From Bacillota bacterium (GTDB taxonomy: Bacteria > Bacillota > Desulfotomaculia > Desulfotomaculales > Desulfallaceae): DNA of 57,930 nt. Within the stretch, counting starts at the first letter, position 1. Every line of letters starts with the position of its first letter. The DNA is taken from positions 1-57,930 of the forward strand of contig JAKSCU010000104.1 of NCBI GenBank assembly GCA_022360435.1, read 5' to 3'. The translations under genes were made by a program, and so were the position numbers. Below are positions 1-57,930 of this stretch, piece after piece. Below the pieces are notes generated by a model, which worked only from the letters and a program-made list of their open reading frames with translations, was not told the DNA's origin and ran no database searches.

Positions 1-1
1 G

Positions 2-463
2 GGCACCGGCAAGGAACAGACCATCACCATCACCGGTTCCACCAGCCTGGACCAGGGAGAAATAGACCGCATGGTGGGAGAGGCCGAGGCCAATGCGGCC
101 GAGGACAAGAAGCGCCGGGAAGAGGTGGAGGTTCGCAACGGGGCTGACACTTTGGTTTACCAGGTGGACCGCCAGCTCAAAGACCTGGGCGACAAGGTGC
201 CGCAGCATGAGAAGGCGCGCGTCGAGCAGTTGCTGAACGATTTGCGGGCCGCATTGCAGGAAAACGCCCCGGTGGACAAAATACGCGGCCTGAAGAGCGA
301 CCTGGAGCAGGCGGCCCACTCTTTGTCCCAGGCGGCTTACGGCCAGGAAGCAGGCTGCTCCGGTGGCACTTGCGGCGGCGGGGCCGGTAACGCCGGCGCC
401 GGCAGTGCGGGCCGGGTCAAACCCGACGACGATGTGGTGGACGCCGAGTACGAGGAAAAGTAA
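2..463 (+). CDS. dnaK: Molecular chaperone DnaK, C-terminal fragment (5' end lies outside the window)
   Basis: Frame open from base 2. Translation [25 protein letters not shown]...[22 protein letters not shown] is the typical DnaK lid/C-terminal region, with a Gly/Ala-rich tail ending [12 protein letters not shown]. Confidence 0.9.
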
Positions 464-570
464 AAAAGCACGCTCATTCGGTTCCCTCTGCGCGTAATTT
501 TTGATACTCTTATCTTTAAATCCGGCCATTAATATGGCCGTAGTATAACTTTCCCAAGAATATAAGAGAG
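463..570 (-). repeat. Structured intergenic repeat, copy A (inverted orientation), between dnaK and grpE
   Basis: The reverse complement aligns along its whole length with the 5146-5250 archetype: outer arms, inner hairpin CGGCCATATTAATGGCCG, terminal stem ACGC/GCGT around loop GCAGAGGGAACCGAATGA, and a T-run. Confidence 0.8.
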
Positions 571-619
571 CGGCAGGGGAAGGAATTACTGATAAACCCC
601 GGAAAGGGGCGGAAGTATA

Positions 620-1090
620 ATGAAACAAGGCACACGGGCGCGCGGGACGCAGGATGACGGCAGCATCCTGCGCCGAGCGCTGGAAGAGGAAAAAAACCGG
701 CACCTGCGCACACTGGCGGATTTCGACAATTACCGCAAGCGGGTGGAACGGGAGGCGCAAAGCAACGCCGTCCAGGGCAAGAAGGAGCTGGTGGTTGAAC
801 TGTTGCCGGTGCTGGATAACCTGGAGCGGGCCGTGGGCCAGACGCCCGACGAAAAAATGAACCGGGGGCTGGACATGGTTTACCGCCAATTTATGGATGC
901 TTTGCAGAAACACGGGCTGGAGCCGGTGGAGTGCCTGGGGCTGCCTTTTAACCCCGAAGAGCACGAAGGGGTCGGCTACGTGGCCGGCACCGGGCACCCG
1001 GCGGGCCACGTGGCCCAAGAACTTTGCCGCGGGTACCGGTTCGGGCGGGAGTTGCTGCGCCCGGCGGCGGTGCGGGTAGCCGGAGGATAG
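620..1090 (+). CDS. grpE: Nucleotide exchange factor GrpE (short form, 156 aa)
   Basis: LRTLADFDNYRKRVEREA...LLPVLDNLERA...GYRFGRELLRPAAVRV are GrpE signature blocks. The gene lies between dnaK and a J-protein gene. Confidence 0.85.
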   Translation: MKQGTRARGTQDDGSILRRALEEEKNRHLRTLADFDNYRKRVEREAQSNAVQGKKELVVELLPVLDNLERAVGQTPDEKMNRGLDMVYRQFMDALQKHGLEPVECLGLPFNPEEHEGVGYVAGTGHPAGHVAQELCRGYRFGRELLRPAAVRVAGG

Positions 1091-2098
1091 GTGATTACTA
1101 TGGGAGTAACATTTCAGGACTATTACAAAACGCTGGGCGTTGAACGCAGCGCTACTGAAAAAGAAATAAAAGCCGCTTACCGCAAGTTGGCCCGCAAATG
1201 GCACCCGGACCTGCATTCCGCCAAGGATAAGCAGGAAGCCGAGGAAAAGTTCAAGCAGGTTAACGAGGCCTATGAGGTTTTAAATGACCCGGAAAAGCGG
1301 GCCAAGTACGACCGACTGGGCGCCAACTGGCGGGACGGCCAGGACTTCCAGCCGCCGCCGGATATGGGTGATGTAAGGTTTTACACCAACATGGGCGCCG
1401 GCGGCGCCGGCGGGTTCAGCGATTTCTTTGAGATGTTTTTCGGCGGCCGGGGGGCGCCGTTCGGGCGGACCGGCCGGACCACCCGCCCCGGCGGGCCGGT
1501 GCGGGGGCAAGACGTTGAGTCGGAACTGGAACTCACATTGGAGGAAGCCTATCGCGGCGGCGAAAAAACCATACAGCTTTCCAGCCGGGAAGTCTGCCCG
1601 GCCTGCGGCGGCGCCGGCATCGGGGGAGACACATTTTGCAGCCGCTGCGGCGGCACCGGAGCCAATGCCGCCGTAAAGACATTGACGGTAAAAATACCCC
1701 CCGGCGTGCGGGACGGCGGCCGCATCAGGCTGAAGGGCCAGGGAGGCGAAGGTTACGCCGGCGGCCCCGGGGGCGATTTGTACCTGAAAGTGCGCCTGCT
1801 GCCGCACCCGCAGTTCAAGGTGCAGGGCGATGACTTGGAAACCGAAGTGGTTTTGCGGCCCGAACAGGCGGTGCTTGGTGACCGGGTGTCGGTACCCACC
1901 CTGGACGGCACGGTAAAAATGAAGGTGCCGGCAGGCATTCGGACCGGCAAGCGCCTGCGCTTGCGGGGTAAAGGGATGCCGCTTCGGGACGGTCGTGGCG
2001 ACGAGTATGTGCGCGTGGCCATCGATATCCCCGAGCGGCTGAGCCCGGAAGAAGAAGACTTGTATCGCCAACTGGCTGCGCTGAGGAAAGGGGTGTAA
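1091..2098 (+). CDS. J-domain co-chaperone, DnaJ/CbpA-like, with only two CxxCxG zinc-finger motifs
   Basis: J domain with HPD (YRKLARKWHPDLH), G/F-rich linker, CPACGGAG...CSRCGGTG, and DnaJ C-terminal beta domains. GTG at 1091 or ATG at 1100 are possible starts. Confidence 0.85.
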   Translation: MITMGVTFQDYYKTLGVERSATEKEIKAAYRKLARKWHPDLHSAKDKQEAEEKFKQVNEAYEVLNDPEKRAKYDRLGANWRDGQDFQPPPDMGDVRFYTNMGAGGAGGFSDFFEMFFGGRGAPFGRTGRTTRPGGPVRGQDVESELELTLEEAYRGGEKTIQLSSREVCPACGGAGIGGDTFCSRCGGTGANAAVKTLTVKIPPGVRDGGRIRLKGQGGEGYAGGPGGDLYLKVRLLPHPQFKVQGDDLETEVVLRPEQAVLGDRVSVPTLDGTVKMKVPAGIRTGKRLRLRGKGMPLRDGRGDEYVRVAIDIPERLSPEEEDLYRQLAALRKGV

Positions 2099-2102
2099 GC
2101 AT

Positions 2103-2393
2103 ATGGCCAAGTTTTACCTGCAACTGTACTGCCATACCCCGTCCGCGGATGAGGACGCCTGGGTGGATGTCAACGCCCTGGGCATACACCCCGATCTGGC
2201 CCGGCGGCTGGCCGAATTGGGCGTTGTTGATTACAGGCGGGGCTTTATACCTGTGCGCCAGGCGGCGCGTCTGCGCCGGGTGATGCGCCTGCGTCAAAGC
2301 CTGGGGGTCAATCTGCCGGGGGCGGCTATCATAGTGGACCTGCTGGAGCGGGTGGAAGAATTGCAGGATGAATTGGAACGGCTAAAAGGATAG
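2103..2393 (+). CDS. CbpM/HspR-like MerR-type chaperone modulator (96 aa)
   Basis: The C-terminal block RLRRVMRLRQSLGVNLPGAAIIVDLLERVEELQDEL resembles CbpM / HspR (MerR_2) proteins. It sits immediately downstream of the J-protein gene. Confidence 0.6.
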   Translation: MAKFYLQLYCHTPSADEDAWVDVNALGIHPDLARRLAELGVVDYRRGFIPVRQAARLRRVMRLRQSLGVNLPGAAIIVDLLERVEELQDELERLKG

Positions 2394-2483
2394 GGGACGC
2401 TCCCTCTGCTTGAGGGTAAGGCTTTGGGTTGAGGAATGCCCCCGACTTAGGAGGTGAACACCCGGGCAGGCCCGGGTTTGACT

Positions 2484-5093
2484 ATGGATATGAACCGTTA
2501 CACACAAAAATCGAGGGAAGCTCTTTCCACTGCCCAACAGCTGGCGGCCCAGAGGCGCCACCAGGAAGTGACGGGCAAGCACCTGCTGGCGGCGCTTTTG
2601 GCCCAGGAGGGTGGCATGGCCCCCCGTATTCTGGAGCACGCCGGGGTCAACCCCGTCCAGCTGACCGCGGCGGTGGAGGAACTGCTGCAAAAGATACCGG
2701 CGGTCACCGGATACGAAGGTTCCCTGCGCCTGGGCGCCGGGCTGGCCCGGGTGCTGGGCCGCGCCGAAAAAGAAGCCAAGGGGATGAAGGACGATTACGT
2801 CAGCGTGGAACACCTGCTGCTGGCCCTGCTGGAAGACGGCGAGCCCGAGGCGGTGACGGCGCTGCGGCGCTCGGGCTTGTCCCGGGACGCCCTGCTGAAT
2901 TCGTTGCGGGCGGTGCGGGGCAACCAGCGGGTCACCGGTGAGAATCCCGAGGATACCTACGAGGCGTTGGAGCGCTACGGTCGCGACCTGACCAAACAGG
3001 CGACCGAGGGCAAGCTGGACCCGGTCATCGGCCGGGACAACGAAATCCGCCGGGTGATGGAAATACTGTCCCGGCGCACCAAAAACAACCCGGTGCTCAT
3101 AGGCGAGCCCGGCGTGGGCAAGACCGCCATCGTGGAGGGCCTGGCCCGGCGCATTGTGGCCGGTGATGTCCCCGAAGGCCTGAAAGACAAGCGCCTGATG
3201 GAGCTGGATATGGGAGCCCTGGTGGCCGGGGCCAAGTACCGGGGCGAGTTTGAAGAACGGCTGAAAGCCGTGCTGAAAGAAGTGCAGCAATCCGACGGCA
3301 AAATTATCATGTTCATCGATGAGCTGCACACTGTGGTGGGCGCCGGGGCGGCCGAGGGCGCCGTGGACGCCGGCAACCTGTTAAAGCCCATGCTGGCCCG
3401 GGGCGAATTGCGCACCATAGGCGCCACCACTTTGGACGAATACCGCAAGCACGTGGAAAAGGACGCCGCGTTGGAGCGGCGCTTCCAGCCCGTGCTGATT
3501 AGCCAGCCAGCGGTGGAAGACACCATCTCTATCCTCAGGGGTTTGAAAGAGCGCTACGAGGTGCACCACGGGGTGCGCATCCAGGACAGCGCCCTGGTGG
3601 CGGCGGCCATGCTTTCCGATCGTTATATTTCCGATCGGTTTCTGCCCGACAAGGCCATCGACCTAATGGACGAATCGGCGGCCCGCCTGCGTACCGAAAT
3701 CGACAGCATGCCGGCGGAGCTGGACGAAATTACCCGCAAGATTATGCAGCTGGAGATCGAGGAAGCAGCCCTGGGCAAGGAGAAAGACCAGGCTTCCCGG
3801 GACCGGCTGGAAAAAATCAAGCAACAACTGGCCGAGTTGCGCGGCGACTCAGACGCCATGAAAACCCAGTGGCAGGTTGAGAAGCAGGCCATATCCCGGG
3901 TACGCCAGTTGAAGAAGGAAATTGAGGAGACCCGCCAGGAAATAGAGAAAGCCGAGCGGGACTACAACCTGGACCGCCTGGCCGAGCTGAAGTACGGCAA
4001 GCTGAACGAACTGGAACGCCGCCTCAAGGCCGAGGAGGAAACTCTGGCGGGCAAACAACAGCACGGTATGCTGCTGAAAGAGGAAGTGGACGAGGAAGAT
4101 ATCGCTCGGGTGGTCAGCCGCTGGACCGGCATCCCGGTTAGCAAGCTGATGGAAGGCGAAAAGGAAAAGCTGATCCGCATGGATGAGGAACTGCACAAAC
4201 GGGTGGTAGGCCAGGATGAGGCGGTACGGGCGGTGGCCGACGCCGTGCTGCGCGCCCGGGCCGGGATTAAGGATCCCAACCGGCCCATCGGCAGTTTCAT
4301 CTTCCTGGGTCCCACTGGCGTGGGTAAAACCGAGCTGGCCCGGGCTCTGGCCCAGGCGTTGTTTGACGACGAGCGCAACATGACCCGGCTGGATATGTCC
4401 GAGTACATGGAAAAACACGCCGTCTCCCGGTTGGTGGGCGCACCTCCGGGTTATGTGGGATACGACGAGGGCGGCCAGTTGACCGAGGCGGTGCGGCGCA
4501 AACCTTACTCGGTAATCCTGTTGGATGAAATTGAAAAAGCCCACCCCGACGTGTTTAACATACTGCTGCAGCTGTTGGACGACGGGCGGCTTACCGACGG
4601 GCAAGGCCGCACCGTGAACTTCCGGAACACCGTGGTGATTATGACTTCCAACTTGGGCAGCCACGAAATCCTGGCCCGGCAGGAGCAAGGAGACAGCTTC
4701 GAGCAAATCAAATCCGGCGTGCTGGGCATCCTGCGCCAGCATTTCCGGCCCGAGTTTCTGAACCGGGTGGATGAAATAGTGGTGTTCCACGCGCTAAGCA
4801 AGGCCCAGGTGCGGGAAATTGCCGGCCTGCTGTTGGAGCGGCTGGACCGGCGGGTGGAAGCCGGCACCGGCATCAAGTTGGCATGGGACGATGCCGCTCT
4901 TAATTACCTGGCCAACCGGGGCTATGAGCCGTCCTACGGCGCGCGACCGCTGAAGCGTCTGATCCAGCAGGAGGCGGAAACCGCCATCAGCCGGATGATT
5001 GTCAGGGGCGATGTGCGGTCAGGAGAAGTCCTTGTTTTACGGGGTGTCGACGGCGCTCTGCTGATTGAAAAAAATAAACGCGGGGACGATTAA
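2484..5093 (+). CDS. clpB: ATP-dependent disaggregase ClpB
   Basis: Two AAA+ modules (GEPGVGKT and GPTGVGKT Walker A), a coiled-coil middle domain, and N-terminus [14 protein letters not shown]. The ORF is open back to GTG 2454, but that codon abuts the SD AGGAGG (2448-2453), so ATG 2484 is preferred. Confidence 0.93.
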
Positions 5094-5120
5094 AGCTATT
5101 ACACACAAAAAACACTTGGA

Positions 5121-5151
5121 GAACAGGTGCTCGTCGGCCCTGTTCTTTTTT
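5121..5151 (+). terminator. Rho-independent terminator of clpB
   Basis: GAACAGG (5121-5127) / CCTGTTC (5139-5145) stem followed by TTTTTT. Confidence 0.7.
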
Positions 5152-5250
5152 ATACTCTTAGGTAATTATACCCGGCCATATTAATGGCCGGATTCAAGGA
5201 TAAGAGTATTAAAAGCGCACGCAGAGGGAACTGAATGAGTGCGCTTTTTT
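5146..5250 (+). repeat. Structured intergenic repeat, copy B (archetype)
   Basis: T-run, ATACTCTTA, inner hairpin CCGGCCAT-ATTA-ATGGCCGG, TAAGAGTAT (complement of the first arm), AAAA, stem GCGCAC/GTGCGC around loop GCAGAGGGAACTGAATGA, T7. Confidence 0.85.
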
Positions 5251-5348
5251 TATACTCTTAGGTAATTATACCCGGCCATATTAATGGCTGGATTCAAGGA
5301 TAAGAGTATTAAAAAGCGCACGCAAAAGGAACTGAATGAGTGCGCTTT
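5245..5348 (+). repeat. Structured intergenic repeat, copy C (head-to-tail with copy B)
   Basis: Near-identical to copy B. The inner hairpin has one change (ATGGCTGG) and the loop is GCAAAAGGAACTGAATGA. It shares the T-run with the end of copy B. Confidence 0.85.
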
Positions 5349-5486
5349 AATTAAAAGTAATCGGTAAACCTGATAAATAAATATTGTTTTGCACAATGTT
5401 TCGACAATATTCCTGAAGGGAACCGTTCCGGGGTTGTCGAAAGTAACCACGCTTACATTGCATTTATCGCCCGCGGAGGTGAAATT

Positions 5487-7358
5487 ATGCGTAGCGCCGG
5501 GCAAAAACAGGAACGGCTGCTGGAAGAGTTGGAACGGCTGCTGGAAGAATTGGAACGGCTGCGCCGGCAAAACGCTGAATTAATGCTGTACAAACATGCC
5601 TTGGACCAGCTTCCCGTGTGCACCACCCTTTACGATCATACCGGCAAAGTAAAGTATAGAAACCGGGCCGCCAAGGATGTCGACGGCTATGACAACTGGG
5701 AGTTGGTGGGGCTTACCAGGGAAGAGTACCTGCGGCGGCTTATAGCGACCAACCGTGGCCGGTCAAAGGTCATGATTTCACCACCGGCGGCCGATAGTTT
5801 ATACAACGGAATATACGAACTGGATGAAGCCACCCTGATTGCCAGGGGCGGCGTTAACAAACAGGTGCTGCTGGCGGGCAGCTTTGTTTATAATAATGAA
5901 GACTACCTTCTGGGTACCTGCGACTGTACATTTGATGTTTCGCCTTACGCCCGGCAAAACAGCGCCCATGTTTTGCAGCGCCTGATGGATATAATTTTCA
6001 TTCCAGTGTTTCACAAGGATGCTCGGGGATTCTACAAAAGCTGCAACGCGGCTTTCGAGAAACTAACCGGCTTGTCCAGATCCAAAATCATAGGTAAATC
6101 TGTATTTGATCTTTATCCCCGGGATTTGGCCGAAAAATATCATGAAATGGACACCAAGCTTTTTAAAAATCCGGGCATACAAGTTTATGAAACCAATGTT
6201 CCCAGCGCCAACGGAACTAGACATGACGCTATCCTGACCAAATCCACATACCTGAACGCCGAGGGTGAGGTAGCCGGCCTGGTGGGGGTGATAACCGACA
6301 GATCCGAACATAAACGTGTGGAAAAAGAACTGAGTTTTTCCAAGGAAAAATTTATGAAAATATTTGACGCCAGCCCCGGCTCCATGGCGATAATGACCAG
6401 GGACGGCAGAATTACTGAAGCCAACAGGAGCTTTATAATTTCTTCTTGTTACAGCACGGACGAAGTGATTGGTAAAAACGTCAAGGAACTCAATGTGTTT
6501 GCAAACCCCGAAGAACACTATGCAATTATAAGCATCTTAAATAGTGACGGCATTGTAACAAATCGTGAAGTTGGTTTTCGCAACAAGTTTGGAGAACCCG
6601 GAGTGGGGTTGCTATCCGCTGAAATGATTGAGCTGGACGGGGAAGAGTGTATACTGGCGGTGGTAATCGATATAACAGAGCGCAAACGTTTAGAACGGGA
6701 AATGGCCCGTCTGGACCGGATGAACCTGGTGGGACAGATGGCTGCCGGCATCGGCCACGAGATCAGAAATCCTTTAACAGCTGTGCGGGGATTTTTGCAG
6801 CTTCTGACAGGTAAAGAGGAGTGCAGTCTTTACGAGGAATACCTTAACATAGCCATCAGCGAACTGGACCGGGCCAATGCCATTATAACCGAATTCTTGT
6901 CTCTGGCCAGGGACAGGCCGTTGCACTTGCAAAAAAGGAACATAAACGATATTATTAAGGTTCTTTTTCCGCTGATGCACGCCGACGCCACCATTTCCGG
7001 CAAACATATTGAAATGTTGCTGGGGGAGATACCCAAAATGCCCATTGACGAAAAGGAGATTCGCCAGTTGATTCTCAACCTGGTGCGCAACGGTATGGAA
7101 GCGATGCCGAAAGGCGGCCGTATGCAGGTAAAGACGTACCAAGACGGCAATGCGGTAGTTCTCGCGGTGAAGGACGAGGGCTTCGGCATTAAATCGGCCA
7201 TACTGGAAAGGCTGGGCACCCCGTTTTTAACCACCAAGGATGAAGGCACAGGTTTGGGTTTGGCGGTATGTTACAGTATTGCCGGCAGACACAATGCCAC
7301 CATTGATATAAAAACATCCCCCTCGGGAACCACCTTTTATGTTCGGTTTGGCAAGTAA
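5487..7358 (+). CDS. Cytoplasmic PAS-domain sensor histidine kinase (sporulation-kinase-like)
   Basis: SD GGAGGTG lies 5 nt upstream. Features: N-terminal coiled coil, PAS repeats, H-box HEIRNPLTAVRGFLQLL, N box LVRNGMEAM, G boxes DEGFGI / GTGLGLAV. No TM segments. Confidence 0.9.
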   Translation: MRSAGQKQERLLEELERLLEELERLRRQNAELMLYKHALDQLPVCTTLYDHTGKVKYRNRAAKDVDGYDNWELVGLTREEYLRRLIATNRGRSKVMISPPAADSLYNGIYELDEATLIARGGVNKQVLLAGSFVYNNEDYLLGTCDCTFDVSPYARQNSAHVLQRLMDIIFIPVFHKDARGFYKSCNAAFEKLTGLSRSKIIGKSVFDLYPRDLAEKYHEMDTKLFKNPGIQVYETNVPSANGTRHDAILTKSTYLNAEGEVAGLVGVITDRSEHKRVEKELSFSKEKFMKIFDASPGSMAIMTRDGRITEANRSFIISSCYSTDEVIGKNVKELNVFANPEEHYAIISILNSDGIVTNREVGFRNKFGEPGVGLLSAEMIELDGEECILAVVIDITERKRLEREMARLDRMNLVGQMAAGIGHEIRNPLTAVRGFLQLLTGKEECSLYEEYLNIAISELDRANAIITEFLSLARDRPLHLQKRNINDIIKVLFPLMHADATISGKHIEMLLGEIPKMPIDEKEIRQLILNLVRNGMEAMPKGGRMQVKTYQDGNAVVLAVKDEGFGIKSAILERLGTPFLTTKDEGTGLGLAVCYSIAGRHNATIDIKTSPSGTTFYVRFGK

Positions 7359-7456
7359 ACCAGCCACTTTGTTGGAAAGGGATTATGTTATCTTGGTGTG
7401 GAAAAAATTTGATCGGTTCGCTTGGCGACTACAAGTCGTTTTTGCATGTAAAATAA

Positions 7457-7481
7457 AATCCCCGGCTTATTTCCGGGGATT
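7457..7481 (-). terminator. Hairpin terminator downstream of the small Cys-rich ORF (minus strand)
   Basis: 9-bp stem AATCCCCGG/CCGGGGATT with a 7-nt loop. On the minus strand it is followed by TTATTTTA. Confidence 0.5.
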
Positions 7482-7521
7482 AGATATTCAACCTCGTTAT
7501 GTTTGCAACCTTGCACAAACC

Positions 7522-7695
7522 CTATTCGCAGCAACTGCCGTTGGTGGTTTTGCCCCACTCGTCGGTCATTTGCTTTTTGCTGACGAACTCGTCGCAGGGG
7601 CGGCTTTTTGTTTCCACGGGCTTGTTAGTTTTTTCACACACCGCGGCCTCAATTGACTTCCACTGTTTGAAGTGTAGACAATCCTTACAAAGCAA
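7522..7695 (-). CDS. Unannotated small Cys-rich protein (57 aa; TTG start)
   Basis: Hand translation: (M)LCKDCLHFKQWKSIEAAVCEKTNKPVETKSRPCDEFVSKKQMTDEWGKTTNGSCCE. SD-like GGAGTAGGTG lies 7 nt upstream of the TTG, and the hairpin at 7457-7481 follows. It is below the 60-aa cut-off of the ORF track. Confidence 0.4.
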   Translation of the reverse strand: MLCKDCLHFKQWKSIEAAVCEKTNKPVETKSRPCDEFVSKKQMTDEWGKTTNGSCCE

Positions 7696-7869
7696 TGTTC
7701 AACACCTACTCCCGTTTAAAGTGTGTGCGCTTTGGTTATTTAATCCTTATTTATTATAAACAATAACCGCCAGTGATGCCAGTAAAAGTTTTGTATGCGC
7801 GGTAAGGTGGGTTTAATGCAACACTTGCGGTTCCGAACAAGTCAATATTATATTGTCACCGGGCTGTTG

Positions 7870-8775
7870 TTACGTCCAAAAGCTGTGAAAAAAAGACAAG
7901 TAGAACAGGGAATCGTCTCCTGTATAGGCAAAAGGCTTGTTGTATTCAATTTTCTTTACTTCGAACTTATACCAGTTGAAATCGCCGGTTTTTAATTTCC
8001 ATATCACGTCTCCCCGGGTGGGAACCCTTATTCCGTCAAATTCCCCGTATTCCTTCACCGGGATCGACCATGTTTCCAATGCGAACTTTCCATCGAATTC
8101 CCCATATCTTGGGGCAATAAAATTAATCACCTGGCCTTTTTCGTTAAAATGAAATACTCCTGACGCGGTGATCCCTGCATAGCTCATGGTCGCCCTGGCC
8201 GAGCGGCCGTCTATTTCTTCCCATGTAATGTGGTTGCTTAATGCCGCAGTAGGAATCCACATGGTCTCGGCAAGGTATCGTACCAAAGAGCCCTGGTCTG
8301 TCTCTTCTCCCTTGGAGTTTGCAACCGTTGCCAATGAAAGAAATTTGATCAGCACGTTTCCTTTGCCCGCATGATATTTGTCCCTGGCTCCAATATGCAT
8401 TAGCGGGGCGGCTTTAACCTTTGCTATCCAAATATATCCCGGCTTGTCCACAGTAAAATACTGCTCGGCTTCAAGGGGCATCCACCGGCCTTCTTTTTTC
8501 AGCCTCATTACCGCAGTTTGTTTTAAACGAGCGGTGGTAATTCTTTCTTTTCCGATCACCTGGGAGTAGACAAGCCATTTTTGAACGCTGGGCGGCAGCT
8601 CGGCCAAGTCGGATTCTTGTATAATTTCACCTTTATCTTCGATACCTGTAAAAAAATCACCGACTTCTTTTTTGGCCTTTTGGTTAAACGTAATATTTGC
8701 TATGTGCGATATTGTTAAAAATGCCGCAATAATGGCTGCCAGAACACCAATAACCATAAGTGGAATTTTGGGCAT
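7870..8775 (-). CDS. Membrane-anchored protein of unknown function (301 aa)
   Basis: SD AAAGGAG upstream of the ATG. N-terminal TM helix (IPLMVIGVLAAIIAAFLTI) followed by a soluble beta-rich domain. Codon usage is coherent although the region is AT-rich. Confidence 0.6.
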   Translation of the reverse strand: MPKIPLMVIGVLAAIIAAFLTISHIANITFNQKAKKEVGDFFTGIEDKGEIIQESDLAELPPSVQKWLVYSQVIGKERITTARLKQTAVMRLKKEGRWMPLEAEQYFTVDKPGYIWIAKVKAAPLMHIGARDKYHAGKGNVLIKFLSLATVANSKGEETDQGSLVRYLAETMWIPTAALSNHITWEEIDGRSARATMSYAGITASGVFHFNEKGQVINFIAPRYGEFDGKFALETWSIPVKEYGEFDGIRVPTRGDVIWKLKTGDFNWYKFEVKKIEYNKPFAYTGDDSLFYLSFFHSFWT

Positions 8776-8870
8776 AATTCCGGTCTCCTTTTATATGAGC
8801 TTTACAGTTATTGTTCCTTTTAAATCTAAAAAAATAGGACAAGGAATCGTCCCTTGTCATAACTAGGTAG

Positions 8871-9155
8871 TTATTGTTTTTCCCTTATCTTAAATTCCAA
8901 ACCGCCGGTAAAACGTGAAAGTAGGTTATATAATATTGAAAAAAATATTAACACTACAGAAGCTGATAATCCATAAGCACCCATGAAAAGTGTTGTAGAA
9001 ATTAAGCCTTTTAAAAGTGTTGTTAATCCCATATTTGCTGGCGTAAGAAGAAAACCCATTATGAAACCAATCACCAGGCCTGTAATTACAAAAAGAACAA
9101 CAGTGTTCTTGATTACGGAAATCACATTTATCTGGTGAACAATAATTGTTTTCAA
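8871..9155 (-). CDS. Small integral membrane protein (94 aa, about 3 TM)
   Basis: SD GGAAGGAGG lies 10 nt upstream of a TTG start. Three hydrophobic helices. Confidence 0.5.
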   Translation of the reverse strand: MKTIIVHQINVISVIKNTVVLFVITGLVIGFIMGFLLTPANMGLTTLLKGLISTTLFMGAYGLSASVVLIFFSILYNLLSRFTGGLEFKIREKQ

Positions 9156-9217
9156 TCTAGTCTTACCTCCTTCCTAATATTAACATACTATTATTCTGCA
9201 CCTATTTCAATCAATAT

Positions 9218-9270
9218 AAAAAAAGTATCCGGCCATATTTTGACCGGAATCAAGGGAATAAGTATAGAAA
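9218..9270 (+). repeat. Degenerate partial copy (I) of the structured repeat
   Basis: AAAAAGTAT-CCGGCCATATTTTGACCGG-AATCAAGGGAATAAGTATA matches the inner hairpin plus ATTCAAGGATAAGAGTAT segment of the archetype. The terminal hairpin is missing. Confidence 0.45.
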
Positions 9271-9291
9271 TGCATGTATTGAAGGAACTAA

Positions 9292-10635
9292 CTAAAGCGC
9301 GCATTTTTTGTTGGTTCTGGTCCAAATGTTCATCTTGGCGGCTTCGGCCACCAACTCGTCGTGGAAATCGGGGTGGGCCAATTGGATGAGCGATTCGGCC
9401 CGTTCCCAGGTGGATTTGCATTTCAAGTTGGTGATGCCGTATTCCGTGGCCAGGTACATTACCGTGGAGCGGGTGGTGGTGACGATGGTGCCCGGGTCCA
9501 GGGTGGGCCTGATACGGGAGTGCAATTGCCCGTTTTTATCCTGATAGGTGGAGGGCAGGCAGATAAAAGCCTTGCCTCCCTTGGAAAGATAAGCGCCTTC
9601 CACGAAGTCCACCTGCCCACCGGTGCCGCTGATCTGGCGGCAGCCGAAAGACTCCGCCGCCACCTGGCCGTATAGATCCACCTCCAGGGCGCCGTTAATG
9701 GATATAACTTTGTCGTTTTGGGCTATGATGTGCGGGTAGTTGGTGTAGTCCACCGGATAGGAAGCCGCCGCCGGGTTGTTGTCCAGGAAATCGTACAGCC
9801 GCCGGCTGCCCAGGGCAAAGGTGAACACCATTTTACCCCGGTCGATTGTTTTGCGTTGGCCGGTGATTTTACCGGCTTCCCACATGTCCAGGTAGGCATC
9901 GCAAAGCATTTCGGTATGGGCGCCCAGGTCTTTCAGGTCCGATTGGGCAATGAGCTTGCCCAAAGCGTTGGGCATACCGCCTATGCCCAGTTGAATACAG
10001 GCGCCGTCCTCAATTTCATTCATTATTAGCGCGGCTATTTTCCGGTCGGTTGCCGTGATGGGCATTTCCGGTATGGGAGGAACATTCCAGTCGGCTTCCA
10101 CCACCATGTCCACCTCGGAGATGTGGATGGATTCGTTGTTGCCGCCTTGTACCCGGGGCAGCTTGGGGTTGACTTCCACAATCACACGGTCCGCCATATC
10201 CAGGACGTTGCGGGTGAACGTGTTGGACAGCCCGTAGTTAAAGAAACCATGCTTGTCCATGGGCGCCACGGCTATCATGGCTGCGTTGGACCGGGTAAAT
10301 TGGGCGTAGCTGGGACACTCCCGGAACAAGATGGGTATATAACTGCAGAGTCCGTAGTCATGTATCCGCCGGTCGATAAGCGTAAAGTGACCACTGTTGA
10401 AAATAAAGCTCTCCCGCTTGGGGTCGACCAGCACAACCATTGGGGGGCCGTAAACCCTGGCCGCCGAACGGATGCTGACGTTTTCCAGTTCCCCCTTTCG
10501 GTTGGCCAGGGCTTTGTCCAGCTCAACCACCTGGTTGGCGAAGGTCCCGTAGTCCACCAAGTGGCCCGATTCTATTACTTTTACCGCCTCGCCGGCAGTC
10601 ACCAGTTTGGATTGGTAATCTGTTGCGTGTTGCAT
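9292..10635 (-). CDS. Acetyl-CoA hydrolase/transferase family protein (4-hydroxybutyrate / butyryl-CoA:acetate CoA-transferase-like)
   Basis: 447 aa, with family blocks such as GIGGMPNA and SGTGGQVDFVEGA typical of Cat2/AbfT-type CoA-transferases. Confidence 0.85.
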   Translation of the reverse strand: MQHATDYQSKLVTAGEAVKVIESGHLVDYGTFANQVVELDKALANRKGELENVSIRSAARVYGPPMVVLVDPKRESFIFNSGHFTLIDRRIHDYGLCSYIPILFRECPSYAQFTRSNAAMIAVAPMDKHGFFNYGLSNTFTRNVLDMADRVIVEVNPKLPRVQGGNNESIHISEVDMVVEADWNVPPIPEMPITATDRKIAALIMNEIEDGACIQLGIGGMPNALGKLIAQSDLKDLGAHTEMLCDAYLDMWEAGKITGQRKTIDRGKMVFTFALGSRRLYDFLDNNPAAASYPVDYTNYPHIIAQNDKVISINGALEVDLYGQVAAESFGCRQISGTGGQVDFVEGAYLSKGGKAFICLPSTYQDKNGQLHSRIRPTLDPGTIVTTTRSTVMYLATEYGITNLKCKSTWERAESLIQLAHPDFHDELVAEAAKMNIWTRTNKKCAL

Positions 10636-10717
10636 TTTTCTCCCCCCGACAAAGGTATATTTTTAGACTAATGCTTAAATTATTATTTTTTTGATTATTA
10701 ATTTAATTTAAAAAAAA

Positions 10718-10732
10718 GCAATAACTGTACCA
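10718..10732 (-). promoter_or_regulatory. Sigma54 (-24/-12) promoter candidate for the CoA-transferase gene
   Basis: The minus strand reads TGGTACAGTTATTGC, i.e. GG and GC at the spacing of the TGGCAC-N5-TTGC consensus. It lies about 80 nt upstream of the ATG at 10635, and a sigma54 activator gene lies 1.5 kb away. Confidence 0.55.
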
Positions 10733-11070
10733 GAGACTAGGAGCGGTTAAATAGCCGGTTTGACGGGTGGAGGACAGAGTGTGGGGTTTGTGACTAAGTG
10801 GCCGGTGTCCCGTCGGCGCGACACAGAAGAATGGAAGCATTGATTTTTGAAGGAGTGGCAGGTTTGTCTCGCCTGTATGCAAAAAGCGACACAAAAAGAT
10901 ATGTTTTTCAATGTTGGTCTTTACAAAAGAGGAAAATTTTTATCTTTTATAGAATGAATATTATATGTGCTAAAAAATTTCCCATGACTCCGTTATCTTC
11001 AGATTACGCTCGGTGCGGGAGAGTACCACCGGCTGGGTATAATTTCTTGTGGACAGGCAGGTGAAAAATC

Positions 11071-12132
11071 TTGAATTTACGCTGCGAGATTGATAATTTG
11101 GAGCCGGAGATGGTTGTGAACGAAGATATATACGATGGTGACAATGTTTTAATGTTGGCCCGTGGAACAGTACTAACCAGGGAAAATATTGAGTCAATAA
11201 AAAAGCTGGGCGTGCGCGAGTTGGATATTTACCGGCGGCTGCAATTTAAACAGCCGGTGCTGGCCTACCACCTGGATCAAACCAGGGTCAGGGACTTTAA
11301 GCATCAATACGCCCGGTCGCGGAATGAGTTTAAAGGCTTAATCAAGTATATAAGTTCCGGCAACCAAGTCAATGTGGACCAGGCATACAGGATTCCCGGC
11401 GCGCTGCTGTCCAGCGTGGGTTCGACCAACAATCTTTTTGCTTATCTTAATCACGTTGACGGGCTGGATGATCATACCTTGGGACACAGCATCAATGTGG
11501 CGCTAATATGCGCCGTCATCGGCAACTGGTTCAACTTGAATAAAGATGACACCAAAAAAATCGTGGTGGCGGGTTTGTTGCACGATGTGGGCAAAAGCTT
11601 GCTTCCACCCATGCTCCTGAACAAAGCGGGTCTGTTCACACCGGAAGAGTGGGTGCAGGTAAAGAAACACCCCATTCATGGTTATCGTATTTTGCACCGG
11701 GTCCGTATACCCAAACCCATGCTGGTGGGAGCGCTCATGCATCACGAACGGGAGGACGGTAGCGGATACCCTTTCGGTGTCAGTCAGGGCAAGATACCCA
11801 TGTCCGCCCGGTTTGTGGCTTTGGCCGACATTTACGATGCCATGACCTCCAACCGGTGTTACCGGAACAGTATGAGCCCCTTCAAGGTTATCAGACTGCT
11901 GTTGAACAATTATTATGGAGTGCTGCACACCGGTATCCTAATGACTTTCCTGAGCCGCATCGCCGAGTGTTATGTCGGCGAAATGGTGCGCCTCACCGAC
12001 GGCAGAGTGGGTAAGGTGGTATTTATCAACTCAGGTAATCCGGCCCGGCCTGTGGTACAGTTGACCGACGGTTTCATCAACTTGGAGGAAACCACAAGCC
12101 TGGACATTGACAGCTTGCTGACAGTGGGATAA
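11071..12132 (+). CDS. HD-GYP domain protein (putative c-di-GMP phosphodiesterase)
   Basis: HDVGK ... HHEREDGSGYPFG motifs. TTG start with AGGTGA 6 nt upstream. Confidence 0.85.
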   Translation: MNLRCEIDNLEPEMVVNEDIYDGDNVLMLARGTVLTRENIESIKKLGVRELDIYRRLQFKQPVLAYHLDQTRVRDFKHQYARSRNEFKGLIKYISSGNQVNVDQAYRIPGALLSSVGSTNNLFAYLNHVDGLDDHTLGHSINVALICAVIGNWFNLNKDDTKKIVVAGLLHDVGKSLLPPMLLNKAGLFTPEEWVQVKKHPIHGYRILHRVRIPKPMLVGALMHHEREDGSGYPFGVSQGKIPMSARFVALADIYDAMTSNRCYRNSMSPFKVIRLLLNNYYGVLHTGILMTFLSRIAECYVGEMVRLTDGRVGKVVFINSGNPARPVVQLTDGFINLEETTSLDIDSLLTVG

Positions 12133-12148
12133 CATTCCCTCCGGGATG

Positions 12149-13555
12149 CTACCGCATCCTGTCCAGTTTCCTGTACAGCACCGAACGGTGGATACCCAAT
12201 AACCGGGCGGTCTCTTTTTTATTGTGGCCCGTGGCGGCCAGCGCGTGCAATATGGCTCCTTTTTCCGCCTCTTCAATCACTTCCTGCAGCGACCGGATGG
12301 AATAACGGTCCGGTGGCAGGCATTTAAGTTGCCTTTGCAGCCGCTTTTTCAGCACCGGAAAATCGTGCTGGCGCAGTGTTTCTCCTTCGCCCAGGTTTGC
12401 TGCCTGCTCAAGGAAGTTTTCCAGCTCACGCACATTGCCGGGCCAGTCGTACTGTAAGAATAATTGCATAACTTCGCCGGAAACACCCGTGACTGCAGCC
12501 CCCAGGCGGCGGTTAAGCTTGTTGAGCAAATGCCTGGTCAGGTCCGGGATGTCTTCCTTGCGTTCCCGCAGTGGCGGCACTTGCAGCAATACCACGTTAA
12601 GCCGGTAATAAAGGTCGTCCCGAAACTGCCTGGCCAGGATCATCTCCTCCAGGTTTCGATTGGTGGCGGCGATTACACGCACGTCCACCGATACCGGCGG
12701 TCCGGTGCCGCCCACCCGCTCAATCTCCTTCTCCTGCAGAACCCGCAGTAGTTTGGCCTGCATGGGTCCGTTCATGTCCCCGATTTCATCCAGGAAGATG
12801 GTGCCCCCCTGGGCAATTTCGAACTTGCCCACCTTGCCGCCCCGTTTGGCGCCGGTAAAAGCTCCTTCCTCGTAGCCAAATAGTTCCGATTCCAATAGAT
12901 CCGTGGGAATGGAGGTGCAATTCACCCGCACGAAGGCGCGTTCCCGCCGCGGGCTGGCGTTATGAATGGCGTGGGCGAAAAGCTCCTTGCCCGTGCCGCT
13001 TTCGCCGGTAATCAGTACGGTTGACGAAGTCCGGGCCACTTTGCCGACTTTTTGCTTTAGCCTGATTATTTGCCCGCTTTGACCGGTGATGTTGGTGGCG
13101 TTGTACTTGGCCCTTCGCTCCTGGTCCAGCTCGGCCCGGTAACCGGCCAGTTTGCTTTCCAGTTGTTTAATCTTCCGGGCGAAATCCCGGGCCATGGTCA
13201 TCTCGTCTCTGAACATACTCCTTCCCAGCACCCCGATAATCTTACCGTCTTTTTCGATGGGCAGCCTGGTTACCGCCACCTGGCGACCATTGATGTTCCA
13301 AATGTCACCGTATTGCGGCCGGCCGCTTTCCAGCACCTCGGGCAGTCGCGTCTGGGGTACGGCTTCCCTGACGGGGCGGCTGAGGAACTCTTCGGGGCTA
13401 CCTCCCAGGAACTCGGCGTAACCACGGCTGATGAAGCGGATAATGCCGCCGGCGTCCACAATGATAACCCCTTCATAAGGGTTGTCCAGGACAGCCGCCA
13501 GGAATTCGTTACTGATTAAAGGATTGGTGGTTTTCCCGTTATTCATATCACTCAC
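12149..13555 (-). CDS. Sigma54-dependent transcriptional activator with N-terminal PAS domain
   Basis: PAS domain, AAA+ module with GESGTGKE Walker A and the GAFTGA loop, and a C-terminal Fis-type HTH (TARLLGIHRSVLYRKL). Confidence 0.9.
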   Translation of the reverse strand: MSDMNNGKTTNPLISNEFLAAVLDNPYEGVIIVDAGGIIRFISRGYAEFLGGSPEEFLSRPVREAVPQTRLPEVLESGRPQYGDIWNINGRQVAVTRLPIEKDGKIIGVLGRSMFRDEMTMARDFARKIKQLESKLAGYRAELDQERRAKYNATNITGQSGQIIRLKQKVGKVARTSSTVLITGESGTGKELFAHAIHNASPRRERAFVRVNCTSIPTDLLESELFGYEEGAFTGAKRGGKVGKFEIAQGGTIFLDEIGDMNGPMQAKLLRVLQEKEIERVGGTGPPVSVDVRVIAATNRNLEEMILARQFRDDLYYRLNVVLLQVPPLRERKEDIPDLTRHLLNKLNRRLGAAVTGVSGEVMQLFLQYDWPGNVRELENFLEQAANLGEGETLRQHDFPVLKKRLQRQLKCLPPDRYSIRSLQEVIEEAEKGAILHALAATGHNKKETARLLGIHRSVLYRKLDRMR

Positions 13556-13602
13556 CTGCTATACATAGAGTTGATTAAATCCGATAAACCGGCACCGCGA
13601 CT

Positions 13603-14520
13603 TTACCCGCGCTTTTGCAGCATAACGCCGGCGATGATCAACACACCACCCAGCAATTGGCGTCCGCTGAGAGTTTCCTGCAGCAGCCACATGCCTAGCA
13701 GCGCGGTGGAGACCGGTTCAAAGGTGCTGATGATGGCGGCCCGGGAGGCGCCGATTCGCTTGACGCCCTGGAACAGGGTTATGACTGAAAGCACGGTGCA
13801 TACCAGCGCCAGAAAAATAATGGCTTGCCAAGCACCGGCGCTGAGAGCCAGGTCGATTTTATCCCCGCCCAGGCCTAAAAGCAGGAAAAATACCGCCGTT
13901 AACCCGGTAATGTAAGCTGAAAACACCACCACGGGGATGTCTGAGATTAAGCGCGTACAACACACCAGGTACACGGCGTTAATCACGGCGGCTGCAAGGG
14001 CGAAAAATACACCCCGCATGTCCAGTCCCGCCACCGGCTGGCTGAGAATAATAACGCAACCGGCCATGGTACAGAGCAGGGCCAGCAGCTTGCGCCAGGT
14101 TACCGGTTCCTTTAAGTAAAAGTACGCCAGTATAGTCACCACCGAGGGATAAACATACAGCAGCAGGATAGCCATGGCGGCCGGGATGAAATGGAACGCG
14201 TAAAAAAGAAATAGTACCGTCAGGGAGTGCCCGCCCAACGAAAGCGCGGTTACCGGGGCCCATTGTCGCCGGTCCAATCTCCAGGGATATCGGCAAAGGA
14301 TTGTCACGGCCCAAATGACCACTGCCGCGATGAGATAGCGCATCGAGAGGGTGGTGATAACGTTGGCCCCTTCCCGGTAGGCGATTTTAGCCGCGATGGC
14401 TTCGGTGCTAAGGCTGATGGTGGCCACCAGAATCAGCAGTATGCCCGTGGTATCCGGGCTAATGCTTGGTAATGGACGTTTGTTTTCTTTTGCCTGCCGC
14501 ATGACATCACCGACATTCAT
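13603..14520 (-). CDS. DMT-superfamily (EamA) transporter
   Basis: 305 aa, about 10 TM helices, two EamA-like halves. Confidence 0.8.
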   Translation of the reverse strand: MNVGDVMRQAKENKRPLPSISPDTTGILLILVATISLSTEAIAAKIAYREGANVITTLSMRYLIAAVVIWAVTILCRYPWRLDRRQWAPVTALSLGGHSLTVLFLFYAFHFIPAAMAILLLYVYPSVVTILAYFYLKEPVTWRKLLALLCTMAGCVIILSQPVAGLDMRGVFFALAAAVINAVYLVCCTRLISDIPVVVFSAYITGLTAVFFLLLGLGGDKIDLALSAGAWQAIIFLALVCTVLSVITLFQGVKRIGASRAAIISTFEPVSTALLGMWLLQETLSGRQLLGGVLIIAGVMLQKRG

Positions 14521-14634
14521 TATATCACCGGACAGATGATTATTGTACTAATATGTGCCGGACAACATAACCGTTAGCTATGTGAGTTAGATTATGGTAA
14601 AATAAAGATGCCGCTATAAGCGGCACCGAATAAC

Positions 14635-15027
14635 ATGGTCAAGGAGGTTATGGTTAGCGTGAAAAGCTACTCTTCCGAGCAGAACCAGATGGGCAGCATC
14701 AAGTATAATGATGACGTAATCAAGACCATTGTGGGCATGGCCTTGAACGAAGTGGAAGGTGTCGCCGGTATCGATGGAAAGGGTGCCGGGGGTATTCTGG
14801 GACGGAAACATTTTTCTCACATTAATAAAATTACCGTGGATGAAAACAGGGTGGTTATCGAACTGTCCCTGGTGGTTAACTACGGGCTGGACCTGCGGGA
14901 AAAAGCCCGGGAGGTTCAGCAAAGGGTCAAGGACAGTCTGACCGGCATGACCGATCTGCAAATCGGCGCCGTAAATATTACGGTAATCGGTCTGGAATTT
15001 CCGGATAAATCAACGGCTAAGGAATAA
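14635..15027 (+). CDS. Asp23/Gls24 family envelope-stress protein
   Basis: IKYNDDVIKTIVGMALNEVEGVAGI and LVVNYG...REKAREVQQRVKDSL are typical Asp23 blocks. The start is ambiguous (ATG 14635, ATG 14650 or GTG 14659; SD AAGGAGG at 14641-14647). Confidence 0.8.
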   Translation: MVKEVMVSVKSYSSEQNQMGSIKYNDDVIKTIVGMALNEVEGVAGIDGKGAGGILGRKHFSHINKITVDENRVVIELSLVVNYGLDLREKAREVQQRVKDSLTGMTDLQIGAVNITVIGLEFPDKSTAKE

Positions 15028-15029
15028 GA

Positions 15030-16079
15030 TCAGGGCATAACCACAATGCTGGTGGTCACGGGCCGTTCACGACCGTCCGACGGTCGGTTCAAAACCTTGC
15101 CGTCGTAAACGAAAGAGCTGGAGCCGCCTCCATCCAGGTTGTAGGCCTCAATAACCCCCAGGTCGATTAACCTGATCTGCATATCTTCCAGGGTGACGCC
15201 GCTGCTCCAATCGGACTGGCGCCCGTCCACCACGATCATGATCAAATCGTCGTTGCCGTACTCGCCGATTACGGTGCGGGGCTGCCGCTGGTGTTTCCAT
15301 TTCTCAGGGATGGGCAGGGGCTTGCGATTTTTTATCAGCGCCGGTACGAAACTTACTCCGGCCACCGGCTTGTGCTTAAACAGTTCGGTTTCGTTGAAGA
15401 ACTTGCCTCCCAGCAATTCGCCGTCACCGTCCACGCCGGCAAAGAACAGGTCTTTATGCGAGGGTTGGAATTCGCCGATTATTTTGCCGTCCACAATGGT
15501 GTTGCCAATGGGCAGCGTATATGGGCGGCCGTCCTGGACCACATTGTAAAACCCGCCGCCGTTGGTGCCGAACAACGCCCCAGTACGCTTTACGGCGGCG
15601 CTGGTAATTTCTTTTTCGCCCAATTTATCCTTGCCCAGCACCACCTTGAAGGCGGTGGGGTCAAACAGCTTGATTTTGGCGATGTAACCCCGGTAGCCAA
15701 TTCCTTGCAAGGCAAAGACATGGATTTCCACCCGTCCGGACCGGTGTTTGGCAATGGGATTACCCAGCCGGTCCAGGATTAACTGATCGTAAGCCGCGTC
15801 GGACATTTGCCTTTGGGTGCCGCTTTTTTCAGCCAGTTCCTTTAATATACGGTCCTGTTCTTCGTAAAGGCGCTGTTGCTGGGCCGCGGTTTCTCCAATA
15901 AAGCCGATACTGTTTTGAATGTCATGGGCTTTGTCCTGCACCGCCATCACGGCGGGCTCCAGTTTTCCCAGGGGTACCGGCAGCATATGCCCCTTTTCGT
16001 AAAGCGCGTGATAGGCTCCGGCCAGCAGCCCGGCGAAGGGAGCAAAAAAAAAAAAAAAAAATATATTAATAATCCGCAT
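15030..16079 (-). CDS. Phosphodiester glycosidase family protein (DUF2233-like), membrane-anchored
   Basis: GTNGGGFYNV and NLDGGGSS blocks. The N-terminal anchor contains FFFFFF encoded by an 18-nt homopolymer. Its start overlaps the stop of the upstream gene. Confidence 0.75.
   Translation of the reverse strand: MRIINIFFFFFFAPFAGLLAGAYHALYEKGHMLPVPLGKLEPAVMAVQDKAHDIQNSIGFIGETAAQQQRLYEEQDRILKELAEKSGTQRQMSDAAYDQLILDRLGNPIAKHRSGRVEIHVFALQGIGYRGYIAKIKLFDPTAFKVVLGKDKLGEKEITSAAVKRTGALFGTNGGGFYNVVQDGRPYTLPIGNTIVDGKIIGEFQPSHKDLFFAGVDGDGELLGGKFFNETELFKHKPVAGVSFVPALIKNRKPLPIPEKWKHQRQPRTVIGEYGNDDLIMIVVDGRQSDWSSGVTLEDMQIRLIDLGVIEAYNLDGGGSSSFVYDGKVLNRPSDGRERPVTTSIVVMP
16044..16061. repeat. A18/T18 homopolymer inside the 5' end of the glycosidase CDS
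   Basis: Direct count of 18 consecutive A on the plus strand (T18 on the coding strand, codons 7-12 = Phe x6). Confidence 0.95.
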
Positions 16080-16464
16080 TGCCCGACTCCATTAATATGT
16101 TTAAGCTTTTCTCCAGTTGGTTGAGCTGCTTGTCCAGTTCGGTAATGCGTTGGTTTACCGCCTCGCTGGCCGAACCCGTATGGGACAGTGTCTTGTCCGT
16201 TTGGGCCAGGGCTTCCTCAATGGCGTTCATCTCGATTTGCAGAGTTTCGATTTTTTCTTCCAGCATTTGCACGTTCAGGGCGTTGGTCTCCTGAATCTCC
16301 CGGGCCGTTTGTTCCACGTACTGTTTGGCGTACCAGTAACCCGCGAAGGTAAGCCCCCCCCAGGCCAGCAGCAGGAAAACAAAGCCCAGTACGCGCGGGA
16401 CGTTGCTCGGCCTGCGTTTTGCAGTTCGGGTTTTTCTTTCTCTGCTCTCGTGCATTTCTTCCAT
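16066..16464 (-). CDS. Membrane-anchored coiled-coil protein (132 aa), first gene of a two-gene operon
   Basis: Basic N-terminus, one TM (VLGFVFLLLAWGGLTFAGYWYA), then a heptad-like coiled coil. It overlaps the downstream start by 14 nt. Confidence 0.55.
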   Translation of the reverse strand: MEEMHESRERKTRTAKRRPSNVPRVLGFVFLLLAWGGLTFAGYWYAKQYVEQTAREIQETNALNVQMLEEKIETLQIEMNAIEEALAQTDKTLSHTGSASEAVNQRITELDKQLNQLEKSLNILMESGNADY

Positions 16465-16519
16465 TTTGTCACCCCGTTGTTGTTTTCAATACAATCGGAC
16501 AGTTTTTGGTTTTTAATTT

Positions 16520-16612
16520 GAAAAGTATTACCAGGCCATGTTTATGGTACGGAATCAATTAAAAAAGTATTAAAAAAACGCGCGGAGGGAACCAAATGAG
16601 CGCGTTTTTTTT
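16520..16612 (+). repeat. Structured intergenic repeat, copy D (degenerate 5' half)
   Basis: CCAGGCCATGTTTATGGTACGG hairpin, AAAAGTATTAAAAAAA, stem CGCGC/GCGCG around loop GGAGGGAACCAAATGA, T8. Confidence 0.7.
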
Positions 16613-16699
16613 GTCGTTCCTGTAAATTATTTCACCATAAATAAGAGCATGTCCTGCCAATACTTGAAAAAATTATGCGCTTACTGTTAATAAGCGTAA

Positions 16700-16804
16700 T
16701 TTTTTTATACTTTAGAAAAGTATATCTTGCCATATATATCAAGGGCATAAAGGAAAAAAGTATTAAAAAGCGCACGCAGCGGGAACCGATGAGTTGCTTT
16801 TTTC
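16700..16804 (+). repeat. Structured intergenic repeat, copy E (subfamily 2)
   Basis: TTTTTTTATACTTT...CTTGCCATATATATCAAGGG...AAAAGTATTAAAAAGCGCAC-GCAGCGGGAACCGATGA-GTTGC-TTTTTT. Confidence 0.8.
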
Positions 16805-16812
16805 ATTATCCC

Positions 16813-16861
16813 TTGACCACATGGTCAATAAGTAGTATATTGATATTGACCAGGTGGTCAA
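16813..16861 (+). promoter_or_regulatory. Two copies of a perfect 7-2-7 palindrome (candidate TetR operators)
   Basis: TTGACCA-CA-TGGTCAA (16813-16828) and TTGACCA-GG-TGGTCAA (16846-16861), centres 33 bp apart, directly upstream of or overlapping the start region of the TetR gene. Confidence 0.55.
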
Positions 16862-16877
16862 AAGGCGGTGGTTTATA

Positions 16878-17510
16878 TTGAAAAAGAGAAAGTCCCGGGT
16901 TTTGACTGAAGAAAAAAAGGAGCAGATATTTCAGGTTGCCCTTAAAGAGTTTGCTGAAAAGGGTTATGAGCAGGCTTCGACAAATACCATCTGCAAAGAG
17001 GCCGGCGTAGCCAAAGGATTGCTTTTCCATTACTACGGGAGTAAAGGGGGGCTGTATTTAAGCTTACTGGATAAGGGAGTGGACAAATTTATGCAGATCT
17101 ATGACAAAATGCTGCCTCAACTGGCTCCTGATATTCTGAAACGTATAGAGCAGATATTGGAGTTAAAGATACGATTTTATTCAGAAGATTCTCTGTTTAG
17201 CAGTCTTTTAGTTAATGCTTTTATTGATATCCCGACAGAGCTTGAGGGTGAGATTAGAAACAAGCTGAACAGGATGTACGAGAAATATCTGCCCCGTCTT
17301 TATGAACATCTTGATTATGAGGTGTTTCGGGATGGTATTGACCCTCAGAAGGCTATTGAGTTTGTTGGCCTGATCACAGATGCTCTGAGCGAAAAGTATA
17401 TAAAAGCTTACAAGAGCACCGGAGACAAAAAATACCTCAACCTGGAAAGTATAAAAGTCGAGATGGAAATATATCTGGATATGCTCCGCAAGGGTATCTA
17501 CAAAGGTTAA
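16878..17510 (+). CDS. TetR/AcrR family transcriptional regulator
   Basis: N-terminal HTH (EKGYEQASTNTICKEAGVAKGLLFHYYGSK). The ORF is open from 16854, but that codon lies inside the second operator palindrome, so TTG 16878 is preferred. Confidence 0.85.
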   Translation: MKKRKSRVLTEEKKEQIFQVALKEFAEKGYEQASTNTICKEAGVAKGLLFHYYGSKGGLYLSLLDKGVDKFMQIYDKMLPQLAPDILKRIEQILELKIRFYSEDSLFSSLLVNAFIDIPTELEGEIRNKLNRMYEKYLPRLYEHLDYEVFRDGIDPQKAIEFVGLITDALSEKYIKAYKSTGDKKYLNLESIKVEMEIYLDMLRKGIYKG

Positions 17511-17632
17511 GCCACTTGCGGAAAACAAGAGATCGTTCCTGGTAAGATCAAGACCAGCCATGAAAAGTTAAGTTAATTCTTTAGGGAATACTAGCCGACA
17601 AGGTTGGTTGATTTTAAAAGGAGGTAATAAGT

Positions 17633-18031
17633 ATGATGCTGACCAAGATTTATGCTTTATTCTTGGCTGCAGGGGTATTAGGTACAAGTATAGCGATGGT
17701 GGTAATGGGAGAAAAATGGCAGGCAGTTGAGAGATCCGCCTATTCTGGAGAGAAGAGGCCGCTTTGGCTTAGGCTGCTTGGTACGTTTCTTTTAGCATTT
17801 TATGCTGTTACCCTATACAGCTTTATTATAAGTCCGGATAAAAGCATTGCCGGTTGGATACTGTTGGTTTTCTTCCCAGTTGCCTGGGGAATAAAAGGAG
17901 CGTTGGTTATCTTTAATAAAGAGGGCAGAGAAAAAGTAATCTCCATAGAAGGCGCTGATAACTGGAGGAAGATAGCCTTGGCGAGGCTGCCAGTTGTGAT
18001 CATCCTGGTGGTTTTGGCGGTATTTGTTTAA
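17633..18031 (+). CDS. Small integral membrane protein (132 aa, 4 TM) downstream of TetR
   Basis: SD AAAGGAGG upstream, four hydrophobic helices, same strand as the TetR gene. Confidence 0.6.
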   Translation: MMLTKIYALFLAAGVLGTSIAMVVMGEKWQAVERSAYSGEKRPLWLRLLGTFLLAFYAVTLYSFIISPDKSIAGWILLVFFPVAWGIKGALVIFNKEGREKVISIEGADNWRKIALARLPVVIILVVLAVFV

Positions 18032-18338
18032 AAATTTTAGACTCCCCTTGTCAAATGTTTATTTTTAAGCTCTTTTTTATTCCTAGTTACAGGGATATTG
18101 GAAGGGCTTGTTTTATCCCCAATCGTCCGGAAGCCGCCCTCCGGATCGCGAGTCGAGAAGACATATCCCTCAAGAGGTCTGTTAGTCATAAATGTTTTGG
18201 TATGAATAAATTCACAAGACGACAAAATGCTGATTGAGATATTCGTCCGTCCAGCCGCGGCTTTCGGTAAGCTCACTGACATATCCTTGTCCCAGCACAG
18301 GTGTAAACTGTAAATCACCAATATGAATTATCCGGGAG

Positions 18339-18623
18339 GTGAGGGTATTGCAAGACTACGGAAACGTGGTGGCAAAAGCCAGAAAGAGCAGGAATTGGAG
18401 CCAGCGCAAGCTGTCCCAGGCCACCGGTCTGTCCCGGTCGTTTATTAACGATATCGAACACGGGCGCAGCACCGGCACCATAGGCACCTGGGTGGCGCTG
18501 GCCCGGGTCCTGGAACTGTCTCTGGACGCGGTTTTTCTGGCGGAAAAGGCTGCTCCGCACAAGACACGGACCAGGGAACGGGTGAAAAAAACCGGCGCGA
18601 CATCAAAAAACAAGCATCGGTGA
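18339..18623 (+). CDS. XRE-family HTH transcriptional regulator
   Basis: ARKSRNWSQRKLSQATGLSRSFINDIEHGR is a Cro/C1-type HTH. The likely start is TTG 18348 (SD GGGAGG 8 nt upstream). Confidence 0.8.
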   Translation: MRVLQDYGNVVAKARKSRNWSQRKLSQATGLSRSFINDIEHGRSTGTIGTWVALARVLELSLDAVFLAEKAAPHKTRTRERVKKTGATSKNKHR

Positions 18624-18717
18624 CAGTATGGGGACCCGGCGAGCGGCTTTTGACAGGTGGTTAGCGTACGCACTGGCAAAAAAGGACGTATTTTACGTAT
18701 TTTGGGTAAAACAACCA

Positions 18718-18746
18718 TTGACCAAACATATGTTTGATTATAAAAT
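18718..18746 (+). promoter_or_regulatory. SigmaA-type promoter with an embedded 14-bp palindrome
   Basis: TTGACC-N17-TAAAAT. The spacer contains the perfect palindrome CAAACATATGTTTG (18723-18736). It lies about 110 nt upstream of the DUF1659 gene. Confidence 0.45.
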
Positions 18747-18855
18747 GAAGATGACCGGAATAAAAACCCTCGCCGAAACCGGCGCCGCGCCGAGCGCCCG
18801 GTCCTCAGCCGCGCCGGGATAAGGGTCACGGGGGTGATGAAAGGAGGGGAAAGGA

Positions 18856-19083
18856 ATGCCAGTGGAAAGCATTGCCACCGGCTCCACGCTGCGGATTAAA
18901 TTGCAAACCGGGGTGGACCAAGAAGGAAAACCAATCTTCCGCAACAAGAGCATAAACAATGTGAAGCCTGATGCCACCGACCAGGAACTGTTCGACATGG
19001 CCCAGGTTTTGACCGGACTGCAACGATACACTGTCGCCGCCGTAATGCGGGTAGACACCGCCAAGCTGAGAGATATGGTTTAA
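18856..19083 (+). CDS. DUF1659 family protein (75 aa)
   Basis: STLRIKLQTGVDQEGKPIFRNKSINNVKPDATDQELFDMAQVLTGLQ matches my recollection of the DUF1659 consensus. SD AAAGGAGGGG upstream. Confidence 0.75.
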   Translation: MPVESIATGSTLRIKLQTGVDQEGKPIFRNKSINNVKPDATDQELFDMAQVLTGLQRYTVAAVMRVDTAKLRDMV

Positions 19084-19139
19084 CCGTTGCTTATAGCAGC
19101 CGGCGTGCTGCGGCAATTGATAGGGAAGGAGGCTTAAGA

Positions 19140-19370
19140 ATGGCTGAAACCAGTAAAACCTTGCGCATGATATTCAAAAATCAGGAGGGTTCCAACTACA
19201 CCATCAACCTTGATGCCCCCAGGGATAATATAACCGGTGCGGAAATTGAAGCGGTTATGGACCAGGTTATCTCCGCCAATGTAATTGGCACGGTGGGCGG
19301 TGTGCTGGTTACCAAGCACGACGTCAAGATTATCGACCGGACTGTCAATGACCTGTATGACCCGGTTTGA
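19140..19370 (+). CDS. DUF2922 family protein (76 aa)
   Basis: KTLRMIFKNQEGSNYTINLDAPRDNITGAEIEAVMDQVISANV resembles DUF2922 proteins, which usually follow DUF1659 genes. SD GGAAGGAGG upstream. Confidence 0.75.
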   Translation: MAETSKTLRMIFKNQEGSNYTINLDAPRDNITGAEIEAVMDQVISANVIGTVGGVLVTKHDVKIIDRTVNDLYDPV

Positions 19371-19471
19371 TGAAACTGCTACGGGAATGGTTTTAGGCGG
19401 CGGGGGAGGCTGTAAAAATGCCTCCCCACCGGCCAAATGTATAAATTTACTGGAGGAGGCGGAAAAGAATT

Positions 19472-19624
19472 ATGGAAGATATATTGTCCATGGTGGCCAA
19501 CGTGGGCTTTCCCATTGCCGTGGCGGCCTATCTGCTGGTGCGCATCGAAAGCCGGTTGGATGGTCTTTCCGCCAGTATCGGTGAACTGGCCCGGGCGGTG
19601 ACCGACATGCGGGAGGTGATATGA
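19472..19624 (+). CDS. yvrJ: YvrJ family small membrane protein (50 aa; not in the ORF track)
   Basis: Hand translation: MEDILSMVANVGFPIAVAAYLLVRIESRLDGLSASIGELARAVTDMREVI. SD GGAGGAGG upstream. Typical YvrJ N-terminal helix motif (GFPI...YLLVRIE). Confidence 0.7.
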   Translation: MEDILSMVANVGFPIAVAAYLLVRIESRLDGLSASIGELARAVTDMREVI

Positions 19625-20052
19625 TGGGGCGGGGTCAAATTATGACTCGTTACAACGGCGCTATCGTCCGTTCCCGCCGGTTCGTGAACATTGTCGCCCC
19701 GCACCGCAAACCCGGCGTTGCCGGTAAGAGGATGCCGGTCTATGGTATTCCGGTTGCCGGACCGGTGGCGGACTACGGGAATACGGTTGGAGAAAAGAAG
19801 CAAAAACAGAGGGGATTGGCGGAAGAACGCGCGCCGTACCGGGAGGAAAACCGGGCGCCGGCGTTTTGTTTACCGGGCCAAACATTTGTCCCGCACCGTT
19901 GGAATGCCGGTTCGGTCCCGCTTGAGCATATCGGCCCAATTCTGTGGCGGGTGCTGGCCGGGGCTTCACGCAGGCGCCGGATGGTTGAGCACCGGGCCCG
20001 GCGCCTGCGGAGACCGGATTTTGCCCAAGCGACGGCGCTCTCGCCGGATTAG
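19621..20052 (+). CDS. Possible Arg-rich hypothetical protein (143 aa), doubtful
   Basis: The ATG overlaps the yvrJ stop (ATGA) and third-position GC is high. However, the sequence is low-complexity and two other frames are also open. Confidence 0.25.
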   Translation: MMGRGQIMTRYNGAIVRSRRFVNIVAPHRKPGVAGKRMPVYGIPVAGPVADYGNTVGEKKQKQRGLAEERAPYREENRAPAFCLPGQTFVPHRWNAGSVPLEHIGPILWRVLAGASRRRRMVEHRARRLRRPDFAQATALSPD

Positions 20053-20249
20053 AACTGCCAATATTGCTTTTGCCTAGGGCAAAAAGCTCAAAAAAGCTTC
20101 TTCATGTATGGTAGTAAAAAAACGATCATCCGAAAATGGAATTGGTAGGCTATGGCTAATAAATTCAGGATTAATAGATAGGTTAAGCCCCGATGCATCT
20201 ACAATATAATGTAGGTCACTGTTTATCTATGAAGAAAGTTGAGTTGTAA

Positions 20250-20297
20250 GCGTTAAATAAGCCCCACCTTGCAAACAGGGTGGGTTTTATTTAACGC
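20250..20297. terminator. Long near-perfect palindrome (bidirectional terminator-like)
   Basis: GCGTTAAATAAgCCCCACC-TTGCAAACA-GGGTGGGtTTTATTTAACGC, with A/T-rich flanks on both sides. Confidence 0.5.
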
Positions 20298-20700
20298 ACT
20301 TATAAATGTTCATACCATTTCAATTTCCATAGGGAATTATTTTGATTTTGACAGTTAATGCCGGTAATATTAACGGTTTGTTATAATACCCCCTGTTATC
20401 AAGACAGAGGAAAACTTACCACTTTACTCTTAGATTCAGCTGAATAATGGTTTCTCTTTTTCATGTTTCCAGTATAACTTATATTTTGAATTTTGTGTCT
20501 TAATCTATGGGAGCGTTATTACTTTGAAAGTGTCAAATAAAAAGACACGTTCCCAACAGTTCGCGCTATTAAAGATTCTGTACATGGTTATCCAAGATGT
20601 TCTTCATAAGTATACAGGCCATACTTCTTCCCCGATAAGGTAAACCCCACCTGCGTTAATCAGGTGGGGTAAGGGTACAATTACAAAAATATTGACATTA

Positions 20701-21414
20701 TCATGGTCCCCCAAGAAGTATATCCTTTTGATGATTGGGATTTTTGCTTCTTTCTATTTGTCTCTTTTTGATTATCTCTGCTTTTTTCTTTAAGCCTTCC
20801 AGAAAATCTTCCGAAGGAATGAGTTCCCTGGCTTTAAGCCCCATGTGCGCATCATCAAGATACGGTAGATAGACATATTCTTGACCATCCTTATTAACGA
20901 GTACACATGGCCTCATAAAACCAGGATACAAAATAACGGAATTTTCCGGTGCATACCCGTTTTGACGAGCCATATCCTCGATGACTAAACTTAAATTCCC
21001 ACCAATTTGTATTGCTTCCCATTTACCATCTTCTAGCCCTACTACAAAATCCGTTACCGCCTTTCCCTCAACCATAACCGGGAAAAAATGCAAGTCGCAG
21101 GGATAAGCCTGATCCTTTAGCTTTTTTTCACCTTGAATTCTGTTGTCGTCTCTAAGTATCTCCATCGTGTCCAAGGTTTCGCCAGTTTTTCTAAGTGATA
21201 CAGTAGTAATTGGTTTGCCCAAATAAGCTTTAGCAAAGTCTTCCTGACTGGAAAAACCAAAACTTTCATAAGCATCTCCGACACTTTTTAGGAAATGTGG
21301 TAGATTTTCTTGAGCACAAATTTTAGCCTGTTCTTCTGGAGATGCTGCATAGCTTCCGTTTATCAATAACATCATTGTCAGGACAAGGCTTATCATAATA
21401 ATCAACCTTTTCAA
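20701..21414 (-). CDS. Secreted protein of unknown function (237 aa)
   Basis: TTG start with GGGAG 8 nt upstream. Signal peptide LKRLIIMISLVLTMMLLINGSYAA. AT-rich codon usage. Hairpin CCCCACCTG/CAGGTGGGG (20645-20669) lies downstream. Confidence 0.6.
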   Translation of the reverse strand: MKRLIIMISLVLTMMLLINGSYAASPEEQAKICAQENLPHFLKSVGDAYESFGFSSQEDFAKAYLGKPITTVSLRKTGETLDTMEILRDDNRIQGEKKLKDQAYPCDLHFFPVMVEGKAVTDFVVGLEDGKWEAIQIGGNLSLVIEDMARQNGYAPENSVILYPGFMRPCVLVNKDGQEYVYLPYLDDAHMGLKARELIPSEDFLEGLKKKAEIIKKRQIERSKNPNHQKDILLGGP

Positions 21415-21490
21415 TGATATCACTCCCGTTTCTATATATAATATTATCGGCAATCAAATAAGCTATTTGCCCATTCCAGATGAAGATTAT

Positions 21491-21685
21491 TCAAATGTGG
21501 TTTTCTCCCGTCCAACAGGCGTCATAATCTAATATACGGTTAAGGCCTTCCGCCGGATCTATAAACAAGATGCCGCCACTATGATCATAATTGTTATCGT
21601 ATCCGCATATGAGCATTGCATGATCTGCAACCTCACCAGATACATTATAGATCATTGCATAAGTTATGGGAGAGTTGTTTCTGGC
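21491..21685 (-). pseudogene. C-terminal remnant of a papain-like (C39-like) cysteine peptidase
   Basis: ADHAMLICGYDNNYDHSGGILFIDPAEG resembles the His-containing C-terminal half of papain-fold peptidases. There is no N-terminal Cys-containing half, and the ORF only continues upstream by running into the hbd-like gene. Confidence 0.3.
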
Positions 21686-21686
21686 G

Positions 21687-22559
21687 CTATTTGGGGGGAT
21701 AATCATAAAAACCTTTACCGGTCTTTTGACCCCATTCCTTTTTGACATATTTCTCTACAATAATGGGCGACGGCTTGTGGGTGGGGTCGCCTGTTTCCCG
21801 GTAGCGCTCCATGCCGATGTAGTAAGATAGGTCTATTCCGGTCAAGTCCATTAGGCGGAAGGGACCCATGGGATGACCCAGGGCGTGAACCACGGCTTTG
21901 TCAATATCTTCGTATGAGGCAACGCCCATGTCGTATATATGCATGGCTTCGTGATTAATTGCAGCCAAAATCCGGTTGACCAAAAAGCCATAGATTTCTT
22001 TTTGCAACATTACCGGTATTTTCCCGATATCTTTGGCTAGGTCGAATATTTTTTGGGCCACTTCATCCGCAGTATGCGGTCCGTTTACAACTTCCACCAG
22101 CTTCATTACCAGAGCCGGGTTAAAGAAGTGCATGTTGCATACCTTTTCCGGGCGTTTGGTGGCGGGAGCTATTTTGGAGCTCACGATAAATGAACTGTTG
22201 GTGGCCAAAATGGTATGCTCCGGACAGATTTTATCCAACTGGTCAAACAGCTTTAGTTTGAGATCCAGTTTTTCCAGAACGGCTTCAATAACCACGTCTG
22301 CGTCAACGGCGGCTTCTTCGAGGTCTCTGGTGAAGAAAATGTTGGCCCGGGCCTGTTGGGCAGCTTCTTCCGCCATTTTGCCCTTGGCCACCCGCTGCGG
22401 CAGATAAGTGTTCACAAACTCGTCCGCTTTGGTCAGGATTTCCCGGCTGATATCGGTGCATTTAACCTTGTAACCTGCGATGGCGCAGCAGAGGGCGATT
22501 TGATGCCCCATGTTGCCCGCGCCAACCACGCAAATATTGTTGATACCCGCTATTGCCAT
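21687..22559 (-). CDS. hbd: 3-hydroxyacyl-CoA (3-hydroxybutyryl-CoA) dehydrogenase
   Basis: NAD-binding VVGAGNMGHQIA, 290 aa, and typical Hbd/FadB C-terminal domain blocks (GPFRLMDLTGID). Confidence 0.85.
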   Translation of the reverse strand: MAIAGINNICVVGAGNMGHQIALCCAIAGYKVKCTDISREILTKADEFVNTYLPQRVAKGKMAEEAAQQARANIFFTRDLEEAAVDADVVIEAVLEKLDLKLKLFDQLDKICPEHTILATNSSFIVSSKIAPATKRPEKVCNMHFFNPALVMKLVEVVNGPHTADEVAQKIFDLAKDIGKIPVMLQKEIYGFLVNRILAAINHEAMHIYDMGVASYEDIDKAVVHALGHPMGPFRLMDLTGIDLSYYIGMERYRETGDPTHKPSPIIVEKYVKKEWGQKTGKGFYDYPPK

Positions 22560-22831
22560 TTCTACACCTCACTTTAAAAATTTTTCTATATTATGGCAGC
22601 AAAATTTTCACCAGGGATTTATGCCTGCCATAGTGTAAAAGACGCCCGGACCAGGGACGTTTTTACCGTGAATTAGTTTTATTCTTCTATCCGTCATATA
22701 TACCTCAAAGATCATCACCGCTGTCATGGCGGGGGGCGGAGGGGCCGGATTCGGTCGGGTTATACACACTTTTCCTGCTTCTTAACATACAGTATCTATA
22801 GTGGTAGTTTGTATGTTGAAGGAGGATAATT

Positions 22832-23932
22832 ATGGCAACTCATTTAATCAGGACGGGGGACACCCCGACCCGAATTGCCCGGCGATATGGTGTCCCCGAA
22901 CGGTGGCTGTATCGCGCCAATACTTATTATGGAGACGACTATTTCAAAACGGGGCGGCGGATATATATCCCCGACTATGAATACGATTATTATGATTACC
23001 CCAGGCAGTGGGGGCGTTACCGTTACTATGACGGCATTCGTTATGAAATAATTACGGGCCGCAAGCATTTTCGTCCTCGCAAAAAGACACGGGTAATATT
23101 CAGCTACTGCAATCTTTCAGATACTCCCCGCAGGCTTCGCTATGATGACGCCCGTTTATACGATTTTGTCACCCTGCACCGGGGACGGGATGTTTGGCGC
23201 TGGTCCGACGGTTATAAATATGGCCGTGACAGGCATAGTATGCTGCTGCAGCCCGGTGAATGCCGCACTTACAATGCCGACTGGGATCTGCGTGATCGGT
23301 GGGGCTCCTATGTTAAACACGGGCCTTATATTTTACGGGCCCACGATTGGTCCAAGGAATTGCGCCCTTACTACGTGGATGCCGACGTGGAAGTGTTGGA
23401 CCCGGAGGTGTATCAAAAAGTTTATTTGTCCACGCACAACACCCATTGCCCAAAAACAAATATGTTGATTAATCCGGGGTTGGAGGACTGGCTCGACAGT
23501 GACACGCCGAGGGCGTGGTCGGCCCTGAATCTGCAACGGACCACCCGGGCTCATTCCGGCAGTTATGCGGCCCAGTTGGGCGTTAAACCCCTTAACCAGT
23601 CGGTGCTTTCCCAACTGGTGGGAGCTAAACCGGGCCGGACTTACCGGGTGGTGTTTTGGGCTATGGAACACGTCAATGGCGGCAACAACGGAACTTTCGA
23701 ACTGGAGGCCGCGGTGTATGTTTTTGATCAAGAGGGCCGCCAGATTGGGCGGGTGGACCCGGTCTATACGCCGGGGGAACTGCCCGACAATAATTACCGG
23801 GAGTTTTCCTTTAAAACCGGGACTCTGCCGGCGGATACACACAGTATGGAACTCCGGTTTGTTTTTCGGCCCCGGTCCGGTAATCGAAACAGGTTGTACA
23901 TTGACGATGTGGAATTAACCTGTGTTGGTTAA
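22832..23932 (+). CDS. LysM-domain protein with BsuPI-like and CBM-like C-terminal modules
   Basis: N-terminal LysM (HLIRTGDTPTRIARRYGVP...GRRIYIP), Tyr/Asp/Arg-rich linker, a middle beta module resembling the BsuPI inhibitor fold (tentative), and a C-terminal jelly-roll-like module ending YIDDVELT. Confidence 0.7.
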   Translation: MATHLIRTGDTPTRIARRYGVPERWLYRANTYYGDDYFKTGRRIYIPDYEYDYYDYPRQWGRYRYYDGIRYEIITGRKHFRPRKKTRVIFSYCNLSDTPRRLRYDDARLYDFVTLHRGRDVWRWSDGYKYGRDRHSMLLQPGECRTYNADWDLRDRWGSYVKHGPYILRAHDWSKELRPYYVDADVEVLDPEVYQKVYLSTHNTHCPKTNMLINPGLEDWLDSDTPRAWSALNLQRTTRAHSGSYAAQLGVKPLNQSVLSQLVGAKPGRTYRVVFWAMEHVNGGNNGTFELEAAVYVFDQEGRQIGRVDPVYTPGELPDNNYREFSFKTGTLPADTHSMELRFVFRPRSGNRNRLYIDDVELTCVG

Positions 23933-23958
23933 AACAAATATGCTTTATAGTTTGCATT

Positions 23959-25914
23959 TTAATCCCAGAATTCTTCGGGTATGAAGGCAATAACCAGCGG
24001 TGTATCCGAACCGCTGGGGGGTGTATATATGAATTCAGCCGTTTTTCCGGTTTCCAAAACGTCCCATACAGCGGCTTTTTGAAGCCCGGTGAAATAGCTT
24101 GTCTGCGGGATTTTGTAAACCATTCGGTCAGAACCCAGATAAGCCCCCTTGAATATGCTGCCCCGGGGATTTAACAGTACGCCTGTTTGTACAGGAGACG
24201 ACATCTTTATATGATAAACCACACCGTAATTGCCGACATTTTTTACCGTTTCCCCCGTAAGCGGGTCAACACCTTCGACCCAGGCATCAAATCCAGGCGT
24301 TTCCATGCCCAAGATAATTTTTTCCTTGCTCCCTTCATTCACCCGGATGTCAACCAGACAGTCCCCGTCGGGGAAAACACCCCTCACCTGCGGAGAGGTT
24401 CGTGGCAGCACAGGCAGGGATAACAGGTACTCTATTTTTTCCTGCTGAATTTCCTCCGGAGTCTTTTCCGGAACGGGCTCGCCGTCGGCATTGATTTCCC
24501 CAACCGGCTCTATGTTTGGTAAGTCCTCGGGGAATATTACCGTTGGCGCCTCCTGGGTCGGGGACTCTTTCGGAACCTGAACGGGTATCTGTTTAGGTTC
24601 CGGCTCCTGTTCCGGCGCTTTTTCCGGACCCATCACAACGCTGATGGTTATAGTGCCGTCTGCCTCAAAATCCTGCATGCCCGTTACGGCTTCCTTGTTT
24701 TTCAAGAATCGCTGGCCTGGGTTTAGTATGACTTTTTTCCCGGGTTGAATGGTAATGATATTTGATGGTTGAGAAGGCAGATATCTCATTGCCGTCAACT
24801 GCCCCAGGTTCATGTAATCGCTTACCGGGCCGCCCGCCCCGGATTGCAGTGTTTGCAGAGTAACGGGGTTGAAGCCGTTGTTACCCGCTATGATGTACAG
24901 GCGCTGTTTTTCGCTGGCTCCGTTGAGATGGTGGTACATAAGCCTGAATTTGCCGGATGCCTCGTTTTGGTAAAGAATGCCCGGCCGTGCCACCACCTCC
25001 GGGCTGTTGCTCAGGTGGAGGACAGGCCCGGATCGTTTAAAGGAAATATTTTCATTTGATTCATATAAATTAAAATTAACATTATCATCATTTTCAAACA
25101 TCTCACCGTATACTGGGTTGGAAAACTTAAAGGCCATTTCAGTCATGAGCTTTTCTTCAGACACAGTAAAACTGGTCGAGGCGGTTTCGCTCCAGTTGCC
25201 TGCGTTGTCCTTTATTTTAAGGTATAAAATGTATTTGCCGGGCCGGAAAAAGGCCCGGGGTTTGCCCGTTATAGCCCGGGCGTCGCCTGCGCGTTGATAA
25301 CTCCACTCCTCGGCAATAATGCCTTCTTCCTCTTCATTGACATATGTGTAATTGTAGCCGGGCGCCGCTCCCATTTTGATCACGTTGCTCTGCAGTCCCA
25401 GTGATGTTATCACCGGGGGCAGGTTGACGGGCTCAGGCATGGCTTGTGTGATGGTAATGGTCTTCTCCGTGGGGTCGAACTCAACAAGCATGTCAAGGTT
25501 TTCCGCCAGAAAACGCAGCGGCACAAGGGTGCGCCCGTCTTTTATAAAGGGAGGGCTGTCTATTTCTATTACCCGGTCGTTTACTGAAGCCTGCCCGGTC
25601 TCCAAAGACAGCTTAATGTTAACTTCATGCTTTACCAATGCTATTGTTTTAGTGGTGGAATCCCAGCTTATCTCGGCGTCAAGGATTTCCTCCGCCACGA
25701 AACGGATCGGGAGGAATGTCGTGCCTTCTACCAGCACAGGCGGAATTTCAATTAGGGAAGGGACATCGTTCAACAAGACGTCCTTACTGTCCAGGGTTAA
25801 TACCACCTTTGGGGCATTTTCCAGGGCGTGCGCAGCCATACCTGCCGGCTGTTGAAGAGGGGCTCCCAGTAAAATTATAAAAGTTAGAACGGTGCAAAGT
25901 ATCCTGAAGCTCAA
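23959..25914 (-). CDS. Secreted protein with copper-amine-oxidase N-terminal-like (stalk) repeats
   Basis: Signal peptide ending AHA. Two repeats of the FLPIRFVAE...W / LVPLRFLAENL...F motif typical of the Cu_amine_oxidN1 domain. A Pro/Glu-rich linker is present. TTG 25914 is preferred (GGAGG 8 nt upstream). Confidence 0.75.
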   Translation of the reverse strand: MSFRILCTVLTFIILLGAPLQQPAGMAAHALENAPKVVLTLDSKDVLLNDVPSLIEIPPVLVEGTTFLPIRFVAEEILDAEISWDSTTKTIALVKHEVNIKLSLETGQASVNDRVIEIDSPPFIKDGRTLVPLRFLAENLDMLVEFDPTEKTITITQAMPEPVNLPPVITSLGLQSNVIKMGAAPGYNYTYVNEEEEGIIAEEWSYQRAGDARAITGKPRAFFRPGKYILYLKIKDNAGNWSETASTSFTVSEEKLMTEMAFKFSNPVYGEMFENDDNVNFNLYESNENISFKRSGPVLHLSNSPEVVARPGILYQNEASGKFRLMYHHLNGASEKQRLYIIAGNNGFNPVTLQTLQSGAGGPVSDYMNLGQLTAMRYLPSQPSNIITIQPGKKVILNPGQRFLKNKEAVTGMQDFEADGTITISVVMGPEKAPEQEPEPKQIPVQVPKESPTQEAPTVIFPEDLPNIEPVGEINADGEPVPEKTPEEIQQEKIEYLLSLPVLPRTSPQVRGVFPDGDCLVDIRVNEGSKEKIILGMETPGFDAWVEGVDPLTGETVKNVGNYGVVYHIKMSSPVQTGVLLNPRGSIFKGAYLGSDRMVYKIPQTSYFTGLQKAAVWDVLETGKTAEFIYTPPSGSDTPLVIAFIPEEFWD

Positions 25915-26002
25915 TATTAGTACCTCCACTAATCAAATTATTACTATAATCTCTCTAAAGTATTTAAGAAATTAGACGTATTTTTGCATAAAAAAGTTTC
26001 AT

Positions 26003-26105
26003 TTTTTATACTCTAGAAAATTATACCATGTAATATATATGGCAAGGACAAAGGAAAAAAGTATTAAAAAGCGCGCTTAGAGGGAGCCGAATGAGTGCGC
26101 TTTTT
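26003..26105 (+). repeat. Structured intergenic repeat, copy F (subfamily 2)
   Basis: TTTTTTATACTCT...CCATGTAATATATATGGCAAGG...AAAAGTATTAAAAAGCGCGC-TTAGAGGGAGCCGAATGA-GTGCGC-TTTTT. Confidence 0.8.
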
Positions 26106-26262
26106 AATTAAAAATTAGTTAATATTTCTAATATTACATCTAACCTCCAGAGTCAAACTTACAATATGGTGCTTGCATGTTTTTAAAAAATATGTTACAA
26201 GAAAATTGTCAGAATAGAGTATCTAAAATACCAGTTGTGGATATTAATGGGAGATATAAAAA

Positions 26263-27003
26263 GTGAATGACATTAAAAACCACGAAGCAAAGATACTGGA
26301 AATATTAAATACAATGACCAAGCCGCTGGGTAGCGGCCAACTCAGGGTGCTTCTTGCGCAAAAAGGTTTATTCCTGAGTGAAGCCACGGTGGGAAGGGTC
26401 CTCAGCGACCTGGATCAGCGGGTTTTGACTGAGAAATTGGGTTTTAAGGGCCGGATGATTACCGAACATGGCCGGAAAACACTGGAAAGCGTCAATATTG
26501 CCAGCCGGCAAAATTTCAACAGCAACAGGCTGCTGGAAATACTAAACTCCACCAGGCAGGAGGACCTTATTGACATGTTGAAGGCCAGGCGGGCCATAGA
26601 AAGGGAGTTGGCTCGGTTGGCTTCACTTAATGCCACTGAAAACGATATTAAACTGCTGGAAGCGGTGCTTCATGAGCAGGAACAATTGGCCCGTAACAAT
26701 GAAATGTCCGCCGAGCAGGACCTTAATTTCCATCGTTTAATCGCCACGGCGGCGAAAAATAAAGTGCTGGCCGCCGCTTTGGACCTAATACGGCAGGGCA
26801 GGCAGATGACCGACATACTGGAGTACATCAGAAAAGAGGTTAAAGGCACTTTGGCAGTGGAACACACACTGATTATGCGGGCCATCATCAGCCGGGACCC
26901 GGAAAAAGCGGAGCAGGCCATGGTGGACCACATCGAAAGTCTTATTATCGATGTGGAGAAGTACTGGAAAATAGTTAACGAAACACAAAAAGTAAAAATA
27001 TAA
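26263..27003 (+). CDS. GntR/FadR-like regulator with C-terminal FCD domain
   Basis: N-terminal winged-helix region (LSEATVGRVLSDL). FCD-type helices (ARRAIERELARLA...DLNFHRLIATAAKNKVL). Confidence 0.8.
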   Translation: MNDIKNHEAKILEILNTMTKPLGSGQLRVLLAQKGLFLSEATVGRVLSDLDQRVLTEKLGFKGRMITEHGRKTLESVNIASRQNFNSNRLLEILNSTRQEDLIDMLKARRAIERELARLASLNATENDIKLLEAVLHEQEQLARNNEMSAEQDLNFHRLIATAAKNKVLAAALDLIRQGRQMTDILEYIRKEVKGTLAVEHTLIMRAIISRDPEKAEQAMVDHIESLIIDVEKYWKIVNETQKVKI

Positions 27004-27048
27004 GAAACTGTCAACTTGATTGAATCACCGGATCATAAGGGGGCAATA

Positions 27049-27096
27049 AGAGCGAGCTGCTTTTTCCGTATTTTAAAAAGCAGCCCGCTCTTTTTT
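27049..27096 (+). terminator. Rho-independent terminator of the FCD regulator gene
   Basis: AGAGCGaGCTGCTTTTT / AAAAAGCAGCcCGCTCT stem followed by TTTTTT. Confidence 0.75.
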
Positions 27097-27242
27097 CTGT
27101 TGCTTTAAAAAATTTGCAAAAAACTTTTTATTTTAAAGAAGGATTATGAGCTATTATGTCGAATTTTAAATTAAGCTCATCAGTGATGAGGAGCCAAAGC
27201 TTTTTGTACTTTTAACACTATAATCAGTAAGGGAGTAATCAA

Positions 27243-27677
27243 ATGGGAGACCCTTATCAGGAGAAGTCTTTTGCTGAAAACCCTTATTATCGCAAAAGGG
27301 ATATTGCCGGCCGGTTGGTGGTGGTATTGAGTGGCCGGCTGGAAAACAGGGGGTTGCAGTTGATTGTTCCCATTTCCCGGGCGGTGCAAAAAAACCAGGT
27401 GCACGAGCTTATTGTAACCGATGAAGCGGCAGCCGGTCCGGGACGCCAGGTACAGAAAATAGCTTATCTTGGTTTTGTGGAGTTTTCTTCCGGCGGGGTG
27501 ATGGTGACAGGGGATGAAGTTTTCTGCGCCGGGCGTTTGCTGGGGGAAATCGCCGGGTTTGACGAGACCCATCTGCCCAACCATCTGAATATAGTCCTGC
27601 GTTCAAAAGAAAGGCGGGACGGCAGGGAACTAAAATTGGATTTGGATAGCGAAATTGTTATTAAAAAGCGTAATTGA
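27243..27677 (+). CDS. Conserved-looking small protein of unknown function (144 aa), first gene of the mutase operon
   Basis: SD AAGGGAG upstream and coherent GC3. No motif I can name. Confidence 0.6.
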   Translation: MGDPYQEKSFAENPYYRKRDIAGRLVVVLSGRLENRGLQLIVPISRAVQKNQVHELIVTDEAAAGPGRQVQKIAYLGFVEFSSGGVMVTGDEVFCAGRLLGEIAGFDETHLPNHLNIVLRSKERRDGRELKLDLDSEIVIKKRN

Positions 27678-27700
27678 GATTAAAAAAGGGGGTATTTGAA

Positions 27701-29164
27701 ATGAGTCAGTTTAAGCACAAGTTCCAAATGTACAAGCATCTACAGGCCAATATTCCCGGCATATACGCCGAGGCCAAAAAAGCGGCGGATGAAATAGGCG
27801 TCCCCGCGGAAATCAGGGGTAAGTTCGGCCTTACCGGTGCCATATCCGGTTGTCCCGCGCCGCTACGCAGGGACATTGTCGAGGCGTCGGAAAAGGGCGC
27901 CACCGAAGTGATTCCGCTGGCCAAGTTAATGGATGAAATTAGGGAAATTGTCAAGGACGTATACGGGGATGAATATGATGCGGCTGCCACCAGCACCTGC
28001 GAGGCAGCCCTGTGGGTCAGCTTCGACACCCTGTTCACCCCGCCCATGCTGGGCCGGGGCGATAACTATCACGCCAGGTACATCGCTCCCTACGAGAAGC
28101 ACCTGCACCACCAGGGCAGCTACGGGCGCCCCTTTCCGCCCCGTTTTAAAGATTTGTTTGCCGACCGGGGCTCCACCGCCGGGGAATTTGGTTTCTACGG
28201 CAAGCGCCAGAATAACCTGGAAACAGTTATTGTGCCGCTGCCCGGGGCCAGGTACGACGTGCACGGTATCAAGTACCACCCGGTGCCCCTGCTGACCGGG
28301 GTAGACCCGGAAGCGTCCCGGGAAAAACTGGAACAACTGGCCGCCAACCACGGTCCGCTGCTTACCGGAATAACATCCCTGGGTTATGACACGCCGGGTT
28401 ACGGGTACGGAATTAAGGACGCTAACGGCACACCGGTTTTACAAAAGGTTCTGGCCGGGGTGGCGAGCCGGTACGACATCCCGTACGTGGTGGATAACGC
28501 CTGGGGCCTGCCCTTCGTGGGTTTTGACCCCCGCAAAAGCGGCGCCGACGTGGTGGCCTACAGTATGGACAAGGCTACGGGGGCTGCCACCAGCGGTTTG
28601 ATTATCGGCCGGGAAGAATATCTGGTTCCCATCAGGCGAGCGCTGGGCATGCACGGTGACCGCTACGGGACCACCGCCTCTTACGGAAAGGCCGCTTATG
28701 TAACCTTTGATCCGGGCAAGGAAGCTCTTTTGACCCAGATTCAGGCGTTAAAAGTGTTGCGGGACGATCCCCAGGTGCTTACCCGCCCGGTGGACGATCT
28801 GGAGAAGATCGTAACAGAGGAATTTTCCCAGCTTCCAACCACACTCAAAAAGGGTATAATCATAAACAAGTCCTACAATTCGGGAGCGGTGGAGGTTAAC
28901 TACGAAGGGACATGGCAAGACGGTCAAATTGGCATTCCCATCTTCACCATCGAGGATATGTACGCGGGCAGCAATATACTGCAAACGGGTCTGGCCCAAA
29001 TGGGCATCATACCCACCATCGCCTATGACGCCAACATTTACATTTCTCCCGGCCTGGGCACCACCGACGATTACGGAATGGTCAAAGAGCAGGAAACCAG
29101 GTACGCAGTCCGGGGTCTGGTACGGTTAATTGAAATTGTCTGCAAGCACGCGGGATTGATTTAA
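27701..29164 (+). CDS. PLP-dependent enzyme, SelA-like fold-type I (487 aa)
   Basis: VVAYSMDKATGAATSGLIIGRE resembles the SelA/DgaE-type PLP-lysine loop (xSGDKLLGGPQAGxI). ATG 27701 has a G-rich SD upstream. Confidence 0.7.
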   Translation: MSQFKHKFQMYKHLQANIPGIYAEAKKAADEIGVPAEIRGKFGLTGAISGCPAPLRRDIVEASEKGATEVIPLAKLMDEIREIVKDVYGDEYDAAATSTCEAALWVSFDTLFTPPMLGRGDNYHARYIAPYEKHLHHQGSYGRPFPPRFKDLFADRGSTAGEFGFYGKRQNNLETVIVPLPGARYDVHGIKYHPVPLLTGVDPEASREKLEQLAANHGPLLTGITSLGYDTPGYGYGIKDANGTPVLQKVLAGVASRYDIPYVVDNAWGLPFVGFDPRKSGADVVAYSMDKATGAATSGLIIGREEYLVPIRRALGMHGDRYGTTASYGKAAYVTFDPGKEALLTQIQALKVLRDDPQVLTRPVDDLEKIVTEEFSQLPTTLKKGIIINKSYNSGAVEVNYEGTWQDGQIGIPIFTIEDMYAGSNILQTGLAQMGIIPTIAYDANIYISPGLGTTDDYGMVKEQETRYAVRGLVRLIEIVCKHAGLI

Positions 29165-29231
29165 TGTGGGATTGACTTAATGATTAACGTTCGCCTTGGT
29201 TGAAACCATAAAACAGCAAGGAGGTTGCAGG

Positions 29232-30533
29232 ATGGTAAAGATGGTAATTGCGGGCGGAGGCTGGGCCGGAACCGGGGCCGCCGTGGCGGCGGCCCAGGCC
29301 GGAGCCGAAGTAATCTTGCTGGAACGTACGGACATGCTGCTGGGCACCGGCCTGGTGGGCGGGATTATGCGCAACAACGGCAGGTTTACGGCCACCGAAG
29401 AGGCCATTTGCATGGGTATGGGGGACGTTTTCAACGTGGTGGAAATGTCGGCCAGGCACAAGAATGTTGCATTCCCGGGCCACAAACACGCCACCCTTTA
29501 TGACGTGGCCGGGATAGAACCTAACATCAAGGACATGCTTCTGAAAAAGAGGGTTGACATAAAAACGCGCAGCCGGGTCAAGGATGTGGTTGTGGAAGAA
29601 AACCGGATTGCGGCCGTGGTGCTGGACTCGGGTGAAAAAATAGAGGGAGACGTGTTTGTCGACGCCACCGGAAGCGCCGGCCCCATGGGCAATTGTACCA
29701 AGTTGGGCAACGGCTGCGCTATGTGCATCCTGCGCTGCCTGACATTTGGCGGCCGGGTCAGCTTGGCCGCCCAGGCCGGTGTTAAGGAATACGTGGGTCG
29801 CAAAGCCGACGGTTCTCCCGGCGCCATGAGCGGTTCATGCAAATTGCACAAGGAGTCCCTGGATAAGAACATTGTGGAACAGCTTGAACAAAAAGGCGTG
29901 GCCGTGATTCCCGTGCCCGAAAATTTGCGCAAGGGCAATGATATTTTGTCCAAGAAAGCTTGTCAGCAGTACGCCCTGGCCGAGTTCGCGGAGAACATTA
30001 TCCTTCTGGACACCGGGCACGCCAAACTGATGTCGCCCACCTACCCGCTGGACATGCTCAGGCAAGTGCCGGGTTTTGCAAACGCCCGTTTCGAAGACCC
30101 GTATGCCGGAGGGGTGGGCAACTCCATCAGATACTTGGCCATCTCGCCCCGGGACAACGCGTTAAAGGTAGAGGGCCTGTCCAACCTGTTCTGTGCCGGT
30201 GAAAAGGCCGGACCCATGGTGGGACACACCGAAGCCATAGTAACGGGGGCGTTGGCCGGTCACAACGCGGTGCGGTTCGGGGTTGGACAAGCGTTGCTGG
30301 AGATTCCCGCGACACTGGCCATCGGGGACTATATCGCCTACGCCAACGAACAGGTCAGGGCCGGTGACGGCCTGGAGCACAAATTTACTTTTTCCGGTTC
30401 GGTATACTTCAAGCGGATGGTGGAAAAGAATCTGTACACCACCGACGTAGCCGCCATCCGGGACAGGGTCGAGGAAGCGGGAATGGCCCGCGTGTACGCA
30501 AGGCCCCTGGTTACCAAGTCACTGGCAATTTAA
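29232..30533 (+). CDS. FAD-dependent oxidoreductase with TrmFO/GidA-like fold and a Cys cluster
   Basis: N-terminal dinucleotide fold MVIAGGGWAGTGAAVAAAQAG. Cys cluster CTKLGNGCAMCILRC. C-terminal block LFCAGEKAGPMVGHTEAIVTGALAGHNA parallels TrmFO [32 protein letters not shown] upstream of ATG 29232. Confidence 0.75.
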   Translation: MVKMVIAGGGWAGTGAAVAAAQAGAEVILLERTDMLLGTGLVGGIMRNNGRFTATEEAICMGMGDVFNVVEMSARHKNVAFPGHKHATLYDVAGIEPNIKDMLLKKRVDIKTRSRVKDVVVEENRIAAVVLDSGEKIEGDVFVDATGSAGPMGNCTKLGNGCAMCILRCLTFGGRVSLAAQAGVKEYVGRKADGSPGAMSGSCKLHKESLDKNIVEQLEQKGVAVIPVPENLRKGNDILSKKACQQYALAEFAENIILLDTGHAKLMSPTYPLDMLRQVPGFANARFEDPYAGGVGNSIRYLAISPRDNALKVEGLSNLFCAGEKAGPMVGHTEAIVTGALAGHNAVRFGVGQALLEIPATLAIGDYIAYANEQVRAGDGLEHKFTFSGSVYFKRMVEKNLYTTDVAAIRDRVEEAGMARVYARPLVTKSLAI

Positions 30534-30552
30534 CGTATTGGGGGGATGCCGG

Positions 30553-30801
30553 ATGGCTGGCCCAATGGATAGAATAATGGACGGCCTGGACATTGAAACT
30601 TTTTTAATTTGCGGCAGCGAGGAAGAAGGCCGGCGGTTGGCAATTCAACTGGTCACGGAATGGGGATTCCAGGACGTGGACATTGTTTTCGTTCAGTTTC
30701 AGGGTCCCGGGGTCAGGGTGCGGATCAGGGCGTACGTGCACCGGTCGGGTGATGTTTACGGTTGGCTGAAACCCGGCCCGGAAAAGGAAGTGGTTGTATG
30801 A
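30553..30801 (+). CDS. Small protein of unknown function (82 aa)
   Basis: Coherent coding frame. Its stop overlaps the mutase start (ATGA at 30798-30801). Confidence 0.5.
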   Translation: MAGPMDRIMDGLDIETFLICGSEEEGRRLAIQLVTEWGFQDVDIVFVQFQGPGVRVRIRAYVHRSGDVYGWLKPGPEKEVVV

Positions 30802-32618
30802 GCGGCAAGAAGGTACTGCTGTTTCCCCTGGATCCCGTGCATGACGTGGGTTTAAAAATGATCCGCCGGGGCCTTGACGATGCCGGCCACCGGACCATCC
30901 TTTTTCCCCCGGATTTGGGTGTTGAGGAAGTCGTAATGGAGGTTATGCGGTCTTCCCCCGACGCCGTGCTGATCAGCAGGACCCTGGGATACGGGGTAGC
31001 CGAGGTGTTGGCCCGGCTGGTTGACCTCCTTGACGCTGCCGACGTGCGGGAAAGAATCCTGCTGGTGGTGGGCGGCATGGCAGTCAGGCCCGAGTTGGCG
31101 GCCGAGTTGGGTTTTGATGCCGGGTTTGGCCCTGGGACTACTGTGGAAGAGGCGGTGGCCTTTGTTGAAGGCAGAGAATACACCCCGAAAAAAACCTGCG
31201 GCAAAAAAGAAAAGACGGCCATCACCAGCGGTTATACCTATAATTATTTGCATTCCGGAATCAGGGACAAGCTTAACACCGTCACGGACATGATTCTGGC
31301 CTGGGCCGAAAACAAATCTTCTCCCGGCATGCGGAGGGCCTTGGCGCGGGACGAACTTTGGGACGTGGCAAAATGGCGCAATTATGAGCCAATGACGGCG
31401 TTTTTTAATGAATATAGTCAATTATGCGAAGAATCCGCTCAACTATTTTATGCAAATCAGGTGTTTCCTTCCAAAACCAGGCGCTTTACCAGGGAAGAAG
31501 TGGTTGAGCTGGAGGATTACGTGCAGAGAACCCGGGAAAATATGATGGCGCCCGGGCTGCAGCACCAGCGCGCCAAGCCCCTGGTATTCAACCAGTACGG
31601 CACCGGGTGCCCGTTCATGGATATTGGGCACATCAAGGTTAGCGAAGCCTGGGGCGCCGACGGGGTCATTCACTTCGACCCTTCCTGGGGGGCCAGGACC
31701 GAAGGGATTTTTGACGGTTTTCTGACCCACGAGGAGGACGGGACCCTGGTGACTCCCGCCAATCTCAACCGGATAAAAATGTCCCTGGAGCCCGGCACCC
31801 AATGGCAGGTCCGGGCGCACCGGGGGTTAAACACCCCGGAAACGGTGGTGCTGGCCGGGAAGATAGGCGCCGATTTGACCAAAATCAACCTTTGCTACGG
31901 GGCCCTGGGGGCGGGCACCGACCCGGCCAGGATGACGGTGGACGGCGTGGGGGCCATCCGCTATGCCGTCAAGTACAACCTGCCTTTTGATGTGGTAACC
32001 AATGAGGAACTGTGCGGGGTTCCGGCTTACAAAGCCTTTGCGGGGATGCTGATTACCATGGACCTGGGCTTGCGCCTGGGCGGCAGACCCGTGCTCCAGC
32101 CCCTGTTCTGCTTCTCTCCGGAAGTGATGGTGGGCGGGCAGATGCGGAACAATTACGTGGAGTATAACGCGGCCAAGGTTATGGCCCTGCGTAAAATTGT
32201 TGACGCGCCTCTCTGGCCGGGGGCGCCCATCGGCTTTATGACCCATACCGAGGATCGGGTCCAATCGTCTGCCACCACCGCTTTTCACGCCTGCGCCGCG
32301 GCCATGTTAAACGTGGATGCCATTACCATCGCCTCGTCCGACGAAGCTTATTCCGGCGGGCCCATCAGCGTGCCGGCCAAAATTGACACCTTGCGGGCGG
32401 TGGGCGAGGGTTTCAGGTTCTTCGGCGGCATGGAGCTCGCCGTCACCCGGCGGACTGAGGCTTGGAGTGAAGAGATTATTTCGGGTATAGATGATGTGCT
32501 GGACAAGGTTATTGCCGCGGGCGACTTTGTTCGGGCGCTGTACGACGGGTTGCTTGGCAGCAGGGAGGACGGGGCCTATCCCGGCAGGAACGGCAGGGGC
32601 ACCGTAATCGAAACATGA
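30798..32618 (+). CDS. Single-chain cobalamin-dependent mutase (N-terminal B12-binding domain fused to a GlmE-like barrel)
   Basis: N-terminal Rossmann-like B12 domain with the DxHxxG motif (LDPVHDVGLKM) and GG loop (LLVVGGMAV). The ~450-aa C-terminal part has a block pattern resembling methylaspartate mutase E (…AITIASSDEAYSGGPISVPAK…). Confidence 0.8.
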   Translation: MSGKKVLLFPLDPVHDVGLKMIRRGLDDAGHRTILFPPDLGVEEVVMEVMRSSPDAVLISRTLGYGVAEVLARLVDLLDAADVRERILLVVGGMAVRPELAAELGFDAGFGPGTTVEEAVAFVEGREYTPKKTCGKKEKTAITSGYTYNYLHSGIRDKLNTVTDMILAWAENKSSPGMRRALARDELWDVAKWRNYEPMTAFFNEYSQLCEESAQLFYANQVFPSKTRRFTREEVVELEDYVQRTRENMMAPGLQHQRAKPLVFNQYGTGCPFMDIGHIKVSEAWGADGVIHFDPSWGARTEGIFDGFLTHEEDGTLVTPANLNRIKMSLEPGTQWQVRAHRGLNTPETVVLAGKIGADLTKINLCYGALGAGTDPARMTVDGVGAIRYAVKYNLPFDVVTNEELCGVPAYKAFAGMLITMDLGLRLGGRPVLQPLFCFSPEVMVGGQMRNNYVEYNAAKVMALRKIVDAPLWPGAPIGFMTHTEDRVQSSATTAFHACAAAMLNVDAITIASSDEAYSGGPISVPAKIDTLRAVGEGFRFFGGMELAVTRRTEAWSEEIISGIDDVLDKVIAAGDFVRALYDGLLGSREDGAYPGRNGRGTVIET

Positions 32619-33700
32619 CCGGCATCTCGCTGGGCATGGTGGGCACCGCAAAAAACACGGGTAAAACCACCACCACCATAGCGCTGCTGAACAGCTTTTA
32701 CGACCGGGGCATCCCGGTGGGGATTACCAGTATCGGTTTGGACGGCGAAACTTTAGACAACGTGACAGGTTTGCCCAAGCCCAGGCTGTTTGTGCGCAAG
32801 GGCGTGCTGGTGACAACGGCTGAAAAATGCCTGGCATTAAGCAGCGCCGCCATAAAAGTACTGGACAGGCTGGATATACGCACCCCGCTGGGGTCCTTGG
32901 TTTGTGGCCGGGTTGAGCGGGAAGGCCTGGTGGTGTTGGCCGGTCCGCCCCGCAGTAAAAATGTGCGGCAGGTTATTGAGTACCTGTGGCGGCGGGGAGC
33001 CTTAATGGTGCTGGTGGACGGGGCACTGAACAGGTTCGTGCCCCTGGCGGAAACAGACGGGCTGGTGCTGGCCACCGGCGCCGCGTACAGCCGGGAAAAC
33101 GCCGCTGTCGCACTCAACGCAGGCCAACTGGAGATGGTTTGCAGCGAGGCCATGGTTATAGACCCGCCGGAGCGGTCCACCGGCCACCGGACAATCATAT
33201 GGGACGCCGCCGGGCAGGTTCTGGCCGAAACAGCCGGTTCCCTTTTGGTGCCGGAACAGCTTATTCCGCTGGCCGGGCAAGTTCAGTCCGCTCGGGGGTT
33301 CTACAGCCCCGGAGTGGTTATGGCCGGCTGCTTGAAGCAATTATTACAATGGCCGTTTCCGCCGGCCACAACCTATATCTTTTCCGACCCGGCCAAGCTG
33401 ATAGTGGGCGGGAACCTGGAGACGGTAACCCGGTTTATTGAAACGGTGGCGCGCAGGGGTGGTGTGGTGGGTTATAAAAAAGCTTTGCCCCTGCTGGCGG
33501 CCACGGTTAATCCTTTTTACCCCAATTATCGCTGTGACACGCACCTCTACCAGCCGGCTTACGTGGACCGGGAAGAGCTTTTAAGACATGTGTCGGCAAT
33601 GGTAAAGGCGCCGGTGTTCGACGTTGCCGCGGGGGGCGGGGAGGGCCTGGCCGAGTTGCTTTTGGCCCGCTTGCGGGGCGGCCAGGCAAGAATGCAATAG
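32615..33700 (+). CDS. P-loop NTPase (DTBS/CobQ-like N-terminus), possible mutase accessory protein
   Basis: Walker A GTAKNTGKTT at residues 10-19. The start overlaps the mutase stop (ATGA). Confidence 0.65.
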   Translation: MTGISLGMVGTAKNTGKTTTTIALLNSFYDRGIPVGITSIGLDGETLDNVTGLPKPRLFVRKGVLVTTAEKCLALSSAAIKVLDRLDIRTPLGSLVCGRVEREGLVVLAGPPRSKNVRQVIEYLWRRGALMVLVDGALNRFVPLAETDGLVLATGAAYSRENAAVALNAGQLEMVCSEAMVIDPPERSTGHRTIIWDAAGQVLAETAGSLLVPEQLIPLAGQVQSARGFYSPGVVMAGCLKQLLQWPFPPATTYIFSDPAKLIVGGNLETVTRFIETVARRGGVVGYKKALPLLAATVNPFYPNYRCDTHLYQPAYVDREELLRHVSAMVKAPVFDVAAGGGEGLAELLLARLRGGQARMQ

Positions 33701-33774
33701 ACTGAATAATAAGATTACTGTTCCCGGCAAGCGGCTGAGCCGCTGCCGGTACGATTAATGCCACAGCGTAATTT

Positions 33775-33871
33775 AAAGGTTGGCCGAGCCATGGGAACGG
33801 TACCGGCGTCTCCGGAGCGCAAAGCACATGGCCGCAGAAAAGGCGCGGAACTCGTCCCCGTGGCGTAACGG
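33775..33871 (+). promoter_or_regulatory. GC-rich leader RNA motif, copy 1 (candidate cis-regulatory RNA, unclassified)
   Basis: Shares blocks AAAGGTTrGCsGAG, CCATGGG, GAGCGC-AAAGC, GGCCGCAGAAAAGG and CGTCCCCGTGGCG with copies 2 and 3. Closing helix GCCATGGGAACG (33788-33799) / CGTCCCCGTGGC (33853-33864). Confidence 0.45.
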
Positions 33872-34096
33872 AATAGCGATAATACGCTTTGCTATCGGGC
33901 AGGCCGGTTTTCTCCTGAAGCACGCGGGCTGCCGGATACCCAAGACCGGGCAAGTGTCCTTGAGGGCGAAAAAGTTGGTAACTACATTAAAAAGGGGGTG
34001 GTGGCATAATAGGCAAATTTTACTAAATTTTCTGATAAAGAATAAGGCAGGAATCGATTGTTGTGTCCGGAAACTAAGTAGAACTAGGCGTAATTA

Positions 34097-34193
34097 AAAG
34101 GTTAGCGGAGTGATGTGGGCACGATTTCGGAGTCCCGAAGCGCGAGCGGCGGGCCGCAGGGAAGACGACGAATGCGTTTCCGCGGCGCTCAAG
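34097..34193 (+). promoter_or_regulatory. GC-rich leader RNA motif, copy 2
   Basis: Begins AAAGGTTAGCGGAG like copy 1. Blocks GGAGTCCCGAAGCGCGAGC, GGCCGCAGGGAAGACG and CGTTTCCGCGGCGCTCAAG. Closing helix GTGGGCACG / CGTTTCCGC (with G-U pairs). It lies 130 nt upstream of the transporter start. Confidence 0.4.
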
Positions 34194-34324
34194 AAACACG
34201 ATATTACGCTAAGACTGGTGTCTCCTGAAAAACAGACTTGGCAAGGAGTTTGGTGTTGTGAAACACCAACCCCTAACCAATAATTCTTCAGGGATAATTA
34301 CTTAATTAATCAGGAGGTGTCTTT

Positions 34325-35719
34325 GTGTCTTTTGAACACTGGTTGTATGTTATTGGTGTGCTAGTGGTAATTGCAACTATGATTTTGCGCCGCAATGTGG
34401 TAATCCCCTGTATTGTGTTTACCTTTTTAATCAGCCTTTCTTTTTCCGGAAACCCAATTAGCGCCACGCAGTCCCTGTTCAACGCCAGCATTGTGGCGGC
34501 TAAGGAATTATTTGCCATATTCTTGATTATCAGTCTTATGATGGCCATGTTGAAATCCATCAGCGCCACCGGGGGTGACGAACTAATGGTTCAACCATTA
34601 AAGAAACTAATGGTTGGACCTGCGGTTAGTTATATTGTTATTTGTGTGGCCACGTTTGTCATATCGCTTTTCTTCTGGCCCACTCCCGCAGTGCCGCTGA
34701 TTGGCGCGCTTCTGGTGCCGGCGGCTATAAGAGCCGGGCTGCCGCCCATGCTGGCGGCCATGGCCCTGGCCTTTGCCGGACAGGGGATGGCCCTGGCCGG
34801 AGACGTGGTTATTCAGGGCGCTCCCGGCTTAACGGCCAGCTCAGCGGGCGTGGCCACTGAGTTGGTTACATTTAAAGCAGGCATTCTTTCTGTGATTGCC
34901 GGCCTTACGGCTATAACAATCGGTTATTTTATCAACCGCCGTGAAATAGGCGTTTTTAAACACAACGCCAATGAAACCGCCGCCACCACAAACAGCCCCA
35001 TAGCAGGGTTGATGCAATCCGAAGCAAAAAAACCGGAACTGCTGGGCAAGGGCCGGTTCCTGGTTTATCTGCTTGTAGCCGCCATGATTGCTGTGGTTAT
35101 TTCCATGTTCACCTTTGATATCAAGGGCGGCGACGCATCAGCTTTGCTGGGCGGCGTGGCGCTAATTATAATGCTTATAGCGACCGTTATGGTTGACGGT
35201 TTTGAGGGCTTTAACAAGATGGCGGACTTCATAGCCGACGGCATGGTGTTTGCATTTAAAGTAATGGGTCCCATTATTCCTATCGCCGGTTTCTTTTTCC
35301 TGGGCAACCCTGAAATGTCGGCCACTATCCTGGGTGAAGGAGCGCCGGGTTATTTATTCGATATCGGTGGTATAATTGCCAATGTCATTCCCCCCACAGG
35401 CTTCCTGGCCGCTTTCGGGTTGCTGATTTTGGGAGCCATTAGCGGCCTCGACGGTTCCGGGTTTTCGGGCCTGCCGCTGGTGGGCACCATGGCCGGCGCC
35501 ATGGCCGCCGGCGACGCCAATGTTGCGGCCACTTTAAGCTCGCTGGGTCAGTTGGGCGCCATCTGGGCCGGCGGCGGCACCTTGATTGCCTGGAGTTCCC
35601 TGGTGGCGGTGGCCGGAATCGTGGGCGTGCCTGTTCTCGAGCTGGTGCGGAGAAACCTGTTCCCGGTTGTCTCCGGCCTGGTTGTGGCCACCATTGTGGC
35701 GGTGCTGTTTATGATGTAA
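34325..35719 (+). CDS. Polytopic membrane transporter (464 aa, ion-transporter-superfamily-like)
   Basis: GTG start with SD CAGGAGG 7 nt upstream. At least 10 hydrophobic helices, Gly/Ala-rich re-entrant-like segments (GQGMALAGDVVIQGAPG; GLDGSGFSGLPLVG). Confidence 0.75.
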   Translation: MSFEHWLYVIGVLVVIATMILRRNVVIPCIVFTFLISLSFSGNPISATQSLFNASIVAAKELFAIFLIISLMMAMLKSISATGGDELMVQPLKKLMVGPAVSYIVICVATFVISLFFWPTPAVPLIGALLVPAAIRAGLPPMLAAMALAFAGQGMALAGDVVIQGAPGLTASSAGVATELVTFKAGILSVIAGLTAITIGYFINRREIGVFKHNANETAATTNSPIAGLMQSEAKKPELLGKGRFLVYLLVAAMIAVVISMFTFDIKGGDASALLGGVALIIMLIATVMVDGFEGFNKMADFIADGMVFAFKVMGPIIPIAGFFFLGNPEMSATILGEGAPGYLFDIGGIIANVIPPTGFLAAFGLLILGAISGLDGSGFSGLPLVGTMAGAMAAGDANVAATLSSLGQLGAIWAGGGTLIAWSSLVAVAGIVGVPVLELVRRNLFPVVSGLVVATIVAVLFMM

Positions 35720-35790
35720 GGACTTAGTAATTAATTATTGCGTATCACGGATTTTTGTGGTAGTTTAATAACATTACAGGTAATAAGGAC

Positions 35791-35872
35791 AGCCATGGGG
35801 GCGGCTTGAGCGTCCCCAAGCGCGGGGCGAAGGGCTGGAAGGAATACCCTGGAACCGTCCCCGTGGCGCAAG
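35791..35872 (+). promoter_or_regulatory. GC-rich leader RNA motif, copy 3
   Basis: 12-bp closing helix CCATGGGGGCGG (35793-35804) / CCGTCCCCGTGG (35855-35866) with two G-U pairs. Inner hairpin CGTCCC-caagcgc-GGGGCG. Shares CCATGGG, GAGCG, AAGCGC and CGTCCCCGTGGCG blocks with copy 1. Confidence 0.45.
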
Positions 35873-35895
35873 ATATGTAGCAGTGGAGGTTTGTC

Positions 35896-36009
35896 ATGTT
35901 ACCGGCAAACGTTAACAACGGCATGACTATGATGACCGGGCTGGGCATGGGTATGCGCAGCCCGGGCCTGTTTGCTGTTGTTCCGTTTTTGCCCGTAACC
36001 CGAGGGTAA
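35896..36009 (+). CDS. Possible 37-aa Met/Gly-rich peptide (not in the ORF track)
   Basis: SD GGAGG (35885-35889) lies 6 nt before the ATG. Translation: MLPANVNNGMTMMTGLGMGMRSPGLFAVVPFLPVTRG. Followed by a strong terminator at 36041-36072. Confidence 0.35.
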   Translation: MLPANVNNGMTMMTGLGMGMRSPGLFAVVPFLPVTRG

Positions 36010-36040
36010 TCCTGGCTGATATTTGTTTGATTGGACAGGA

Positions 36041-36072
36041 AAGGCCACCCGGTTGGGTGGCCTTAATTATTT
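36041..36072 (+). terminator. Rho-independent terminator
   Basis: AAGGCCACCC-GGTT-GGGTGGCCTT perfect 10-bp stem followed by AATTATTT. Confidence 0.75.
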
Positions 36073-36165
36073 GGTACGCCCCCAGCATGGGCGTCGTTTC
36101 TTCGCTTGCGCATGTGCCGGTGGGAGCAATGGAAGCGTGTTCGAATGCTTTGGGAAAGCGTCGCT

Positions 36166-36247
36166 TCCGGCCATATTAACGGCCGGATTCAAGTGTAAAA
36201 GTATTTAAAAGCACGAGCAGAGGCAACGAATGAATGCGCTTTTTTTA
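36166..36247 (+). repeat. Structured intergenic repeat, copy G (5'-truncated)
   Basis: CCGGCCATATTAACGGCCGG-ATTCAAGTGTAAAAGTATTTAAAAGCAC-GAGCAGAGGCAACGAATGA-ATGCGC-TTTTTTT. Confidence 0.7.
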
Positions 36248-36272
36248 GAACAAGCACGGGAGGAATGGACAA

Positions 36273-37013
36273 TTGTTGCTGGTACAAAAATTTGGGGGAA
36301 GTTCGGTGGCAACGCCCGAACGAATCAAGGGGGTGGCTCGCCGGGTGGTGGAGACGCGCAGGAAAGGGTGCCGGGTGGTGGTTGTGGTTTCGGCCATGGG
36401 CGATACAACCGACGATTTGATTGGGCTGGCGCGGCAGGTTGCCGGCGCCGGGCCGGGAAGAGAGATGGACGTGCTGCTGTCCACCGGCGAGCAAATGGCC
36501 GTTGCCCTGCTGGCCATGGCCATAAGCAGCATTGGGGAAAGGGTGGTGTCACTGACCGGATGTCAGGCCGGTATAATTACCGACGAAACTTATACTAAAG
36601 CAAGGATTTTGGATGTCAGAGCCGAGCGGATTAGCGGCGAACTGGATGCGGGTAATATTGTGGTGGTGGCCGGTTTCCAGGGCGTTAATCGTAACGGCGA
36701 CATAACTACCTTGGGGCGGGGCGGTTCGGATACGACGGCTGTGGCCCTGGCGGCGGCTTTGGGGGCCGATTTGTGTGAAATATACACCGACGTGGACGGG
36801 GTCTACACCGCCGACCCGCGCCTGACGCCCAACGCCCGCAAACTAACCGCTATTTCATACGATGAAATGTTGCAAATGGCACGCCTGGGCGCAACCGTGC
36901 TGCATGACAGGTCGGTGGAATACGCCAGGCATTACGGTATTTTGCTGCACGTGCGCAGCAGCTTCAACCGCCATCCGGGCACCGTTGTGGGCAAACAAGG
37001 GTGCGGTTTTTGA
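36273..37013 (+). CDS. Aspartate kinase catalytic domain only (246 aa; ACT domains absent)
   Basis: [38 protein letters not shown] and [15 protein letters not shown] are aspartokinase catalytic blocks. The ORF stops right after [15 protein letters not shown], where the ACT domains normally begin. Confidence 0.8.
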
Positions 37014-37159
37014 GGAATCATGCTCCTATTTGCTTAAAAGATGACAAAAAATGAAGGATTTTTAGGATTCAAGAATTAATATTAACTTTAATAAAAAACC
37101 GAATCATCCGCAAGGATATACTTTGTCGGGTACGGGTTTTGTTGCGGGGGTACCAACTG

Positions 37160-39727
37160 ATGGCGGAGGAACACTTTAAAAATATTATTGATTTTTTACC
37201 GGATCCCACATTCGCCATCGACCGGAACGGTAAGGTCATCGCATGGAACAGGGCTATGGAGGAAATGACCGGCCTGTCCAAGGGGGATATTTTGGGCCGT
37301 GGTGATTACAATTATGCCGTTCCCTTTTATCAAGCGCCAATACCTATTTTAATCGATTTAGTGTTTGGGGATATTCCGGGTGTAAAAGACAAATACTCTG
37401 TTTTTAAAAGAAATGGTCAAATAGTGCAGGGCGAGTGTTACTTGGCGTCGGTTTACGGCGGCCGGGGGGCCTGGGTCTTGGCCCAAGCCTGTCCGTTGCT
37501 TGATGACGCAGGTAACCCGGTGGGGGCCATCCAATCGATTCGCGACATATCGGAGCTTAAACAGCAGAAGGCGTTGTTTAAACAACTGTTTGACAATTCA
37601 CCGGAAGGAATTGTGCTTTTAAGCAGCAGTGATGTAATTATCGACGCCAACCGGGGGTTTGAAGAACTCTTTGGATACCGCATTGAAGAAATCAAGGGAC
37701 AGTATCTGAATGAAATAATTGTGCCGGATGAAAAGTCCGGGGAAGCTACCGTACTTTCGGGAACCGCGCTGCGCGGGAGTAAGGTGTATGAAGAAACGGT
37801 GCGCAGGCGCAAGGACGGGAGCCCGGTATACGTGACGGTGTTGGCTTACCCGGTGGAGATAGGCGACAAGGTGGTAGGAATTTATGGTATCTATCGGGAT
37901 ATCACCAGGCGCAAAAAGGCCGAATTGTTGCTCCGGGAAAACCAGCGGGCTTTGTCCAACCTGATGAGCAACTTGCAGGGCATGGCTTATCGCTGCCACA
38001 ACGACCCGGATTGGACTATGCAATTTGTCAGTGACGGCTGCTTGGAACTGACGGGTTATACACCTGGGGAACTGATGTCAAACCGGATTTCCATGGGACG
38101 GTTGACTCACACCGAAGACCGGGAGCGGGTCTGGCAGGAGGTGCAGGCATCCCTGAGTAAAGCCGCGCCGTTTCATATTGAATACAGGATTGTCCACCAA
38201 AGTGGTATGGTGAAATGGGTACGGGAACAGGGGCGCGGAGTATTTGCGGCCACCGGGAAGTTGGAAGCCTTGGAAGGGTTTATTTCCGACATTACCGAAA
38301 GCGTAAAAGTCAAGGAAGCGCTGTGGGAATCGGAAAGTATGTACCGCACTATATTTGAAACCACCAGCACCGCCACTGTTATCGTCGATGAAGACACCAC
38401 TATCTCTTTGGCCAACCAGTTTTTTGAAAATATTTCCGGTTACTCCAAAGAAGAAATCGAGGGCGTTAAAAGCTGGACAGAATTTGTGACTGCCGACGAT
38501 TTGCAGAAAATGAAAGAGTTTCATTGTTTGCGGCGGGTTGATCCCACCTTGGCCCCGTCGGAATACGAGTGCAGATTTCGGGATAAGTACGGAAAAACCC
38601 GGTATGTTTTACTGTCGGTGTCCATTATCCCCGGCACCAACAAAAGCGTGGCCTCGCTACTGGACATCACCGAACGCAAAAAGGCGGAGGAGCAGCTTAA
38701 ATACTTGAGCCTGCGGGACCCGCTCACCGGGCTGTTCAACCGGGCGTTTTTTGAACAGGAAATGAGCCGTCTGGAATGCGGGCGTTATAACCCGGTGGGT
38801 ATTATTGTATGTGACGTGGACGGGTTGAAACTGGTGAACGACACTCTGGGGCACGACGCCGGGGACGCCCAACTGATGCTGGCTTCCAGTGTGATCTCCA
38901 AGTGTTTTCGGACCGGGGATGTGGTGGCCAGGGTGGGCGGGGACGAGTTTGCCGTGTTACTGTCCCGAAGCGACCACAGCGTGGTGGAGAGAGCGTGTGT
39001 CAGAATTCGGGAAGCGTTGGTTACATATAACAATGAAAACCCGGAACTCACCTTGAGCATTTCAGCGGGTTACGCTGTGAGCGACGAAGTTCCGGTCAAC
39101 ATGAGCAACCTGTTCAGGGAAGCAGACAACAACATGTATCGTGAGAAATTGCACCGCAGTCAGAGCGTCCGTAGCGCCATTGTGCAGACTATGATGAAGG
39201 CGCTGGAAGCCCGGGACTTTATTACCGAAGGGCATGCCGACCGGCTGCAGGACCTGGTGGTGGGCCTGGCCGGCGTGCTGCGCCTGCCCGGGAGCAATAT
39301 AACCGAACTGCGCCTGTTGGCCCAGTTTCACGACATTGGCAAGGTGGGCATCCCCGACCGAATCCTTTTTAAACCCGGCCCGTTAAATACCGAAGAAAAA
39401 AAGGAAATGCAACGGCACTGCGAAATCGGCCATCGCATTGCGCTGTCGGCGCCCGACCTGGCTCCCATAGCCGATTGGATCTTGAAGCACCACGAGTGGT
39501 GGAACGGCGGCGGCTATCCCCTGGGTTTAAAGGAGGAACAAATTCCACTGGAATGTCGCATACTATCTATAGCCGACGCTTACGACGCCATGACCAGCGA
39601 CCGCCCATACCGGCGGGCCATGTCCCGCCGGGAGGCGGTGGCCGAACTGCTGGCCAACCGGGGCACCCAGTTCGACCCCCGATTGGTGGACAGTTTCATC
39701 CGGGTGCTGAAAAAAGGGGAAATGTAA
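37160..39727 (+). CDS. Multi-PAS GGDEF + HD-GYP composite c-di-GMP signalling protein
   Basis: About four PAS modules, a GGDEF domain (RVGGDEFAVLL), and an HD-GYP domain (FHDIGKVGIP...HHEWWNGGGYPLG). The ORF is open from TTG 37139; ATG 37160 is preferred. Confidence 0.9.
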   Translation: MAEEHFKNIIDFLPDPTFAIDRNGKVIAWNRAMEEMTGLSKGDILGRGDYNYAVPFYQAPIPILIDLVFGDIPGVKDKYSVFKRNGQIVQGECYLASVYGGRGAWVLAQACPLLDDAGNPVGAIQSIRDISELKQQKALFKQLFDNSPEGIVLLSSSDVIIDANRGFEELFGYRIEEIKGQYLNEIIVPDEKSGEATVLSGTALRGSKVYEETVRRRKDGSPVYVTVLAYPVEIGDKVVGIYGIYRDITRRKKAELLLRENQRALSNLMSNLQGMAYRCHNDPDWTMQFVSDGCLELTGYTPGELMSNRISMGRLTHTEDRERVWQEVQASLSKAAPFHIEYRIVHQSGMVKWVREQGRGVFAATGKLEALEGFISDITESVKVKEALWESESMYRTIFETTSTATVIVDEDTTISLANQFFENISGYSKEEIEGVKSWTEFVTADDLQKMKEFHCLRRVDPTLAPSEYECRFRDKYGKTRYVLLSVSIIPGTNKSVASLLDITERKKAEEQLKYLSLRDPLTGLFNRAFFEQEMSRLECGRYNPVGIIVCDVDGLKLVNDTLGHDAGDAQLMLASSVISKCFRTGDVVARVGGDEFAVLLSRSDHSVVERACVRIREALVTYNNENPELTLSISAGYAVSDEVPVNMSNLFREADNNMYREKLHRSQSVRSAIVQTMMKALEARDFITEGHADRLQDLVVGLAGVLRLPGSNITELRLLAQFHDIGKVGIPDRILFKPGPLNTEEKKEMQRHCEIGHRIALSAPDLAPIADWILKHHEWWNGGGYPLGLKEEQIPLECRILSIADAYDAMTSDRPYRRAMSRREAVAELLANRGTQFDPRLVDSFIRVLKKGEM

Positions 39728-39871
39728 AATACTTAGAGGATAAAAAAACCGATTTAAACCATATTGATGAAAAAAAGCCGACTTAAATATACTTGGAACT
39801 GTAACGCAAAACTGTACAGTTGCCCGCCCATAAGATATAATTATGTATGTGAGGTGGTAACAGATGGGGTA

Positions 39872-40318
39872 ATGACGAAATATAAAATAGGCGAAGTTGC
39901 CAAGCTTGCGGGGGTGAGTAAAAGGACTGTAGACTACTACACCAATCTAGGTTTGCTGCGGCCCGTGCGTTCTGCAAGCAACTACCGTTATTATACCGAT
40001 GAAACCCTGATGCGGTTGAAGGTTATTGAGACCATGAAAATAGGCCGTTTTACCTTGGAGGAAATTAAGGAGCAATTAAATGCCTGGGACAGCTTCCGCC
40101 TTACCGCGGCGGGAGGCGTTGCGGAAAGGGAGAAAATAAGCGTGGAAGGGCTGAGGAGGCAACTGAAACAGTTGGAAAGCCAGTTGGCCCAACTACAGTC
40201 CGATGGGACCACGGTTGTTGACGCCGCCAAGTTGCGCACCAAAATAACGGTGCAGAGCATGGCGCTGTTTCAGTCGCTGGCGTTATATATCAACGAAGTG
40301 TCAATATACCTTAAATAA
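39872..40318 (+). CDS. MerR-family transcriptional regulator
   Basis: MTKYKIGEVAKLAGVSKRTVDYYTNLGLL HTH followed by a coiled coil. The ORF is open from 39764, but the family N-terminus begins at ATG 39872. Confidence 0.8.
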   Translation: MTKYKIGEVAKLAGVSKRTVDYYTNLGLLRPVRSASNYRYYTDETLMRLKVIETMKIGRFTLEEIKEQLNAWDSFRLTAAGGVAEREKISVEGLRRQLKQLESQLAQLQSDGTTVVDAAKLRTKITVQSMALFQSLALYINEVSIYLK

Positions 40319-40348
40319 TATTATTTGTTAGGAGGTTGGGTTTTAACA

Positions 40349-41191
40349 ATGAATACCTTAAAAGCCTGGCTGTTAATGAGCGTGCTGACGGTGTTGCTGG
40401 TGATGTTGGGCGGCGCTATGTTCGGACAGTCCGGGGCCATGATGTTTTTTATTATCGCCCTGGGGCTGAACTTCTTCAGCTACTATTACAGTGACAAGAT
40501 CGCCATCAAGATGACCCGTTCCTACCCGGTATCCGAGTCCCAAGCGCCGGAACTCTACGAAATGGTGCGCCGGCTTTCCCAGCGGGCGGGCATGCCCATG
40601 CCCAAGCTTTATGTGACCCCGTCCCCGCAGCCCAACGCTTTCGCCACCGGCCGCAACCCGGCCAATTCGGCGGTGGCCGTAACCGAAGGGATTATGCGCT
40701 TGTTAAACCGTACCGAAGTGGAGGGCGTACTGGCCCATGAACTGGCCCACATCAAAAATCGCGACGTGCTGGTGGGCACCATAGCAGCGGCGCTGGCCGG
40801 CGCCATAACCATGATGGCCAATGCCTTCCAGTGGGCGGCCATTTTCGGCATGGGACGCGGCGAGGATGACAATGGGGGCGGTCTAATCGGCGGTTTGATC
40901 TTGGCCTTTCTGGCCCCTATTGCCGCCATGATTATCCAGATGGCTATTTCCCGTTCCCGGGAGTACATGGCCGACGCCACCGGCGCCCAAATCGCCGGTT
41001 CTTCCGACGGGCTGGCCAATGCCCTTTTGAAACTTGAATCGGCTTCGCAGCGCATTCCCATGCAAACCAACCCCGCCACTTCACACCTGTTTATCGTCAA
41101 CCCGCTGTCCGGGCAGACAATGGCCCGGCTGTTCAGCACCCACCCGCCCATCAAGGAACGGGTGGAAAAGCTGCGTAACATTCGGGTGTAA
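40349..41191 (+). CDS. htpX: Zinc metalloprotease HtpX (M48)
   Basis: SD AGGAGG upstream of ATG 40349. Four TM segments, HELAHIKNRD (HExxH), and a C-terminal STHPPIKERV block. Confidence 0.9.
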   Translation: MNTLKAWLLMSVLTVLLVMLGGAMFGQSGAMMFFIIALGLNFFSYYYSDKIAIKMTRSYPVSESQAPELYEMVRRLSQRAGMPMPKLYVTPSPQPNAFATGRNPANSAVAVTEGIMRLLNRTEVEGVLAHELAHIKNRDVLVGTIAAALAGAITMMANAFQWAAIFGMGRGEDDNGGGLIGGLILAFLAPIAAMIIQMAISRSREYMADATGAQIAGSSDGLANALLKLESASQRIPMQTNPATSHLFIVNPLSGQTMARLFSTHPPIKERVEKLRNIRV

Positions 41192-41313
41192 CACCGGCCA
41201 CACCGGCAATACAGGCATCCTTTTATGATATAAAAAAGGTGCCTGTATTTTTGTTTGATGGGAAAATAGCATGCAAGGACTATTATCATTTATAATTGTG
41301 CCTGTCATAATCG

Positions 41314-41455
41314 AAAAGCGTGCACAGAATGGAAACAAATGAGTACGCTTTTTTTATACTTTTAGGAAATTATACCTTGCCATATATATGGCAAGGGCAG
41401 AGGAGAAAAGTATTAAAAAGCGCACGCAAAGGGAACCAAATGAGTGCGCTTTTTA
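41314..41455 (+). repeat. Structured intergenic repeat: orphan terminal-hairpin module (H0) followed by full copy H (subfamily 2)
   Basis: H0: AGCGTGC-ACAGAATGGAAACAAATGA-GTACGCT-T7. H: ATACTTTT...CCTTGCCATATATATGGCAAGG...AAAAGTATTAAAAAGCGCAC-GCAAAGGGAACCAAATGA-GTGCGC-TTTTT. Confidence 0.8.
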
Positions 41456-41468
41456 ATAGGTGGGGAAT

Positions 41469-42359
41469 ATGGGCGTTTTTTCTCTTTATTTCACAACTGT
41501 TGTCATCTGGGGCACAACTTGGCTGGCGATAGAATTACAATTAAATCAGGTGGACCCCATTTTGTCTGTCGGTTATCGATTTATTTTTGCAGCAATTTTT
41601 TTAATTATATTCTGCCGAATTCGCAAAATCTCTTTAAATTTTTCCATAAAGGACCATCTTATAATTGGTTTACAAGGCATTACATTGTATGGCTGTAGTT
41701 ATTGCTTAATTTATATGGCCAGCCAATACCTTGTTAGCGGAATAGTGGCTGTTATATTTTCCACCATTTTGGTCATCAATATTTTAAATCTTCGCTTTTT
41801 TTTGGGTCAAAGTGTAAGTCCGGCCACTTTGTTTGGCGGTGTTTTAGGTTGCGTCGGAATTGGATTGGTTTTTTGGCCGGAATTATCAGCCTTTAGAATT
41901 AACGAGGGTGTAATTGGTTTGATTCTAGCCATTTTGGCCACCTATTCAGCTTCTATCGGCAATATTATTGCCGTCTATATTTCCGCAAGGCAGATTGGTG
42001 TAACACAGGCTAATACCCTTGGAATGGCTTATGGCGGAATTTTAGTTTTTGTATTTGGTTTTTTTGCCACGGGAGAAATTCAGTTTAGCTTTTCTCTTGA
42101 CTATTTAGTTCCACTATTATACTTGTCCATTTTTGGTTCGGTGATTGCGTTTGGCTGCTATATAACCCTAATTAATCGAATTGGAGCCGATCGAGCCGCA
42201 TATGCAATAATATTAAACCCCATTCTTGCATTATTGTTGTCAACTTTTTATGAAAACTACAAATGGACGGATTTAGCGCTTATAGGAGTTGTTTTAATTG
42301 TTCTTGGCAATGTTATTGTACTAATTCCCGCGAGTAAATTTAGGCAACTTATTGGTTAA
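41469..42359 (+). CDS. DMT-superfamily (EamA) transporter, AT-rich
   Basis: About 10 TM helices, two EamA halves. The ORF is open from GTG 41460. Its base composition is markedly AT-rich compared with flanking genes. Confidence 0.75.
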   Translation: MGVFSLYFTTVVIWGTTWLAIELQLNQVDPILSVGYRFIFAAIFLIIFCRIRKISLNFSIKDHLIIGLQGITLYGCSYCLIYMASQYLVSGIVAVIFSTILVINILNLRFFLGQSVSPATLFGGVLGCVGIGLVFWPELSAFRINEGVIGLILAILATYSASIGNIIAVYISARQIGVTQANTLGMAYGGILVFVFGFFATGEIQFSFSLDYLVPLLYLSIFGSVIAFGCYITLINRIGADRAAYAIILNPILALLLSTFYENYKWTDLALIGVVLIVLGNVIVLIPASKFRQLIG

Positions 42360-42494
42360 CCAATTTTATCCAGCTTAAATCTTAACAAAACACGTTAAAT
42401 TAGCAAGTGCTTTTATTCTTAAGAGAATTTTTTAAAAATGAAGAAACTACTCTAAATGGCAAGTGAATTTGAAAAGCAAAATAGTGCTGTACCT

Positions 42495-42929
42495 TTACTT
42501 CATGTCTGCAAGTAAGTGATTACATAATTCGACATAAATTGATTGCATTTTGAGGCTTAATATTAAATATTTTGGATTTACAGATGATGGTAAAAATTGA
42601 CTGCAATAAGACGCAAACTCGTTATATCTTGGAATGCTATCAGAATAAACTGCCGTGAAGGGTATTTGATATAAGGAAAATAATTTTTTAGCATCATCTT
42701 TTTGTATTTTTATAAAATTTATAGATATTTCATCATATGGTTCAGTAGATACTTTATTTTTTAAACGAGAATTCATTGCCCGAAGAATAGCTATTAATAC
42801 GCGAGTTTCGTCCTCTGTTATTTGATGATCCAAAATTTGCATAAAAAAAGGATAACGATCACTATTAATAATCATTGTTAAAATCTTAATATTATATTTT
42901 AGCATTTGAATTTCTTTTTCAATACTCAT
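42495..42929 (-). CDS. Hypothetical protein (144 aa), tentatively DUF1878/YhaI-like
   Basis: The N-terminal pattern IQMLKYNIKILTMIINSDRYPFFMQILDHQITEDE resembles my recollection of YhaI-type proteins. AT-rich. Confidence 0.45.
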   Translation of the reverse strand: MSIEKEIQMLKYNIKILTMIINSDRYPFFMQILDHQITEDETRVLIAILRAMNSRLKNKVSTEPYDEISINFIKIQKDDAKKLFSLYQIPFTAVYSDSIPRYNEFASYCSQFLPSSVNPKYLILSLKMQSIYVELCNHLLADMK

Positions 42930-43037
42930 TCTCTAAGCTCCTTTATAATGGGTAGGCCAGATAATCTTGTAAGGTTCGTAAGCTGCACAGTTAATACCAC
43001 CTGTAAATTTGCTCAAGAGTTTATATTCCTAACTACT

Positions 43038-43454
43038 CTAAATCATAACAAAACATATTGCCCAAGCGATTGCTCTTGCGGATGAATTTGGAATCCCTAG
43101 TTCAAAAATCATGAAGTCAATCAATCTCGCTTCAAAAGAATCGGAGATGCTCTCTAAAAAATCTGCAATTTCATTTGCATGCTTTTTTAAATACTTTCCG
43201 TGTTTTGGACTTATAAGCCCTACAATTTCATCAAGTGCTTCTCCACCATGTCTTAAGGCAAAAACAATAACATTTTTTTTAAATCCCATTATTTCAGCAG
43301 AACTTTCTTGCCTATTCTCAATCTGCTGATTATTTTCAACTATCCTAGTTACGTTTGTTTCAGGAGCCTTAGCGGCAAATACAAAGGTCGGAAAAAATGT
43401 TGAAAAAACAAATGAAATTGTTAAAATTAATGATATTATTTTTAGGTTTTTCAT
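43038..43454 (-). CDS. Secreted/lipid-anchored hypothetical protein (138 aa)
   Basis: Signal peptide MKNLKIISLILTISFVFSTFFPTFVFA. AT-rich. No recognisable motif. Confidence 0.5.
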   Translation of the reverse strand: MKNLKIISLILTISFVFSTFFPTFVFAAKAPETNVTRIVENNQQIENRQESSAEIMGFKKNVIVFALRHGGEALDEIVGLISPKHGKYLKKHANEIADFLESISDSFEARLIDFMIFELGIPNSSARAIAWAICFVMI

Positions 43455-44258
43455 AAAATATCCCCTTTAAATATAATATTTGGCATATCTGGCCACCCAA
43501 GGTTAATTTATATCAATTATGGAGATAAAGTCAATTATATAATTTCGACCTTTTATGAGTTTTTCATGGCTGTTTAGTTAAATAATTTATATATGACCGT
43601 CATGGGCGCTGTTTGTAGGGTAAAACCGATTTGTTGAATGGTCGTAAACACGTGACAATACCCAGCTGAATTAGGTTAAGCCTGTTCTTCTTATTATCAC
43701 TCGGTAAAATAATAACAATTAATAGAAAACATCCTTTCTTGGTTGTGCTGTTGTGGTGACTGCATTTTACCCAAAAAGGCGTGTTTTCTTTTTGTTTTTA
43801 ACTAATAAAAGTTGGCTTAAACTCTATTTTATAAGAATTGGATTAACTTTTGAACTATGAAGATTGACTTAATTACTTAACAGGAGTCAAATCCAGTTAA
43901 ATTTTTCTGCTTGCATGGCAAAAAAAGGAAGCGAGTTGCTAAATAAGGTTTATTAAGAAATTGCATTTGGAGCATACAACAGGGCTCGAATCTGGAGTTG
44001 AACTGAAGAGCGTTGTGTCATAATTGTCCTGCGGGTTCGAGTGAAGGTTTTAGAAAGGCGACGTATATATCTTGCGTAACTTTTACTTTGCTTCCTTGTT
44101 GCGGATAATACAATAAGCAATCACTCCAAGGTCGTTATCGTCTGCGGTATCAGTCATTTTTTTTGCTCATTTCCCGGCATAAAAATAGCTTCGGGCGGCG
44201 CATTGAAGGTGTGCGGCGAGGCTATGCTAATAGCACAGAAAAAGCGGAAGGTGGTTAA

Positions 44259-46937
44259 ATGAGACACAAAGAAGCGCACATGATGGAAATCCGGGAAGTG
44301 CTGGAAAGTCTGGGCGCCGACCCGGAAAAAGGGCTGGAGGGCGCGGAGGTTGAGAACAGACGGCGCCGGTATGGAGAAAACCGGCTGCGGAAGCAGGCCG
44401 GTATCTCCCCCTGGGTAATTTTGGTCAACCAGTTCCGGAACATCATTGTTGCGTTACTGGTGCTGGCCGTGGTTATTTCCCTGGTGTTGCACGAGTATTT
44501 GGAAGCATTGGCCATACTGGTGGTTATCGTGCTTAACGCCCTGTTCGGCTTTGTGACCGAATACCGGGCCGGGCGGGCCATGGAAGCATTGAAAGATATG
44601 GTGGTGGCCACCGCCAAGGTGGTTCGGGACGGCAAACTCATCGAAGTGGACGCCGCCGGGGTGGTGCCCGGCGACTTGCTAATCCTTGAGGAGGGCGATA
44701 GCGTCACTGCCGACGGGCGCCTGGTGGAAGCAGAAAACATGGCGGTGGTGGAAGCTTCCTTAACCGGTGAATCACAGCCCGTAAACAAGCAAACAGACTC
44801 GCTGGAAGCCGGCGCCCTGCCCCTGGGGGATCGGGTGAACATGGTTTTCATGGGCACCATGGTGGTGCGGGGCAACGGCCGGGCGGTGGTCACCGCCACC
44901 GGGGAAAAAACCGAGATGGGCGGCGTTTCGGCGCTGCTGGAGAAGGCCGGTCAGGACAAGACACCGCTGGAAAAAAGGCTGGCGGTGCTGGGCCATTCAC
45001 TGGCTTTCATCAGTTTGGGTATCGCCGCGCTGATGGCGGTCATGGGCATAGCCATGGGGCGTCCCGTGCTGGAAATACTGGAAACCGCCATTGCCCTGGC
45101 CATAGCCGCCGTGCCCGAGGGCCTGCCGGCGGTGGCAACCATCACCCTGGCTATCGGTATGACCCGCATGGCCAGGCAAAATGCCATTATCCGCCGGCTG
45201 CCGGCGGTGGAAACCCTGGGTTCCACCACGGTCATTTGTACCGATAAAACCGGCACCCTGACGGAAAACGAAATGACCTTGGAGGAAATCTGGTTGGGTG
45301 GGCGCGCCATCAAAGTTACCGGCGCCGGTTACCGGCCCGAGGGGGACTTTGTGGCCGGTGACCGGCGGGAAGAGGTGCGCGGGGACCTGGAACTATTTTT
45401 GAAAACCGGCGCCCTGGCCAGTAACGCCGCCGTCAATCGGGTGGATGAAGGCCAGTGGTCCGTGGTGGGTGACCCCACCGAGGGCGCTCTGGTTGTGGCC
45501 GCCTTGAAGGGCGGATTTGACCCGGAAATGGCCAGGCAAAACGACTACAAGGAATTGAAGGAAATACCATTTAATTCCGCGGAGAAAAGGATGGCGGTAT
45601 ACTACCGCTTTCCGGACGGTCAAAAATTATTGCTGGCCAAGGGGGCGCCGCGGGTGATCATGGCGAGCTGCACCGGGATGGTGAAGGACGGGCAGGTTCT
45701 TCCCCTGGATGAATCCGCCCGCAAATCGGTGCTGGAAGTCAACGACGGTATGGCCGGGCGGGGGTTGCGGGTACTGGCCGTGGCTTACCGGCCGGTGGAG
45801 TCCGAGACCGAGGAGCCCTACCGGGACCTGATTCTGTTGGGATTGGCCGGTATCGCCGACCCGCCCCGGGAGGAAGCCGGGCAGGCCATTGCCGAGGCCG
45901 GCGGAGCCGGCATCCGTGTGATTATGATCACCGGTGACCAGCCCGAGACGGCCCGGGCCATCGGCCATCGCTTGGGCACGCCCCCGGGCAGGGTGGTGCA
46001 CGGCGCGGCGCTGCACGACATAACCATGGCCGAACTGTCCGACGAACTGGCCCACGCAAGCATATTCGCCCGGGTCAACCCCGAGGACAAGCTGGATATT
46101 GTTGACGCGCTGCAGAAACAGGGGGAGGTGGTGGCCATGACCGGGGACGGGGTCAACGACGCCCCGGCCCTGAAGGAGGCCGACATCGGCATAGCCATGG
46201 GTCAGGAAGGGACATCGGTGGCCAAAGAGTCTGCGGACATGTTGCTCACCGACGACAACTTCGCCACTATCATCCGGGCGGTTAAAGAGGGCCGGGTCAT
46301 TTTCGACAATATTACTAAGTTTATACATTATCTGTTTTCCTGCAACCTGAGCGAGATAATGGTTATTTTTCTGGCCTTGTTAATGGGCCTGCCTTTGCCG
46401 CTGGTAGCCCTGCAGATACTTTGGCTGAACCTGGTCACCGACGTGTTTCCGGCGCTGTCCCTGGGCTGGGAACCGGCTGAACGACGTATTATGCGGCGGC
46501 CTCCCCGGGACCCGGACCAGGCTATTCTCACAAACCGTTTCAAACTGCGCATTCTGGTGCAGGGAGCGGTTATGGCCTTGGGCTCCCTGGGAGCCTACGT
46601 ATATGTGTTGAATATCACCGGAAATCTTGAAGTGGCCCGCACGGTAGCTTTTATTACCCTGGCCGGGGTGCAATTGCTTCACGTGTTCAACGTGCGGGGC
46701 GGCGGCATCATGCGCTTGGACCGCACCCTGTTTTCCAATCGGGTTCTGTGGGGCGCCATTGTGCTGGTGGTGGGGCTGCAGGCTCTGGCCGTTTATCAGC
46801 CCTTGCTTAACCGAGTGTTGCAAACCGTGCCTTTGGATGCTTTCAGTTTGCTCATTGTTACGGTGGTCAGCCTGGCCACCCTGGCGGTTGTCCAGATACT
46901 GAACCGGTTCCAATTCATGCGGGAACCGGTGTACTAA
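44259..46937 (+). CDS. P-type ATPase, type IIA (Ca2+/cation-transporting)
   Basis: CTDKTGTLTENEM phosphorylation motif, MITGDQ, MTGDGVNDAPALKEADIGIAMG, 10 TM topology, N-terminal Cation_ATPase_N-like segment. Confidence 0.9.
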   Translation: MRHKEAHMMEIREVLESLGADPEKGLEGAEVENRRRRYGENRLRKQAGISPWVILVNQFRNIIVALLVLAVVISLVLHEYLEALAILVVIVLNALFGFVTEYRAGRAMEALKDMVVATAKVVRDGKLIEVDAAGVVPGDLLILEEGDSVTADGRLVEAENMAVVEASLTGESQPVNKQTDSLEAGALPLGDRVNMVFMGTMVVRGNGRAVVTATGEKTEMGGVSALLEKAGQDKTPLEKRLAVLGHSLAFISLGIAALMAVMGIAMGRPVLEILETAIALAIAAVPEGLPAVATITLAIGMTRMARQNAIIRRLPAVETLGSTTVICTDKTGTLTENEMTLEEIWLGGRAIKVTGAGYRPEGDFVAGDRREEVRGDLELFLKTGALASNAAVNRVDEGQWSVVGDPTEGALVVAALKGGFDPEMARQNDYKELKEIPFNSAEKRMAVYYRFPDGQKLLLAKGAPRVIMASCTGMVKDGQVLPLDESARKSVLEVNDGMAGRGLRVLAVAYRPVESETEEPYRDLILLGLAGIADPPREEAGQAIAEAGGAGIRVIMITGDQPETARAIGHRLGTPPGRVVHGAALHDITMAELSDELAHASIFARVNPEDKLDIVDALQKQGEVVAMTGDGVNDAPALKEADIGIAMGQEGTSVAKESADMLLTDDNFATIIRAVKEGRVIFDNITKFIHYLFSCNLSEIMVIFLALLMGLPLPLVALQILWLNLVTDVFPALSLGWEPAERRIMRRPPRDPDQAILTNRFKLRILVQGAVMALGSLGAYVYVLNITGNLEVARTVAFITLAGVQLLHVFNVRGGGIMRLDRTLFSNRVLWGAIVLVVGLQALAVYQPLLNRVLQTVPLDAFSLLIVTVVSLATLAVVQILNRFQFMREPVY

Positions 46938-47000
46938 AAAGCCGTCAACAGGAAAAAATAAAGCAAGAATATTGGCACCGGACGGGGAAGGAGACGGGCA

Positions 47001-48209
47001 ATGGTTAAACTGGATGATTACGAACGGATTATCGGCCGGGAGCGGGTGGAAGCCATCCGTGAGTTGGCCGCGCCGCTGGAAGGGGTTGCGGTTCAACATA
47101 TCAATTCCGCCGCGGTGGGGGGCGGAGTGGCTGAGATACTGAAAAGGCTGGTGCCCTTGATGGAAGATGTGGGGCTTGTTCCCCGCTGGGACGTGTTGCG
47201 GGGCACCAATGAATTTTTTTCCATCACCAAAACTTTTCATAACGCTTTCCACGGCCAGCCCGTGGAGATAAACGAGTGGATGTTTGAAACCTACCGGGAG
47301 GTGTCCAGACAGAATTTTGATCTGCTGGACGCCGCCGCCGATTTTGTGATTCTGCATGACCAACAGCCTCTGGGTCTGGCCGAACTCCGGCCGGATCACT
47401 CGGGGCACTGGGTCTGGTACTGCCATATCGATCCCGTGGACGTGGACCGCCGGTTGTGGGAGTTTTTGAAGAACTATGCCACCCGGTGTGACGGGGCGAT
47501 ATACCACCTCTACGAGTACGTAAAGGAACTGGGCAAACGGGTGTACGTGATGCCCCCGGCCATAGATCCCCTGAGCGAAAAAAACAGGGAAGTGGACGAA
47601 GAGGAGCGCCGCACCGTCCTGGAGCGCCTGGAGGTGCCCGGAGACTTGCCCCTGGTGGTGCAAGTCTCCCGCTTTGACCGGCTTAAAGACCCCATGGGCG
47701 TAATCAGGTCCTTCCGGATGGTGCGGGAACAGGTGCCCTGCCGTCTTGTGCTGGCGGGCGGCGGTGCCGGGGACGACCCCGAAGGCTCCCAGGTACTGGA
47801 GGAAGTGCGCCAAGAAGCCGACGGGGACCCCGGCATTATGATCCTGGAACTATCACCCACCGCTGATCTGGAAATAAACGTGCTGCAGCGGACCGCCGCT
47901 GTGGTGGTGCAAAAGTCGGTCCGCGAGGGGTTCGGTCTCACCGTTACCGAGGCCATGTGGAAGGGGCGCCCGTTGGTGGCCGCCCCGGTGGGGGGCATCC
48001 GCATCCAGGTGCTGCATGAAGAAACCGGCCTGGCGGCCAGCGGTGACGAGGCGGTGGCCGGGGCCGTCGTGCGTATGTTAAGAAACCCTGAACTGGCTGC
48101 TTCCATGGGCCGGGCCGGCCGGGAAATGGTGCGGCGCAACTTCATCATACCGGTGTATCTGGAGCGCTGGATTGGGATGCTGGCCGCCGAAAGACGCCTT
48201 ACTTGCTAG
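47001..48209 (+). CDS. treT: Trehalose glycosyltransferring synthase TreT (GT4)
   Basis: Collinear with archaeal/Thermotoga-type TreT as I remember it: LDDYERIIG..., HINSAAVGGGVAEIL, RWDVLRGTNEFFSITKTFHNAFHG, VQVSRFDRLKDP, SVREGFGLTVTEAMWKGRP. Confidence 0.85.
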   Translation: MVKLDDYERIIGRERVEAIRELAAPLEGVAVQHINSAAVGGGVAEILKRLVPLMEDVGLVPRWDVLRGTNEFFSITKTFHNAFHGQPVEINEWMFETYREVSRQNFDLLDAAADFVILHDQQPLGLAELRPDHSGHWVWYCHIDPVDVDRRLWEFLKNYATRCDGAIYHLYEYVKELGKRVYVMPPAIDPLSEKNREVDEEERRTVLERLEVPGDLPLVVQVSRFDRLKDPMGVIRSFRMVREQVPCRLVLAGGGAGDDPEGSQVLEEVRQEADGDPGIMILELSPTADLEINVLQRTAAVVVQKSVREGFGLTVTEAMWKGRPLVAAPVGGIRIQVLHEETGLAASGDEAVAGAVVRMLRNPELAASMGRAGREMVRRNFIIPVYLERWIGMLAAERRLTC

Positions 48210-48387
48210 CTTTTCATTCTATCCCCAAACCCTCCCGAAGGGTTGGATGATTTTAAACAAAACACGTGGTGTTTTTCGTAGCGAACGCCCCCTTCGTACC
48301 AGTAATTGACTGGCCGATTTAATTATATATACAGATTTTGTATGTGACAACGAAGGCGCCTGGCCTCTCGTCATTGCGAAAAAAATG

Positions 48388-51315
48388 TCAAAATTTAGCA
48401 ATGTCAGGCGTAAGCAGTGCAGCCGGGAAGCTTTGCCATACAGCGGCTAGCGGCAGCGCGCGTGTTTCCGGGCCGGCTTTGGCGGACAGATTTTCTCCGG
48501 TCAGGACGTTTTGCCATTGGCCGGGCGCGTCACCGGGCAGCAGGAGCGAGTTGCCCCCCCAAGTTTTCTCCCCCAGCGGCGGTTTAGGGGTAAGCAGTTC
48601 GTCCACGTCCGGGTTGCCGGGGTCCGGGAAGATGGGTTCGCCCGCCGGCTTGTCCATATCATTCGGACCGCCCCGGCCGGCCAGAAACAGCGCCAGCAGC
48701 CGGGGCACCGCCACCAGGACCCAGCTTTGGCCGGCGCGCCGGGCAAATGCGCAGACGTGCTCGGCTCCGGGACCGGCGGCTTGCACCGGGATGTATTCCC
48801 CCCGGGTGAAAAGATCGGGATGGGCTTTACGAAACTGCAGGCTTCTGTAAGTTAGGAACATCTTTACCCGCCCGTCCCGCCAGGATTCCAGCAGTTCCCG
48901 GGCCAAGGCCGCCGGAGCCGCCTCGCCGCCCGCTTCCCGTTCCCGGAGTGTGGCCAGCATGTCCACTCGCTCCCTGAAGTCTACCGGCCGCCGGTTGTCC
49001 GGGTCCACCAGGCTGAAATCCCATAGCTCGGCGCCCTGGTAAAAGTCGGGCACTCCCGGGCAGGTGACCTTCAGCAGCACCTGGGCCAGCGAGCCCAGGG
49101 CGCCGTAATAGGCGGCGGTGGCCTGGAACCGGGTGAAGTCCGGCAAAAACAGGTTGTCTTTCCCGGGCTCCAGGATGGATATGGCAAACTGTACCAGCGC
49201 TTTTTCGTAATCTTCGACGGGTCGCAGCCACCCGGTATGTATTCCGGCTTCCCTGGCTGCCTTGACCAGATAGCTTTCCAGCCGTTTTTTAAAGTCGGCC
49301 GATTCGTCCTCCCGGAAAGGCCAGGCGCCTATCAGGGTTTGGTAAATAAATTGTTCCATGGTGCCGCCGGGTACCGGCCGTCCGTTCCATAGCGGCTTGC
49401 GACTATGGTTCCAGCGGCGCCAATGCTCCAGGCGCTCGGCCCAACGGGCCGGGATTTCCGACAGTACGTTGATGCGCATGCGCACGTCCTCGCTGCGTTT
49501 GGTGTCATGGGTGGAAGTGGTGTTCATGGAATGGGGCAGGCGATCCAGCCTGGCCCGGTTACGCCGGTGGAACAATGCCACGGGCATCGCCGGAGCGTGC
49601 GGTTCGCCTCCCACCTCGTTGACTGAAATCAGCGGGTTGTAAACATACATGGCGGCGTCCTCCACCCCCTTGGCCGTAACCGGGCCGGTGAACTGCTGCC
49701 AGCGCATCACGAAACGCAGCCAAGCCAACCGCTTTCCTTCAAGCATATGATCACTGAAATCCAGCAGCAGCACCCGGCGCAAAAAACCGCAAGCTCGTCG
49801 GACGTCGGGGCTTCGCCGGCCGGCCGACGTCACGGCCTGTTCAATATATTCCCGGTCCCGGGCCGTCACCCTGTACCCGCGGGTATAGGTGCGGTAGACG
49901 GCAAAACAGGCGGTTACTTCCACCAGGGCTTCTTCCAGCTGGTCCAGGGTCAAATCGCAGCCGTGCCGGTCTTGCTCCGCCAGGTCGCCCAACTGCTGGG
50001 CCAGGGTGCGCATTTCGCCGCCGAAAAGTGTGGCCATGGCCCGTTTTTTTAGCTTGTAAACCACCGCCGGGAAGTCTTCCCACCCGCCATGGCGGCGGTA
50101 TGTCTCCTCCAGTTGGCTCAGTCCTTCGCCATGCACGAACAGCCCGTTGACCAGGTTTAAAAAATCGTACCCGCTGGTGCCGCTTACCGGCCAGCCGGCG
50201 GGAAGCTCCTCTTCGGCGCCCAGAATTTTTTCCACCAGCACGTAAAATCCGGGGCGCTCCCCCGGGCCGGCCAGGCTTTCCTGAAGGCGGTTCAGGTAAG
50301 CCTCGGGGTCGTGCAGGCCGTCGATGTGATCTATGCGCAGCCCGTTTACCTGTCCGTCCCGGGCCAGATGCAGAACCAGTTCATGGGTGGCTGCCATGAC
50401 ATTTTCATCCTCCGCTCGCACCGAAACCAGTTCGCTGATGCTGAAAAACCGGCGGTAATTAATTTCCCGGTTGGCCGTCGGCCAGAAGGCCAGCCGGTAA
50501 TGCTGCCCGGCCAACAGCGCGTCCAGACGGTGGAAACTGGCCGTTTCCCCCTTGGTACCGTTTATTGCCCGCAGCGTGTTATCAATAAAGGTCTCGGTTT
50601 CGGGGTTGGTGTGGTACAACCGCCACAGCCGGCCCGTAATCTCCCGGAACGCTGTTGTAAAACAGGTGTCGGCGGGGGGCGGCAGTTTATCCAGCTCCGC
50701 CGCCAGCTCCGCCAACTGCCGCGGCGCGGGGCCGGGGTCGCCGTGTTGGCCGGACGCGATGAACTCGGCGAGTAATTGGCGGTATGAGCCGGGTTTAACC
50801 GGCAGTCGGTGGTCATGGTAGCGCACTTGGAAGCCTGCTTCGGCCAGTACCAGGGTTATTTCCCCGTTTTCCAGCGCTTCACCGTACGGCAGGCCCAGGA
50901 TGGGGAGCAGGACCCGGCCGGTCAGGCCCGGCCGGGCCGACTGCCAGTTGATGTCGAAATACCGGGCGTAAGGCGAACCCCGGCCGTGCCGCAGCACGTT
51001 GGCCCACCACGGGTTTTCCGCGCTGGCGGCCATGTGGTTGGGCACGATGTCCAGCAGCAGCCCCATGCCGTGCCGGCGCAGCGCTTCGGCCAGTCCGGCG
51101 AAGGCGCGTTCGCCGCCCAATTCCCGGTTTAGCCGGGCGGGGTCGGTCACGTCATAACCGTGGCCGCTCCCCGGCCTGGCCTGGAGCAGCGGGGAGGCGT
51201 AGAGGTCGGTTACGCCCAGCGCGTGCAGGTACGGCACCAGCGCCCGGGCGTGGTCCAGGCCGAACGCCCGGTTAAATTGGAGCCGGTAGGTGGCCGCCGG
51301 GACGCGCAAAACAGC
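48388..51315 (-). CDS. treY: Malto-oligosyltrehalose synthase TreY (GH13)
   Basis: N-terminus MAVLRVPAATYRLQFNRAFGL...LGVTDLYASPLLQARPGSGHGYDV. SD AAAGGAG upstream of ATG 51315. The ORF-track start 51387 would overlap the upstream gene. Confidence 0.9.
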   Translation of the reverse strand, partial: AVLRVPAATYRLQFNRAFGLDHARALVPYLHALGVTDLYASPLLQARPGSGHGYDVTDPARLNRELGGERAFAGLAEALRRHGMGLLLDIVPNHMAASAENPWWANVLRHGRGSPYARYFDINWQSARPGLTGRVLLPILGLPYGEALENGEITLVLAEAGFQVRYHDHRLPVKPGSYRQLLAEFIASGQHGDPGPAPRQLAELAAELDKLPPPADTCFTTAFREITGRLWRLYHTNPETETFIDNTLRAINGTKGETASFHRLDALLAGQHYRLAFWPTANREINYRRFFSISELVSVRAEDENVMAATHELVLHLARDGQVNGLRIDHIDGLHDPEAYLNRLQESLAGPGERPGFYVLVEKILGAEEELPAGWPVSGTSGYDFLNLVNGLFVHGEGLSQLEETYRRHGGWEDFPAVVYKLKKRAMATLFGGEMRTLAQQLGDLAEQDRHGCDLTLDQLEEALVEVTACFAVYRTYTRGYRVTARDREYIEQAVTSAGRRSPDVRRACGFLRRVLLLDFSDHMLEGKRLAWLRFVMRWQQFTGPVTAKGVEDAAMYVYNPLISVNEVGGEPHAPAMPVALFHRRNRARLDRLPHSMNTTSTHDTKRSEDVRMRINVLSEIPARWAERLEHWRRWNHSRKPLWNGRPVPGGTMEQFIYQTLIGAWPFREDESADFKKRLESYLVKAAREAGIHTGWLRPVEDYEKALVQFAISILEPGKDNLFLPDFTRFQATAAYYGALGSLAQVLLKVTCPGVPDFYQGAELWDFSLVDPDNRRPVDFRERVDMLATLREREAGGEAAPAALARELLESWRDGRVKMFLTYRSLQFRKAHPDLFTRGEYIPVQAAGPGAEHVCAFARRAGQSWVLVAVPRLLALFLAGRGGPNDMDKPAGEPIFPDPGNPDVDELLTPKPPLGEKTWGGNSLLLPGDAPGQWQNVLTGENLSAKAGPETRALPLAAVWQSFPAALLTPDIAKF

Positions 51316-51319
51316 CATT

Positions 51320-53758
51320 TCAAGTGCTCCTTTCCACCTGCAGTTTGTCGCCCAGGGTTTCGAACAGTTCCAGCCACGCCCGGGCATCCCGATCCCCTTG
51401 TTCCGCCTTGTCCCGGTAGCCGGGATAAACTTTTTGCAGCAGCCGGTGGTATATGTTTTGCGCTTTCCACAGGTCCACGAAGAACGGCAGCGAGCGGGCC
51501 TGGTCGGCCAAAGTGACCAGGGATTCCATCCGGGAGGTGTCGGCGGGGTTGGTTTGCAGTTCCATCGCCGTTCGGTCCAGGTTTTTTTCCAGCACGTAAC
51601 TGAGACCTTCGTTTTCCAGCTTGATATCCAGGGAATCGGCTTCGGCCAGCAGGTTGTTAATCTTCTCGCGGTTGCGCACGTCCCGGGCGAATGTTTTGCG
51701 CAGGCTGGTGTTCAGGTAAATGTCGGCTGCGCACACCAGGGCTTGGGGCAGGGGAATGTGCATGTCTTTTTTTAAAAACCGCATCAGGGAGGCGTGCCGG
51801 TCATGAATCTTTCTGTAGTCCTCCTCCAGATCCGCCAGGGTGGAGGTAAGGATCAGATCCAGGATTTTGCGCTGCTGGTCCCGGAAAAGCTGCTTTAACG
51901 AGTAGTTGGTGTCATTCTCAAAATATTGATTCAGCAGCTGGATTACTCCGGAATGATCAGCCCGGTTAAAAGCGTCGGTCACTCCTTGTTTCATCTCCCG
52001 GTAAGTCTCGTCGCCGGCGAATTTCCGCACGCCGCCGCTGACGTTGTGATACCCGAAGTAAAAAACCCCGTAGTACACGGTGGTGGATTCCAAAGTGATT
52101 TCCGAAGCAACCCGCGCTTGCCCCACCGCCAGTTTGGCCCGGCCGGTTTCCAGGGTCTGATTGTCCAGGCGCGCCACGTCGTAACAGAAAATCCTGGTTT
52201 TGTCGCCATAATCGTTGAAAAGCGAGCTGATGGCGTAATGGGCGCCCACTTTGGGCAGGTCCACCATCGCCGGCGTCACGAATTTCTCGTAAATATGGGC
52301 GCCGTCCCGGTTTTCGGGAATGTTGCTTTTCGCTTCGCCCAGTATTTCCAGGAAACGGGGTTCCGGGTCGGTGTCCAGCAGGTCTCGGGCCAGTTGAACC
52401 ACTCGCCTGGCGTACTTGAGCACCTGCACCGTTTCAATGCCCGATATTTCGTCGAAGAACCAGCCGCAACTGGTGTACATCAACATGGCGTGCCGCTGCA
52501 GCTCCAGCAGTTTAAAAGCCGTCACCCGCTCTTCTTCTTGCAGCGGCCGGGCCGCTTGGGCGGCAAAAAACCGGTCCGTGTTCTCGGGCGAGCGGTCCAG
52601 CACCACTGAAATATAATCGTCCCGCGCCGCCCAGGGATCTTTCAGGTACCGGCGGGCCTGCTCCTCGTATCCTGGCGCCAGCGAGTCCCGCAGCCAGTCT
52701 AGGGCGTGGCGGAGAGGCGCCCGCCAGGCCTGGTTCCACCCCTCGTGCATGCCTGTGCTGCAGCCGCAGTCACCCTGCCAACGGCCCACACCGTGGGCGC
52801 AGCTCCAGGCGGTGTGTTCGTGGATTTCCACCTCGTGGGTGGGCGGGTGCAGCGCCATGAATTCGCTGTAATTGGTGATGCGGGCCAGGTTTTTTGAGGC
52901 AATGTACTGCAGGGCGTAAGCCAGCGCCATTTGCCCATGGCGGTGATGGTGCCCGTATGTTTCGCCGTCGGTGGCTATATTTACCAGCTGGGGCCAGGAT
53001 CGCGTGTCGTTAAAGCCTCCCAGCAGGCGGTGGGCGAAGCGCTCCCCGTTGGAAAGCAGCTTCTCGAAGGCGACGGCCCGGGAAATCGGCCCGTCGTAAA
53101 AAAATATGTTAATCCACCGTCCCGTGTCGGGAATGTTCAGCCGGTAGCACATGGAGGGGTCGATGCCCCTGGCGCCGACTTCCTGCCAGTGGCCGCCTTC
53201 CATTTTGCGCACCCGCCGGGCCTGGTACTGAGTAAGAACGGTGAAGCCGATGCCCTGTTCGGCCATGATGTCCAGGGATTCCAGGTCCACCGCTGTTTCA
53301 GGCAGCCACATCCCTTCCGGTTTGCGGCCGAAGCGGCTCTCGAAGTCCCTGATGCCCCAGATTACCTGGGTGTATTTGTCGCGCCGGTTGGCCAGGGGCA
53401 TGATCATGTGGTTGTAAGCCTGGGCGAAAGCCGAGCCGTGCCCGGAGAAGTGCCGCTTGCTTTCCCGGTCGGATTCAACCAGCGCGTGGTAAGTTTCCGG
53501 GTCGTTTGTCTGCAGCCAGTCCAGCAGCGTCGGTCCAAAATTGAAGCTGATCTTGGAATAGTTGTTGATGATGTCCCTGATCCAGCCCCGTTCGTTAAGT
53601 ATGCGGGCCGCGGTGTTTGGCGCGTAGCACTCGGCGGTGATCCGCTCGTTCCAGTCATGGTAAGGGTGAGCCGAATCTTGCAGCTCGACGGCTTCCAGCC
53701 ACGGGTTTTCCCGGGGTGGCTGGTAAAAATGGCCGTGGATGCAAAGGTATCGCTCCAT
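51320..53758 (-). CDS. GH57 family alpha-glucan-active enzyme with a long C-terminal (DUF3536-like) extension
   Basis: MERYLCIHGHFYQPPRENPW...ATDGETYGHH are GH57 catalytic blocks. SD AAAGGAGG upstream of ATG 53758. Confidence 0.88.
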   Translation of the reverse strand: MERYLCIHGHFYQPPRENPWLEAVELQDSAHPYHDWNERITAECYAPNTAARILNERGWIRDIINNYSKISFNFGPTLLDWLQTNDPETYHALVESDRESKRHFSGHGSAFAQAYNHMIMPLANRRDKYTQVIWGIRDFESRFGRKPEGMWLPETAVDLESLDIMAEQGIGFTVLTQYQARRVRKMEGGHWQEVGARGIDPSMCYRLNIPDTGRWINIFFYDGPISRAVAFEKLLSNGERFAHRLLGGFNDTRSWPQLVNIATDGETYGHHHRHGQMALAYALQYIASKNLARITNYSEFMALHPPTHEVEIHEHTAWSCAHGVGRWQGDCGCSTGMHEGWNQAWRAPLRHALDWLRDSLAPGYEEQARRYLKDPWAARDDYISVVLDRSPENTDRFFAAQAARPLQEEERVTAFKLLELQRHAMLMYTSCGWFFDEISGIETVQVLKYARRVVQLARDLLDTDPEPRFLEILGEAKSNIPENRDGAHIYEKFVTPAMVDLPKVGAHYAISSLFNDYGDKTRIFCYDVARLDNQTLETGRAKLAVGQARVASEITLESTTVYYGVFYFGYHNVSGGVRKFAGDETYREMKQGVTDAFNRADHSGVIQLLNQYFENDTNYSLKQLFRDQQRKILDLILTSTLADLEEDYRKIHDRHASLMRFLKKDMHIPLPQALVCAADIYLNTSLRKTFARDVRNREKINNLLAEADSLDIKLENEGLSYVLEKNLDRTAMELQTNPADTSRMESLVTLADQARSLPFFVDLWKAQNIYHRLLQKVYPGYRDKAEQGDRDARAWLELFETLGDKLQVERST

Positions 53759-53778
53759 GCGGTTAAACCTCCTTTTAC

Positions 53779-53811
53779 AGTCGAAAGTCAAAAGTCTAAA
53801 GACTTGAGACT
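53779..53811. repeat. Left arm of a long-range inverted repeat flanking the treZ-GH57 spacer
   Basis: AGTCGAAAGTCAAAAGTCTAAAGACTTGAGACT. About 20 of 22 positions are complementary to the tandem repeat at 53952-53987. Confidence 0.7.
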
Positions 53812-53951
53812 AAAAACTGAAGACCAATGGGTTTAATAATTCTTTAATCTTGATTAATACTACGGCGTAATAGTTGCTTTGTTTCATTTCATCAAGTAAA
53901 TGATTTGGACTACGCTTTACCGTTTTGAATATTAGATAAAGTTACGGAAAT

Positions 53952-53987
53952 AAAAGACTTTCGACTTTAGACTTTCGACTTTAGACT
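53952..53987. repeat. Tandem 14-nt repeat (AGACTTTCGACTTT x2.5) spanning the treZ stop codon; right arm of the inverted repeat
   Basis: AAAAGACTTTCGACTTTAGACTTTCGACTTTAGACT. On the minus strand it encodes the last residues SLKSKV-stop of TreZ. Confidence 0.75.
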
Positions 53988-55835
53988 GAATAAAACGCAA
54001 GTTCCTGGTCCCAGTTTCATTTGGATTTGCCCCGGGGAATCAAATTCAGCCGGCACGGTGCTTCCTTCCCCCAGCCACCTTTCTTCCGCAGTATCCAGCA
54101 GCTTGCGCCAGCGCCCCGCCGGTACCGGCAGGGCGGCGGACGTATTGGTTTCGCTGAAAGACAGGACCATGCACACCTGGCTGCCGCCGCTCCAGCGCCG
54201 GATGAATATAATCTTTTCCCGCACCCGGTCCAGCACCTCCATGTTGTCCCTATCCAGGTCGGCCAGCGCCGGCTCTTCTCGGCGCAATTGGAGCAGCTGG
54301 CGGTAGAGTTGGTAAAGCACCAGGTGGCGGCCCTGTCCGCGCAGCCCGTGGTTGAGCTTGGAACGCATGAAGGTGGTCTCATCCTGCGGATCCGGCACTT
54401 TTTTGTCCCAGCCGAAAGCGGCGAACTCCCGCCGCCGGCCCCGGCGCACCGCCGCGGTCAACTCCGGGTCGGAGTAGCTGGTGAAATACAGGAAAGGCGC
54501 TGTTTCGCCGTACTCCTCACCCATAAAAATAAGCGGGACAAAGGGGGAAAGGATGAATGCGCAGGCCGCCAGCTTCAGCCCGGCAAAGGAAGTCAGGGCG
54601 GCAAGTCTCTCCCCCAGGGCGCGGTTGCCCACTTGGTCGTGGTTTTGCGCGAAAACCACGAAGGAGTGGGCGGGGCAGAGCCGGGGAGGATTGCCGTGCC
54701 TGCGCTCCCGGTGCTCCGAATATTGGCCGGTGTAGACGTAGCCTTGCTTGTAAGCCCGGGCCAGAGGCGGCAGCCCGCCGAAGTCCCGGTAATACCCGTC
54801 CCGCTCCCCGGTCAGCAGGGAGTGCAGGGCGTGGTGGAAGTCGTCGGCCCACTGGGCGTCGAACCCGTAGCCCCCCGCTATAAAAGGCAGTATCACCCGG
54901 GGGTCGTTGAGGTCGCTTTCGGCGATCATGTACACCCTGCGCCCCAGCTTTTCGCTTCGCCGGCGTACTGCGTTGTTTATTTCCGCCAAAAAGGGCCGCG
55001 CTGAAAAGTCCTGGATGGCGTGCACCGCGTCCAGTCGGAACCCGTCGATGTGGAAGTCGGTCAGCCAATACAGGGCGTTTTGGATAAAGAAGCGCCGCAC
55101 TTCGTCGCTGCCAGGCCCGTCGAAATTGATGGCCGACCCCCAGGGGCCGGTGTAACGGTCGGTGAAATAAGGGCCGAAATCCGCCAGGTAGCTACCCTCG
55201 GGTCCCAGGTGGTTGTAAACCACGTCCAGGAGTACGGCCAGCCCTTTGGCGTGGCAGGCGTCCACCAGCCGCTGCAGGCCCCGGGGACCGCCATAAGTGT
55301 GCTGCACGGCGAAGGGATAGGCTCCGTCGTAACCCCAGTTGCGGTCCCCCGGAAATTGAGCCACCGGCATTATTTCCAGGGTGTTGACCCCCAGATCGCT
55401 CAGTTGATCCAGATGGGGGATGACGGCGTCGAATGTGCCCTCCGGTGTGAAGGTTCCCACGTGGAGCTCGTACAGAATTAGGTCGTGCCGGGACGGGATG
55501 CGCCAACCCCGGTCGGTCCAAGTGAATGCGCCGGTATCCACCAGCCGGGAAGGTCCGTGCACCCCTTCGGGTTGGTGACGCGAGGCCGGATCGGGACGTT
55601 CTTTCTTCCCGTCCAGCAGGTACCAGTAAAGGCTGCCCGGCTCAATGTCCTCGAAAATCCCGTGGTGGTAACCCCGTTCTTTGTGCTGCAGGAGCAGGGT
55701 TTGTTGCCGGGGCGACATTATGCGCACCTCCACCCGCCCGGCCAGCGGGGCCCAGACCAGAAACCGGCAGCGACCGTCGCCCAGGTACACGGCGCCGGGG
55801 CAGGCGCTTTCCGCTTTATACTCGTAGACCGTCAC
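53967..55835 (-). CDS. treZ: Malto-oligosyltrehalose trehalohydrolase TreZ (GH13)
   Basis: N-terminal E-set domain (RFLVWAP...VEVRI) and GH13 blocks (GFRLDAVHA, ESDLNDP, NHDQVGNR). GTG 55835 with GGAGG 8 nt upstream overlaps the malQ stop (GTGA). Confidence 0.9.
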   Translation of the reverse strand: MTVYEYKAESACPGAVYLGDGRCRFLVWAPLAGRVEVRIMSPRQQTLLLQHKERGYHHGIFEDIEPGSLYWYLLDGKKERPDPASRHQPEGVHGPSRLVDTGAFTWTDRGWRIPSRHDLILYELHVGTFTPEGTFDAVIPHLDQLSDLGVNTLEIMPVAQFPGDRNWGYDGAYPFAVQHTYGGPRGLQRLVDACHAKGLAVLLDVVYNHLGPEGSYLADFGPYFTDRYTGPWGSAINFDGPGSDEVRRFFIQNALYWLTDFHIDGFRLDAVHAIQDFSARPFLAEINNAVRRRSEKLGRRVYMIAESDLNDPRVILPFIAGGYGFDAQWADDFHHALHSLLTGERDGYYRDFGGLPPLARAYKQGYVYTGQYSEHRERRHGNPPRLCPAHSFVVFAQNHDQVGNRALGERLAALTSFAGLKLAACAFILSPFVPLIFMGEEYGETAPFLYFTSYSDPELTAAVRRGRRREFAAFGWDKKVPDPQDETTFMRSKLNHGLRGQGRHLVLYQLYRQLLQLRREEPALADLDRDNMEVLDRVREKIIFIRRWSGGSQVCMVLSFSETNTSAALPVPAGRWRKLLDTAEERWLGEGSTVPAEFDSPGQIQMKLGPGTCVLFSLKSKV

Positions 55836-57919
55836 ATTATTAGCCTCCGTTTTCTGAGCCGGTTGATTTTCCCTAGTATCCTCAACAACCCGGGAGCCCG
55901 GCTGAAAGCTTCCCAATCTCTGCGTGCTTTGCGCCGCCAGTTAGGTTTTTCCGGACCGGTGCCGGGAATGTTTTGGGGCGCCGTTTCCAGCCACAAATCC
56001 TCCAGGTTTATCATCACGATGCGCGCCCGCCCGGCGGCCAGGTATTTCAGGCAGGCGTGCAGGATCGCCTGCACGTTGTCCCGGGGAGCTTTCAGCAGGC
56101 CCCTGCGGTACAAAAATCTGGCCAGATCAAAGCGGATACCCGGTTTGCTTTGGCGCCAGAAGGTGGTAAAGGTGGGCATGTCGTGGGTGTTCAGGCTTGC
56201 CAGCGACCCGGTTGGAGCCTGGTTTAATCCCTGGCGGCGCACCCGCTGGAATTCGAAAGGCAGCACGTACATGCGGTGGAGTCCGTGCCGGTCCATGGAT
56301 GAGCGGACGGTGTCGGGAACGGTGCCCAGATCTTCACCTACCAGCAGGGTTTGGTGGCGCCGGGATTCCAGGGCTAAAATGGCGTAAAACTCCTTGTCCG
56401 GATAGCGCACGTAAACGCCTTCGCTTGCCGGCAGACCGGCGGGGATCCAGAAAAGCCGGTGCATCCCCATGATATGGTCAAGGCGCAGAATGCCGGCATG
56501 TACCAAGTGGTGGCGCAGGCAGGCGATGAAATAGCGGTAGCCTTGCTCCCGCAGCCGCTGGGGGTGCAGGGGCGGAAAGCCCCAGTTTTGTCCCCCGGCG
56601 TTAAGCCGGTCGGGCGGCGCGCCACAGGCGGCCGTGGTGGCGAATAGGTCTTGTTCGCGCCACACGTCGTAACCGCCGCCGTGCACTCCCAGCGGGAAAT
56701 CAAGATACAAGCCGGGTCCGCGTTCCCCGGCCCGGGCCGCAAGATGGCGAAACTGCTCCCGGGCCGTCCATTGCACATACAGGTGGTATCGTTCAACTGC
56801 CGGGTCGTAGTCATCGGGCTGTAGGTCTCCACCCCGCATTCGCAGGGGCCATTGGGTCCAGTCGGCGCGCCGCCGGCTGACCGCGGCCCGGAACCGGGCA
56901 TAATTCTGCGCCGCCGGGTTTTCCGTCACCCATTGGCGAAGGGCGGACAACCTTCGGGATTCCGCCGTGTAACAACATTTTGCCAGCAGTTCCAGGACCC
57001 TGCGCTTTAATTCCATTCCCCGTCGGTAGTCCACCAGGGGCGCCTGGCGCAGGGCCGCCATTTGCGCCCGGAACGCCGGGGAATTTAACAATTCCCGCGC
57101 CGGCGGGCATCGCTCCAGTTCGGGAATCCTGGTTACGTCCAGGTAGAACTCGTTCCAAAACATGCGGCTCACCGGCGCGTATGGGCTGGGGTCAAAGGGT
57201 TCGTCCAGGAAGGCGGCCAGCAGCGGCAGGGTACCGGCCAGGCTGCCTCCCAGGTTTTGCGTCCAATCCAGCAACTTCTCCAGATCGGCGACGTCGCCGG
57301 CGGCCCAACTCCGGCCCGAGCGCAGGGCGTACAGCGGCATAAACAGCCCCCATATCCGACCGGCGTCGGCGGGAAGATCGTACGCCCGGTCCGGCGCCGT
57401 TATGAGCGTTGTTGCGCAATAGCCTTCCGGCAACTGCAGGGTGAGCCGGTGATAGCCCGGCGGCAGCCCGGCGGGTAGTGGAACCTGCCGGCGGGTGTAT
57501 TCCACTCCTTCCAAGGTTTCGTTACCGGCAACGGCCAGGCGGTCCGGCTCGATGGTCCACTCCTGCGGTTCGCCATATTCCGGTTCCAGGCGGCATAAGA
57601 TGCCGCCCTCGGATTGGCCGGCCTCCAGGCGTAATTCCATATGGTTGTCTTCGCCGGTCCGGCAAACCGTCACGGGCTCGCAGCGACATTGCCACAGTTC
57701 CTGCCGGCGCCGGCGCAGCGCGTCCGGGATGTCCGCCGGGCCTGCCACCGGCGCCCCCAGCGCGGCCAGGACGGCCAGCAGCACGTGCGGCGGCGCCTGC
57801 CGGGGGCGGCCGGCAAAATCCCGGTATTCGGTTATGGCTCCGTACAGCCGGGCCAGTTGATGAAGGGAGCGGAGCACGCCTTCCTCCATGCCGTCAGCCT
57901 CCGTTGCGGTTATCAGCAT
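55832..57919 (-). CDS. malQ: 4-alpha-glucanotransferase MalQ (GH77) with N-terminal extension
   Basis: GH77 blocks (LRLDHIMGMHRLFWIP, LVGEDLGTVP, LNTHDMPT). The 695-aa long form has an N-terminal domain as in actinobacterial MalQ. Confidence 0.9.
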   Translation of the reverse strand: MLITATEADGMEEGVLRSLHQLARLYGAITEYRDFAGRPRQAPPHVLLAVLAALGAPVAGPADIPDALRRRRQELWQCRCEPVTVCRTGEDNHMELRLEAGQSEGGILCRLEPEYGEPQEWTIEPDRLAVAGNETLEGVEYTRRQVPLPAGLPPGYHRLTLQLPEGYCATTLITAPDRAYDLPADAGRIWGLFMPLYALRSGRSWAAGDVADLEKLLDWTQNLGGSLAGTLPLLAAFLDEPFDPSPYAPVSRMFWNEFYLDVTRIPELERCPPARELLNSPAFRAQMAALRQAPLVDYRRGMELKRRVLELLAKCCYTAESRRLSALRQWVTENPAAQNYARFRAAVSRRRADWTQWPLRMRGGDLQPDDYDPAVERYHLYVQWTAREQFRHLAARAGERGPGLYLDFPLGVHGGGYDVWREQDLFATTAACGAPPDRLNAGGQNWGFPPLHPQRLREQGYRYFIACLRHHLVHAGILRLDHIMGMHRLFWIPAGLPASEGVYVRYPDKEFYAILALESRRHQTLLVGEDLGTVPDTVRSSMDRHGLHRMYVLPFEFQRVRRQGLNQAPTGSLASLNTHDMPTFTTFWRQSKPGIRFDLARFLYRRGLLKAPRDNVQAILHACLKYLAAGRARIVMINLEDLWLETAPQNIPGTGPEKPNWRRKARRDWEAFSRAPGLLRILGKINRLRKRRLIM

Positions 57920-57930
57920 AGTTGTTGGAA

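Follow-up and report, generated by a model that had tools for sequence, protein, structure and literature searches.

A hairpin repeat of about 100 bases, hitherto undescribed, is present in 10 copies on a contig of an uncultured Desulfotomaculum-like bacterium; the window referred to below is the whole 58-kb stretch of this contig that was analysed. The element is probably, if by no means certainly, a lineage-restricted, non-autonomous mobile repeat that lands in the T-tracts of terminators and adds a bidirectional terminator-like hairpin. It is akin to MITE, REP and SPRITE elements, but is devoid of classical terminal inverted repeats. Its copies are homologous, dispersed and inserted relative to the orthologous sites of related organisms, and the majority directly follow, in the same orientation, the T-tract of a hairpin that was there before them.

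The original prediction described a repeat family of at least 10 copies in this window. Two covariance models were used, R1 for the 3' hairpin module of the element (hairpin 2) and R2 for its 5' module, and the whole window was searched with filters off and a cut-off of E<1e-4 for R1 hits. R1 yielded exactly 10 matches in the 58 kb and no others (459-521 on the minus strand; 5192, 5292, 9248, 16553, 16746, 26047, 36187, 41294 and 41396, all on the plus strand), the match at 9248 being weak (41 bits). R2 yielded 9 matches, each directly upstream of an R1 match. The models thus confirmed the family: the predicted list was complete, its coordinates were right and the window holds no further copies. 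The family was also recovered by a repeat finder run on the window, and the pattern AGTATN{12,20}RGGGAACYRAATGAGYGYG matched 4 times in the window against 0.00 expected (100 shuffles). The copies, and the hairpins that adjoin some of them, are the following:

459..572, minus strand: full copy, inverted; R1 74.7 bits at 459-521(-), R2 69.2 bits at 500-567(-)
5118..5151, plus strand: native clpB intrinsic terminator, AGAACAGG..CCTGTTCT followed by T6; adjoins the first element copy
5146..5250, plus strand: archetype, full copy 1; R2 88.1 bits, R1 83.7 bits
5245..5348, plus strand: full copy 2; R2 85.3 bits, R1 78.8 bits
9204..9311, plus strand: decayed copy; R2 52.8 bits, R1 41.3 bits
16507..16614, plus strand: full, diverged copy in the divergent intergenic region 16465-16853; R2 57.7 bits, R1 69.2 bits
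16676..16706, plus strand: unrelated hairpin and T7, TGCGCTTA..TAAGCGTA, from the terminator scan; directly 5' of copy 16700
16700..16808, plus strand: full copy of the subfamily with inner hairpin CTTGCCATATATAT..; R2 70.6 bits, R1 62.7 bits
26002..26109, plus strand: full copy; R2 72.7 bits, R1 76.4 bits
36139..36248, plus strand: full-length copy; R2 46.7 bits, R1 67.9 bits
41294..41357, plus strand: orphan hairpin-2 module, 3' end only; R1 52 bits, no R2 match
41350..41458, plus strand: full copy; R2 79.7 bits, R1 77.7 bits

The family is known from only about 15 distinct copies. These are 62–85% identical to one another, the tandem pair 5146/5245 reaching 96% (identity matrix), and have diverged by 15–38%. 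They fall into subfamilies; in the subfamily formed by loci L002 and L003, a nested 46-nt hairpin is carried within the tip of hairpin 1. The archetype, copy 5146..5250, consists in order of a T-run, arms ATACTCTTA/TAAGAGTAT, the inner hairpin CCGGCCAT-ATTA-ATGGCCGG, a linker, hairpin 2 and T7, and has a minimum free energy of -38.8 kcal/mol (z = -6.4). Copy 5245..5348 stands head-to-tail with it and the T7 run is common to both, and the clpB terminator that precedes the pair folds at -16.4 kcal/mol (fold of the 48 nt upstream of copy 5146). The inverted copy 459..572 is located between dnaK and grpE, its hairpin-2 module beginning 1 nt past the dnaK stop codon, and has the same sequence in a second assembly (L008); element copies occur inside the dnaK-grpE-dnaJ-hspR-clpB heat-shock cluster.

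Every copy had been predicted to be intergenic, and this holds for all but one. The 3' stem and T-run of the decayed copy 9204..9311 (predicted at 9218) overlap the end of the acetyl-CoA hydrolase/transferase gene 9292-10635(-), on the opposite strand to its last four codons and stop codon; the encoded C-terminus is ..KKCAL* vs ..KRCQV* in the L095 orthologue. The inner hairpin of this copy is intact, and the 5' stem of its hairpin 2 has undergone three transitions. The copy at 36166 was thought to be 5'-truncated, but its 5' part is present, though diverged, since R2 matches it over the full model; its hairpin 2 is weakened, with a core of only -2 kcal/mol, and the copy ends 26 nt 5' of the start of an amino-acid kinase gene. 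Hairpin 2 has decayed in part in copy 16700..16808, and the unrelated hairpin 16676..16706 in front of that copy folds at -10.5 kcal/mol. Copy 26002..26109 occupies a divergent intergenic region between genes 23959-25929 (-) and 26263-27003 (+). The orphan module 41294..41357 terminates in a T7 run at which copy 41350..41458 begins at once, and the latter stops 5 nt short of the ORF called at 41460, an EamA transporter gene that has a likely RBS and ATG within ~20 nt of the T-run of the copy. The orphan module and L001 are the two module-level partial copies. Both retain the 3' module, and comparison of the R1 and R2 matches revealed no module 1 on its own.

From 5' to 3', the element is composed of a T-tract, a long hairpin, a linker, the GC-stem hairpin 2 and a second T-tract. 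The long hairpin (module 1) has 9-bp arms (ATACTYTTA/TAARAGTAT), an internal loop and an inner GC hairpin (GCCATATWWATGGC), and tolerates insertions at its tip. The linker between the two hairpins, AAGTATTRAAAA, is near-invariant. Hairpin 2 has a GC stem of 6–7 bp, lengthened by pairing of an A-run with the T-run, and a conserved loop of 16–18 nt (NNN-GAGGGAACYRAAUGA); the arrangement A4-7, 6-7-bp GC stem and T4-8 is found in 13 of the 15 copies. Its core energy is similar on both strands, about -9 to -14 kcal/mol, with a T4-8 tail. The motif AGTAT is conserved 5' of both hairpins. We found no terminal inverted repeats: the 5' end (T-run and ATACTC) and the 3' end (GTGCGC and T-run) are not inverted copies of each other, and the 9-bp inverted arms lie inside module 1, not at the termini.

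Compensatory changes were observed in the stems of both modules, at 5 of 10 pairs in hairpin 2 (94% of cells paired) and at 4 of 17 pairs in module 1 (85% of cells paired). The loop of hairpin 2 had been judged better conserved than the stems, and we agree: GGAAC and AATGA, two parts of the loop, show at least 90% conservation over 14 copies that come from several organisms, whereas the stem covaries. Conservation of the linker (A-AGTAT-AAAA) equals or exceeds that of the loop. The suggestion that the loop conservation reflects sequence-specific recognition is no more than plausible; against it, the predicted loop-internal pairs are without covariation, and the GA motif (G1b or A2b of a putative K-turn) is substituted in 3 of the 10 window copies (5245, 16700 and 41351). 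The three bases that follow the 5' stem vary (GCA, TTA, ACA, GCG, GCT), with the flanking GA and UGA mostly retained. The Shine-Dalgarno-like GAGGG, a 6–7-nt spacer and an ATG are present in the loop as originally described, with downstream frames that are not conserved; a mini-ORF starting at this ATG (MSALF...) was rejected, as it extends over 4 to >13 codons and is conserved no further than the hairpin sequence. Readings of the palindromes as CIRCE, HAIR, a sigma-54 promoter or a DNA-uptake sequence were likewise discarded, none of them fitting when compared by eye with the consensus sequences.

For comparison with relatives, the sequence around clpB and mutL was taken from nine related organisms. 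In L099, an element lies 3' of the hfq terminator, and affine-gap alignment of filled and empty sites showed the same site to be empty in L100 (MutL 86% identical), L101 and L102. The clpB-kinase spacer of the window has the element and that of L093 does not, and the conserved block 16625-16672 is flanked by two element copies in the window only. At the hfq sites T5 is aligned against T8...T4 flanks, a duplicated T-tract being indistinguishable from element-borne Ts; because the flanks are T-runs, a target-site duplication is undefinable.

Seven of the 12 full copies adjoin a hairpin followed by a T-run (-9 to -17 kcal/mol) in the same orientation, five of them (clpB, 16676-16698, L002, L003 and hfq) being unrelated canonical terminators. 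A T-tract is present 5' of 9 of the 12 full copies, the exceptions being 463rc, 36166 and L005, which have no T-run before them. Of the 12 loci, too few for statistics, 7 follow a co-oriented gene or terminator, 3 belong to divergent regions and 2 are anti-oriented. In the three divergent promoter regions a terminator has no obvious use. Nine of the 10 window copies are on the G-rich strand, a count confounded with gene orientation. Orientation relative to replication was considered and set aside: GC skew is positive across the whole window, and the short loci are confounded by gene orientation. The genes that flank the copies have no common functional theme. Where copies separate co-directional genes at 36248 to 36273 and 41458 to 41460, there is no room for a new promoter, so that read-through is required at both places.

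The family is narrowly and patchily distributed, with many copies in one genome and a restriction to a narrow lineage. The ClpB of the window organism is ~90% identical to those of Peptococcaceae BRH_c8a and Desulfotomaculum BICA1-6. The models were run on over 370 kb of sequence from its closest relatives and detected no copy there bar one weak match of 29.9 bits (L095:3179-3234), and R1 had no match in 1.27 Mb around grpE from 80 genomes. The element was absent from 185,579 species-representative genomes in an exact-pattern scan, from IMG/VR viral contigs in pattern scans, and from phage and plasmid collections searched by BLAST. It does occur in contigs of three JGI metagenome datasets, one carrier belonging to the clade of the window organism. 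The source samples are ENA ERZ23486848 (CARD22-1), SRR18532220 and JGI Ga0209164, Ga0068714 and Ga0048257. A 349-nt repeat common to L005 and L007 has ordinary genes as neighbours (BFN nuclease; def-fmt). Neither the 58-kb window nor the surroundings of the metagenome copies revealed a transposase, a reverse transcriptase or a longer autonomous element that shares the ends of the repeat, and the window ORFs scanned had no match to Y1_Tnp. Of the three options originally proposed, a REP/MITE-like mobile repeat, terminator-bearing sRNAs and a terminator cassette that binds a protein or the ribosome, the mobile repeat fits best, given the presence or absence of the element at orthologous sites, its lack in the closest relatives, the identity between copies and the subfamilies.

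For such a repeat, we suggest the following course. Integration would be directed at terminator T-tracts, and each copy would rebuild a hairpin and T-tract at its own 3' end, creating a new target there and therefore head-to-tail pairs. The linker and loop may be what a trans-acting enzyme, active on folded single-stranded nucleic acid, recognises in the element. Once resident, a copy would add an intrinsic-terminator-like hairpin, with a core predicted to fold about equally on both strands, that may stack on the own terminator of a gene or attenuate transcription between co-directional genes; dnaK-grpE and M48 peptidase-EamA are candidate attenuator sites. A loop of 16–18 nt is atypical for efficient intrinsic terminators. 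Against a mobile repeat speak the lack of a transposase or reverse transcriptase in the sequence searched, of terminal inverted repeats and of a definable target-site duplication, the three full copies with no T-run before them and the three loci in divergent promoter regions. Moreover, compensatory changes have preserved the hairpins of old copies, and different organisms have the conserved loop in common, which could correspond to an RNA function of each copy; alternatively, constraint on master copies could be the source of this conservation.

A function of each copy is the core of another explanation, possible though on the unlikely side in our judgement, in which the element is a cis-acting RNA module: hairpin 2 would be a specialised terminator or attenuator with its conserved loop bound by a protein or the 30S subunit, and the host would have spread or retained it for tuning termination or 3'-end stability. 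The loop may then be read as a K-turn or K-loop (C-stem GCGCAC/GUGCGC, variable 3-nt bulge, GA...UGA), to which the three variable bases and the mostly kept GA and UGA correspond. This sequence pattern, a variable bulge and then GA...UGA by the stem, fits ~10 of the 15 copies, its tandem sheared G-A/A-G pairs being non-canonical and beyond covariation testing; other candidate readings are a GGAA tetraloop on an irregular stem, CsrA-type GGA motifs, and SD plus AUG. The near-constant GGAAC and AATGA above a covarying stem argue for such a module, as do the maintenance of the hairpins at 62–85% identity, the read-through needed between the co-directional genes, and L001, in which hairpin 2 alone is the sole terminator candidate after a sigma-54 activator gene. 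However, the element is missing at the same loci in relatives with ~90% ClpB identity and is therefore not a conserved regulatory feature of those genes. The lack of a functional theme among the flanking genes, of covariation in the predicted loop-internal pairs and of an Rfam family match also speaks against it, together with the substitution of the putative G1b or A2b in three window copies. The possibility that the copies are ordinary intrinsic terminators that evolved independently, alike by chance or convergence, draws on the bidirectional-terminator make-up of hairpin 2 (A-run, GC stem, T-run) and on its typical folding energies. It is effectively refuted by the copy alignments, since ~100 nt can be aligned between copies, a stretch that takes in the other hairpin module as well as linker and loop positions that do not pair; the pattern was also without matches in the shuffles, and three loci are in divergent promoter regions. 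We thus give it almost no weight.

The original prediction also proposed terminator-bearing sRNAs. Trans-acting sRNA genes of ~100 nt, built of a 5' hairpin, a linker rich in A and a U-tailed terminator, would be transcribed on the plus strand, either under a promoter of their own or by transcription that runs past the upstream terminator, and would act via GGA/SD-like motifs; in a minus-strand variant, CU-rich anti-SD-like motifs would act likewise. Such an architecture resembles that of sRNAs of the Hfq or CsrA type, the best sub-threshold Rfam match is the CsrA-binding sRNA McaS, and the minus strand of most copies contains TATAAT, TATACT or TATATT as read from the sequences. The position between two terminators also recalls the E. 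coli rrn read-through sRNAs (PMC8144298). We nevertheless consider sRNA genes improbable. Scanning of 1-20000, which includes five copies, revealed no sigma-70-type promoter within the elements on either strand, a result that leaves this part of the prediction unsupported. For the minus-strand -10-like box, the nearest -35-like hexamer is at 14 or 21 nt, with none at 16–18 nt, and the transcript would be without a 3' terminator. Moreover, the McaS score is far under the gathering score, several copies are decayed, and the strand of action could not be deduced from the mismatches in hairpin 2 (6 G-U vs 3 A-C, not significant). A terminator-homing retroposon, or 'bacterial SINE', was also considered: the 3' end of its RNA would be set by its own intrinsic terminator, and the U-tail would anneal to the A-tract opposite the target T-run and prime reverse transcription by an enzyme from the host or an intron, with linker and loop as the handle for this enzyme. 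This reading would explain the T-tract targets, the fixed orientation, 5'-truncated copies, tandem arrays and the absent TIRs. The element indeed ends 3' in a terminator T-run, insertions at T-tracts have a fixed orientation, tandem arrays are present, and at 9218 it is the 3' end of the copy, not the 5' end, that adjoins a pre-existing T-run at a gene end. The sole partial copies (41294 and L001) are 5'-truncated, a bias that is not statistically significant because there are only two. Group IIC intron retroelements likewise insert after terminators, as reported in PMC4424553. DNA transposition into T-tracts, however, accounts for the same facts, and none of the loci examined contained a reverse transcriptase. 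To our knowledge no such mechanism exists in bacteria, and we hold the retroposon to be very improbable. Taken together, these considerations retain from the original interpretation the mobile repeat and the absence of a named family, but not the sRNA genes.

The density of the repeat in the window is one copy per 5.8 kb. If this were true of the whole genome, several hundred copies would be expected in the host, on the scale of REP in E. coli. Repeats so dense would go some way towards explaining the breaks at these loci in assemblies of this lineage; contig L009 begins inside the tandem element pair. A terminator-homing repeat that brings a terminator-shaped hairpin would give a selfish element a simple means of doing no harm, and would alter 3' ends, operon read-through and the insulation between genes. 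Once a complete genome is at hand, the conserved linker and loop would offer a precise lead to the mobilising enzyme, and with the R1 and R2 models the family can be masked or annotated in subsurface Desulfotomaculia MAGs.

No named family had been recognised for the element in the original prediction, and Rfam 15 bears this out with no match at gathering thresholds in the window; the best sub-threshold match, obtained by an E-value search of 5100-5400, was McaS with 23.7 bits vs a gathering score of 42. The family nevertheless belongs to a kind already described, the small terminator-like interspersed repeats, and is not a new RNA class. Like BOX and the Correia/NEMIS-type MITEs, it is modular, highly structured and intergenic, with subfamilies and tandem modules. 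BOX and Correia/NEMIS repeats can be co-transcribed with neighbour genes and alter termination or processing. They differ from the element by clear TIRs, by TSDs (TA for Correia) and by ties to known IS families. With classical MITEs the element has in common the presence or absence at orthologous sites, but not the TIRs; classical MITEs further have a TSD of fixed length and a cognate autonomous IS with matching ends.

REP/BIME sequences (RAYT/TnpA-REP) and the IS200/IS605-derived PATEs are, like the element, abundant extragenic multi-module hairpin repeats without TIRs and with a short conserved motif 5' of the hairpin foot; this motif is GTAG in REP and AGTAT in the element. They also lack TSDs, which are undefinable for the element, and have an orientation bias, to which the strand count of the window copies, confounded with gene orientation, may correspond. 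However, REPs and REPINs are imperfect palindromes of 20–40 nt, usually in inverted doublets, whereas the element has two different hairpins in direct order, and its 16–18-nt loop is far larger than REP loops. REPs also flank a RAYT (Y1 HUH) gene in their genome. The subterminal hairpins of PATEs resemble each other, whereas the two subterminal hairpins of the element have unrelated sequences. PATEs insert 3' of a fixed 4-5-nt target; in the element, a T-tract stands before 9 of the 12 full copies. Group IIC introns insert after intrinsic terminators (Robart et al. 2007, as cited in PMC4424553) and have their target in common with the element, a site directly 3' of a terminator hairpin and its T-tract that is entered in one orientation. 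Unlike them, the element measures only ~100 nt, lacks the ribozyme domains I–VI and an IEP, and matched no Rfam intron. Compared by its published description, the closest described analogue appears to be the pneumococcal SPRITE, a Rho-independent-terminator-like repeat of a Firmicute with AAAA/TTTT ends that is enriched near CDS 3' ends (PMC3049150). Both are shorter than 200 bp, AT-rich, interspersed in a Firmicute and limited to one species and its closest relatives, and both have a stem followed by a T-rich tract, with AAAA/TTTT at the stem foot. A location near CDS ends may also be common to both, 7 of the 12 loci of the element, too few for statistics, being downstream of a co-oriented gene or terminator. 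Sequence homology is not expected, as the two are built differently: SPRITE consists of one 18-bp duplex and a long tract rich in U, whereas in the element a 5' hairpin is added as a second module, the linker is invariant, the 16–18-nt loop is conserved, and the whole is specifically juxtaposed to pre-existing terminators.

The archetype of the element (5146-5348) consists of two units arranged head-to-tail with one T7 run common to both, and a repeat finder placed it in one group with the copies at 16.5, 16.7, 26.0, 36.2 and 41.3 kb. A degenerate pattern of 39-40 nt spanning the linker and the loop matched four times in the window and not once in 100 dinucleotide-preserving shuffles. Two covariance models were used: R1, comprising the linker, hairpin 2 and the T-run (63 positions, 10 pairs), and R2, comprising the 5' module (67 positions, 16 pairs). 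With filters off and at E<1e-4, R1 recovered exactly ten copies in the window and no further match, starting at the following positions:

459, minus strand: copy 463
5192, plus strand: first unit of the archetype
5292, plus strand: second unit of the archetype
9248, plus strand: copy 9218
16553, plus strand: copy
16746, plus strand: copy
26047, plus strand: copy
36187, plus strand: copy 36166
41294, plus strand: partial copy
41396, plus strand: copy

R2 recovered nine copies in the window, every one directly 5' of an R1 match. As these ten and nine matches account for all copies, none lying outside the list of the original prediction, that inventory is complete. Copy 36166, which had been described as 5'-truncated, has a 5' end that is present but diverged. 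The copies are intergenic, as had been stated, with the exception of copy 9218, whose decayed 3' stem and T-run cover the last four codons of an acetyl-CoA hydrolase/transferase gene on the other strand (C-terminus ..KKCAL* in the window versus ..KRCQV* in the orthologue of the relative L095). Window copies are 62-85% identical to one another (96% for the tandem pair), and subfamilies are distinguished by the inner-hairpin sequence. The density in the window organism is one copy per 5.8 kb.

The unit 5146-5250 folds at -38.8 kcal/mol (z = -6.4 against shuffles); whole units are far more stable than shuffles, and their reverse strand folds about equally well. Pairing and compensatory changes were distributed as follows:

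Hairpin 2 stem: 94% of cells paired, compensatory change in 5 of 10 pairs
Module 1 (outer arms and inner hairpin): 85% of cells paired, compensatory change in 4 of 17 pairs

The variants of the hairpin 2 stem include GCGCAC/GTGCGC, GCGCGC/GCGCGC, ACGCGC/GCGCGT and GCGTGC/GTACGC. The hairpin 2 core has a predicted energy of -9 to -14 kcal/mol in intact copies, similar on the opposite strand, and is flanked by A4-7 and T4-8; by energy and flanks it thus looks like a bidirectional intrinsic terminator, save for its unusually large loop. Conservation of this loop had been stressed, but the linker AAGTATTRAAAA is conserved at least as well. The loop can be read as an irregular stem under a GGAA tetraloop, as a kink-turn-like motif (stem, variable 3-nt bulge, GA...UGA adjoining the stem), the putative G-A pairs of which are mutated in three window copies, or as an exposed SD (GAGGG) followed by a 6-7-nt spacer and AUG. 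Across some 15 copies, covariation speaks neither for nor against the pairs predicted within it. A promoter scan of 1-20000 showed no sigma-70-type site in the elements located there, and the asymmetry of G-U versus A-C mismatches (6 versus 3) did not identify the transcribed strand.

Seven of 12 full copies lie directly after a stable hairpin and T-run in the same orientation. Five of these hairpins are unrelated canonical terminators (that of clpB, that at 16676-16698 and those before the metagenomic L002, L003 and L006/hfq copies); in the remaining two cases the preceding hairpin is a hairpin 2 of the element itself, hence the head-to-tail pairs. Of the other five full copies, two come after a T-run but no clear hairpin, and three are not preceded by a T-run. 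Since the pre-existing T-run of copy 9218, at the end of the opposite-strand gene, sits on the 3' side of the element, the target appears to be the T-tract as such. Where a copy has T-runs at either side, these could represent a split target, a duplicated target or element-borne sequence. Both module-level partial copies, 41294 and the metagenomic L001, keep the 3' module, and the R1 and R2 searches gave no case of module 1 alone. Nine of the ten window copies are on the plus strand, which is G-rich throughout the window; this bias is confounded by gene orientation, and the short metagenome loci do not settle it.

Orthologous sites with and without the element could be compared in the mutL-miaA-hfq region, which is syntenic across L099, L100, L101 and L102. 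At the L099 site the element stands between the hfq terminator (AAAGCCGAG..CTCGGC-T8) and the downstream stretch TTTCATAACG..CAGGCAGTTTGTG, whereas in L100, whose MutL is 86% identical, the homologous terminator (AAAGCCGGG..CCCGGC-T5) passes directly into GTCATGCAACG..CAGGCAGTTTGTG. The element is also absent from the hfq site of L101 and L102. Similarly, the clpB-kinase spacer holds two copies in the window versus none in the relative L093, and a block at 16625-16672, kept in the relatives L090 and L093, has copies on both flanks in the window only. This conserved non-coding block (..TTCACC..TCCTGCCAATAYTTGRAAAAA; L090:17990-18045, L093:15735-15785) lies upstream of a 130-aa gene on the minus strand; judged by eye, its spacing is not that of a sigma-54 -24/-12 promoter. 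Upstream of the PAS/HisKA kinase gene after clpB, an inverted Spo0A-box-like heptamer pair, TTCGACA ... TGTCGAA (5398-5446; L093:10178-10226, L090:12732-12782), is kept in position and sequence in the two relatives, within a spacer that is not alignable around it.

The window is an entire metagenomic contig and opens on the 3' end of dnaK, after which come grpE, dnaJ, hspR and clpB. Its ClpB is 89-91% identical to proteins of 'Peptococcaceae bacterium BRH_c8a' and 'Desulfotomaculum sp. BICA1-6', and its GrpE is best matched, among species representatives, by that of Pelotomaculum propionicicum (62%); on these protein matches the host is placed as an uncultured member of the Desulfotomaculia. 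The heat-shock cluster (window 1-5093), dnaK-grpE-dnaJ(CbpA-like)-hspR(MerR_2)-clpB, is also present in L008, and grpE is absent from this position in some close relatives (L093, L095, L097). Directly 5' of the grpE ribosome-binding site, a small conserved hairpin CCCCGGAAAGGGG (596-612), found at the same place in the BRH_c8a-like relative (L090:8124-8140), may serve the cluster as a translational or thermosensing element. Elsewhere, about 2.7 kb (18037-20700) contain no ORFs other than short ones (40-157 aa) that overlap one another on both strands; the five tested gave no Pfam match, and this stretch could be a small-gene cluster, a decayed gene or non-coding sequence.

No named family had been recognised for the element, and Rfam 15 likewise holds none. 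It was not found by an exact-pattern scan of one genome per species (185,579 species), nor in IMG/VR viral contigs or in phages and plasmids. In JGI metagenomes, a scan with a relaxed pattern gave six true loci and one chance coding match (L004), the former from three datasets (Ga0209164, Ga0068714 and Ga0048257). MutL is identical in Ga0209164 and Ga0068714, which therefore hold one common organism; the MutL of this second carrier, in which the element is sparser, shares 74% identity with the BICA1-6 protein, which puts it in the clade of the window organism. R1 and R2 had no match in 1.27 Mb around grpE from 80 genomes, and in the closest relatives the surroundings of clpB and mutL were empty except for a 29.9-bit R1 hairpin at L095:3179-3234. 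The family is thus patchy and lineage-restricted. The L095 hairpin, a terminator between convergent genes, carries the hairpin 2 3' half (AATGAGCGTGCTTTTTTAC, identical to window copy 463) with a short loop (CCGGTCAATGA); it may be distantly related to the element, a progenitor-type terminator or a chance match. Two copies of the second carrier share a nested 46-nt hairpin in the hairpin 1 tip:

L002:3300-3346 and L003:8351-8397: CAGYGGTCAGGGGACA..TGTCCCCAACTT, inner CCTC/GAGG stem

This insertion defines a subfamily and shows that the hairpin 1 tip tolerates insertions. In Ga0048257 the element forms part of a longer repeat (L005:1232-1580 = L007:1-349) that spans at least 349 nt and adjoins different genes, BFN nuclease versus def-fmt; a GC-rich segment of 73 nt located 3' of the element is present once more at the L005 end (L005:2317-2389 = L007:217-289). 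This appears to be a second repeat family or a composite.

The best-supported reading is that the element is a non-autonomous mobile repeat. It would integrate at T-tracts, chiefly those of intrinsic terminators, bringing its own terminator-like hairpin, so that every insertion would rebuild a target and tandem growth would be possible. Insertions would be tolerated because they are located 3' of transcription units. The invariant linker and loop would be the handle for an enzyme that acts in trans on folded single strands. Neither the window nor the sequence next to any copy showed a gene for a transposase or reverse transcriptase. Some copies lie between co-directional genes with no promoter room downstream (dnaK-grpE, upstream of an amino-acid kinase gene and upstream of an EamA gene). 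Their hairpins must therefore permit read-through, in which case they would be attenuators rather than full stops.

In the main rival reading, the loop functions at the RNA level (protein or ribosome binding, K-turn) and selection keeps each copy. Conservation of the loop between organisms and persistence of the hairpins in copies with 62-85% identity are consistent with it; however, close relatives are without the element at the same loci, the flanking genes have no common functional theme and several copies are decayed, which counts against it. That this repeat is a terminator-homing, U-tail-primed retroposon is very improbable; were it so, the interest would be high.

The element is real and had not been described before; it is not categorically new, and we file it as a separate family among the small structured, terminator-like interspersed repeats, a known kind. 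Classical MITEs have TIRs, which the element lacks, and a defined TSD; at the T-run flanks of the element, a duplicated T-tract would look the same as element-borne Ts. The absence of TIRs and of a discernible TSD and a conserved motif 5' of the hairpins are common to the element and to REP/RAYT and IS200/IS605-derived elements, as possibly is a strand bias, confounded in the window by gene orientation; however, the element shows neither their GTAG motif nor their inverted doublets, and its end hairpins are dissimilar. With group IIC introns, only insertion after terminators is in common (PMC4424553). Judged by its published description, the closest analogue is the pneumococcal SPRITE, a Rho-independent-terminator-like, AT-rich interspersed repeat with AAAA/TTTT ends located near CDS 3' ends, confined to one species group and with no known target-site duplication or transposase (PMC3049150). 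What is unusual in the present element is its two-module architecture and its unusually explicit association with pre-existing terminators.

Follow-up and report, generated by a model that had tools for sequence, protein, structure and literature searches.

What kind of sequence lies at 16699-16806 of the entire 57.9-kb MAG contig analysed here (the window), and why should related copies that differ in sequence keep their arms paired? The flagged sequence belongs to a mobile intergenic repeat of ~107 bases from Desulfallaceae-like bacteria, not described before, and is one of its decaying copies. The repeat adds a fresh case to a known class of selfish repeats, and the type of system is not itself new.

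Extent and fold of the repeat family

Matches from nhmmer and CM searches place 10 copies or fragments in the 58 kb of the window, nine of them on the + strand (Table 1), so that both the repeat family and the sequences first quoted for it are indeed present. An 18-mer of the element occurs five times in the window, against 0.07 occurrences expected. The same element is found in Sporotomaculum syntrophicum, in two Bacillota MAGs and in metagenome contigs, and each genome has its own consensus; matches in two Flavobacteriales loci (L004 and L011) are chance pattern matches and not copies. The family belongs to Desulfallaceae-like Bacillota and is strongly expanded in the genome of the window. 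Element GC is 0.32-0.47, as against 0.55-0.62 for coding regions.

Table 1. Copies of the repeat, and one adjoining host terminator, in the window.
Feature	Coordinates	Strand	P1	P2	P3	Remarks
Focal copy, subfamily 2, decaying	16699..16806	+	16707-16714 with 16756-16763	16726-16744 (remnant, 2 nt lost)	16765-16803 (weakened)	5' end abutted by upstream hairpin 16684-16698 and T-run 16700-16706
Intact subfamily-2 copy	41347..41457	+	41356-41363 with 41406-41413	41375-41396 (perfect 9-bp hairpin)	41415-41454 (A5, GCGCAC, 18-nt loop, GTGCGC, T5)	
Solo P3 terminal hairpin, remnant of older copy	41310..41355	+				Copy 41347 is inserted at its T-run
Intact subfamily-1 copy	5144..5251	+	5152-5160 with 5201-5209	5172-5191	5211-5248	Starts directly 3' of clpB terminator T-run
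Host intrinsic terminator of clpB	5121..5151	+				GAACAGG..CCTGTTC then T6; element sits behind
Second subfamily-1 copy	5244..5352	+				Head-to-tail tandem with 5144-5251, 94% identical; T-run of first copy common to both
Subfamily-1 copy	462..569	-	G·U pairs, read on element's sense strand			Sole minus-strand copy; dnaK-grpE spacer
Heavily degraded copy	9204..9309	+				44.9 bits
Degenerate copy	16505..16612	+	Weak	Weak	CGCGC/GCGCG terminal stem	
Subfamily-2 copy	26000..26107	+	One mismatch	Broken (3 mismatches)	Intact	
5'-truncated mosaic copy	36166..36247	+	No left arm; subfamily-2 right arm AAAAGTAT	Subfamily 1		

The unit has three helices: P1, which is outermost and rich in A/U; P2, an inner hairpin that is perfect and has an AT loop; and P3, a terminal GC-rich hairpin. 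The left arm of P1 is terminal, the element beginning with (G/A)(T/C)ACTTTAGG, its partner lies ~45 nt inside the 3' end, and the 3' terminus is the P3 hairpin with its T-run. P2 (CYGGCCAT/ATGGCCRG with a 4-nt AT loop) and P3 (GCGCRC/GYGCGC with a 16-18-nt loop) are unrelated to each other. Elements come in two sizes, a short form of ~107 nt and a long form of ~150 nt in which a second small palindrome is nested in the P2 loop, and a 44-nt insertion is tolerated at the centre of P2.

The P3 loop, RAGGGAACYRAATGA, is almost invariant at 16-18 nt, also across genera, while the stems vary. It resembles a Shine-Dalgarno sequence followed by a start codon (GAGGG-N7-ATG); a small ORF from this ATG was rejected, as the reading frames beyond it are short and inconsistent and do not match the frame of neighbouring genes. 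Bracketed by an A-run and a T-run, P3 resembles an intrinsic terminator, and the intact module is predicted to fold at -15 to -16 kcal/mol, followed by T5-7. Canonical intrinsic terminators have a GC-rich stem, a loop of 3-8 nt and a U-tract thereafter; P3 has the stem and the U-tract, but its loop of 16-18 nt means that a consensus scanner makes no terminator call. P3-only units lie directly after a stop codon at two loci from other contigs (L010 and L021).

The original prediction held that two subfamilies of the repeat differ by compensatory changes that preserve every helix. Intact copies do fold as described, with -38.8 kcal/mol (z -6.2) for 5145-5251 and -36.8 kcal/mol (z -6.9) for 41350-41456, and in these the helices are preserved; the claim does not extend to the focal copy or to those at 26003, 9218 and 36166, which are decayed, broken or mosaic. 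In the focal copy P2 is predicted at -1.4 kcal/mol, compared with -13.0 for 41375-41396, the terminal stem at -11.1 kcal/mol (z -1.3), and the whole copy has a z of only -1.4. The two compensatory subfamilies themselves were confirmed, subfamily 1 combining the inner hairpin CCGGCCAT/ATGGCCGG with outer arms ATACTCTTA/TAAGAGTAT, and subfamily 2 combining CCTTGCCAT/ATGGCAAGG with ATACTTTT/AAAAGTAT. Their differences, concentrated in P2 and the adjoining junction, amount to G-C becoming U-A in P2 together with one extra pair, and C-G as against U-A in P1. Other details did not hold. The copy at 36166, previously listed as plain subfamily 1, lacks the left arm and joins a subfamily-1 P2 to the subfamily-2 right arm, and variants of the terminal stem are specific to copies rather than to subfamilies, GCGCAC/GTGCGC being present in both 5146 and 41350. 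The two subfamilies do not cluster by position and are interleaved along the window.

Compensatory change in the helices

The helices are maintained by compensatory changes beyond both shuffle and tree-aware nulls. A CM alignment was built from 32 copies, 24 of which were added from metagenomes and other genomes. Paired cells make up 91% of it, and both sides have changed in 17 of the 27 pairs. Column shuffles gave 7.1±1.6 such pairs and our own tree-aware, R-scape-like null gave 6.5±1.9, the observed value being reached in 0/500 cases under either, and sliding the partner columns gave 3-8 pairs. The signal was weaker in a structure-blind MAFFT alignment (9 pairs vs 4.5±1.7; 3/400), and it was present in window copies alone (5 pairs vs 1.8; 7/400) and in non-window copies alone (6 vs 2.6; 4/400). 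RNAalifold found P2 and P3 unaided, and did not recover P1 on the MAFFT alignment. These results support the earlier suggestion that selection acts on the fold of a nucleic acid, be it RNA or single-stranded DNA, and that the pattern is not simple decay of a duplicated sequence. Many of the copies in place are decaying, so selection seems to bear on the question of which ones propagate. Part of the difference between subfamilies may stem from a hairpin module exchanged as a unit and not from compensation step by step: at one orthologous locus (L006 and L008) the P2 modules differ while P1 and P3 are nearly identical.

Position and spread of the copies

The element has been gained or lost between close relatives. 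In one filled/empty pair from near-identical genomes, with flanks 92-96% identical, a copy at 12859-13011 of L008 faces an empty site in L006 that already has a hairpin and T-run. The empty site reads ..ATTTTG/CGGCAGG and the filled site ..ATTTTG/TAC...CTTGTA/CGGCAGG (slashes marking junctions), with no duplication of 3 bp or more in this single pair and with two unexplained bases (TA) at the right junction. Seven relatives (ClpB 87-91% identical) have no copy in ~150 kb of syntenic DNA, as against 10 in the 58-kb window; the intergenic DNA of these relatives is too diverged for base-by-base alignment, and it is the absence of the element that is demonstrable there.

New copies directly follow the T-run of an intrinsic terminator of the host and share its orientation. 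The hairpin and T-run of a host terminator adjoin approximately 19 of the 27 copies with an intact 5' end, and in most copies a T-run and then A or G adjoin the 5' end; at the base after the T-run the two ends mismatch within individual copies. Head-to-tail tandems (5144/5244 and 41310/41347 in the window, and 236/280 in L021) can accumulate because the element itself ends in a terminator-like hairpin and T-run. Copies truncated at the 5' end occur, and 3'-truncated copies never do. The sense strand of the element is on the G-rich strand in 29 of 34 copies, a bias that is confounded with gene orientation. Genes neighbouring the copies are functionally unrelated and lie in mixed orientations relative to them, which speaks against a dedicated regulator and excludes a dedicated 5' leader of particular genes.

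Searches for known families and for a parent gave the following. Rfam 15 returned no match in the whole window at the gathering score, and E-value searches of window 5090-5400 and of L009 1800-2050 returned chance matches only (E of at least 0.3, far below the gathering score), which arise because of the terminator-like hairpin; with nothing at the gathering score and the rest terminator-driven noise, a known RNA family was rejected. No tRNA or tmRNA was found, nor was a sigma-70-like promoter in or before the element. A phage or plasmid origin was not borne out by IMG/VR, INPHARED or PLSDB, none of which gave a match. An autonomous parent, sought with the left (P1/P2) and right (P3) halves as isolated ends flanking an ORF, was not detected, and no transposase, RAYT or reverse transcriptase was found among the 40 ORFs of the window or in the fetched loci.

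We consider it fairly probable that the element is a non-autonomous, mobile, small interspersed repeat that is copied behind host terminators and whose fold is kept by compensatory changes. The fold would matter because an enzyme acting in trans would recognise and copy an element only when its single strand is correctly folded. Our preferred route would be hairpin-dependent single-strand DNA transposition in the style of IS200/IS605 or REP-RAYT, a process without terminal inverted repeats or target duplication, and the hairpin and T-run of the host terminator would mimic the element's own right end. At the RNA level an inserted P3 may act as an extra or replacement terminator, and such a spare terminator would make sites behind genes tolerable and P3 the best-kept module. 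Resident copies would afterwards decay, the focal copy being one. A bolder version, possible but rather doubtful, is a terminator-homing retro- or single-strand element, a bacterial SINE-like unit of ~107 nt copied precisely behind other intrinsic terminators by a trans-acting enzyme that recognises hairpin and T-run in the manner of group IIC introns. Its transcript or single strand would end in its own terminator hairpin and U/T-tract, and ready-made terminators would thereby spread through the genome. Junctions that are precise to the nucleotide, the missing terminal inverted repeats, the absence of a visible target duplication in the filled/empty pair, the tandems and the exclusively 5' truncation fit this version, and none of them proves it.

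Several observations sit less easily with the repeat being mobilised through its fold. No transposase, RAYT or reverse transcriptase was found in the window or the fetched loci, the subterminal hairpins P2 and P3 are unalike, unlike IS608-type ends, the sole filled/empty pair carries its two extra bases, and the strand bias is confounded as described. P1 was missed by RNAalifold on the MAFFT alignment, and the two outer P1 pairs show A·C mismatches instead of G·U. The conservation of the P3 loop across genera and its likeness to a Shine-Dalgarno sequence and ATG could indicate a host or RNA function. If so, the element would be a structured RNA of benefit to the host (a small RNA, a 3'-UTR element or a protein-sponge RNA) whose helices are kept by RNA function, with the P3 loop (RAGGGAAC..AUGA) and an AAGGA junction as binding sites, for example for GGA-binding CsrA or the ribosome. 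Many functional RNAs tolerate loop inserts of variable length, as the P2 loop does here, P3 would supply a defined 3' end, and the covariation above nulls, like the near-invariant loop between variable stems, would fit such an RNA. Wobble pairs in P2 and P3, where G·U outnumbers A·C by 27 to 12, fit this explanation and the mobile repeat alike; overall the counts are 38 and 29, which is not decisive for strand assignment. We nevertheless regard this explanation as unlikely, given that the element has no promoter in or before it and usually has a terminator upstream, that it has no matching Rfam family, that syntenic loci of close relatives lack copies and copy number differs by orders of magnitude between genomes, that many resident copies are decayed, and that orientation to the unrelated flanking genes is mixed.

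The fold might instead be under no selection at all, if DNA-level processes acting on palindromes had produced the paired changes, either by intrastrand template switching that perfects quasi-palindromes or by exchange or gene conversion of whole hairpin modules between copies, a few master copies then being amplified. The palindrome of P2 is perfect and centred on AT, the wholesale difference in P2 between L006 and L008 and the mosaic at 36166 look like exchange of modules, and the concentration of subfamily differences in P2 and its junction is as such processes would leave it. Template correction, however, would leave no G·U intermediates between Watson-Crick states, and these are present (pair 178-200, for example, occurs as G-C, G·U and A-U). 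Covariation is also seen in P3, whose arms lie on either side of the conserved loop of 16-18 nt, and at the pair G81-C120, which encloses the A-run and the T-run, and compensations recur both in independent genomes and inside one genome, all of which make a purely DNA-level origin improbable. That the repeat is an array of double-stranded DNA binding sites, operators for a dimeric regulator or nucleoid protein that has spread through use by the protein, appears very unlikely: P1 and P2 are symmetric and intergenic, sometimes just upstream of genes, but an operator should keep its sequence and not only its symmetry, whereas here the stem bases covary, conservation is highest in the P3 loop, which is asymmetric, the centre of P2 accepts 44 nt and the flanking genes are unrelated.

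Comparison with known systems

This work provides a well-supported, structure-conserving small repeat family for the poorly studied anaerobic Desulfallaceae-like Clostridia, with a covariance model and about 40 copies in hand. Annotators of MAGs could take its copies for small RNAs, riboswitch-like leaders or true terminators. The element has part of the traits of a classical MITE, being small, without an ORF, multicopy, intergenic and polymorphic for presence or absence; the terminal inverted repeats of such elements are lacking, as the 3' end is P3 and a T-run and the partner of P1 is internal.

REP/BIME-RAYT (REPIN) and IS200/IS605-derived palindrome-associated elements are intergenic hairpins thought to be handled as folded single-stranded DNA (PMC2817692, PMC3733652). 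Our element is like them in having no terminal inverted repeats and covarying stems; its single filled/empty pair shows no target duplication of 3 bp or more, and its own bias of strand is confounded with gene orientation. REP and REPIN sequences are GC-rich palindromes of 20-40 nt with a GTAG or CGTC tag, and no such tag stands beside P2 or P3; the units here are arranged head-to-tail, where REPINs form inverted doublets or alternate in orientation within clusters. In IS200/IS605-derived elements the left and right subterminal hairpins are similar, in contrast to the unrelated P2 and P3, and the ORFs of the window include no Y1 transposase. Group IIC introns insert directly behind intrinsic terminator motifs, which consist of an inverted repeat and then Ts, and in the orientation of the terminator (Toor et al. 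2006, PMC1702495), and the element shares this location and orientation. These introns are ribozymes of at least 600 nt that usually carry a reverse-transcriptase ORF, whereas the element has 107 nt and no intron domains, and gave no Intron_gpII or group-II match in Rfam. Should genome-wide data confirm the precise placement behind terminators, a choice of target so far known from group IIC introns would be seen in a small non-autonomous element, which would then be a natural system for studying the terminator hairpin as a DNA target and the way in which mobile 'spare terminators' shape operon boundaries.

Among the Group A bcr repeats of the Bacillus cereus group, bcr1 is ~155 bp long, is flanked by 5-bp direct repeats and is transcribed (reviewed in PMC3184786). 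Like bcr1 and the other Group A repeats, our element is non-autonomous, occurs in Bacillota, has a distribution not conserved between related strains, and has a multi-stem fold kept by compensatory changes while individual copies repeatedly lose stability; it differs in the terminator-like module, in insertion next to terminators and in that no duplication was seen. SPRITE is a small interspersed repeat of ~105 nt, AT-rich for its genome, with a stem and then a U-rich tract, AAAA/TTTT bracketing and a location near gene 3' ends, and it matches no insertion sequence, shows no target duplication that can be demonstrated and is nested or clustered with other small repeats (PMC3049150). By these described features the likeness extends to the size of ~105 nt, AT-richness, stem and U-tract, AAAA/TTTT brackets, gene 3' ends, the lack of a matching insertion sequence and of a demonstrable target duplication, and nesting or clustering with small repeats; our element answers this description at 107 nt, with GC below that of coding regions and P3 at -15 to -16 kcal/mol followed by T5-7 behind host terminators. 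The stem of SPRITE is a single duplex of 18 bp and its U tract is long, as opposed to three helices, a terminator-like stem of 6-11 bp and a conserved loop of 16-18 nt here, together with a nucleotide-precise junction behind host terminators and a host clade of Desulfallaceae-like Clostridia. Sequence homology to the pneumococcal SPRITE is unlikely, and it is in kind that SPRITE and bcr1, judged on shared features, appear as the closest known analogues of the element.

A structured intergenic repeat and its setting

A search profile derived from five full-length copies matched nine copies and one fragment of the repeat in the 57.9-kb window, which is one entire MAG contig, with E-values of 1e-34 to 7e-3, and a conserved 18-mer of the repeat occurs five times where 0.07 are expected. 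Every copy is intergenic. The chromosome segment is an ordinary Bacillota one that encodes, among others, dnaK-grpE-dnaJ-merR/hspR-clpB, histidine kinases, regulators of the TetR and GntR families and EamA transporters; its ClpB shares 85-91% identity with the ClpB of Peptococcaceae bacterium BRH_c8a, Desulfotomaculum sp. BICA1-6, Desulfallas and Desulfoscipio. An Rfam 15 scan of the window gave no match at gathering score, and E-value searches for a known RNA family yielded noise alone, caused by the terminator-like hairpin; no tRNA or tmRNA was found.

Repeat copies in the window and second palindromes nested in P2 loops at loci fetched from other genomes and metagenomes (L-numbers)
Feature	Sequence	Position	Strand	Basis
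Repeat copy	window	569-462	-	profile match
Repeat copy	window	5144-5249		profile match
Repeat copy	window	5244-5352		profile match
Repeat copy	window	9226-9308		profile match
Repeat copy	window	16517-16611		profile match
Repeat copy, focal	window	16699-16808		profile match
Repeat copy	window	25999-26107		profile match
Repeat copy	window	36166-36247		profile match
Repeat copy	window	41347-41457		profile match
Repeat fragment, solo P3	window	41311-41353		profile match
Nested palindrome	L003	3947-3975
Nested palindrome	L008	12509-12539
Nested palindrome	L008	12932-12962
Nested palindrome	L009	1888-1918
Nested palindrome	L013	6432-6460
Nested palindrome	L015	3319-3349
Nested palindrome	L016	2874-2943
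Nested palindrome	L017	8370-8398
Nested palindrome	L019	5763-5791

Along the sense strand of the element, 5' to 3', with 5144-5251 and 41347-41457 as intact reference units, the parts follow in the order of the upstream neighbour's T-run, the left arm of the outer helix P1, a junction, the inner hairpin P2, an AAGGA-containing junction, the right arm of P1 and the terminal hairpin P3. In intact window units the left P1 arm is ATACT(C)TT(A), the junction that follows is GGAAAGTATAC-like, P2 is a perfect 8-9-bp hairpin with an AT loop of 4 nt, and P3 is a 6-bp GC stem around a loop of 16-18 nt (RAGGGAACYRAATGA), with an A-run before the stem and a T-run after it. The folding energies of intact copies, -38.8 kcal/mol (z -6.2) and -36.8 kcal/mol (z -6.9), lie far below those of shuffles; P2 in isolation reaches -13 to -14 and P3 -15 to -16 kcal/mol.

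The original prediction, that two subfamilies differ by compensatory changes preserving every helix, was largely correct, its quoted sequences included. Preservation held for the intact representatives and was overstated for the focal copy (16699-16806), a decayed family member in which P2 has lost two bases (-1.4 kcal/mol), P3 reaches -11.1 kcal/mol (z -1.3) and the whole has a z of -1.4. Other resident copies are also decaying: P2 is broken at 26000, the copy at 9204 is severely degraded, and that at 36166 lacks the left arm and combines the P2 of subfamily 1 with the right arm of subfamily 2. Terminal-stem variants are copy-specific rather than subfamily-specific, and the subfamilies are interleaved along the window instead of clustered by position. 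The P3 loop is, as claimed, nearly constant, and this extends to all genomes and metagenomes with the element. In all copies (e.g. window 5221-5238 and 41426-41443) it holds an invariant GAGGG-N7-ATG, resembling a hairpin-displayed ribosome-binding site and start codon; reading frames after this ATG have 4-8 codons or differ from copy to copy.

Several other features were noted in the window and its relatives. The heat-shock cluster dnaK-grpE-dnaJ-MerR(HspR-like)-clpB (window 71-5093) keeps its synteny in all relatives fetched. Between clpB and the next gene lies an inverted repeat, TTCGACA-N28-31-TGTCGAA (window 5400-5441; L030 ~2853-2897; L027 ~10190-10222; L025 ~12745-12785), conserved among relatives although the rest of the intergenic DNA is unalignable. 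This inverted repeat, a possible regulator site or leader structure, is followed by a PAS histidine kinase gene in the window, L027 and L030, and in L025 by a small ORF that is unannotated. At a TetR-family gene (ORF 16854-17510), two perfect or near-perfect 16-bp palindromes spaced 33 bp start to start, TTGACCACATGGTCAA (16813-16828) between the focal copy and the ORF start and TTGACCAGGTGGTCAA (16846-16861) spanning that start, are, judged by sequence, probably TetR operators. An AT-rich island at 42000-44000 (GC 0.32 vs 0.5-0.6 in its surroundings) contains a 39-nt direct repeat three times (42376, 42880, 43039) as well as small ORFs on the minus strand, of which one weakly matches DUF1878.

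Related copies and compensatory change

With a 22-nt degenerate pattern of P3 loop and stem as query, the same architecture was retrieved in Sporotomaculum syntrophicum FB (Desulfallaceae), Bacillota MAG OH_HBrB_152 (three sites), Clostridiales MAG Soudan_19 and 17 metagenome stretches, most from a single assembly, Ga0209164. The consensus differs genome by genome: metagenome copies have GTACTTTA/TAAAGTAC, CTGGCCAT/ATGGCCAG and GCGCGC/GCGCGC-TTTTCTT, window copies ATACT(C)TT(A), CCGGCCAT or CTTGCCAT, and GCGCAC/GTGCGC. In nine long-form copies the P2 loop contains a nested hairpin of ~44 nt, CAGCGGTCAGGGGACAC..CCTCC-TTCG-GGAGG..TGTCCCCAACTT. A related unit stands alone at L013 2836-2887, so the long form is most simply explained as one small repeat, palindromic in sequence, lying inside another. 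This second unit (..GGTCAGGGGACAC..CCTCC-TTCG-GGAGG..TGTCCCCAAYTT..) is present in L016 as a nested duplicate. Another hairpin, GGGGACAC..GTGTCCCC, is also found 3' of clpB in L027 and L028, and the dnaK-grpE spacer, which in the window holds one antisense copy of the ~107-nt element, holds in L025 (~7975-8055) and L029 (~5895-5975) a different repeat, GC-rich and palindromic, of the GTAGGGCACCC..GGGTGCCC type. Several repeat families seem to have colonised intergenic spacers in this clade.

The helices are kept by compensatory change. In 32 sense-strand copies aligned to a covariance model of 27 pairs, 17 pairs changed on both sides, compared with 7.1±1.6 in column shuffles (0/500), 3-7 with slid partner columns and 6.5±1.9 under a tree-aware null (0/500 simulations), the latter being our own R-scape-like simulation, which takes a neighbour-joining tree, sets rates for each column by parsimony and treats columns as independent. 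As this alignment is biased towards the modelled structure (91% of cells paired), the count was redone on a MAFFT alignment of 20 copies, giving nine double-changed pairs vs 5.5±1.5 in column shuffles (14/500) and 4.5±1.7 under the tree-aware null (3/400), and 29 double-change cells vs 10.3±2.7 shuffled (0/500). Tree-aware counts were also exceeded by window copies alone (5 vs 1.8; 7/400) and non-window copies alone (6 vs 2.6; 4/400). Covariation thus exceeds the phylogenetic null, and the interpretation of the paired changes as marks of a structure-constrained folded nucleic acid stands. RNAalifold on the MAFFT alignment predicted P2 and P3 unaided and missed P1; it added a covarying pair bracketing the A and T runs, G...C in metagenome copies and A...T in the window.

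It is unlikely that the apparent compensation reflects mutational symmetry or module exchange only. Partial support for that view comes from the mosaic copy at 36166 and from a P2 swap between close relatives, but it is contradicted by covariation spanning the long conserved loop and by G·U intermediates: pair 178-200 occurs as G-C, G·U and A-U, pair 43-144 as C-G, G·U and A-U, and compensations recur across different genomes. The covarying stems likewise contradict a double-stranded DNA operator array, which we regard as very improbable. Sense-strand G·U outnumbers A·C, the opposite strand's G·U, by 27 to 12 in P2 and P3, vs 11 to 17 in P1 and 38 to 29 over all helices. For P2 and P3 this points mildly to the sense strand, as RNA or single-stranded DNA alike, and fits P3 being a sense-strand terminator.

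Insertion polymorphism and placement behind terminators

The element behaves as a mobile, non-autonomous repeat. L006 (MAG OH_HBrB_152) and L008 (Ga0209164) are 92-96% identical across several kb, and L008 carries an additional long-form copy, ..TCATTTTG|TACTTTAG...GCGCGCTTTTCTTGTA|CGGCAGG, where L006 has an empty site, ..GGCGGTGTGTTATTTTG|CGGCAGG. A second site common to both holds a short form in L006 and a long form with a different P2 in L008, with P1 and P3 almost identical, implying module exchange or repeated use of one site. Expansion of this structured multi-copy intergenic unit is lineage-specific: no copy was found in ~150 kb of syntenic DNA (the dnaK...clpB...NAGPA region) from seven relatives with 87-91% identical ClpB, while the corresponding stretch of the window holds six and the whole window ten. 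Flanking genes are functionally unrelated and found in all relative orientations, most often co-directional. The element was absent from the IMG/VR, phage and plasmid collections searched.

Of the 27 copies whose 5' end is intact, ~19 have their first P1 base immediately 3' of the T-run of a strong hairpin, predicted from sequence to be the upstream gene's intrinsic terminator, as at clpB in the window and at CCCCGCC-TGCC-GGCGGGG-T6 in L012. For several copies the hairpin in front is an older copy's P3, giving head-to-tail tandems (window 5144/5244 and 41310/41347; L021). Hairpin and T-run are already present in the empty L006 site and so belong to the target, not the element; the full unit has no terminal inverted repeats, because the right P1 arm is internal. 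No target duplication of at least 3 bp was seen, and the base following the T-run is A at both ends of window copies and G at both ends of metagenome copies, with no per-copy match. Truncated copies (36166, the solo P3 at 41310, L010, L021:233) lack the 5' part; no 3'-truncated copies were seen, even with a left-half profile, a weak result since P3 served as the anchor for retrieval beyond the window. The 5'-truncated copies at L010 2706-2760 and L021 233-285 start at an identical element position, (GA)TTAAAGTA, exactly at the upstream gene's stop codon, and there the right P1 arm and P3 are the gene's sole visible terminator.

Possible mechanism and related elements

We propose that a trans-acting enzyme recognises the element's fold and moves it by a single-strand, hairpin-dependent mechanism in the style of IS200/IS605 or REP-RAYT, the host terminator and T-run mimicking the element's own right end. 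This would fit better than a cut-and-paste DDE MITE, given that terminal inverted repeats are lacking and no target duplication was seen, that the hairpins are subterminal, that insertion is oriented and target-specific, and that tandems form. Against it, P2 and P3 are dissimilar; no mobilising enzyme was found in the window or at the fetched loci. Copies lie on the G-rich strand in 29 of 34 cases, confounded with gene orientation. Once inserted, P3 most likely works as an intrinsic terminator, as its modelled fold suggests, which would make sites tolerated and P3 better preserved. That the element is instead a host-beneficial RNA we consider doubtful: the conserved P3 loop does resemble a Shine-Dalgarno sequence with ATG or a GGA-protein site, but no sigma-70-type promoter was found inside or immediately upstream of the element, no ORF is conserved, orthologous conservation is absent and decayed copies are numerous.

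No published account of repeats of this kind in relatives of Desulfotomaculum or Pelotomaculum was found; the family is new, and its kind, a small mobile structured repeat, is already known. Closest in kind is the pneumococcal SPRITE, which is ~105 nt, AT-rich, terminator-like, bracketed by AAAA/TTTT and near gene 3' ends, and for which neither a target duplication nor a parent insertion sequence is known (PMC3049150). In a 2024 review of prokaryotic MITEs (PMC10969869), SPRITE is the sole terminator-like element named, and insertion targeted to terminators is not described; the precise placement behind terminators merits follow-up. A further resemblance is to bcr1 of the Bacillus cereus group, a non-autonomous repeat in which compensatory changes maintain the fold and stability has repeatedly been lost (PMC3184786). 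It has its hairpin logic in common with REP/RAYT elements but lacks their defining tag, inverted doublets and similar end hairpins, and its target choice is that of group IIC introns (PMC1702495), although it is not an intron.

What the first reader, a model, noticed from the sequence alone, without database searches (positions are those of the whole stretch)
30798..32618. Single-chain mutase: N-terminal DxHxxG B12 domain fused to a GlmE-like barrel
Residues about 5-130 form a classical base-off/His-on cobalamin-binding domain (LDPVHDVG, later VVGGMAV). The remaining ~450 residues resemble the large (E) subunit of methylaspartate mutase in block pattern. In characterised glutamate mutases the two parts are separate polypeptides (S and E). 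In lysine/ornithine aminomutases the B12 domain is C-terminal or on a separate subunit and carries the PLP lysine. Here the B12 domain is N-terminal, and PLP chemistry appears to be delegated to a separate protein two genes upstream (a flavoprotein and a small ORF intervene). The size (606 aa) is close to single-chain 2-methyleneglutarate mutase, but the context differs.
Basis: partly seen in the sequence, partly recalled or inferred. Interest (0 to 1): 0.65.

Follow-up and report, generated by a model that had tools for sequence, protein, structure and literature searches.

The report
Rewired B12 mutase without PLP site
This gene encodes an uncharacterised vitamin-B12 radical enzyme, a rearranged relative of lysine/ornithine aminomutase that has lost that enzyme's vitamin-B6 site, and it sits in a conserved operon found in many anaerobic bacteria, so it probably catalyses a B12 reaction nobody has described yet.

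Summary
ORF 30798-32618 encodes a 606-aa protein with an N-terminal base-off/His-on B12 domain (D12-x-H15-x-x-G18, G92-G93) and about 470 further residues that match no Pfam, NCBIfam or PDB sequence.

The C-terminal part is a B12-mutase-type barrel, but its closest relative is KamD of lysine 5,6-aminomutase. Ornithine aminomutase (OraE) comes next, and GlmE only third.

The B12 domain is also KamE-like. An 82-aa gene just upstream resembles the KamE N-terminal domain, and the gene downstream is a KamB-like P-loop reactivase. The locus is therefore a permuted and fused relative of the aminomutases.

The PLP lysine is replaced by Leu26. Only one of nine mapped PLP-contacting barrel residues is kept (Tyr367).

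The most likely reading is an adenosylcobalamin-dependent, PLP-independent isomerase acting on a carboxylate-bearing amine or amino acid.

About 60 species genomes carry a conserved operon around it: a GntR regulator, DUF6917, RidA, a novel fold-type-I PLP enzyme and an Fe-S-like flavoprotein. 18 of 63 loci also carry a transporter.

The substrate is unknown, and I found no paper describing the family.

The parts
26263..27003 (+). GntR-family regulator with an FCD ligand-binding domain; probable regulator of the operon
   Evidence: Pfam FCD E 3e-23 and a winged-helix domain. A homologue lies next to the cluster in 42 of 63 family loci.
27243..27677 (+). DUF6917 protein (144 aa), function unknown, with invariant His/Asp motifs (HE, GFDETHxPNHxN)
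   Evidence: Pfam PF21891 E 8e-49. Present in 43 of 63 loci. Fused to RidA in one ORF in L004, L006 and L017. No PDB sequence match. Alignment.
27674..29164 (+). Fold-type-I PLP-dependent enzyme of an undescribed family (496 aa as listed; homologues about 487 aa), with an SMDK lysine (K300) and a VVDNAW aspartate (D274)
   Evidence: Weak matches only around the PLP lysine: DgaE/SelA-related TIGR01437 E 2e-8, and O-acetylhomoserine sulfhydrylase 8sf5 E 3e-6. K300 and D274 are invariant. Present in 48 of 63 loci.
29196..30533 (+). GidA/MnmG-like FAD protein with an invariant Cys cluster C167-x6-C174-x2-C177-x3-C181 plus C215 and C256 (possible Fe-S site)
   Evidence: Pfam GIDA E 2e-30. Remote MnmG matches in the PDB. 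The six cysteines are invariant in 47 of 47 sequences. Present in 48 of 63 loci.
30553..30801 (+). Small subunit (82 aa from ATG 30553; the listed ORF starts at TTG 30538). Probable homologue of the N-terminal 'dimerisation' domain of KamE/OraE. Its stop overlaps the mutase start (ATGA).
   Evidence: Present immediately upstream of the mutase in 62 of 63 loci. Pfam OAM_dimer E 0.07. BLAST to the KamE-N piece E 0.027. hhalign to KamE residues 36-72 E 1.2e-4. AF2 model pLDDT 83. Foldseek ranks 1-3, 5, 7 and 8 of 350,542 chains are KamE or OraE, best E 0.036 and rmsd 1.6 A. Overlap and ribosome-binding site seen.
30798..31187 (+). Mutase residues 1-130: base-off/His-on cobalamin Rossmann domain of the KamE/OraE type (D12-x-H15-x-x-G18, S60, G92-G93, ELGFDAGFGPGT at 103-114). 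It lacks the PLP lysine.
   Evidence: Pfam PF02310 E 2e-13. KamE 8t0v_C E 1e-14. hhalign to a KamE profile gives probability 99.5 and E 9e-23, with the KamE PLP lysine (His+11) aligned to Leu26. The 4-residue OraE insert 'IDIK' that carries the lysine is absent.
31188..32618 (+). Mutase residues 131-606: linker plus a (beta/alpha)8 barrel remotely homologous to KamD. Highly conserved motifs: NQYGTGCP, HFDPSWGARTEG, RAHRGLNTPE, NxCYG, TNEE and SSDEAYSGGP.
   Evidence: No Pfam, NCBIfam or PDB sequence hit. Foldseek: KamD E 1.4e-14, OraE 2.7e-10, GlmE 2.4e-9. hhalign to KamD E 1.3e-4 over 402 columns, with decoys at or above 0.014. Residue mapping. An exhaustive search of 1.84 billion representative proteins returned only 60 hits: two near-full-length proteins of 52-54% identity and otherwise short fragments.
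32615..33700 (+). KamB-like P-loop protein (GTAKNTGKTT), probable ATP-dependent cofactor chaperone/reactivase. Its start overlaps the mutase stop (ATGA).
   Evidence: NF052386 reactivase_KamB E 2e-59, 201.5 bits against a cut-off of 210. 27% identity over 347 residues to the KamB of a canonical lysine operon, E 3e-24. Present in 57 of 63 loci. Overlap seen.
34325..35719 (+). Polytopic membrane protein (464 aa), probable substrate transporter of an undescribed family
   Evidence: Hydrophobic sequence. No significant Pfam, NCBIfam or PDB match. A homologue lies in the cluster in 18 of 63 loci.

Best explanation
The gene encodes the catalytic subunit of an uncharacterised adenosylcobalamin-dependent radical isomerase. 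It is an evolutionary re-wiring of the lysine-5,6 / ornithine-4,5-aminomutase system. The KamE-type cobalamin Rossmann domain is fused in front of a KamD-type barrel. The KamE N-terminal domain is a separate 82-aa subunit encoded just upstream. A KamB-like P-loop protein encoded just downstream probably exchanges damaged cofactor. Inferred mechanism: substrate binding brings the His15-ligated cofactor over the barrel mouth, the Co-C bond breaks, the 5'-deoxyadenosyl radical abstracts a substrate hydrogen, a neighbouring group shifts by one carbon, and the hydrogen is returned. Unlike its relatives the enzyme most likely works without PLP. The Schiff-base lysine is a leucine, and the barrel residues that hold PLP are replaced or deleted, partly by invariant arginines. 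That points to a carboxylate-bearing substrate held as in glutamate mutase. The operon suggests a catabolic route: a transporter (in some genomes) takes up an amino acid or amino-acid-like acid, the mutase rearranges it, and the PLP enzyme and/or the Fe-S-like flavoprotein then remove nitrogen via an enamine or imine that RidA hydrolyses. Shown here: the domain make-up, the homologies, the loss of PLP residues and the operon conservation. Inferred: the Ado-form cofactor, PLP independence and the pathway logic. Unknown: the substrate.
For: B12 domain: Pfam E 2e-13. It is KamE-type by NCBIfam (56 bits), the PDB (E 1e-14) and hhalign (E 9e-23).

Barrel: Foldseek ranks KamD first (E 1.4e-14, TM 0.60). 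hhalign to KamD is colinear over 402 columns at E 1.3e-4, against decoys at or above 0.014.

Small subunit: four independent weak signals all point to the KamE/OraE N-terminal domain.

KamB-like gene: 201.5 bits, and E 3e-24 to a genuine KamB. ATGA overlaps link small ORF, mutase and KamB-like gene.

PLP loss: the KamE lysine aligns to Leu26 (nearly invariant), and the OraE lysine insert is absent. PLP contacts listed in PMC3958899 map as R184 to D294, G187-S189 deleted, Y236 to A340, S238 to R342, R268 to A372 and N299 to a gap. Only Y263 to Y367 is kept. Global and local alignments give the same mapping.

An acidic residue (D507, D/E in 51 of 61) sits at the position of OraE Glu338, the adenosine-ribose contact.

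Operon conservation across 63 loci: small ORF 62, KamB-like 57, PLP 48, FAD 48, DUF6917 43, GntR 42, RidA 34.
Against: There is no biochemical evidence. Sequence-level homology of the barrel to KamD is marginal: hhalign probability is 53-86%, and it falls to 21% when OraE is added to the profile. The residue mapping therefore rests on a remote alignment and could be locally wrong. I could not inspect the 3D model's pocket. PLP could bind in a different way, since invariant K362 and K412 lie in the barrel. KamC, the MutS-like reactivase partner, is absent, although some genuine kamDE loci also show no KamC within the stretch fetched. The operon is almost silent in the available Sporomusa ovata RNA-seq, so no inducing condition is known. 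The pathway role of each accessory protein is conjecture.
Confidence: 0.6

Rival explanations
1. One reading: a single-chain glutamate-mutase-like (GlmS-GlmE fusion type) carbon-skeleton mutase acting on glutamate or a close analogue, with the separate PLP enzyme processing the branched amino acid product.
For: GlmE is a significant structural match (Foldseek E 2.4e-9, TM 0.53). The enzyme lacks PLP features and has invariant arginines in the barrel (R300, R339, R342, R378, R487). From general knowledge, this recalls the arginines that hold glutamate's carboxylates in GlmE.
Against: KamD and OraE rank above GlmE. No GlmE model (Pfam or NCBIfam) is hit even at E 10. GlmS models score 18 bits against 56 bits for KamE. 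The chaperone is KamB-like rather than GlmL-like, and no methylaspartase-type gene is among the conserved neighbours.
Confidence: 0.15
2. A genuine PLP- and B12-dependent aminomutase for a new diamino or omega-amino acid, in which PLP is held by a non-canonical site. Candidates are a barrel lysine such as K362 or K412, or PLP presented by the co-encoded fold-type-I PLP protein.
For: Every part is closest to the PLP-dependent aminomutases. The PLP-stacking tyrosine is invariant (Y367). A PLP protein co-occurs in 48 of 63 loci. K362 is invariant and aligns with OraE His182, a substrate contact.
Against: The Schiff-base lysine, the pyridine-N serine, both phosphate arginines and the GQS phosphate loop are all lost. 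A divergent clade keeps the mutase, small subunit, KamB-like gene and RidA with no PLP gene within 10 kb. No precedent is known for PLP being supplied by another protein.
Confidence: 0.2
3. A corrinoid protein used for methyl transfer or another non-radical B12 function, comparable to an MtaC/MttC domain fused to a TIM-barrel methyltransferase.
For: The B12 domain also matches corrinoid methyltransferase proteins weakly (MtgC 32 bits; 1y80 and 7xcn). Many host organisms are acetogens or methylotrophs.
Against: No B12-binding_2 cap domain is detected. None of the barrel-length Foldseek hits among the 50 listed is a corrinoid methyltransferase barrel such as MtaB or MttB; the strongest are B12 mutase large subunits. 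The partner is a KamB-type reactivase, not a RamA-type activase.
Confidence: 0.03
4. An orthologue of single-chain 2-methyleneglutarate mutase (Mgm).
For: Similar length (606 aa against about 614 aa, the latter from memory), and a single chain with a DxHxxG motif.
Against: None of the nicotinate-fermentation genes appears among the conserved neighbours. An exhaustive phmmer search of 1.84 billion representatives with the barrel found no full-length relative outside the family itself. An annotated Mgm should have appeared if it were related and present in that library. Nitrogen-handling neighbours (PLP enzyme, RidA) do not fit a nitrogen-free substrate.
Confidence: 0.02

Closest known systems
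Lysine 5,6-aminomutase (KamD/KamE with reactivase KamB/KamC; PDB 1xrs, 8t0v, 9q1a)
   Same: The base-off/His-on Rossmann domain carries the same ELG(F/Y)DAGFGPGT signature, with 42% identity in the hhalign alignment. The barrel has the same fold and a colinear remote alignment. A small alpha/beta domain resembles the KamE N-terminus. A KamB-type P-loop partner is present.
   Different: The domain order is permuted and fused: KamE-N as a separate gene, then KamE-C joined to KamD in one chain. The PLP lysine is Leu26, and eight of the nine mapped PLP-contacting barrel residues are lost. There is no KamC. No lysine-fermentation genes (kamA, kdd, kce) are nearby; the neighbours are instead DUF6917, RidA, a novel PLP enzyme and a GidA-like flavoprotein. 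The barrel is below the detection limit of PF09043.
D-ornithine 4,5-aminomutase (OraS/OraE; PDB 3kow-3kp1)
   Same: Barrel, dimerisation domain and B12 domain are all structurally matched. An acidic residue sits at the Glu338 position, and the tyrosine at the Tyr187 position is kept.
   Different: In OraE the order is barrel, dimerisation domain, then B12 domain in one chain; here it is reversed and split. The insert carrying Lys629 is missing. The substrate contacts Glu81, Tyr160, His182 and Arg297 are not conserved; they map to Q266, A340, K362 and G479.
Glutamate mutase (GlmS/GlmE; PDB 1cb7, 6h9e)
   Same: It is a PLP-independent AdoCbl enzyme acting on a free carboxylate substrate, which is the working model proposed here. 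The barrel fold is similar (Foldseek E 2.4e-9).
   Different: There is no sequence-model match to GlmE or GlmS. The structural match is weaker than for KamD or OraE. The chaperone type and the operon differ.
IcmF (fused isobutyryl-CoA mutase; PDB 4xc6, 5cjt)
   Same: It is a precedent for an N-terminal B12 domain preceding the barrel in one polypeptide, and it is matched by Foldseek (E 3e-8).
   Different: IcmF has an inserted MeaB-type G-protein domain and an acyl-CoA-binding barrel (PF01642). Neither was detected here.

Membership tests
PLP/AdoCbl-dependent aminomutases (lysine 5,6- and ornithine 4,5-aminomutase) | Base-off/His-on cobalamin domain with DxHxxG...SxT/L...GG | tested here: met
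   D12-x-H15-x-x-G18, S60 and G92-G93. Pfam PF02310 E 2e-13. Most motif residues are invariant.
PLP/AdoCbl-dependent aminomutases (lysine 5,6- and ornithine 4,5-aminomutase) | Schiff-base lysine 11 residues after the cobalt-ligating histidine (Lys144-beta / Lys629) | tested here: not met
   hhalign to a KamE profile aligns that lysine to Leu26, which is conserved in at least 90% of 30 homologues. The 4-residue OraE insert holding the lysine is absent.
PLP/AdoCbl-dependent aminomutases (lysine 5,6- and ornithine 4,5-aminomutase) | Barrel residues that hold PLP (Arg184, Gly187-Ser189, Tyr236, Ser238, Tyr263, Arg268, Asn299 in KamD) | tested here: not met
   Only the Tyr263 equivalent (Y367) is kept. 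The others map to D294, a deletion, A340, R342, A372 and a gap. The mapping depends on a remote alignment.
PLP/AdoCbl-dependent aminomutases (lysine 5,6- and ornithine 4,5-aminomutase) | KamD/OraE-type barrel recognised by the family sequence model (PF09043 or the NCBIfam equivalogs) | tested here: not met
   No hit at E 10. Homology is visible only by fold (Foldseek E 1.4e-14) and by profile-profile comparison (E 1.3e-4).
PLP/AdoCbl-dependent aminomutases (lysine 5,6- and ornithine 4,5-aminomutase) | N-terminal/dimerisation domain accompanying the B12 domain | tested here: inconclusive
   A separate 82-aa protein is the candidate. Every signal is individually weak (E 0.07, 0.027, 1.2e-4 and 0.036), but all point to the same domain, and KamE/OraE fill the top Foldseek ranks.
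PLP/AdoCbl-dependent aminomutases (lysine 5,6- and ornithine 4,5-aminomutase) | Dedicated reactivase KamB plus KamC | tested here: inconclusive
   The KamB-like gene scores 201.5 bits, just under the cut-off of 210. KamC (MutS_V) is absent from all 63 family loci.
PLP/AdoCbl-dependent aminomutases (lysine 5,6- and ornithine 4,5-aminomutase) | Catalysis of a 1,2-amino shift that requires PLP | not testable with these tools
   This needs an enzyme assay.
Glutamate mutase (GlmS/GlmE) | Match to the GlmE (PF06368 / TIGR01503) and GlmS (TIGR01501, NF002612) models | tested here: not met
   GlmE: no hit at E 10. GlmS: 17.8-17.9 bits against cut-offs of 110-136.
Glutamate mutase (GlmS/GlmE) | Operon with a GlmL/MutL chaperone and methylaspartate ammonia-lyase | tested here: not met
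   The recurrent neighbour families in 63 loci are GntR, DUF6917, RidA, the PLP enzyme, the flavoprotein, the small ORF, KamB-like and a transporter. None of the window's copies of these matches a GlmL or methylaspartase model in Pfam or NCBIfam.
2-methyleneglutarate mutase (Mgm) | Sequence similarity to Eubacterium barkeri Mgm | not testable with these tools
Indirectly, an exhaustive search with the barrel found no full-length relative outside the family.
2-methyleneglutarate mutase (Mgm) | Nicotinate-fermentation gene context (methylitaconate isomerase and others) | tested here: not met
   The conserved neighbours are unrelated to that pathway.
Acyl-CoA mutases (MCM/ICM/IcmF) | PF01642 barrel and a MeaB-type G-protein chaperone | tested here: not met
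   No PF01642 hit. MCM models match only the B12 domain (31 bits and 19 bits). The chaperone is KamB-like.
Corrinoid methyltransferase proteins (MtaC/MttC type) | B12-binding_2 helical cap plus a cognate methyltransferase and a RamA activase | tested here: not met
   No cap domain in Pfam. No corrinoid methyltransferase barrel appears among the 50 listed structural hits.

The most novel reading that the evidence does not exclude
This may be the founding member of a new class of adenosylcobalamin isomerase. It descends from the PLP-dependent aminomutases but has shed PLP, and it would catalyse a rearrangement not on the current list of B12 reactions. That reaction would be the first step of a widespread, undescribed nitrogen-compound catabolic pathway in acetogens, Gram-positive sulfate reducers, syntrophs, heliobacteria and termite-gut spirochaetes. 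Four further protein families in the pathway have no assigned function. A bolder variant, from memory only, is that it corresponds to an orphan B12 activity such as the never-cloned 'leucine 2,3-aminomutase'. As I recall them, crude assays for that activity included FAD and PLP alongside coenzyme B12.
Probability: 0.45. Interest if true: 0.85.

Novelty: new variant of a known kind. Interest (0 to 1): 0.62.

Why it matters
From general knowledge, only about a dozen adenosylcobalamin-dependent enzyme reactions are known, and new ones are rare.

Here a compact, highly conserved family is found in at least 60 species-level genomes and more than 1000 protein clusters. All its parts are closest to the aminomutases, yet the PLP site is gone. 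This gives a natural test of what PLP contributes to radical amino-group migration and of how this enzyme lineage changed chemistry.

The surrounding operon also links five unassigned protein families to one pathway: the barrel domain, the 82-aa subunit, DUF6917, a new PLP enzyme family and a Cys-cluster GidA-like flavoprotein. A transporter with no family match joins them in some genomes. Finding one substrate would therefore assign a role to all of them.

The hosts are important anaerobes in subsurface, digester and gut carbon and nitrogen cycling.

Tried and rejected
1. Sequence searches with the barrel gave nothing: Pfam and NCBIfam at E 10, and the PDB by single sequence and by profile.

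2. An exhaustive phmmer search of 1.84 billion representatives with the barrel gave only 60 hits: two near-full-length proteins and otherwise short fragments. No bridge to KamD, OraE, GlmE or Mgm appeared.

3. Literature searches found no paper on this family. Terms tried: DUF6917, protein accession numbers, KamB/KamC/reactivase, 2-methyleneglutarate mutase, aminomutase plus RidA, annotation strings plus host genera, and beta-leucine.

4. An Rfam scan of the window and four family loci for a riboswitch that might name the ligand found only tRNAs.

5. Sporomusa ovata RNA-seq showed the operon almost silent (depth 0-5, apart from one bin reaching 10-27 inside the mutase gene), so no inducing condition could be read off.

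6. PDB sequence searches with the DUF6917 profile and with the membrane protein gave no hits. The PLP enzyme and the flavoprotein gave only remote, uninformative hits.

7. Neighbours in the divergent clade (L055, L063 and others) turned out to be housekeeping genes: a pseudouridine synthase, a phosphoribosyltransferase and phosphoesterases.

8. Adding OraE to the KamD profile lowered rather than raised the hhalign significance.

It was repeated with database homologues.

10. Apparent synteny with the PAS-GGDEF-HD gene was rejected. It is shared only with S. ovata.
Full report
**Observation.**
ATG 30798 to stop 32616-32618 gives 606 aa.
- Its start overlaps the stop of a small upstream ORF (GTTGTATGAGC), and its stop overlaps the start of the next gene (ACATGACC). 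Both are ATGA overlaps typical of translational coupling.
- Residues 13-120 match Pfam B12-binding (E 2e-13, above the curated cut-off). The motif D12-P-V-H15-D-V-G18 and G92-G93 are present and largely invariant in homologues.
- The other ~476 residues match nothing in Pfam, NCBIfam or the PDB by sequence, even at E 10.

**The family.**
- More than 1000 clusters match. The top 120 are all 604-611 aa and at least 63% identical. Sources name them only 'cobalamin B12-binding domain-containing protein', or occasionally and wrongly 'lysine 5,6-aminomutase beta subunit'.
- An exhaustive HMMER pass over 1.84 billion representative proteins with the C-terminal 476 residues gave only 60 hits: two near-full-length proteins of 52-54% identity and otherwise short fragments. 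The family is tight and isolated in sequence space.
- A scan of one genome per species returned about 65 loci. Most are Bacillota: Desulfovirgula, Desulfotomaculum, Sporomusa, Heliobacterium, Heliorestis, Tepidanaerobacter, Dethiobacter, Fervidicola and Symbiobacterium. Treponema, Candidatus Adiutrix and Sumerlaeota MAGs also carry it.
- The window's own protein is 78-80% identical to those of Desulfofundulus, Desulfovirgula and Desulfotomaculum.

**What the two halves are.**
- *B12 domain.* It is of the aminomutase type. Scores are NF052385 (KamE) 56 bits, OraE 33, the MCM C-terminal domain 31 and GlmS 18. The PDB match to KamE has E 1e-14 and shares the ELGFDAGFGPGT motif. hhalign to a KamE profile built from 13 genomic KamE sequences gives probability 99.5% and E 9e-23.
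- *C-terminal part.* An AlphaFold2 model (pLDDT 77, pTM 0.74) was searched against 350,542 PDB chains. The ranking was KamD first (8t0v_A and 1xrs_A, E 1.4-2e-14, TM 0.60), OraE next (2.7e-10), GlmE third (2.4e-9), then IcmF, MCM and 2-hydroxyisobutyryl-CoA mutase.
- I retrieved a canonical lysine-fermentation operon (L003: kce, kdd, kamA, kamB, kamC, kamD, kamE) and further genuine KamD genes.
- A profile-profile comparison of the family with KamD is colinear over 402 columns (residues 154-589 against KamD 15-486) at E 1.3e-4. Reversed, shuffled and block-shuffled decoys gave E at or above 0.014 and at most 81 columns.
- So 'mutase-type barrel' is right, but 'GlmE-like' is not the best description. 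The barrel is a remote KamD homologue.

**The neighbours complete the picture.**
- *Small upstream ORF.* It is probably 82 aa from ATG 30553, which has a GGGGGGA ribosome-binding site, and homologues are 82 aa. It lies directly upstream of the mutase in 62 of 63 loci.
- Four independent weak signals link it to the N-terminal 'dimerisation' domain of KamE/OraE: Pfam OAM_dimer E 0.07, BLAST E 0.027, hhalign E 1.2e-4, and its AF2 model (pLDDT 83).
- For that model, Foldseek ranks 1, 2, 3, 5, 7 and 8 are KamE or OraE, with best rmsd 1.6 A over 51 columns.
- *Downstream gene.* It is a P-loop protein scoring 201.5 bits on the KamB reactivase model (cut-off 210). It is 27% identical over 347 residues to the KamB of L003 (E 3e-24).
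- *Resulting architecture.* The locus is a permuted aminomutase. The canonical KamD + KamE(N-C) arrangement becomes KamE-N (separate gene) followed by a KamE-C::KamD fusion.
- An N-terminal B12 domain ahead of the barrel has a precedent in IcmF.
- KamC (MutS_V) is absent from all family loci.

**PLP.**
- In KamE and OraE the Schiff-base lysine lies 11 residues after the cobalt-ligating histidine. In the hhalign alignment it falls on Leu26, which is nearly invariant.
- Compared with OraE, the 4-residue insert 'IDIK' carrying the lysine is missing.
- The review PMC3958899 lists the barrel residues that hold PLP in lysine 5,6-aminomutase. I confirmed their numbering against 1xrs_A.
- They map as follows, identically in global and local alignments:

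| KamD residue | Family position |
|---|---|
| Arg184 | D294 (invariant) |
| Gly187-Gln188-Ser189 | deleted |
| Tyr236 | A340 |
| Ser238 | R342 (invariant) |
| Tyr263 | Y367 (kept, invariant) |
| Arg268 | A372/G |
| Asn299 | gap |

- OraE substrate contacts are not kept either: Glu81 to Q266, His182 to K362, Arg297 to G479. An acidic residue (D507) does sit at the position of Glu338, the adenosine-ribose contact.
- These mappings rest on a remote alignment, and I could not inspect coordinates. Even so, the loss of the PLP site is consistent across all positions.
- The barrel carries invariant R300, R339, R342, R378 and R487, plus several invariant His, Asp and Glu residues.

**Operon.**
- Across 63 loci the recurrent genes are: small ORF 62, KamB-like 57, GidA-like flavoprotein 48, PLP enzyme 48, DUF6917 43, GntR/FCD regulator 42, RidA 34 and a 460-aa membrane protein 18. 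No other family recurs beyond housekeeping neighbours.
- DUF6917 and RidA are fused in three genomes.
- The PLP enzyme is fold-type I (invariant D274 and K300). It resembles known enzymes only around the lysine: O-acetylhomoserine sulfhydrylase, and DgaE/SelA-related proteins.
- The flavoprotein is remotely MnmG-like and has six invariant cysteines, including Cx6Cx2Cx3C.
- A divergent clade retains only RidA, GntR, the small ORF, the mutase and the KamB-like gene within 10 kb.
- The FCD regulator, the transporter (where present), RidA and the two nitrogen-handling enzymes suggest catabolism of a carboxylate-bearing amine or amino acid. This is inference only.

**Mechanism proposed.**
The enzyme would be an AdoCbl radical isomerase working without PLP. 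The steps are Co-C homolysis, hydrogen abstraction, a 1,2-shift and hydrogen return. The substrate would be held by arginines, as carboxylates are in glutamate mutase. The KamB-like protein would exchange inactivated cofactor. The product would be deaminated by the PLP enzyme and/or the flavoprotein, with RidA hydrolysing the enamine or imine. The substrate is unknown. Confidence is about 0.8 that this is an AdoCbl isomerase of the aminomutase lineage, and about 0.65 that it is PLP-independent.

**Rivals.**
- A PLP-dependent aminomutase with a non-canonical PLP site, possibly invariant K362 or K412, or PLP presented by the partner protein.
- A corrinoid methyltransferase (unlikely).
- An Mgm orthologue (unlikely, and not directly testable here).

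**What is known.**
I found no paper describing this family. No solved structure is closer than 14-16% identity in the barrel. S. ovata RNA-seq shows the operon nearly silent under the sampled conditions, and no riboswitch was found.

**Verdict.**
The object is a new architectural and probably mechanistic variant of the B12 aminomutase/mutase kind, widespread and uncharacterised, with unknown substrate. Interest is 0.62.

Noticed in passing
L010:4330-4485 (Sporomusa ovata, about 250 bp upstream of the DUF6917 gene): A short stretch is transcribed far above the operon (word depth about 500 against 0-5). Reads run off its 3' end into at least five different continuations, and there is an internal 57-base variant. 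This suggests a multi-copy expressed element. A gathering-threshold Rfam scan of the whole locus found nothing there.
   Followed up: partly
L004:5934-6839, L006:4831-5736, L017:13332-14246: DUF6917 and RidA are encoded as one fused ORF of about 301-304 aa in three genomes. This gene fusion ties the unknown DUF6917 to imine/enamine deaminase chemistry.
   Followed up: partly
L003:7582-7953 and L003:8001-8384: In this canonical lysine-fermentation operon KamE is called as two ORFs: a 123-aa N-terminal domain and a 127-aa B12 domain. This is the same split point that separates the small ORF from the B12 domain in the family studied. I did not check whether it is a real fission or a frameshift.
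   Followed up: no
Locus pairs L011/L019, L018/L033, L008/L050, L007/L068, L014/L023, L040/L057: Six MAGs carry two copies of the mutase cluster on different contigs, at roughly 57-68% identity to the query. The paralogues may differ in substrate.
   Followed up: no
window 29694-29738 (flavoprotein residues 167-181) plus C215 and C256: The GidA-like flavoprotein has six cysteines that are invariant in 47 of 47 homologues, including C-x6-C-x2-C-x3-C. This suggests an iron-sulfur or zinc site that is not part of the MnmG/TrmFO description.
   Followed up: partly
window 36273-37013: An aspartate kinase catalytic domain only (246 aa, 380 bits to full-length models of about 400-590 positions), ending before the ACT regulatory domains. 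A 72%-identical, similarly short copy lies beside the cluster in Desulfovirgula (L004:4189-4917).
   Followed up: partly
L070, L074, L080, L082, L083: Several loci with genuine kamD/kamE genes have a KamB homologue but no detectable KamC (MutS_V) within the stretch fetched. KamB alone may suffice as a chaperone in some aminomutase systems.
   Followed up: no
L054, L055, L059, L063: A divergent clade (about 52-54% identity) keeps RidA, GntR, the small ORF, the mutase and the KamB-like gene together, but has no PLP enzyme, flavoprotein or DUF6917 within 10 kb. RidA adjacency therefore seems tied to the mutase itself.
   Followed up: partly
window 37139-40318 and L001:13526-17241: A PAS-GGDEF-HD(-GYP-like) signalling protein and a MerR regulator flank the cluster both in the window and in Sporomusa ovata. 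The pairing is not seen in the other family loci, so it is probably coincidental.
   Followed up: yes
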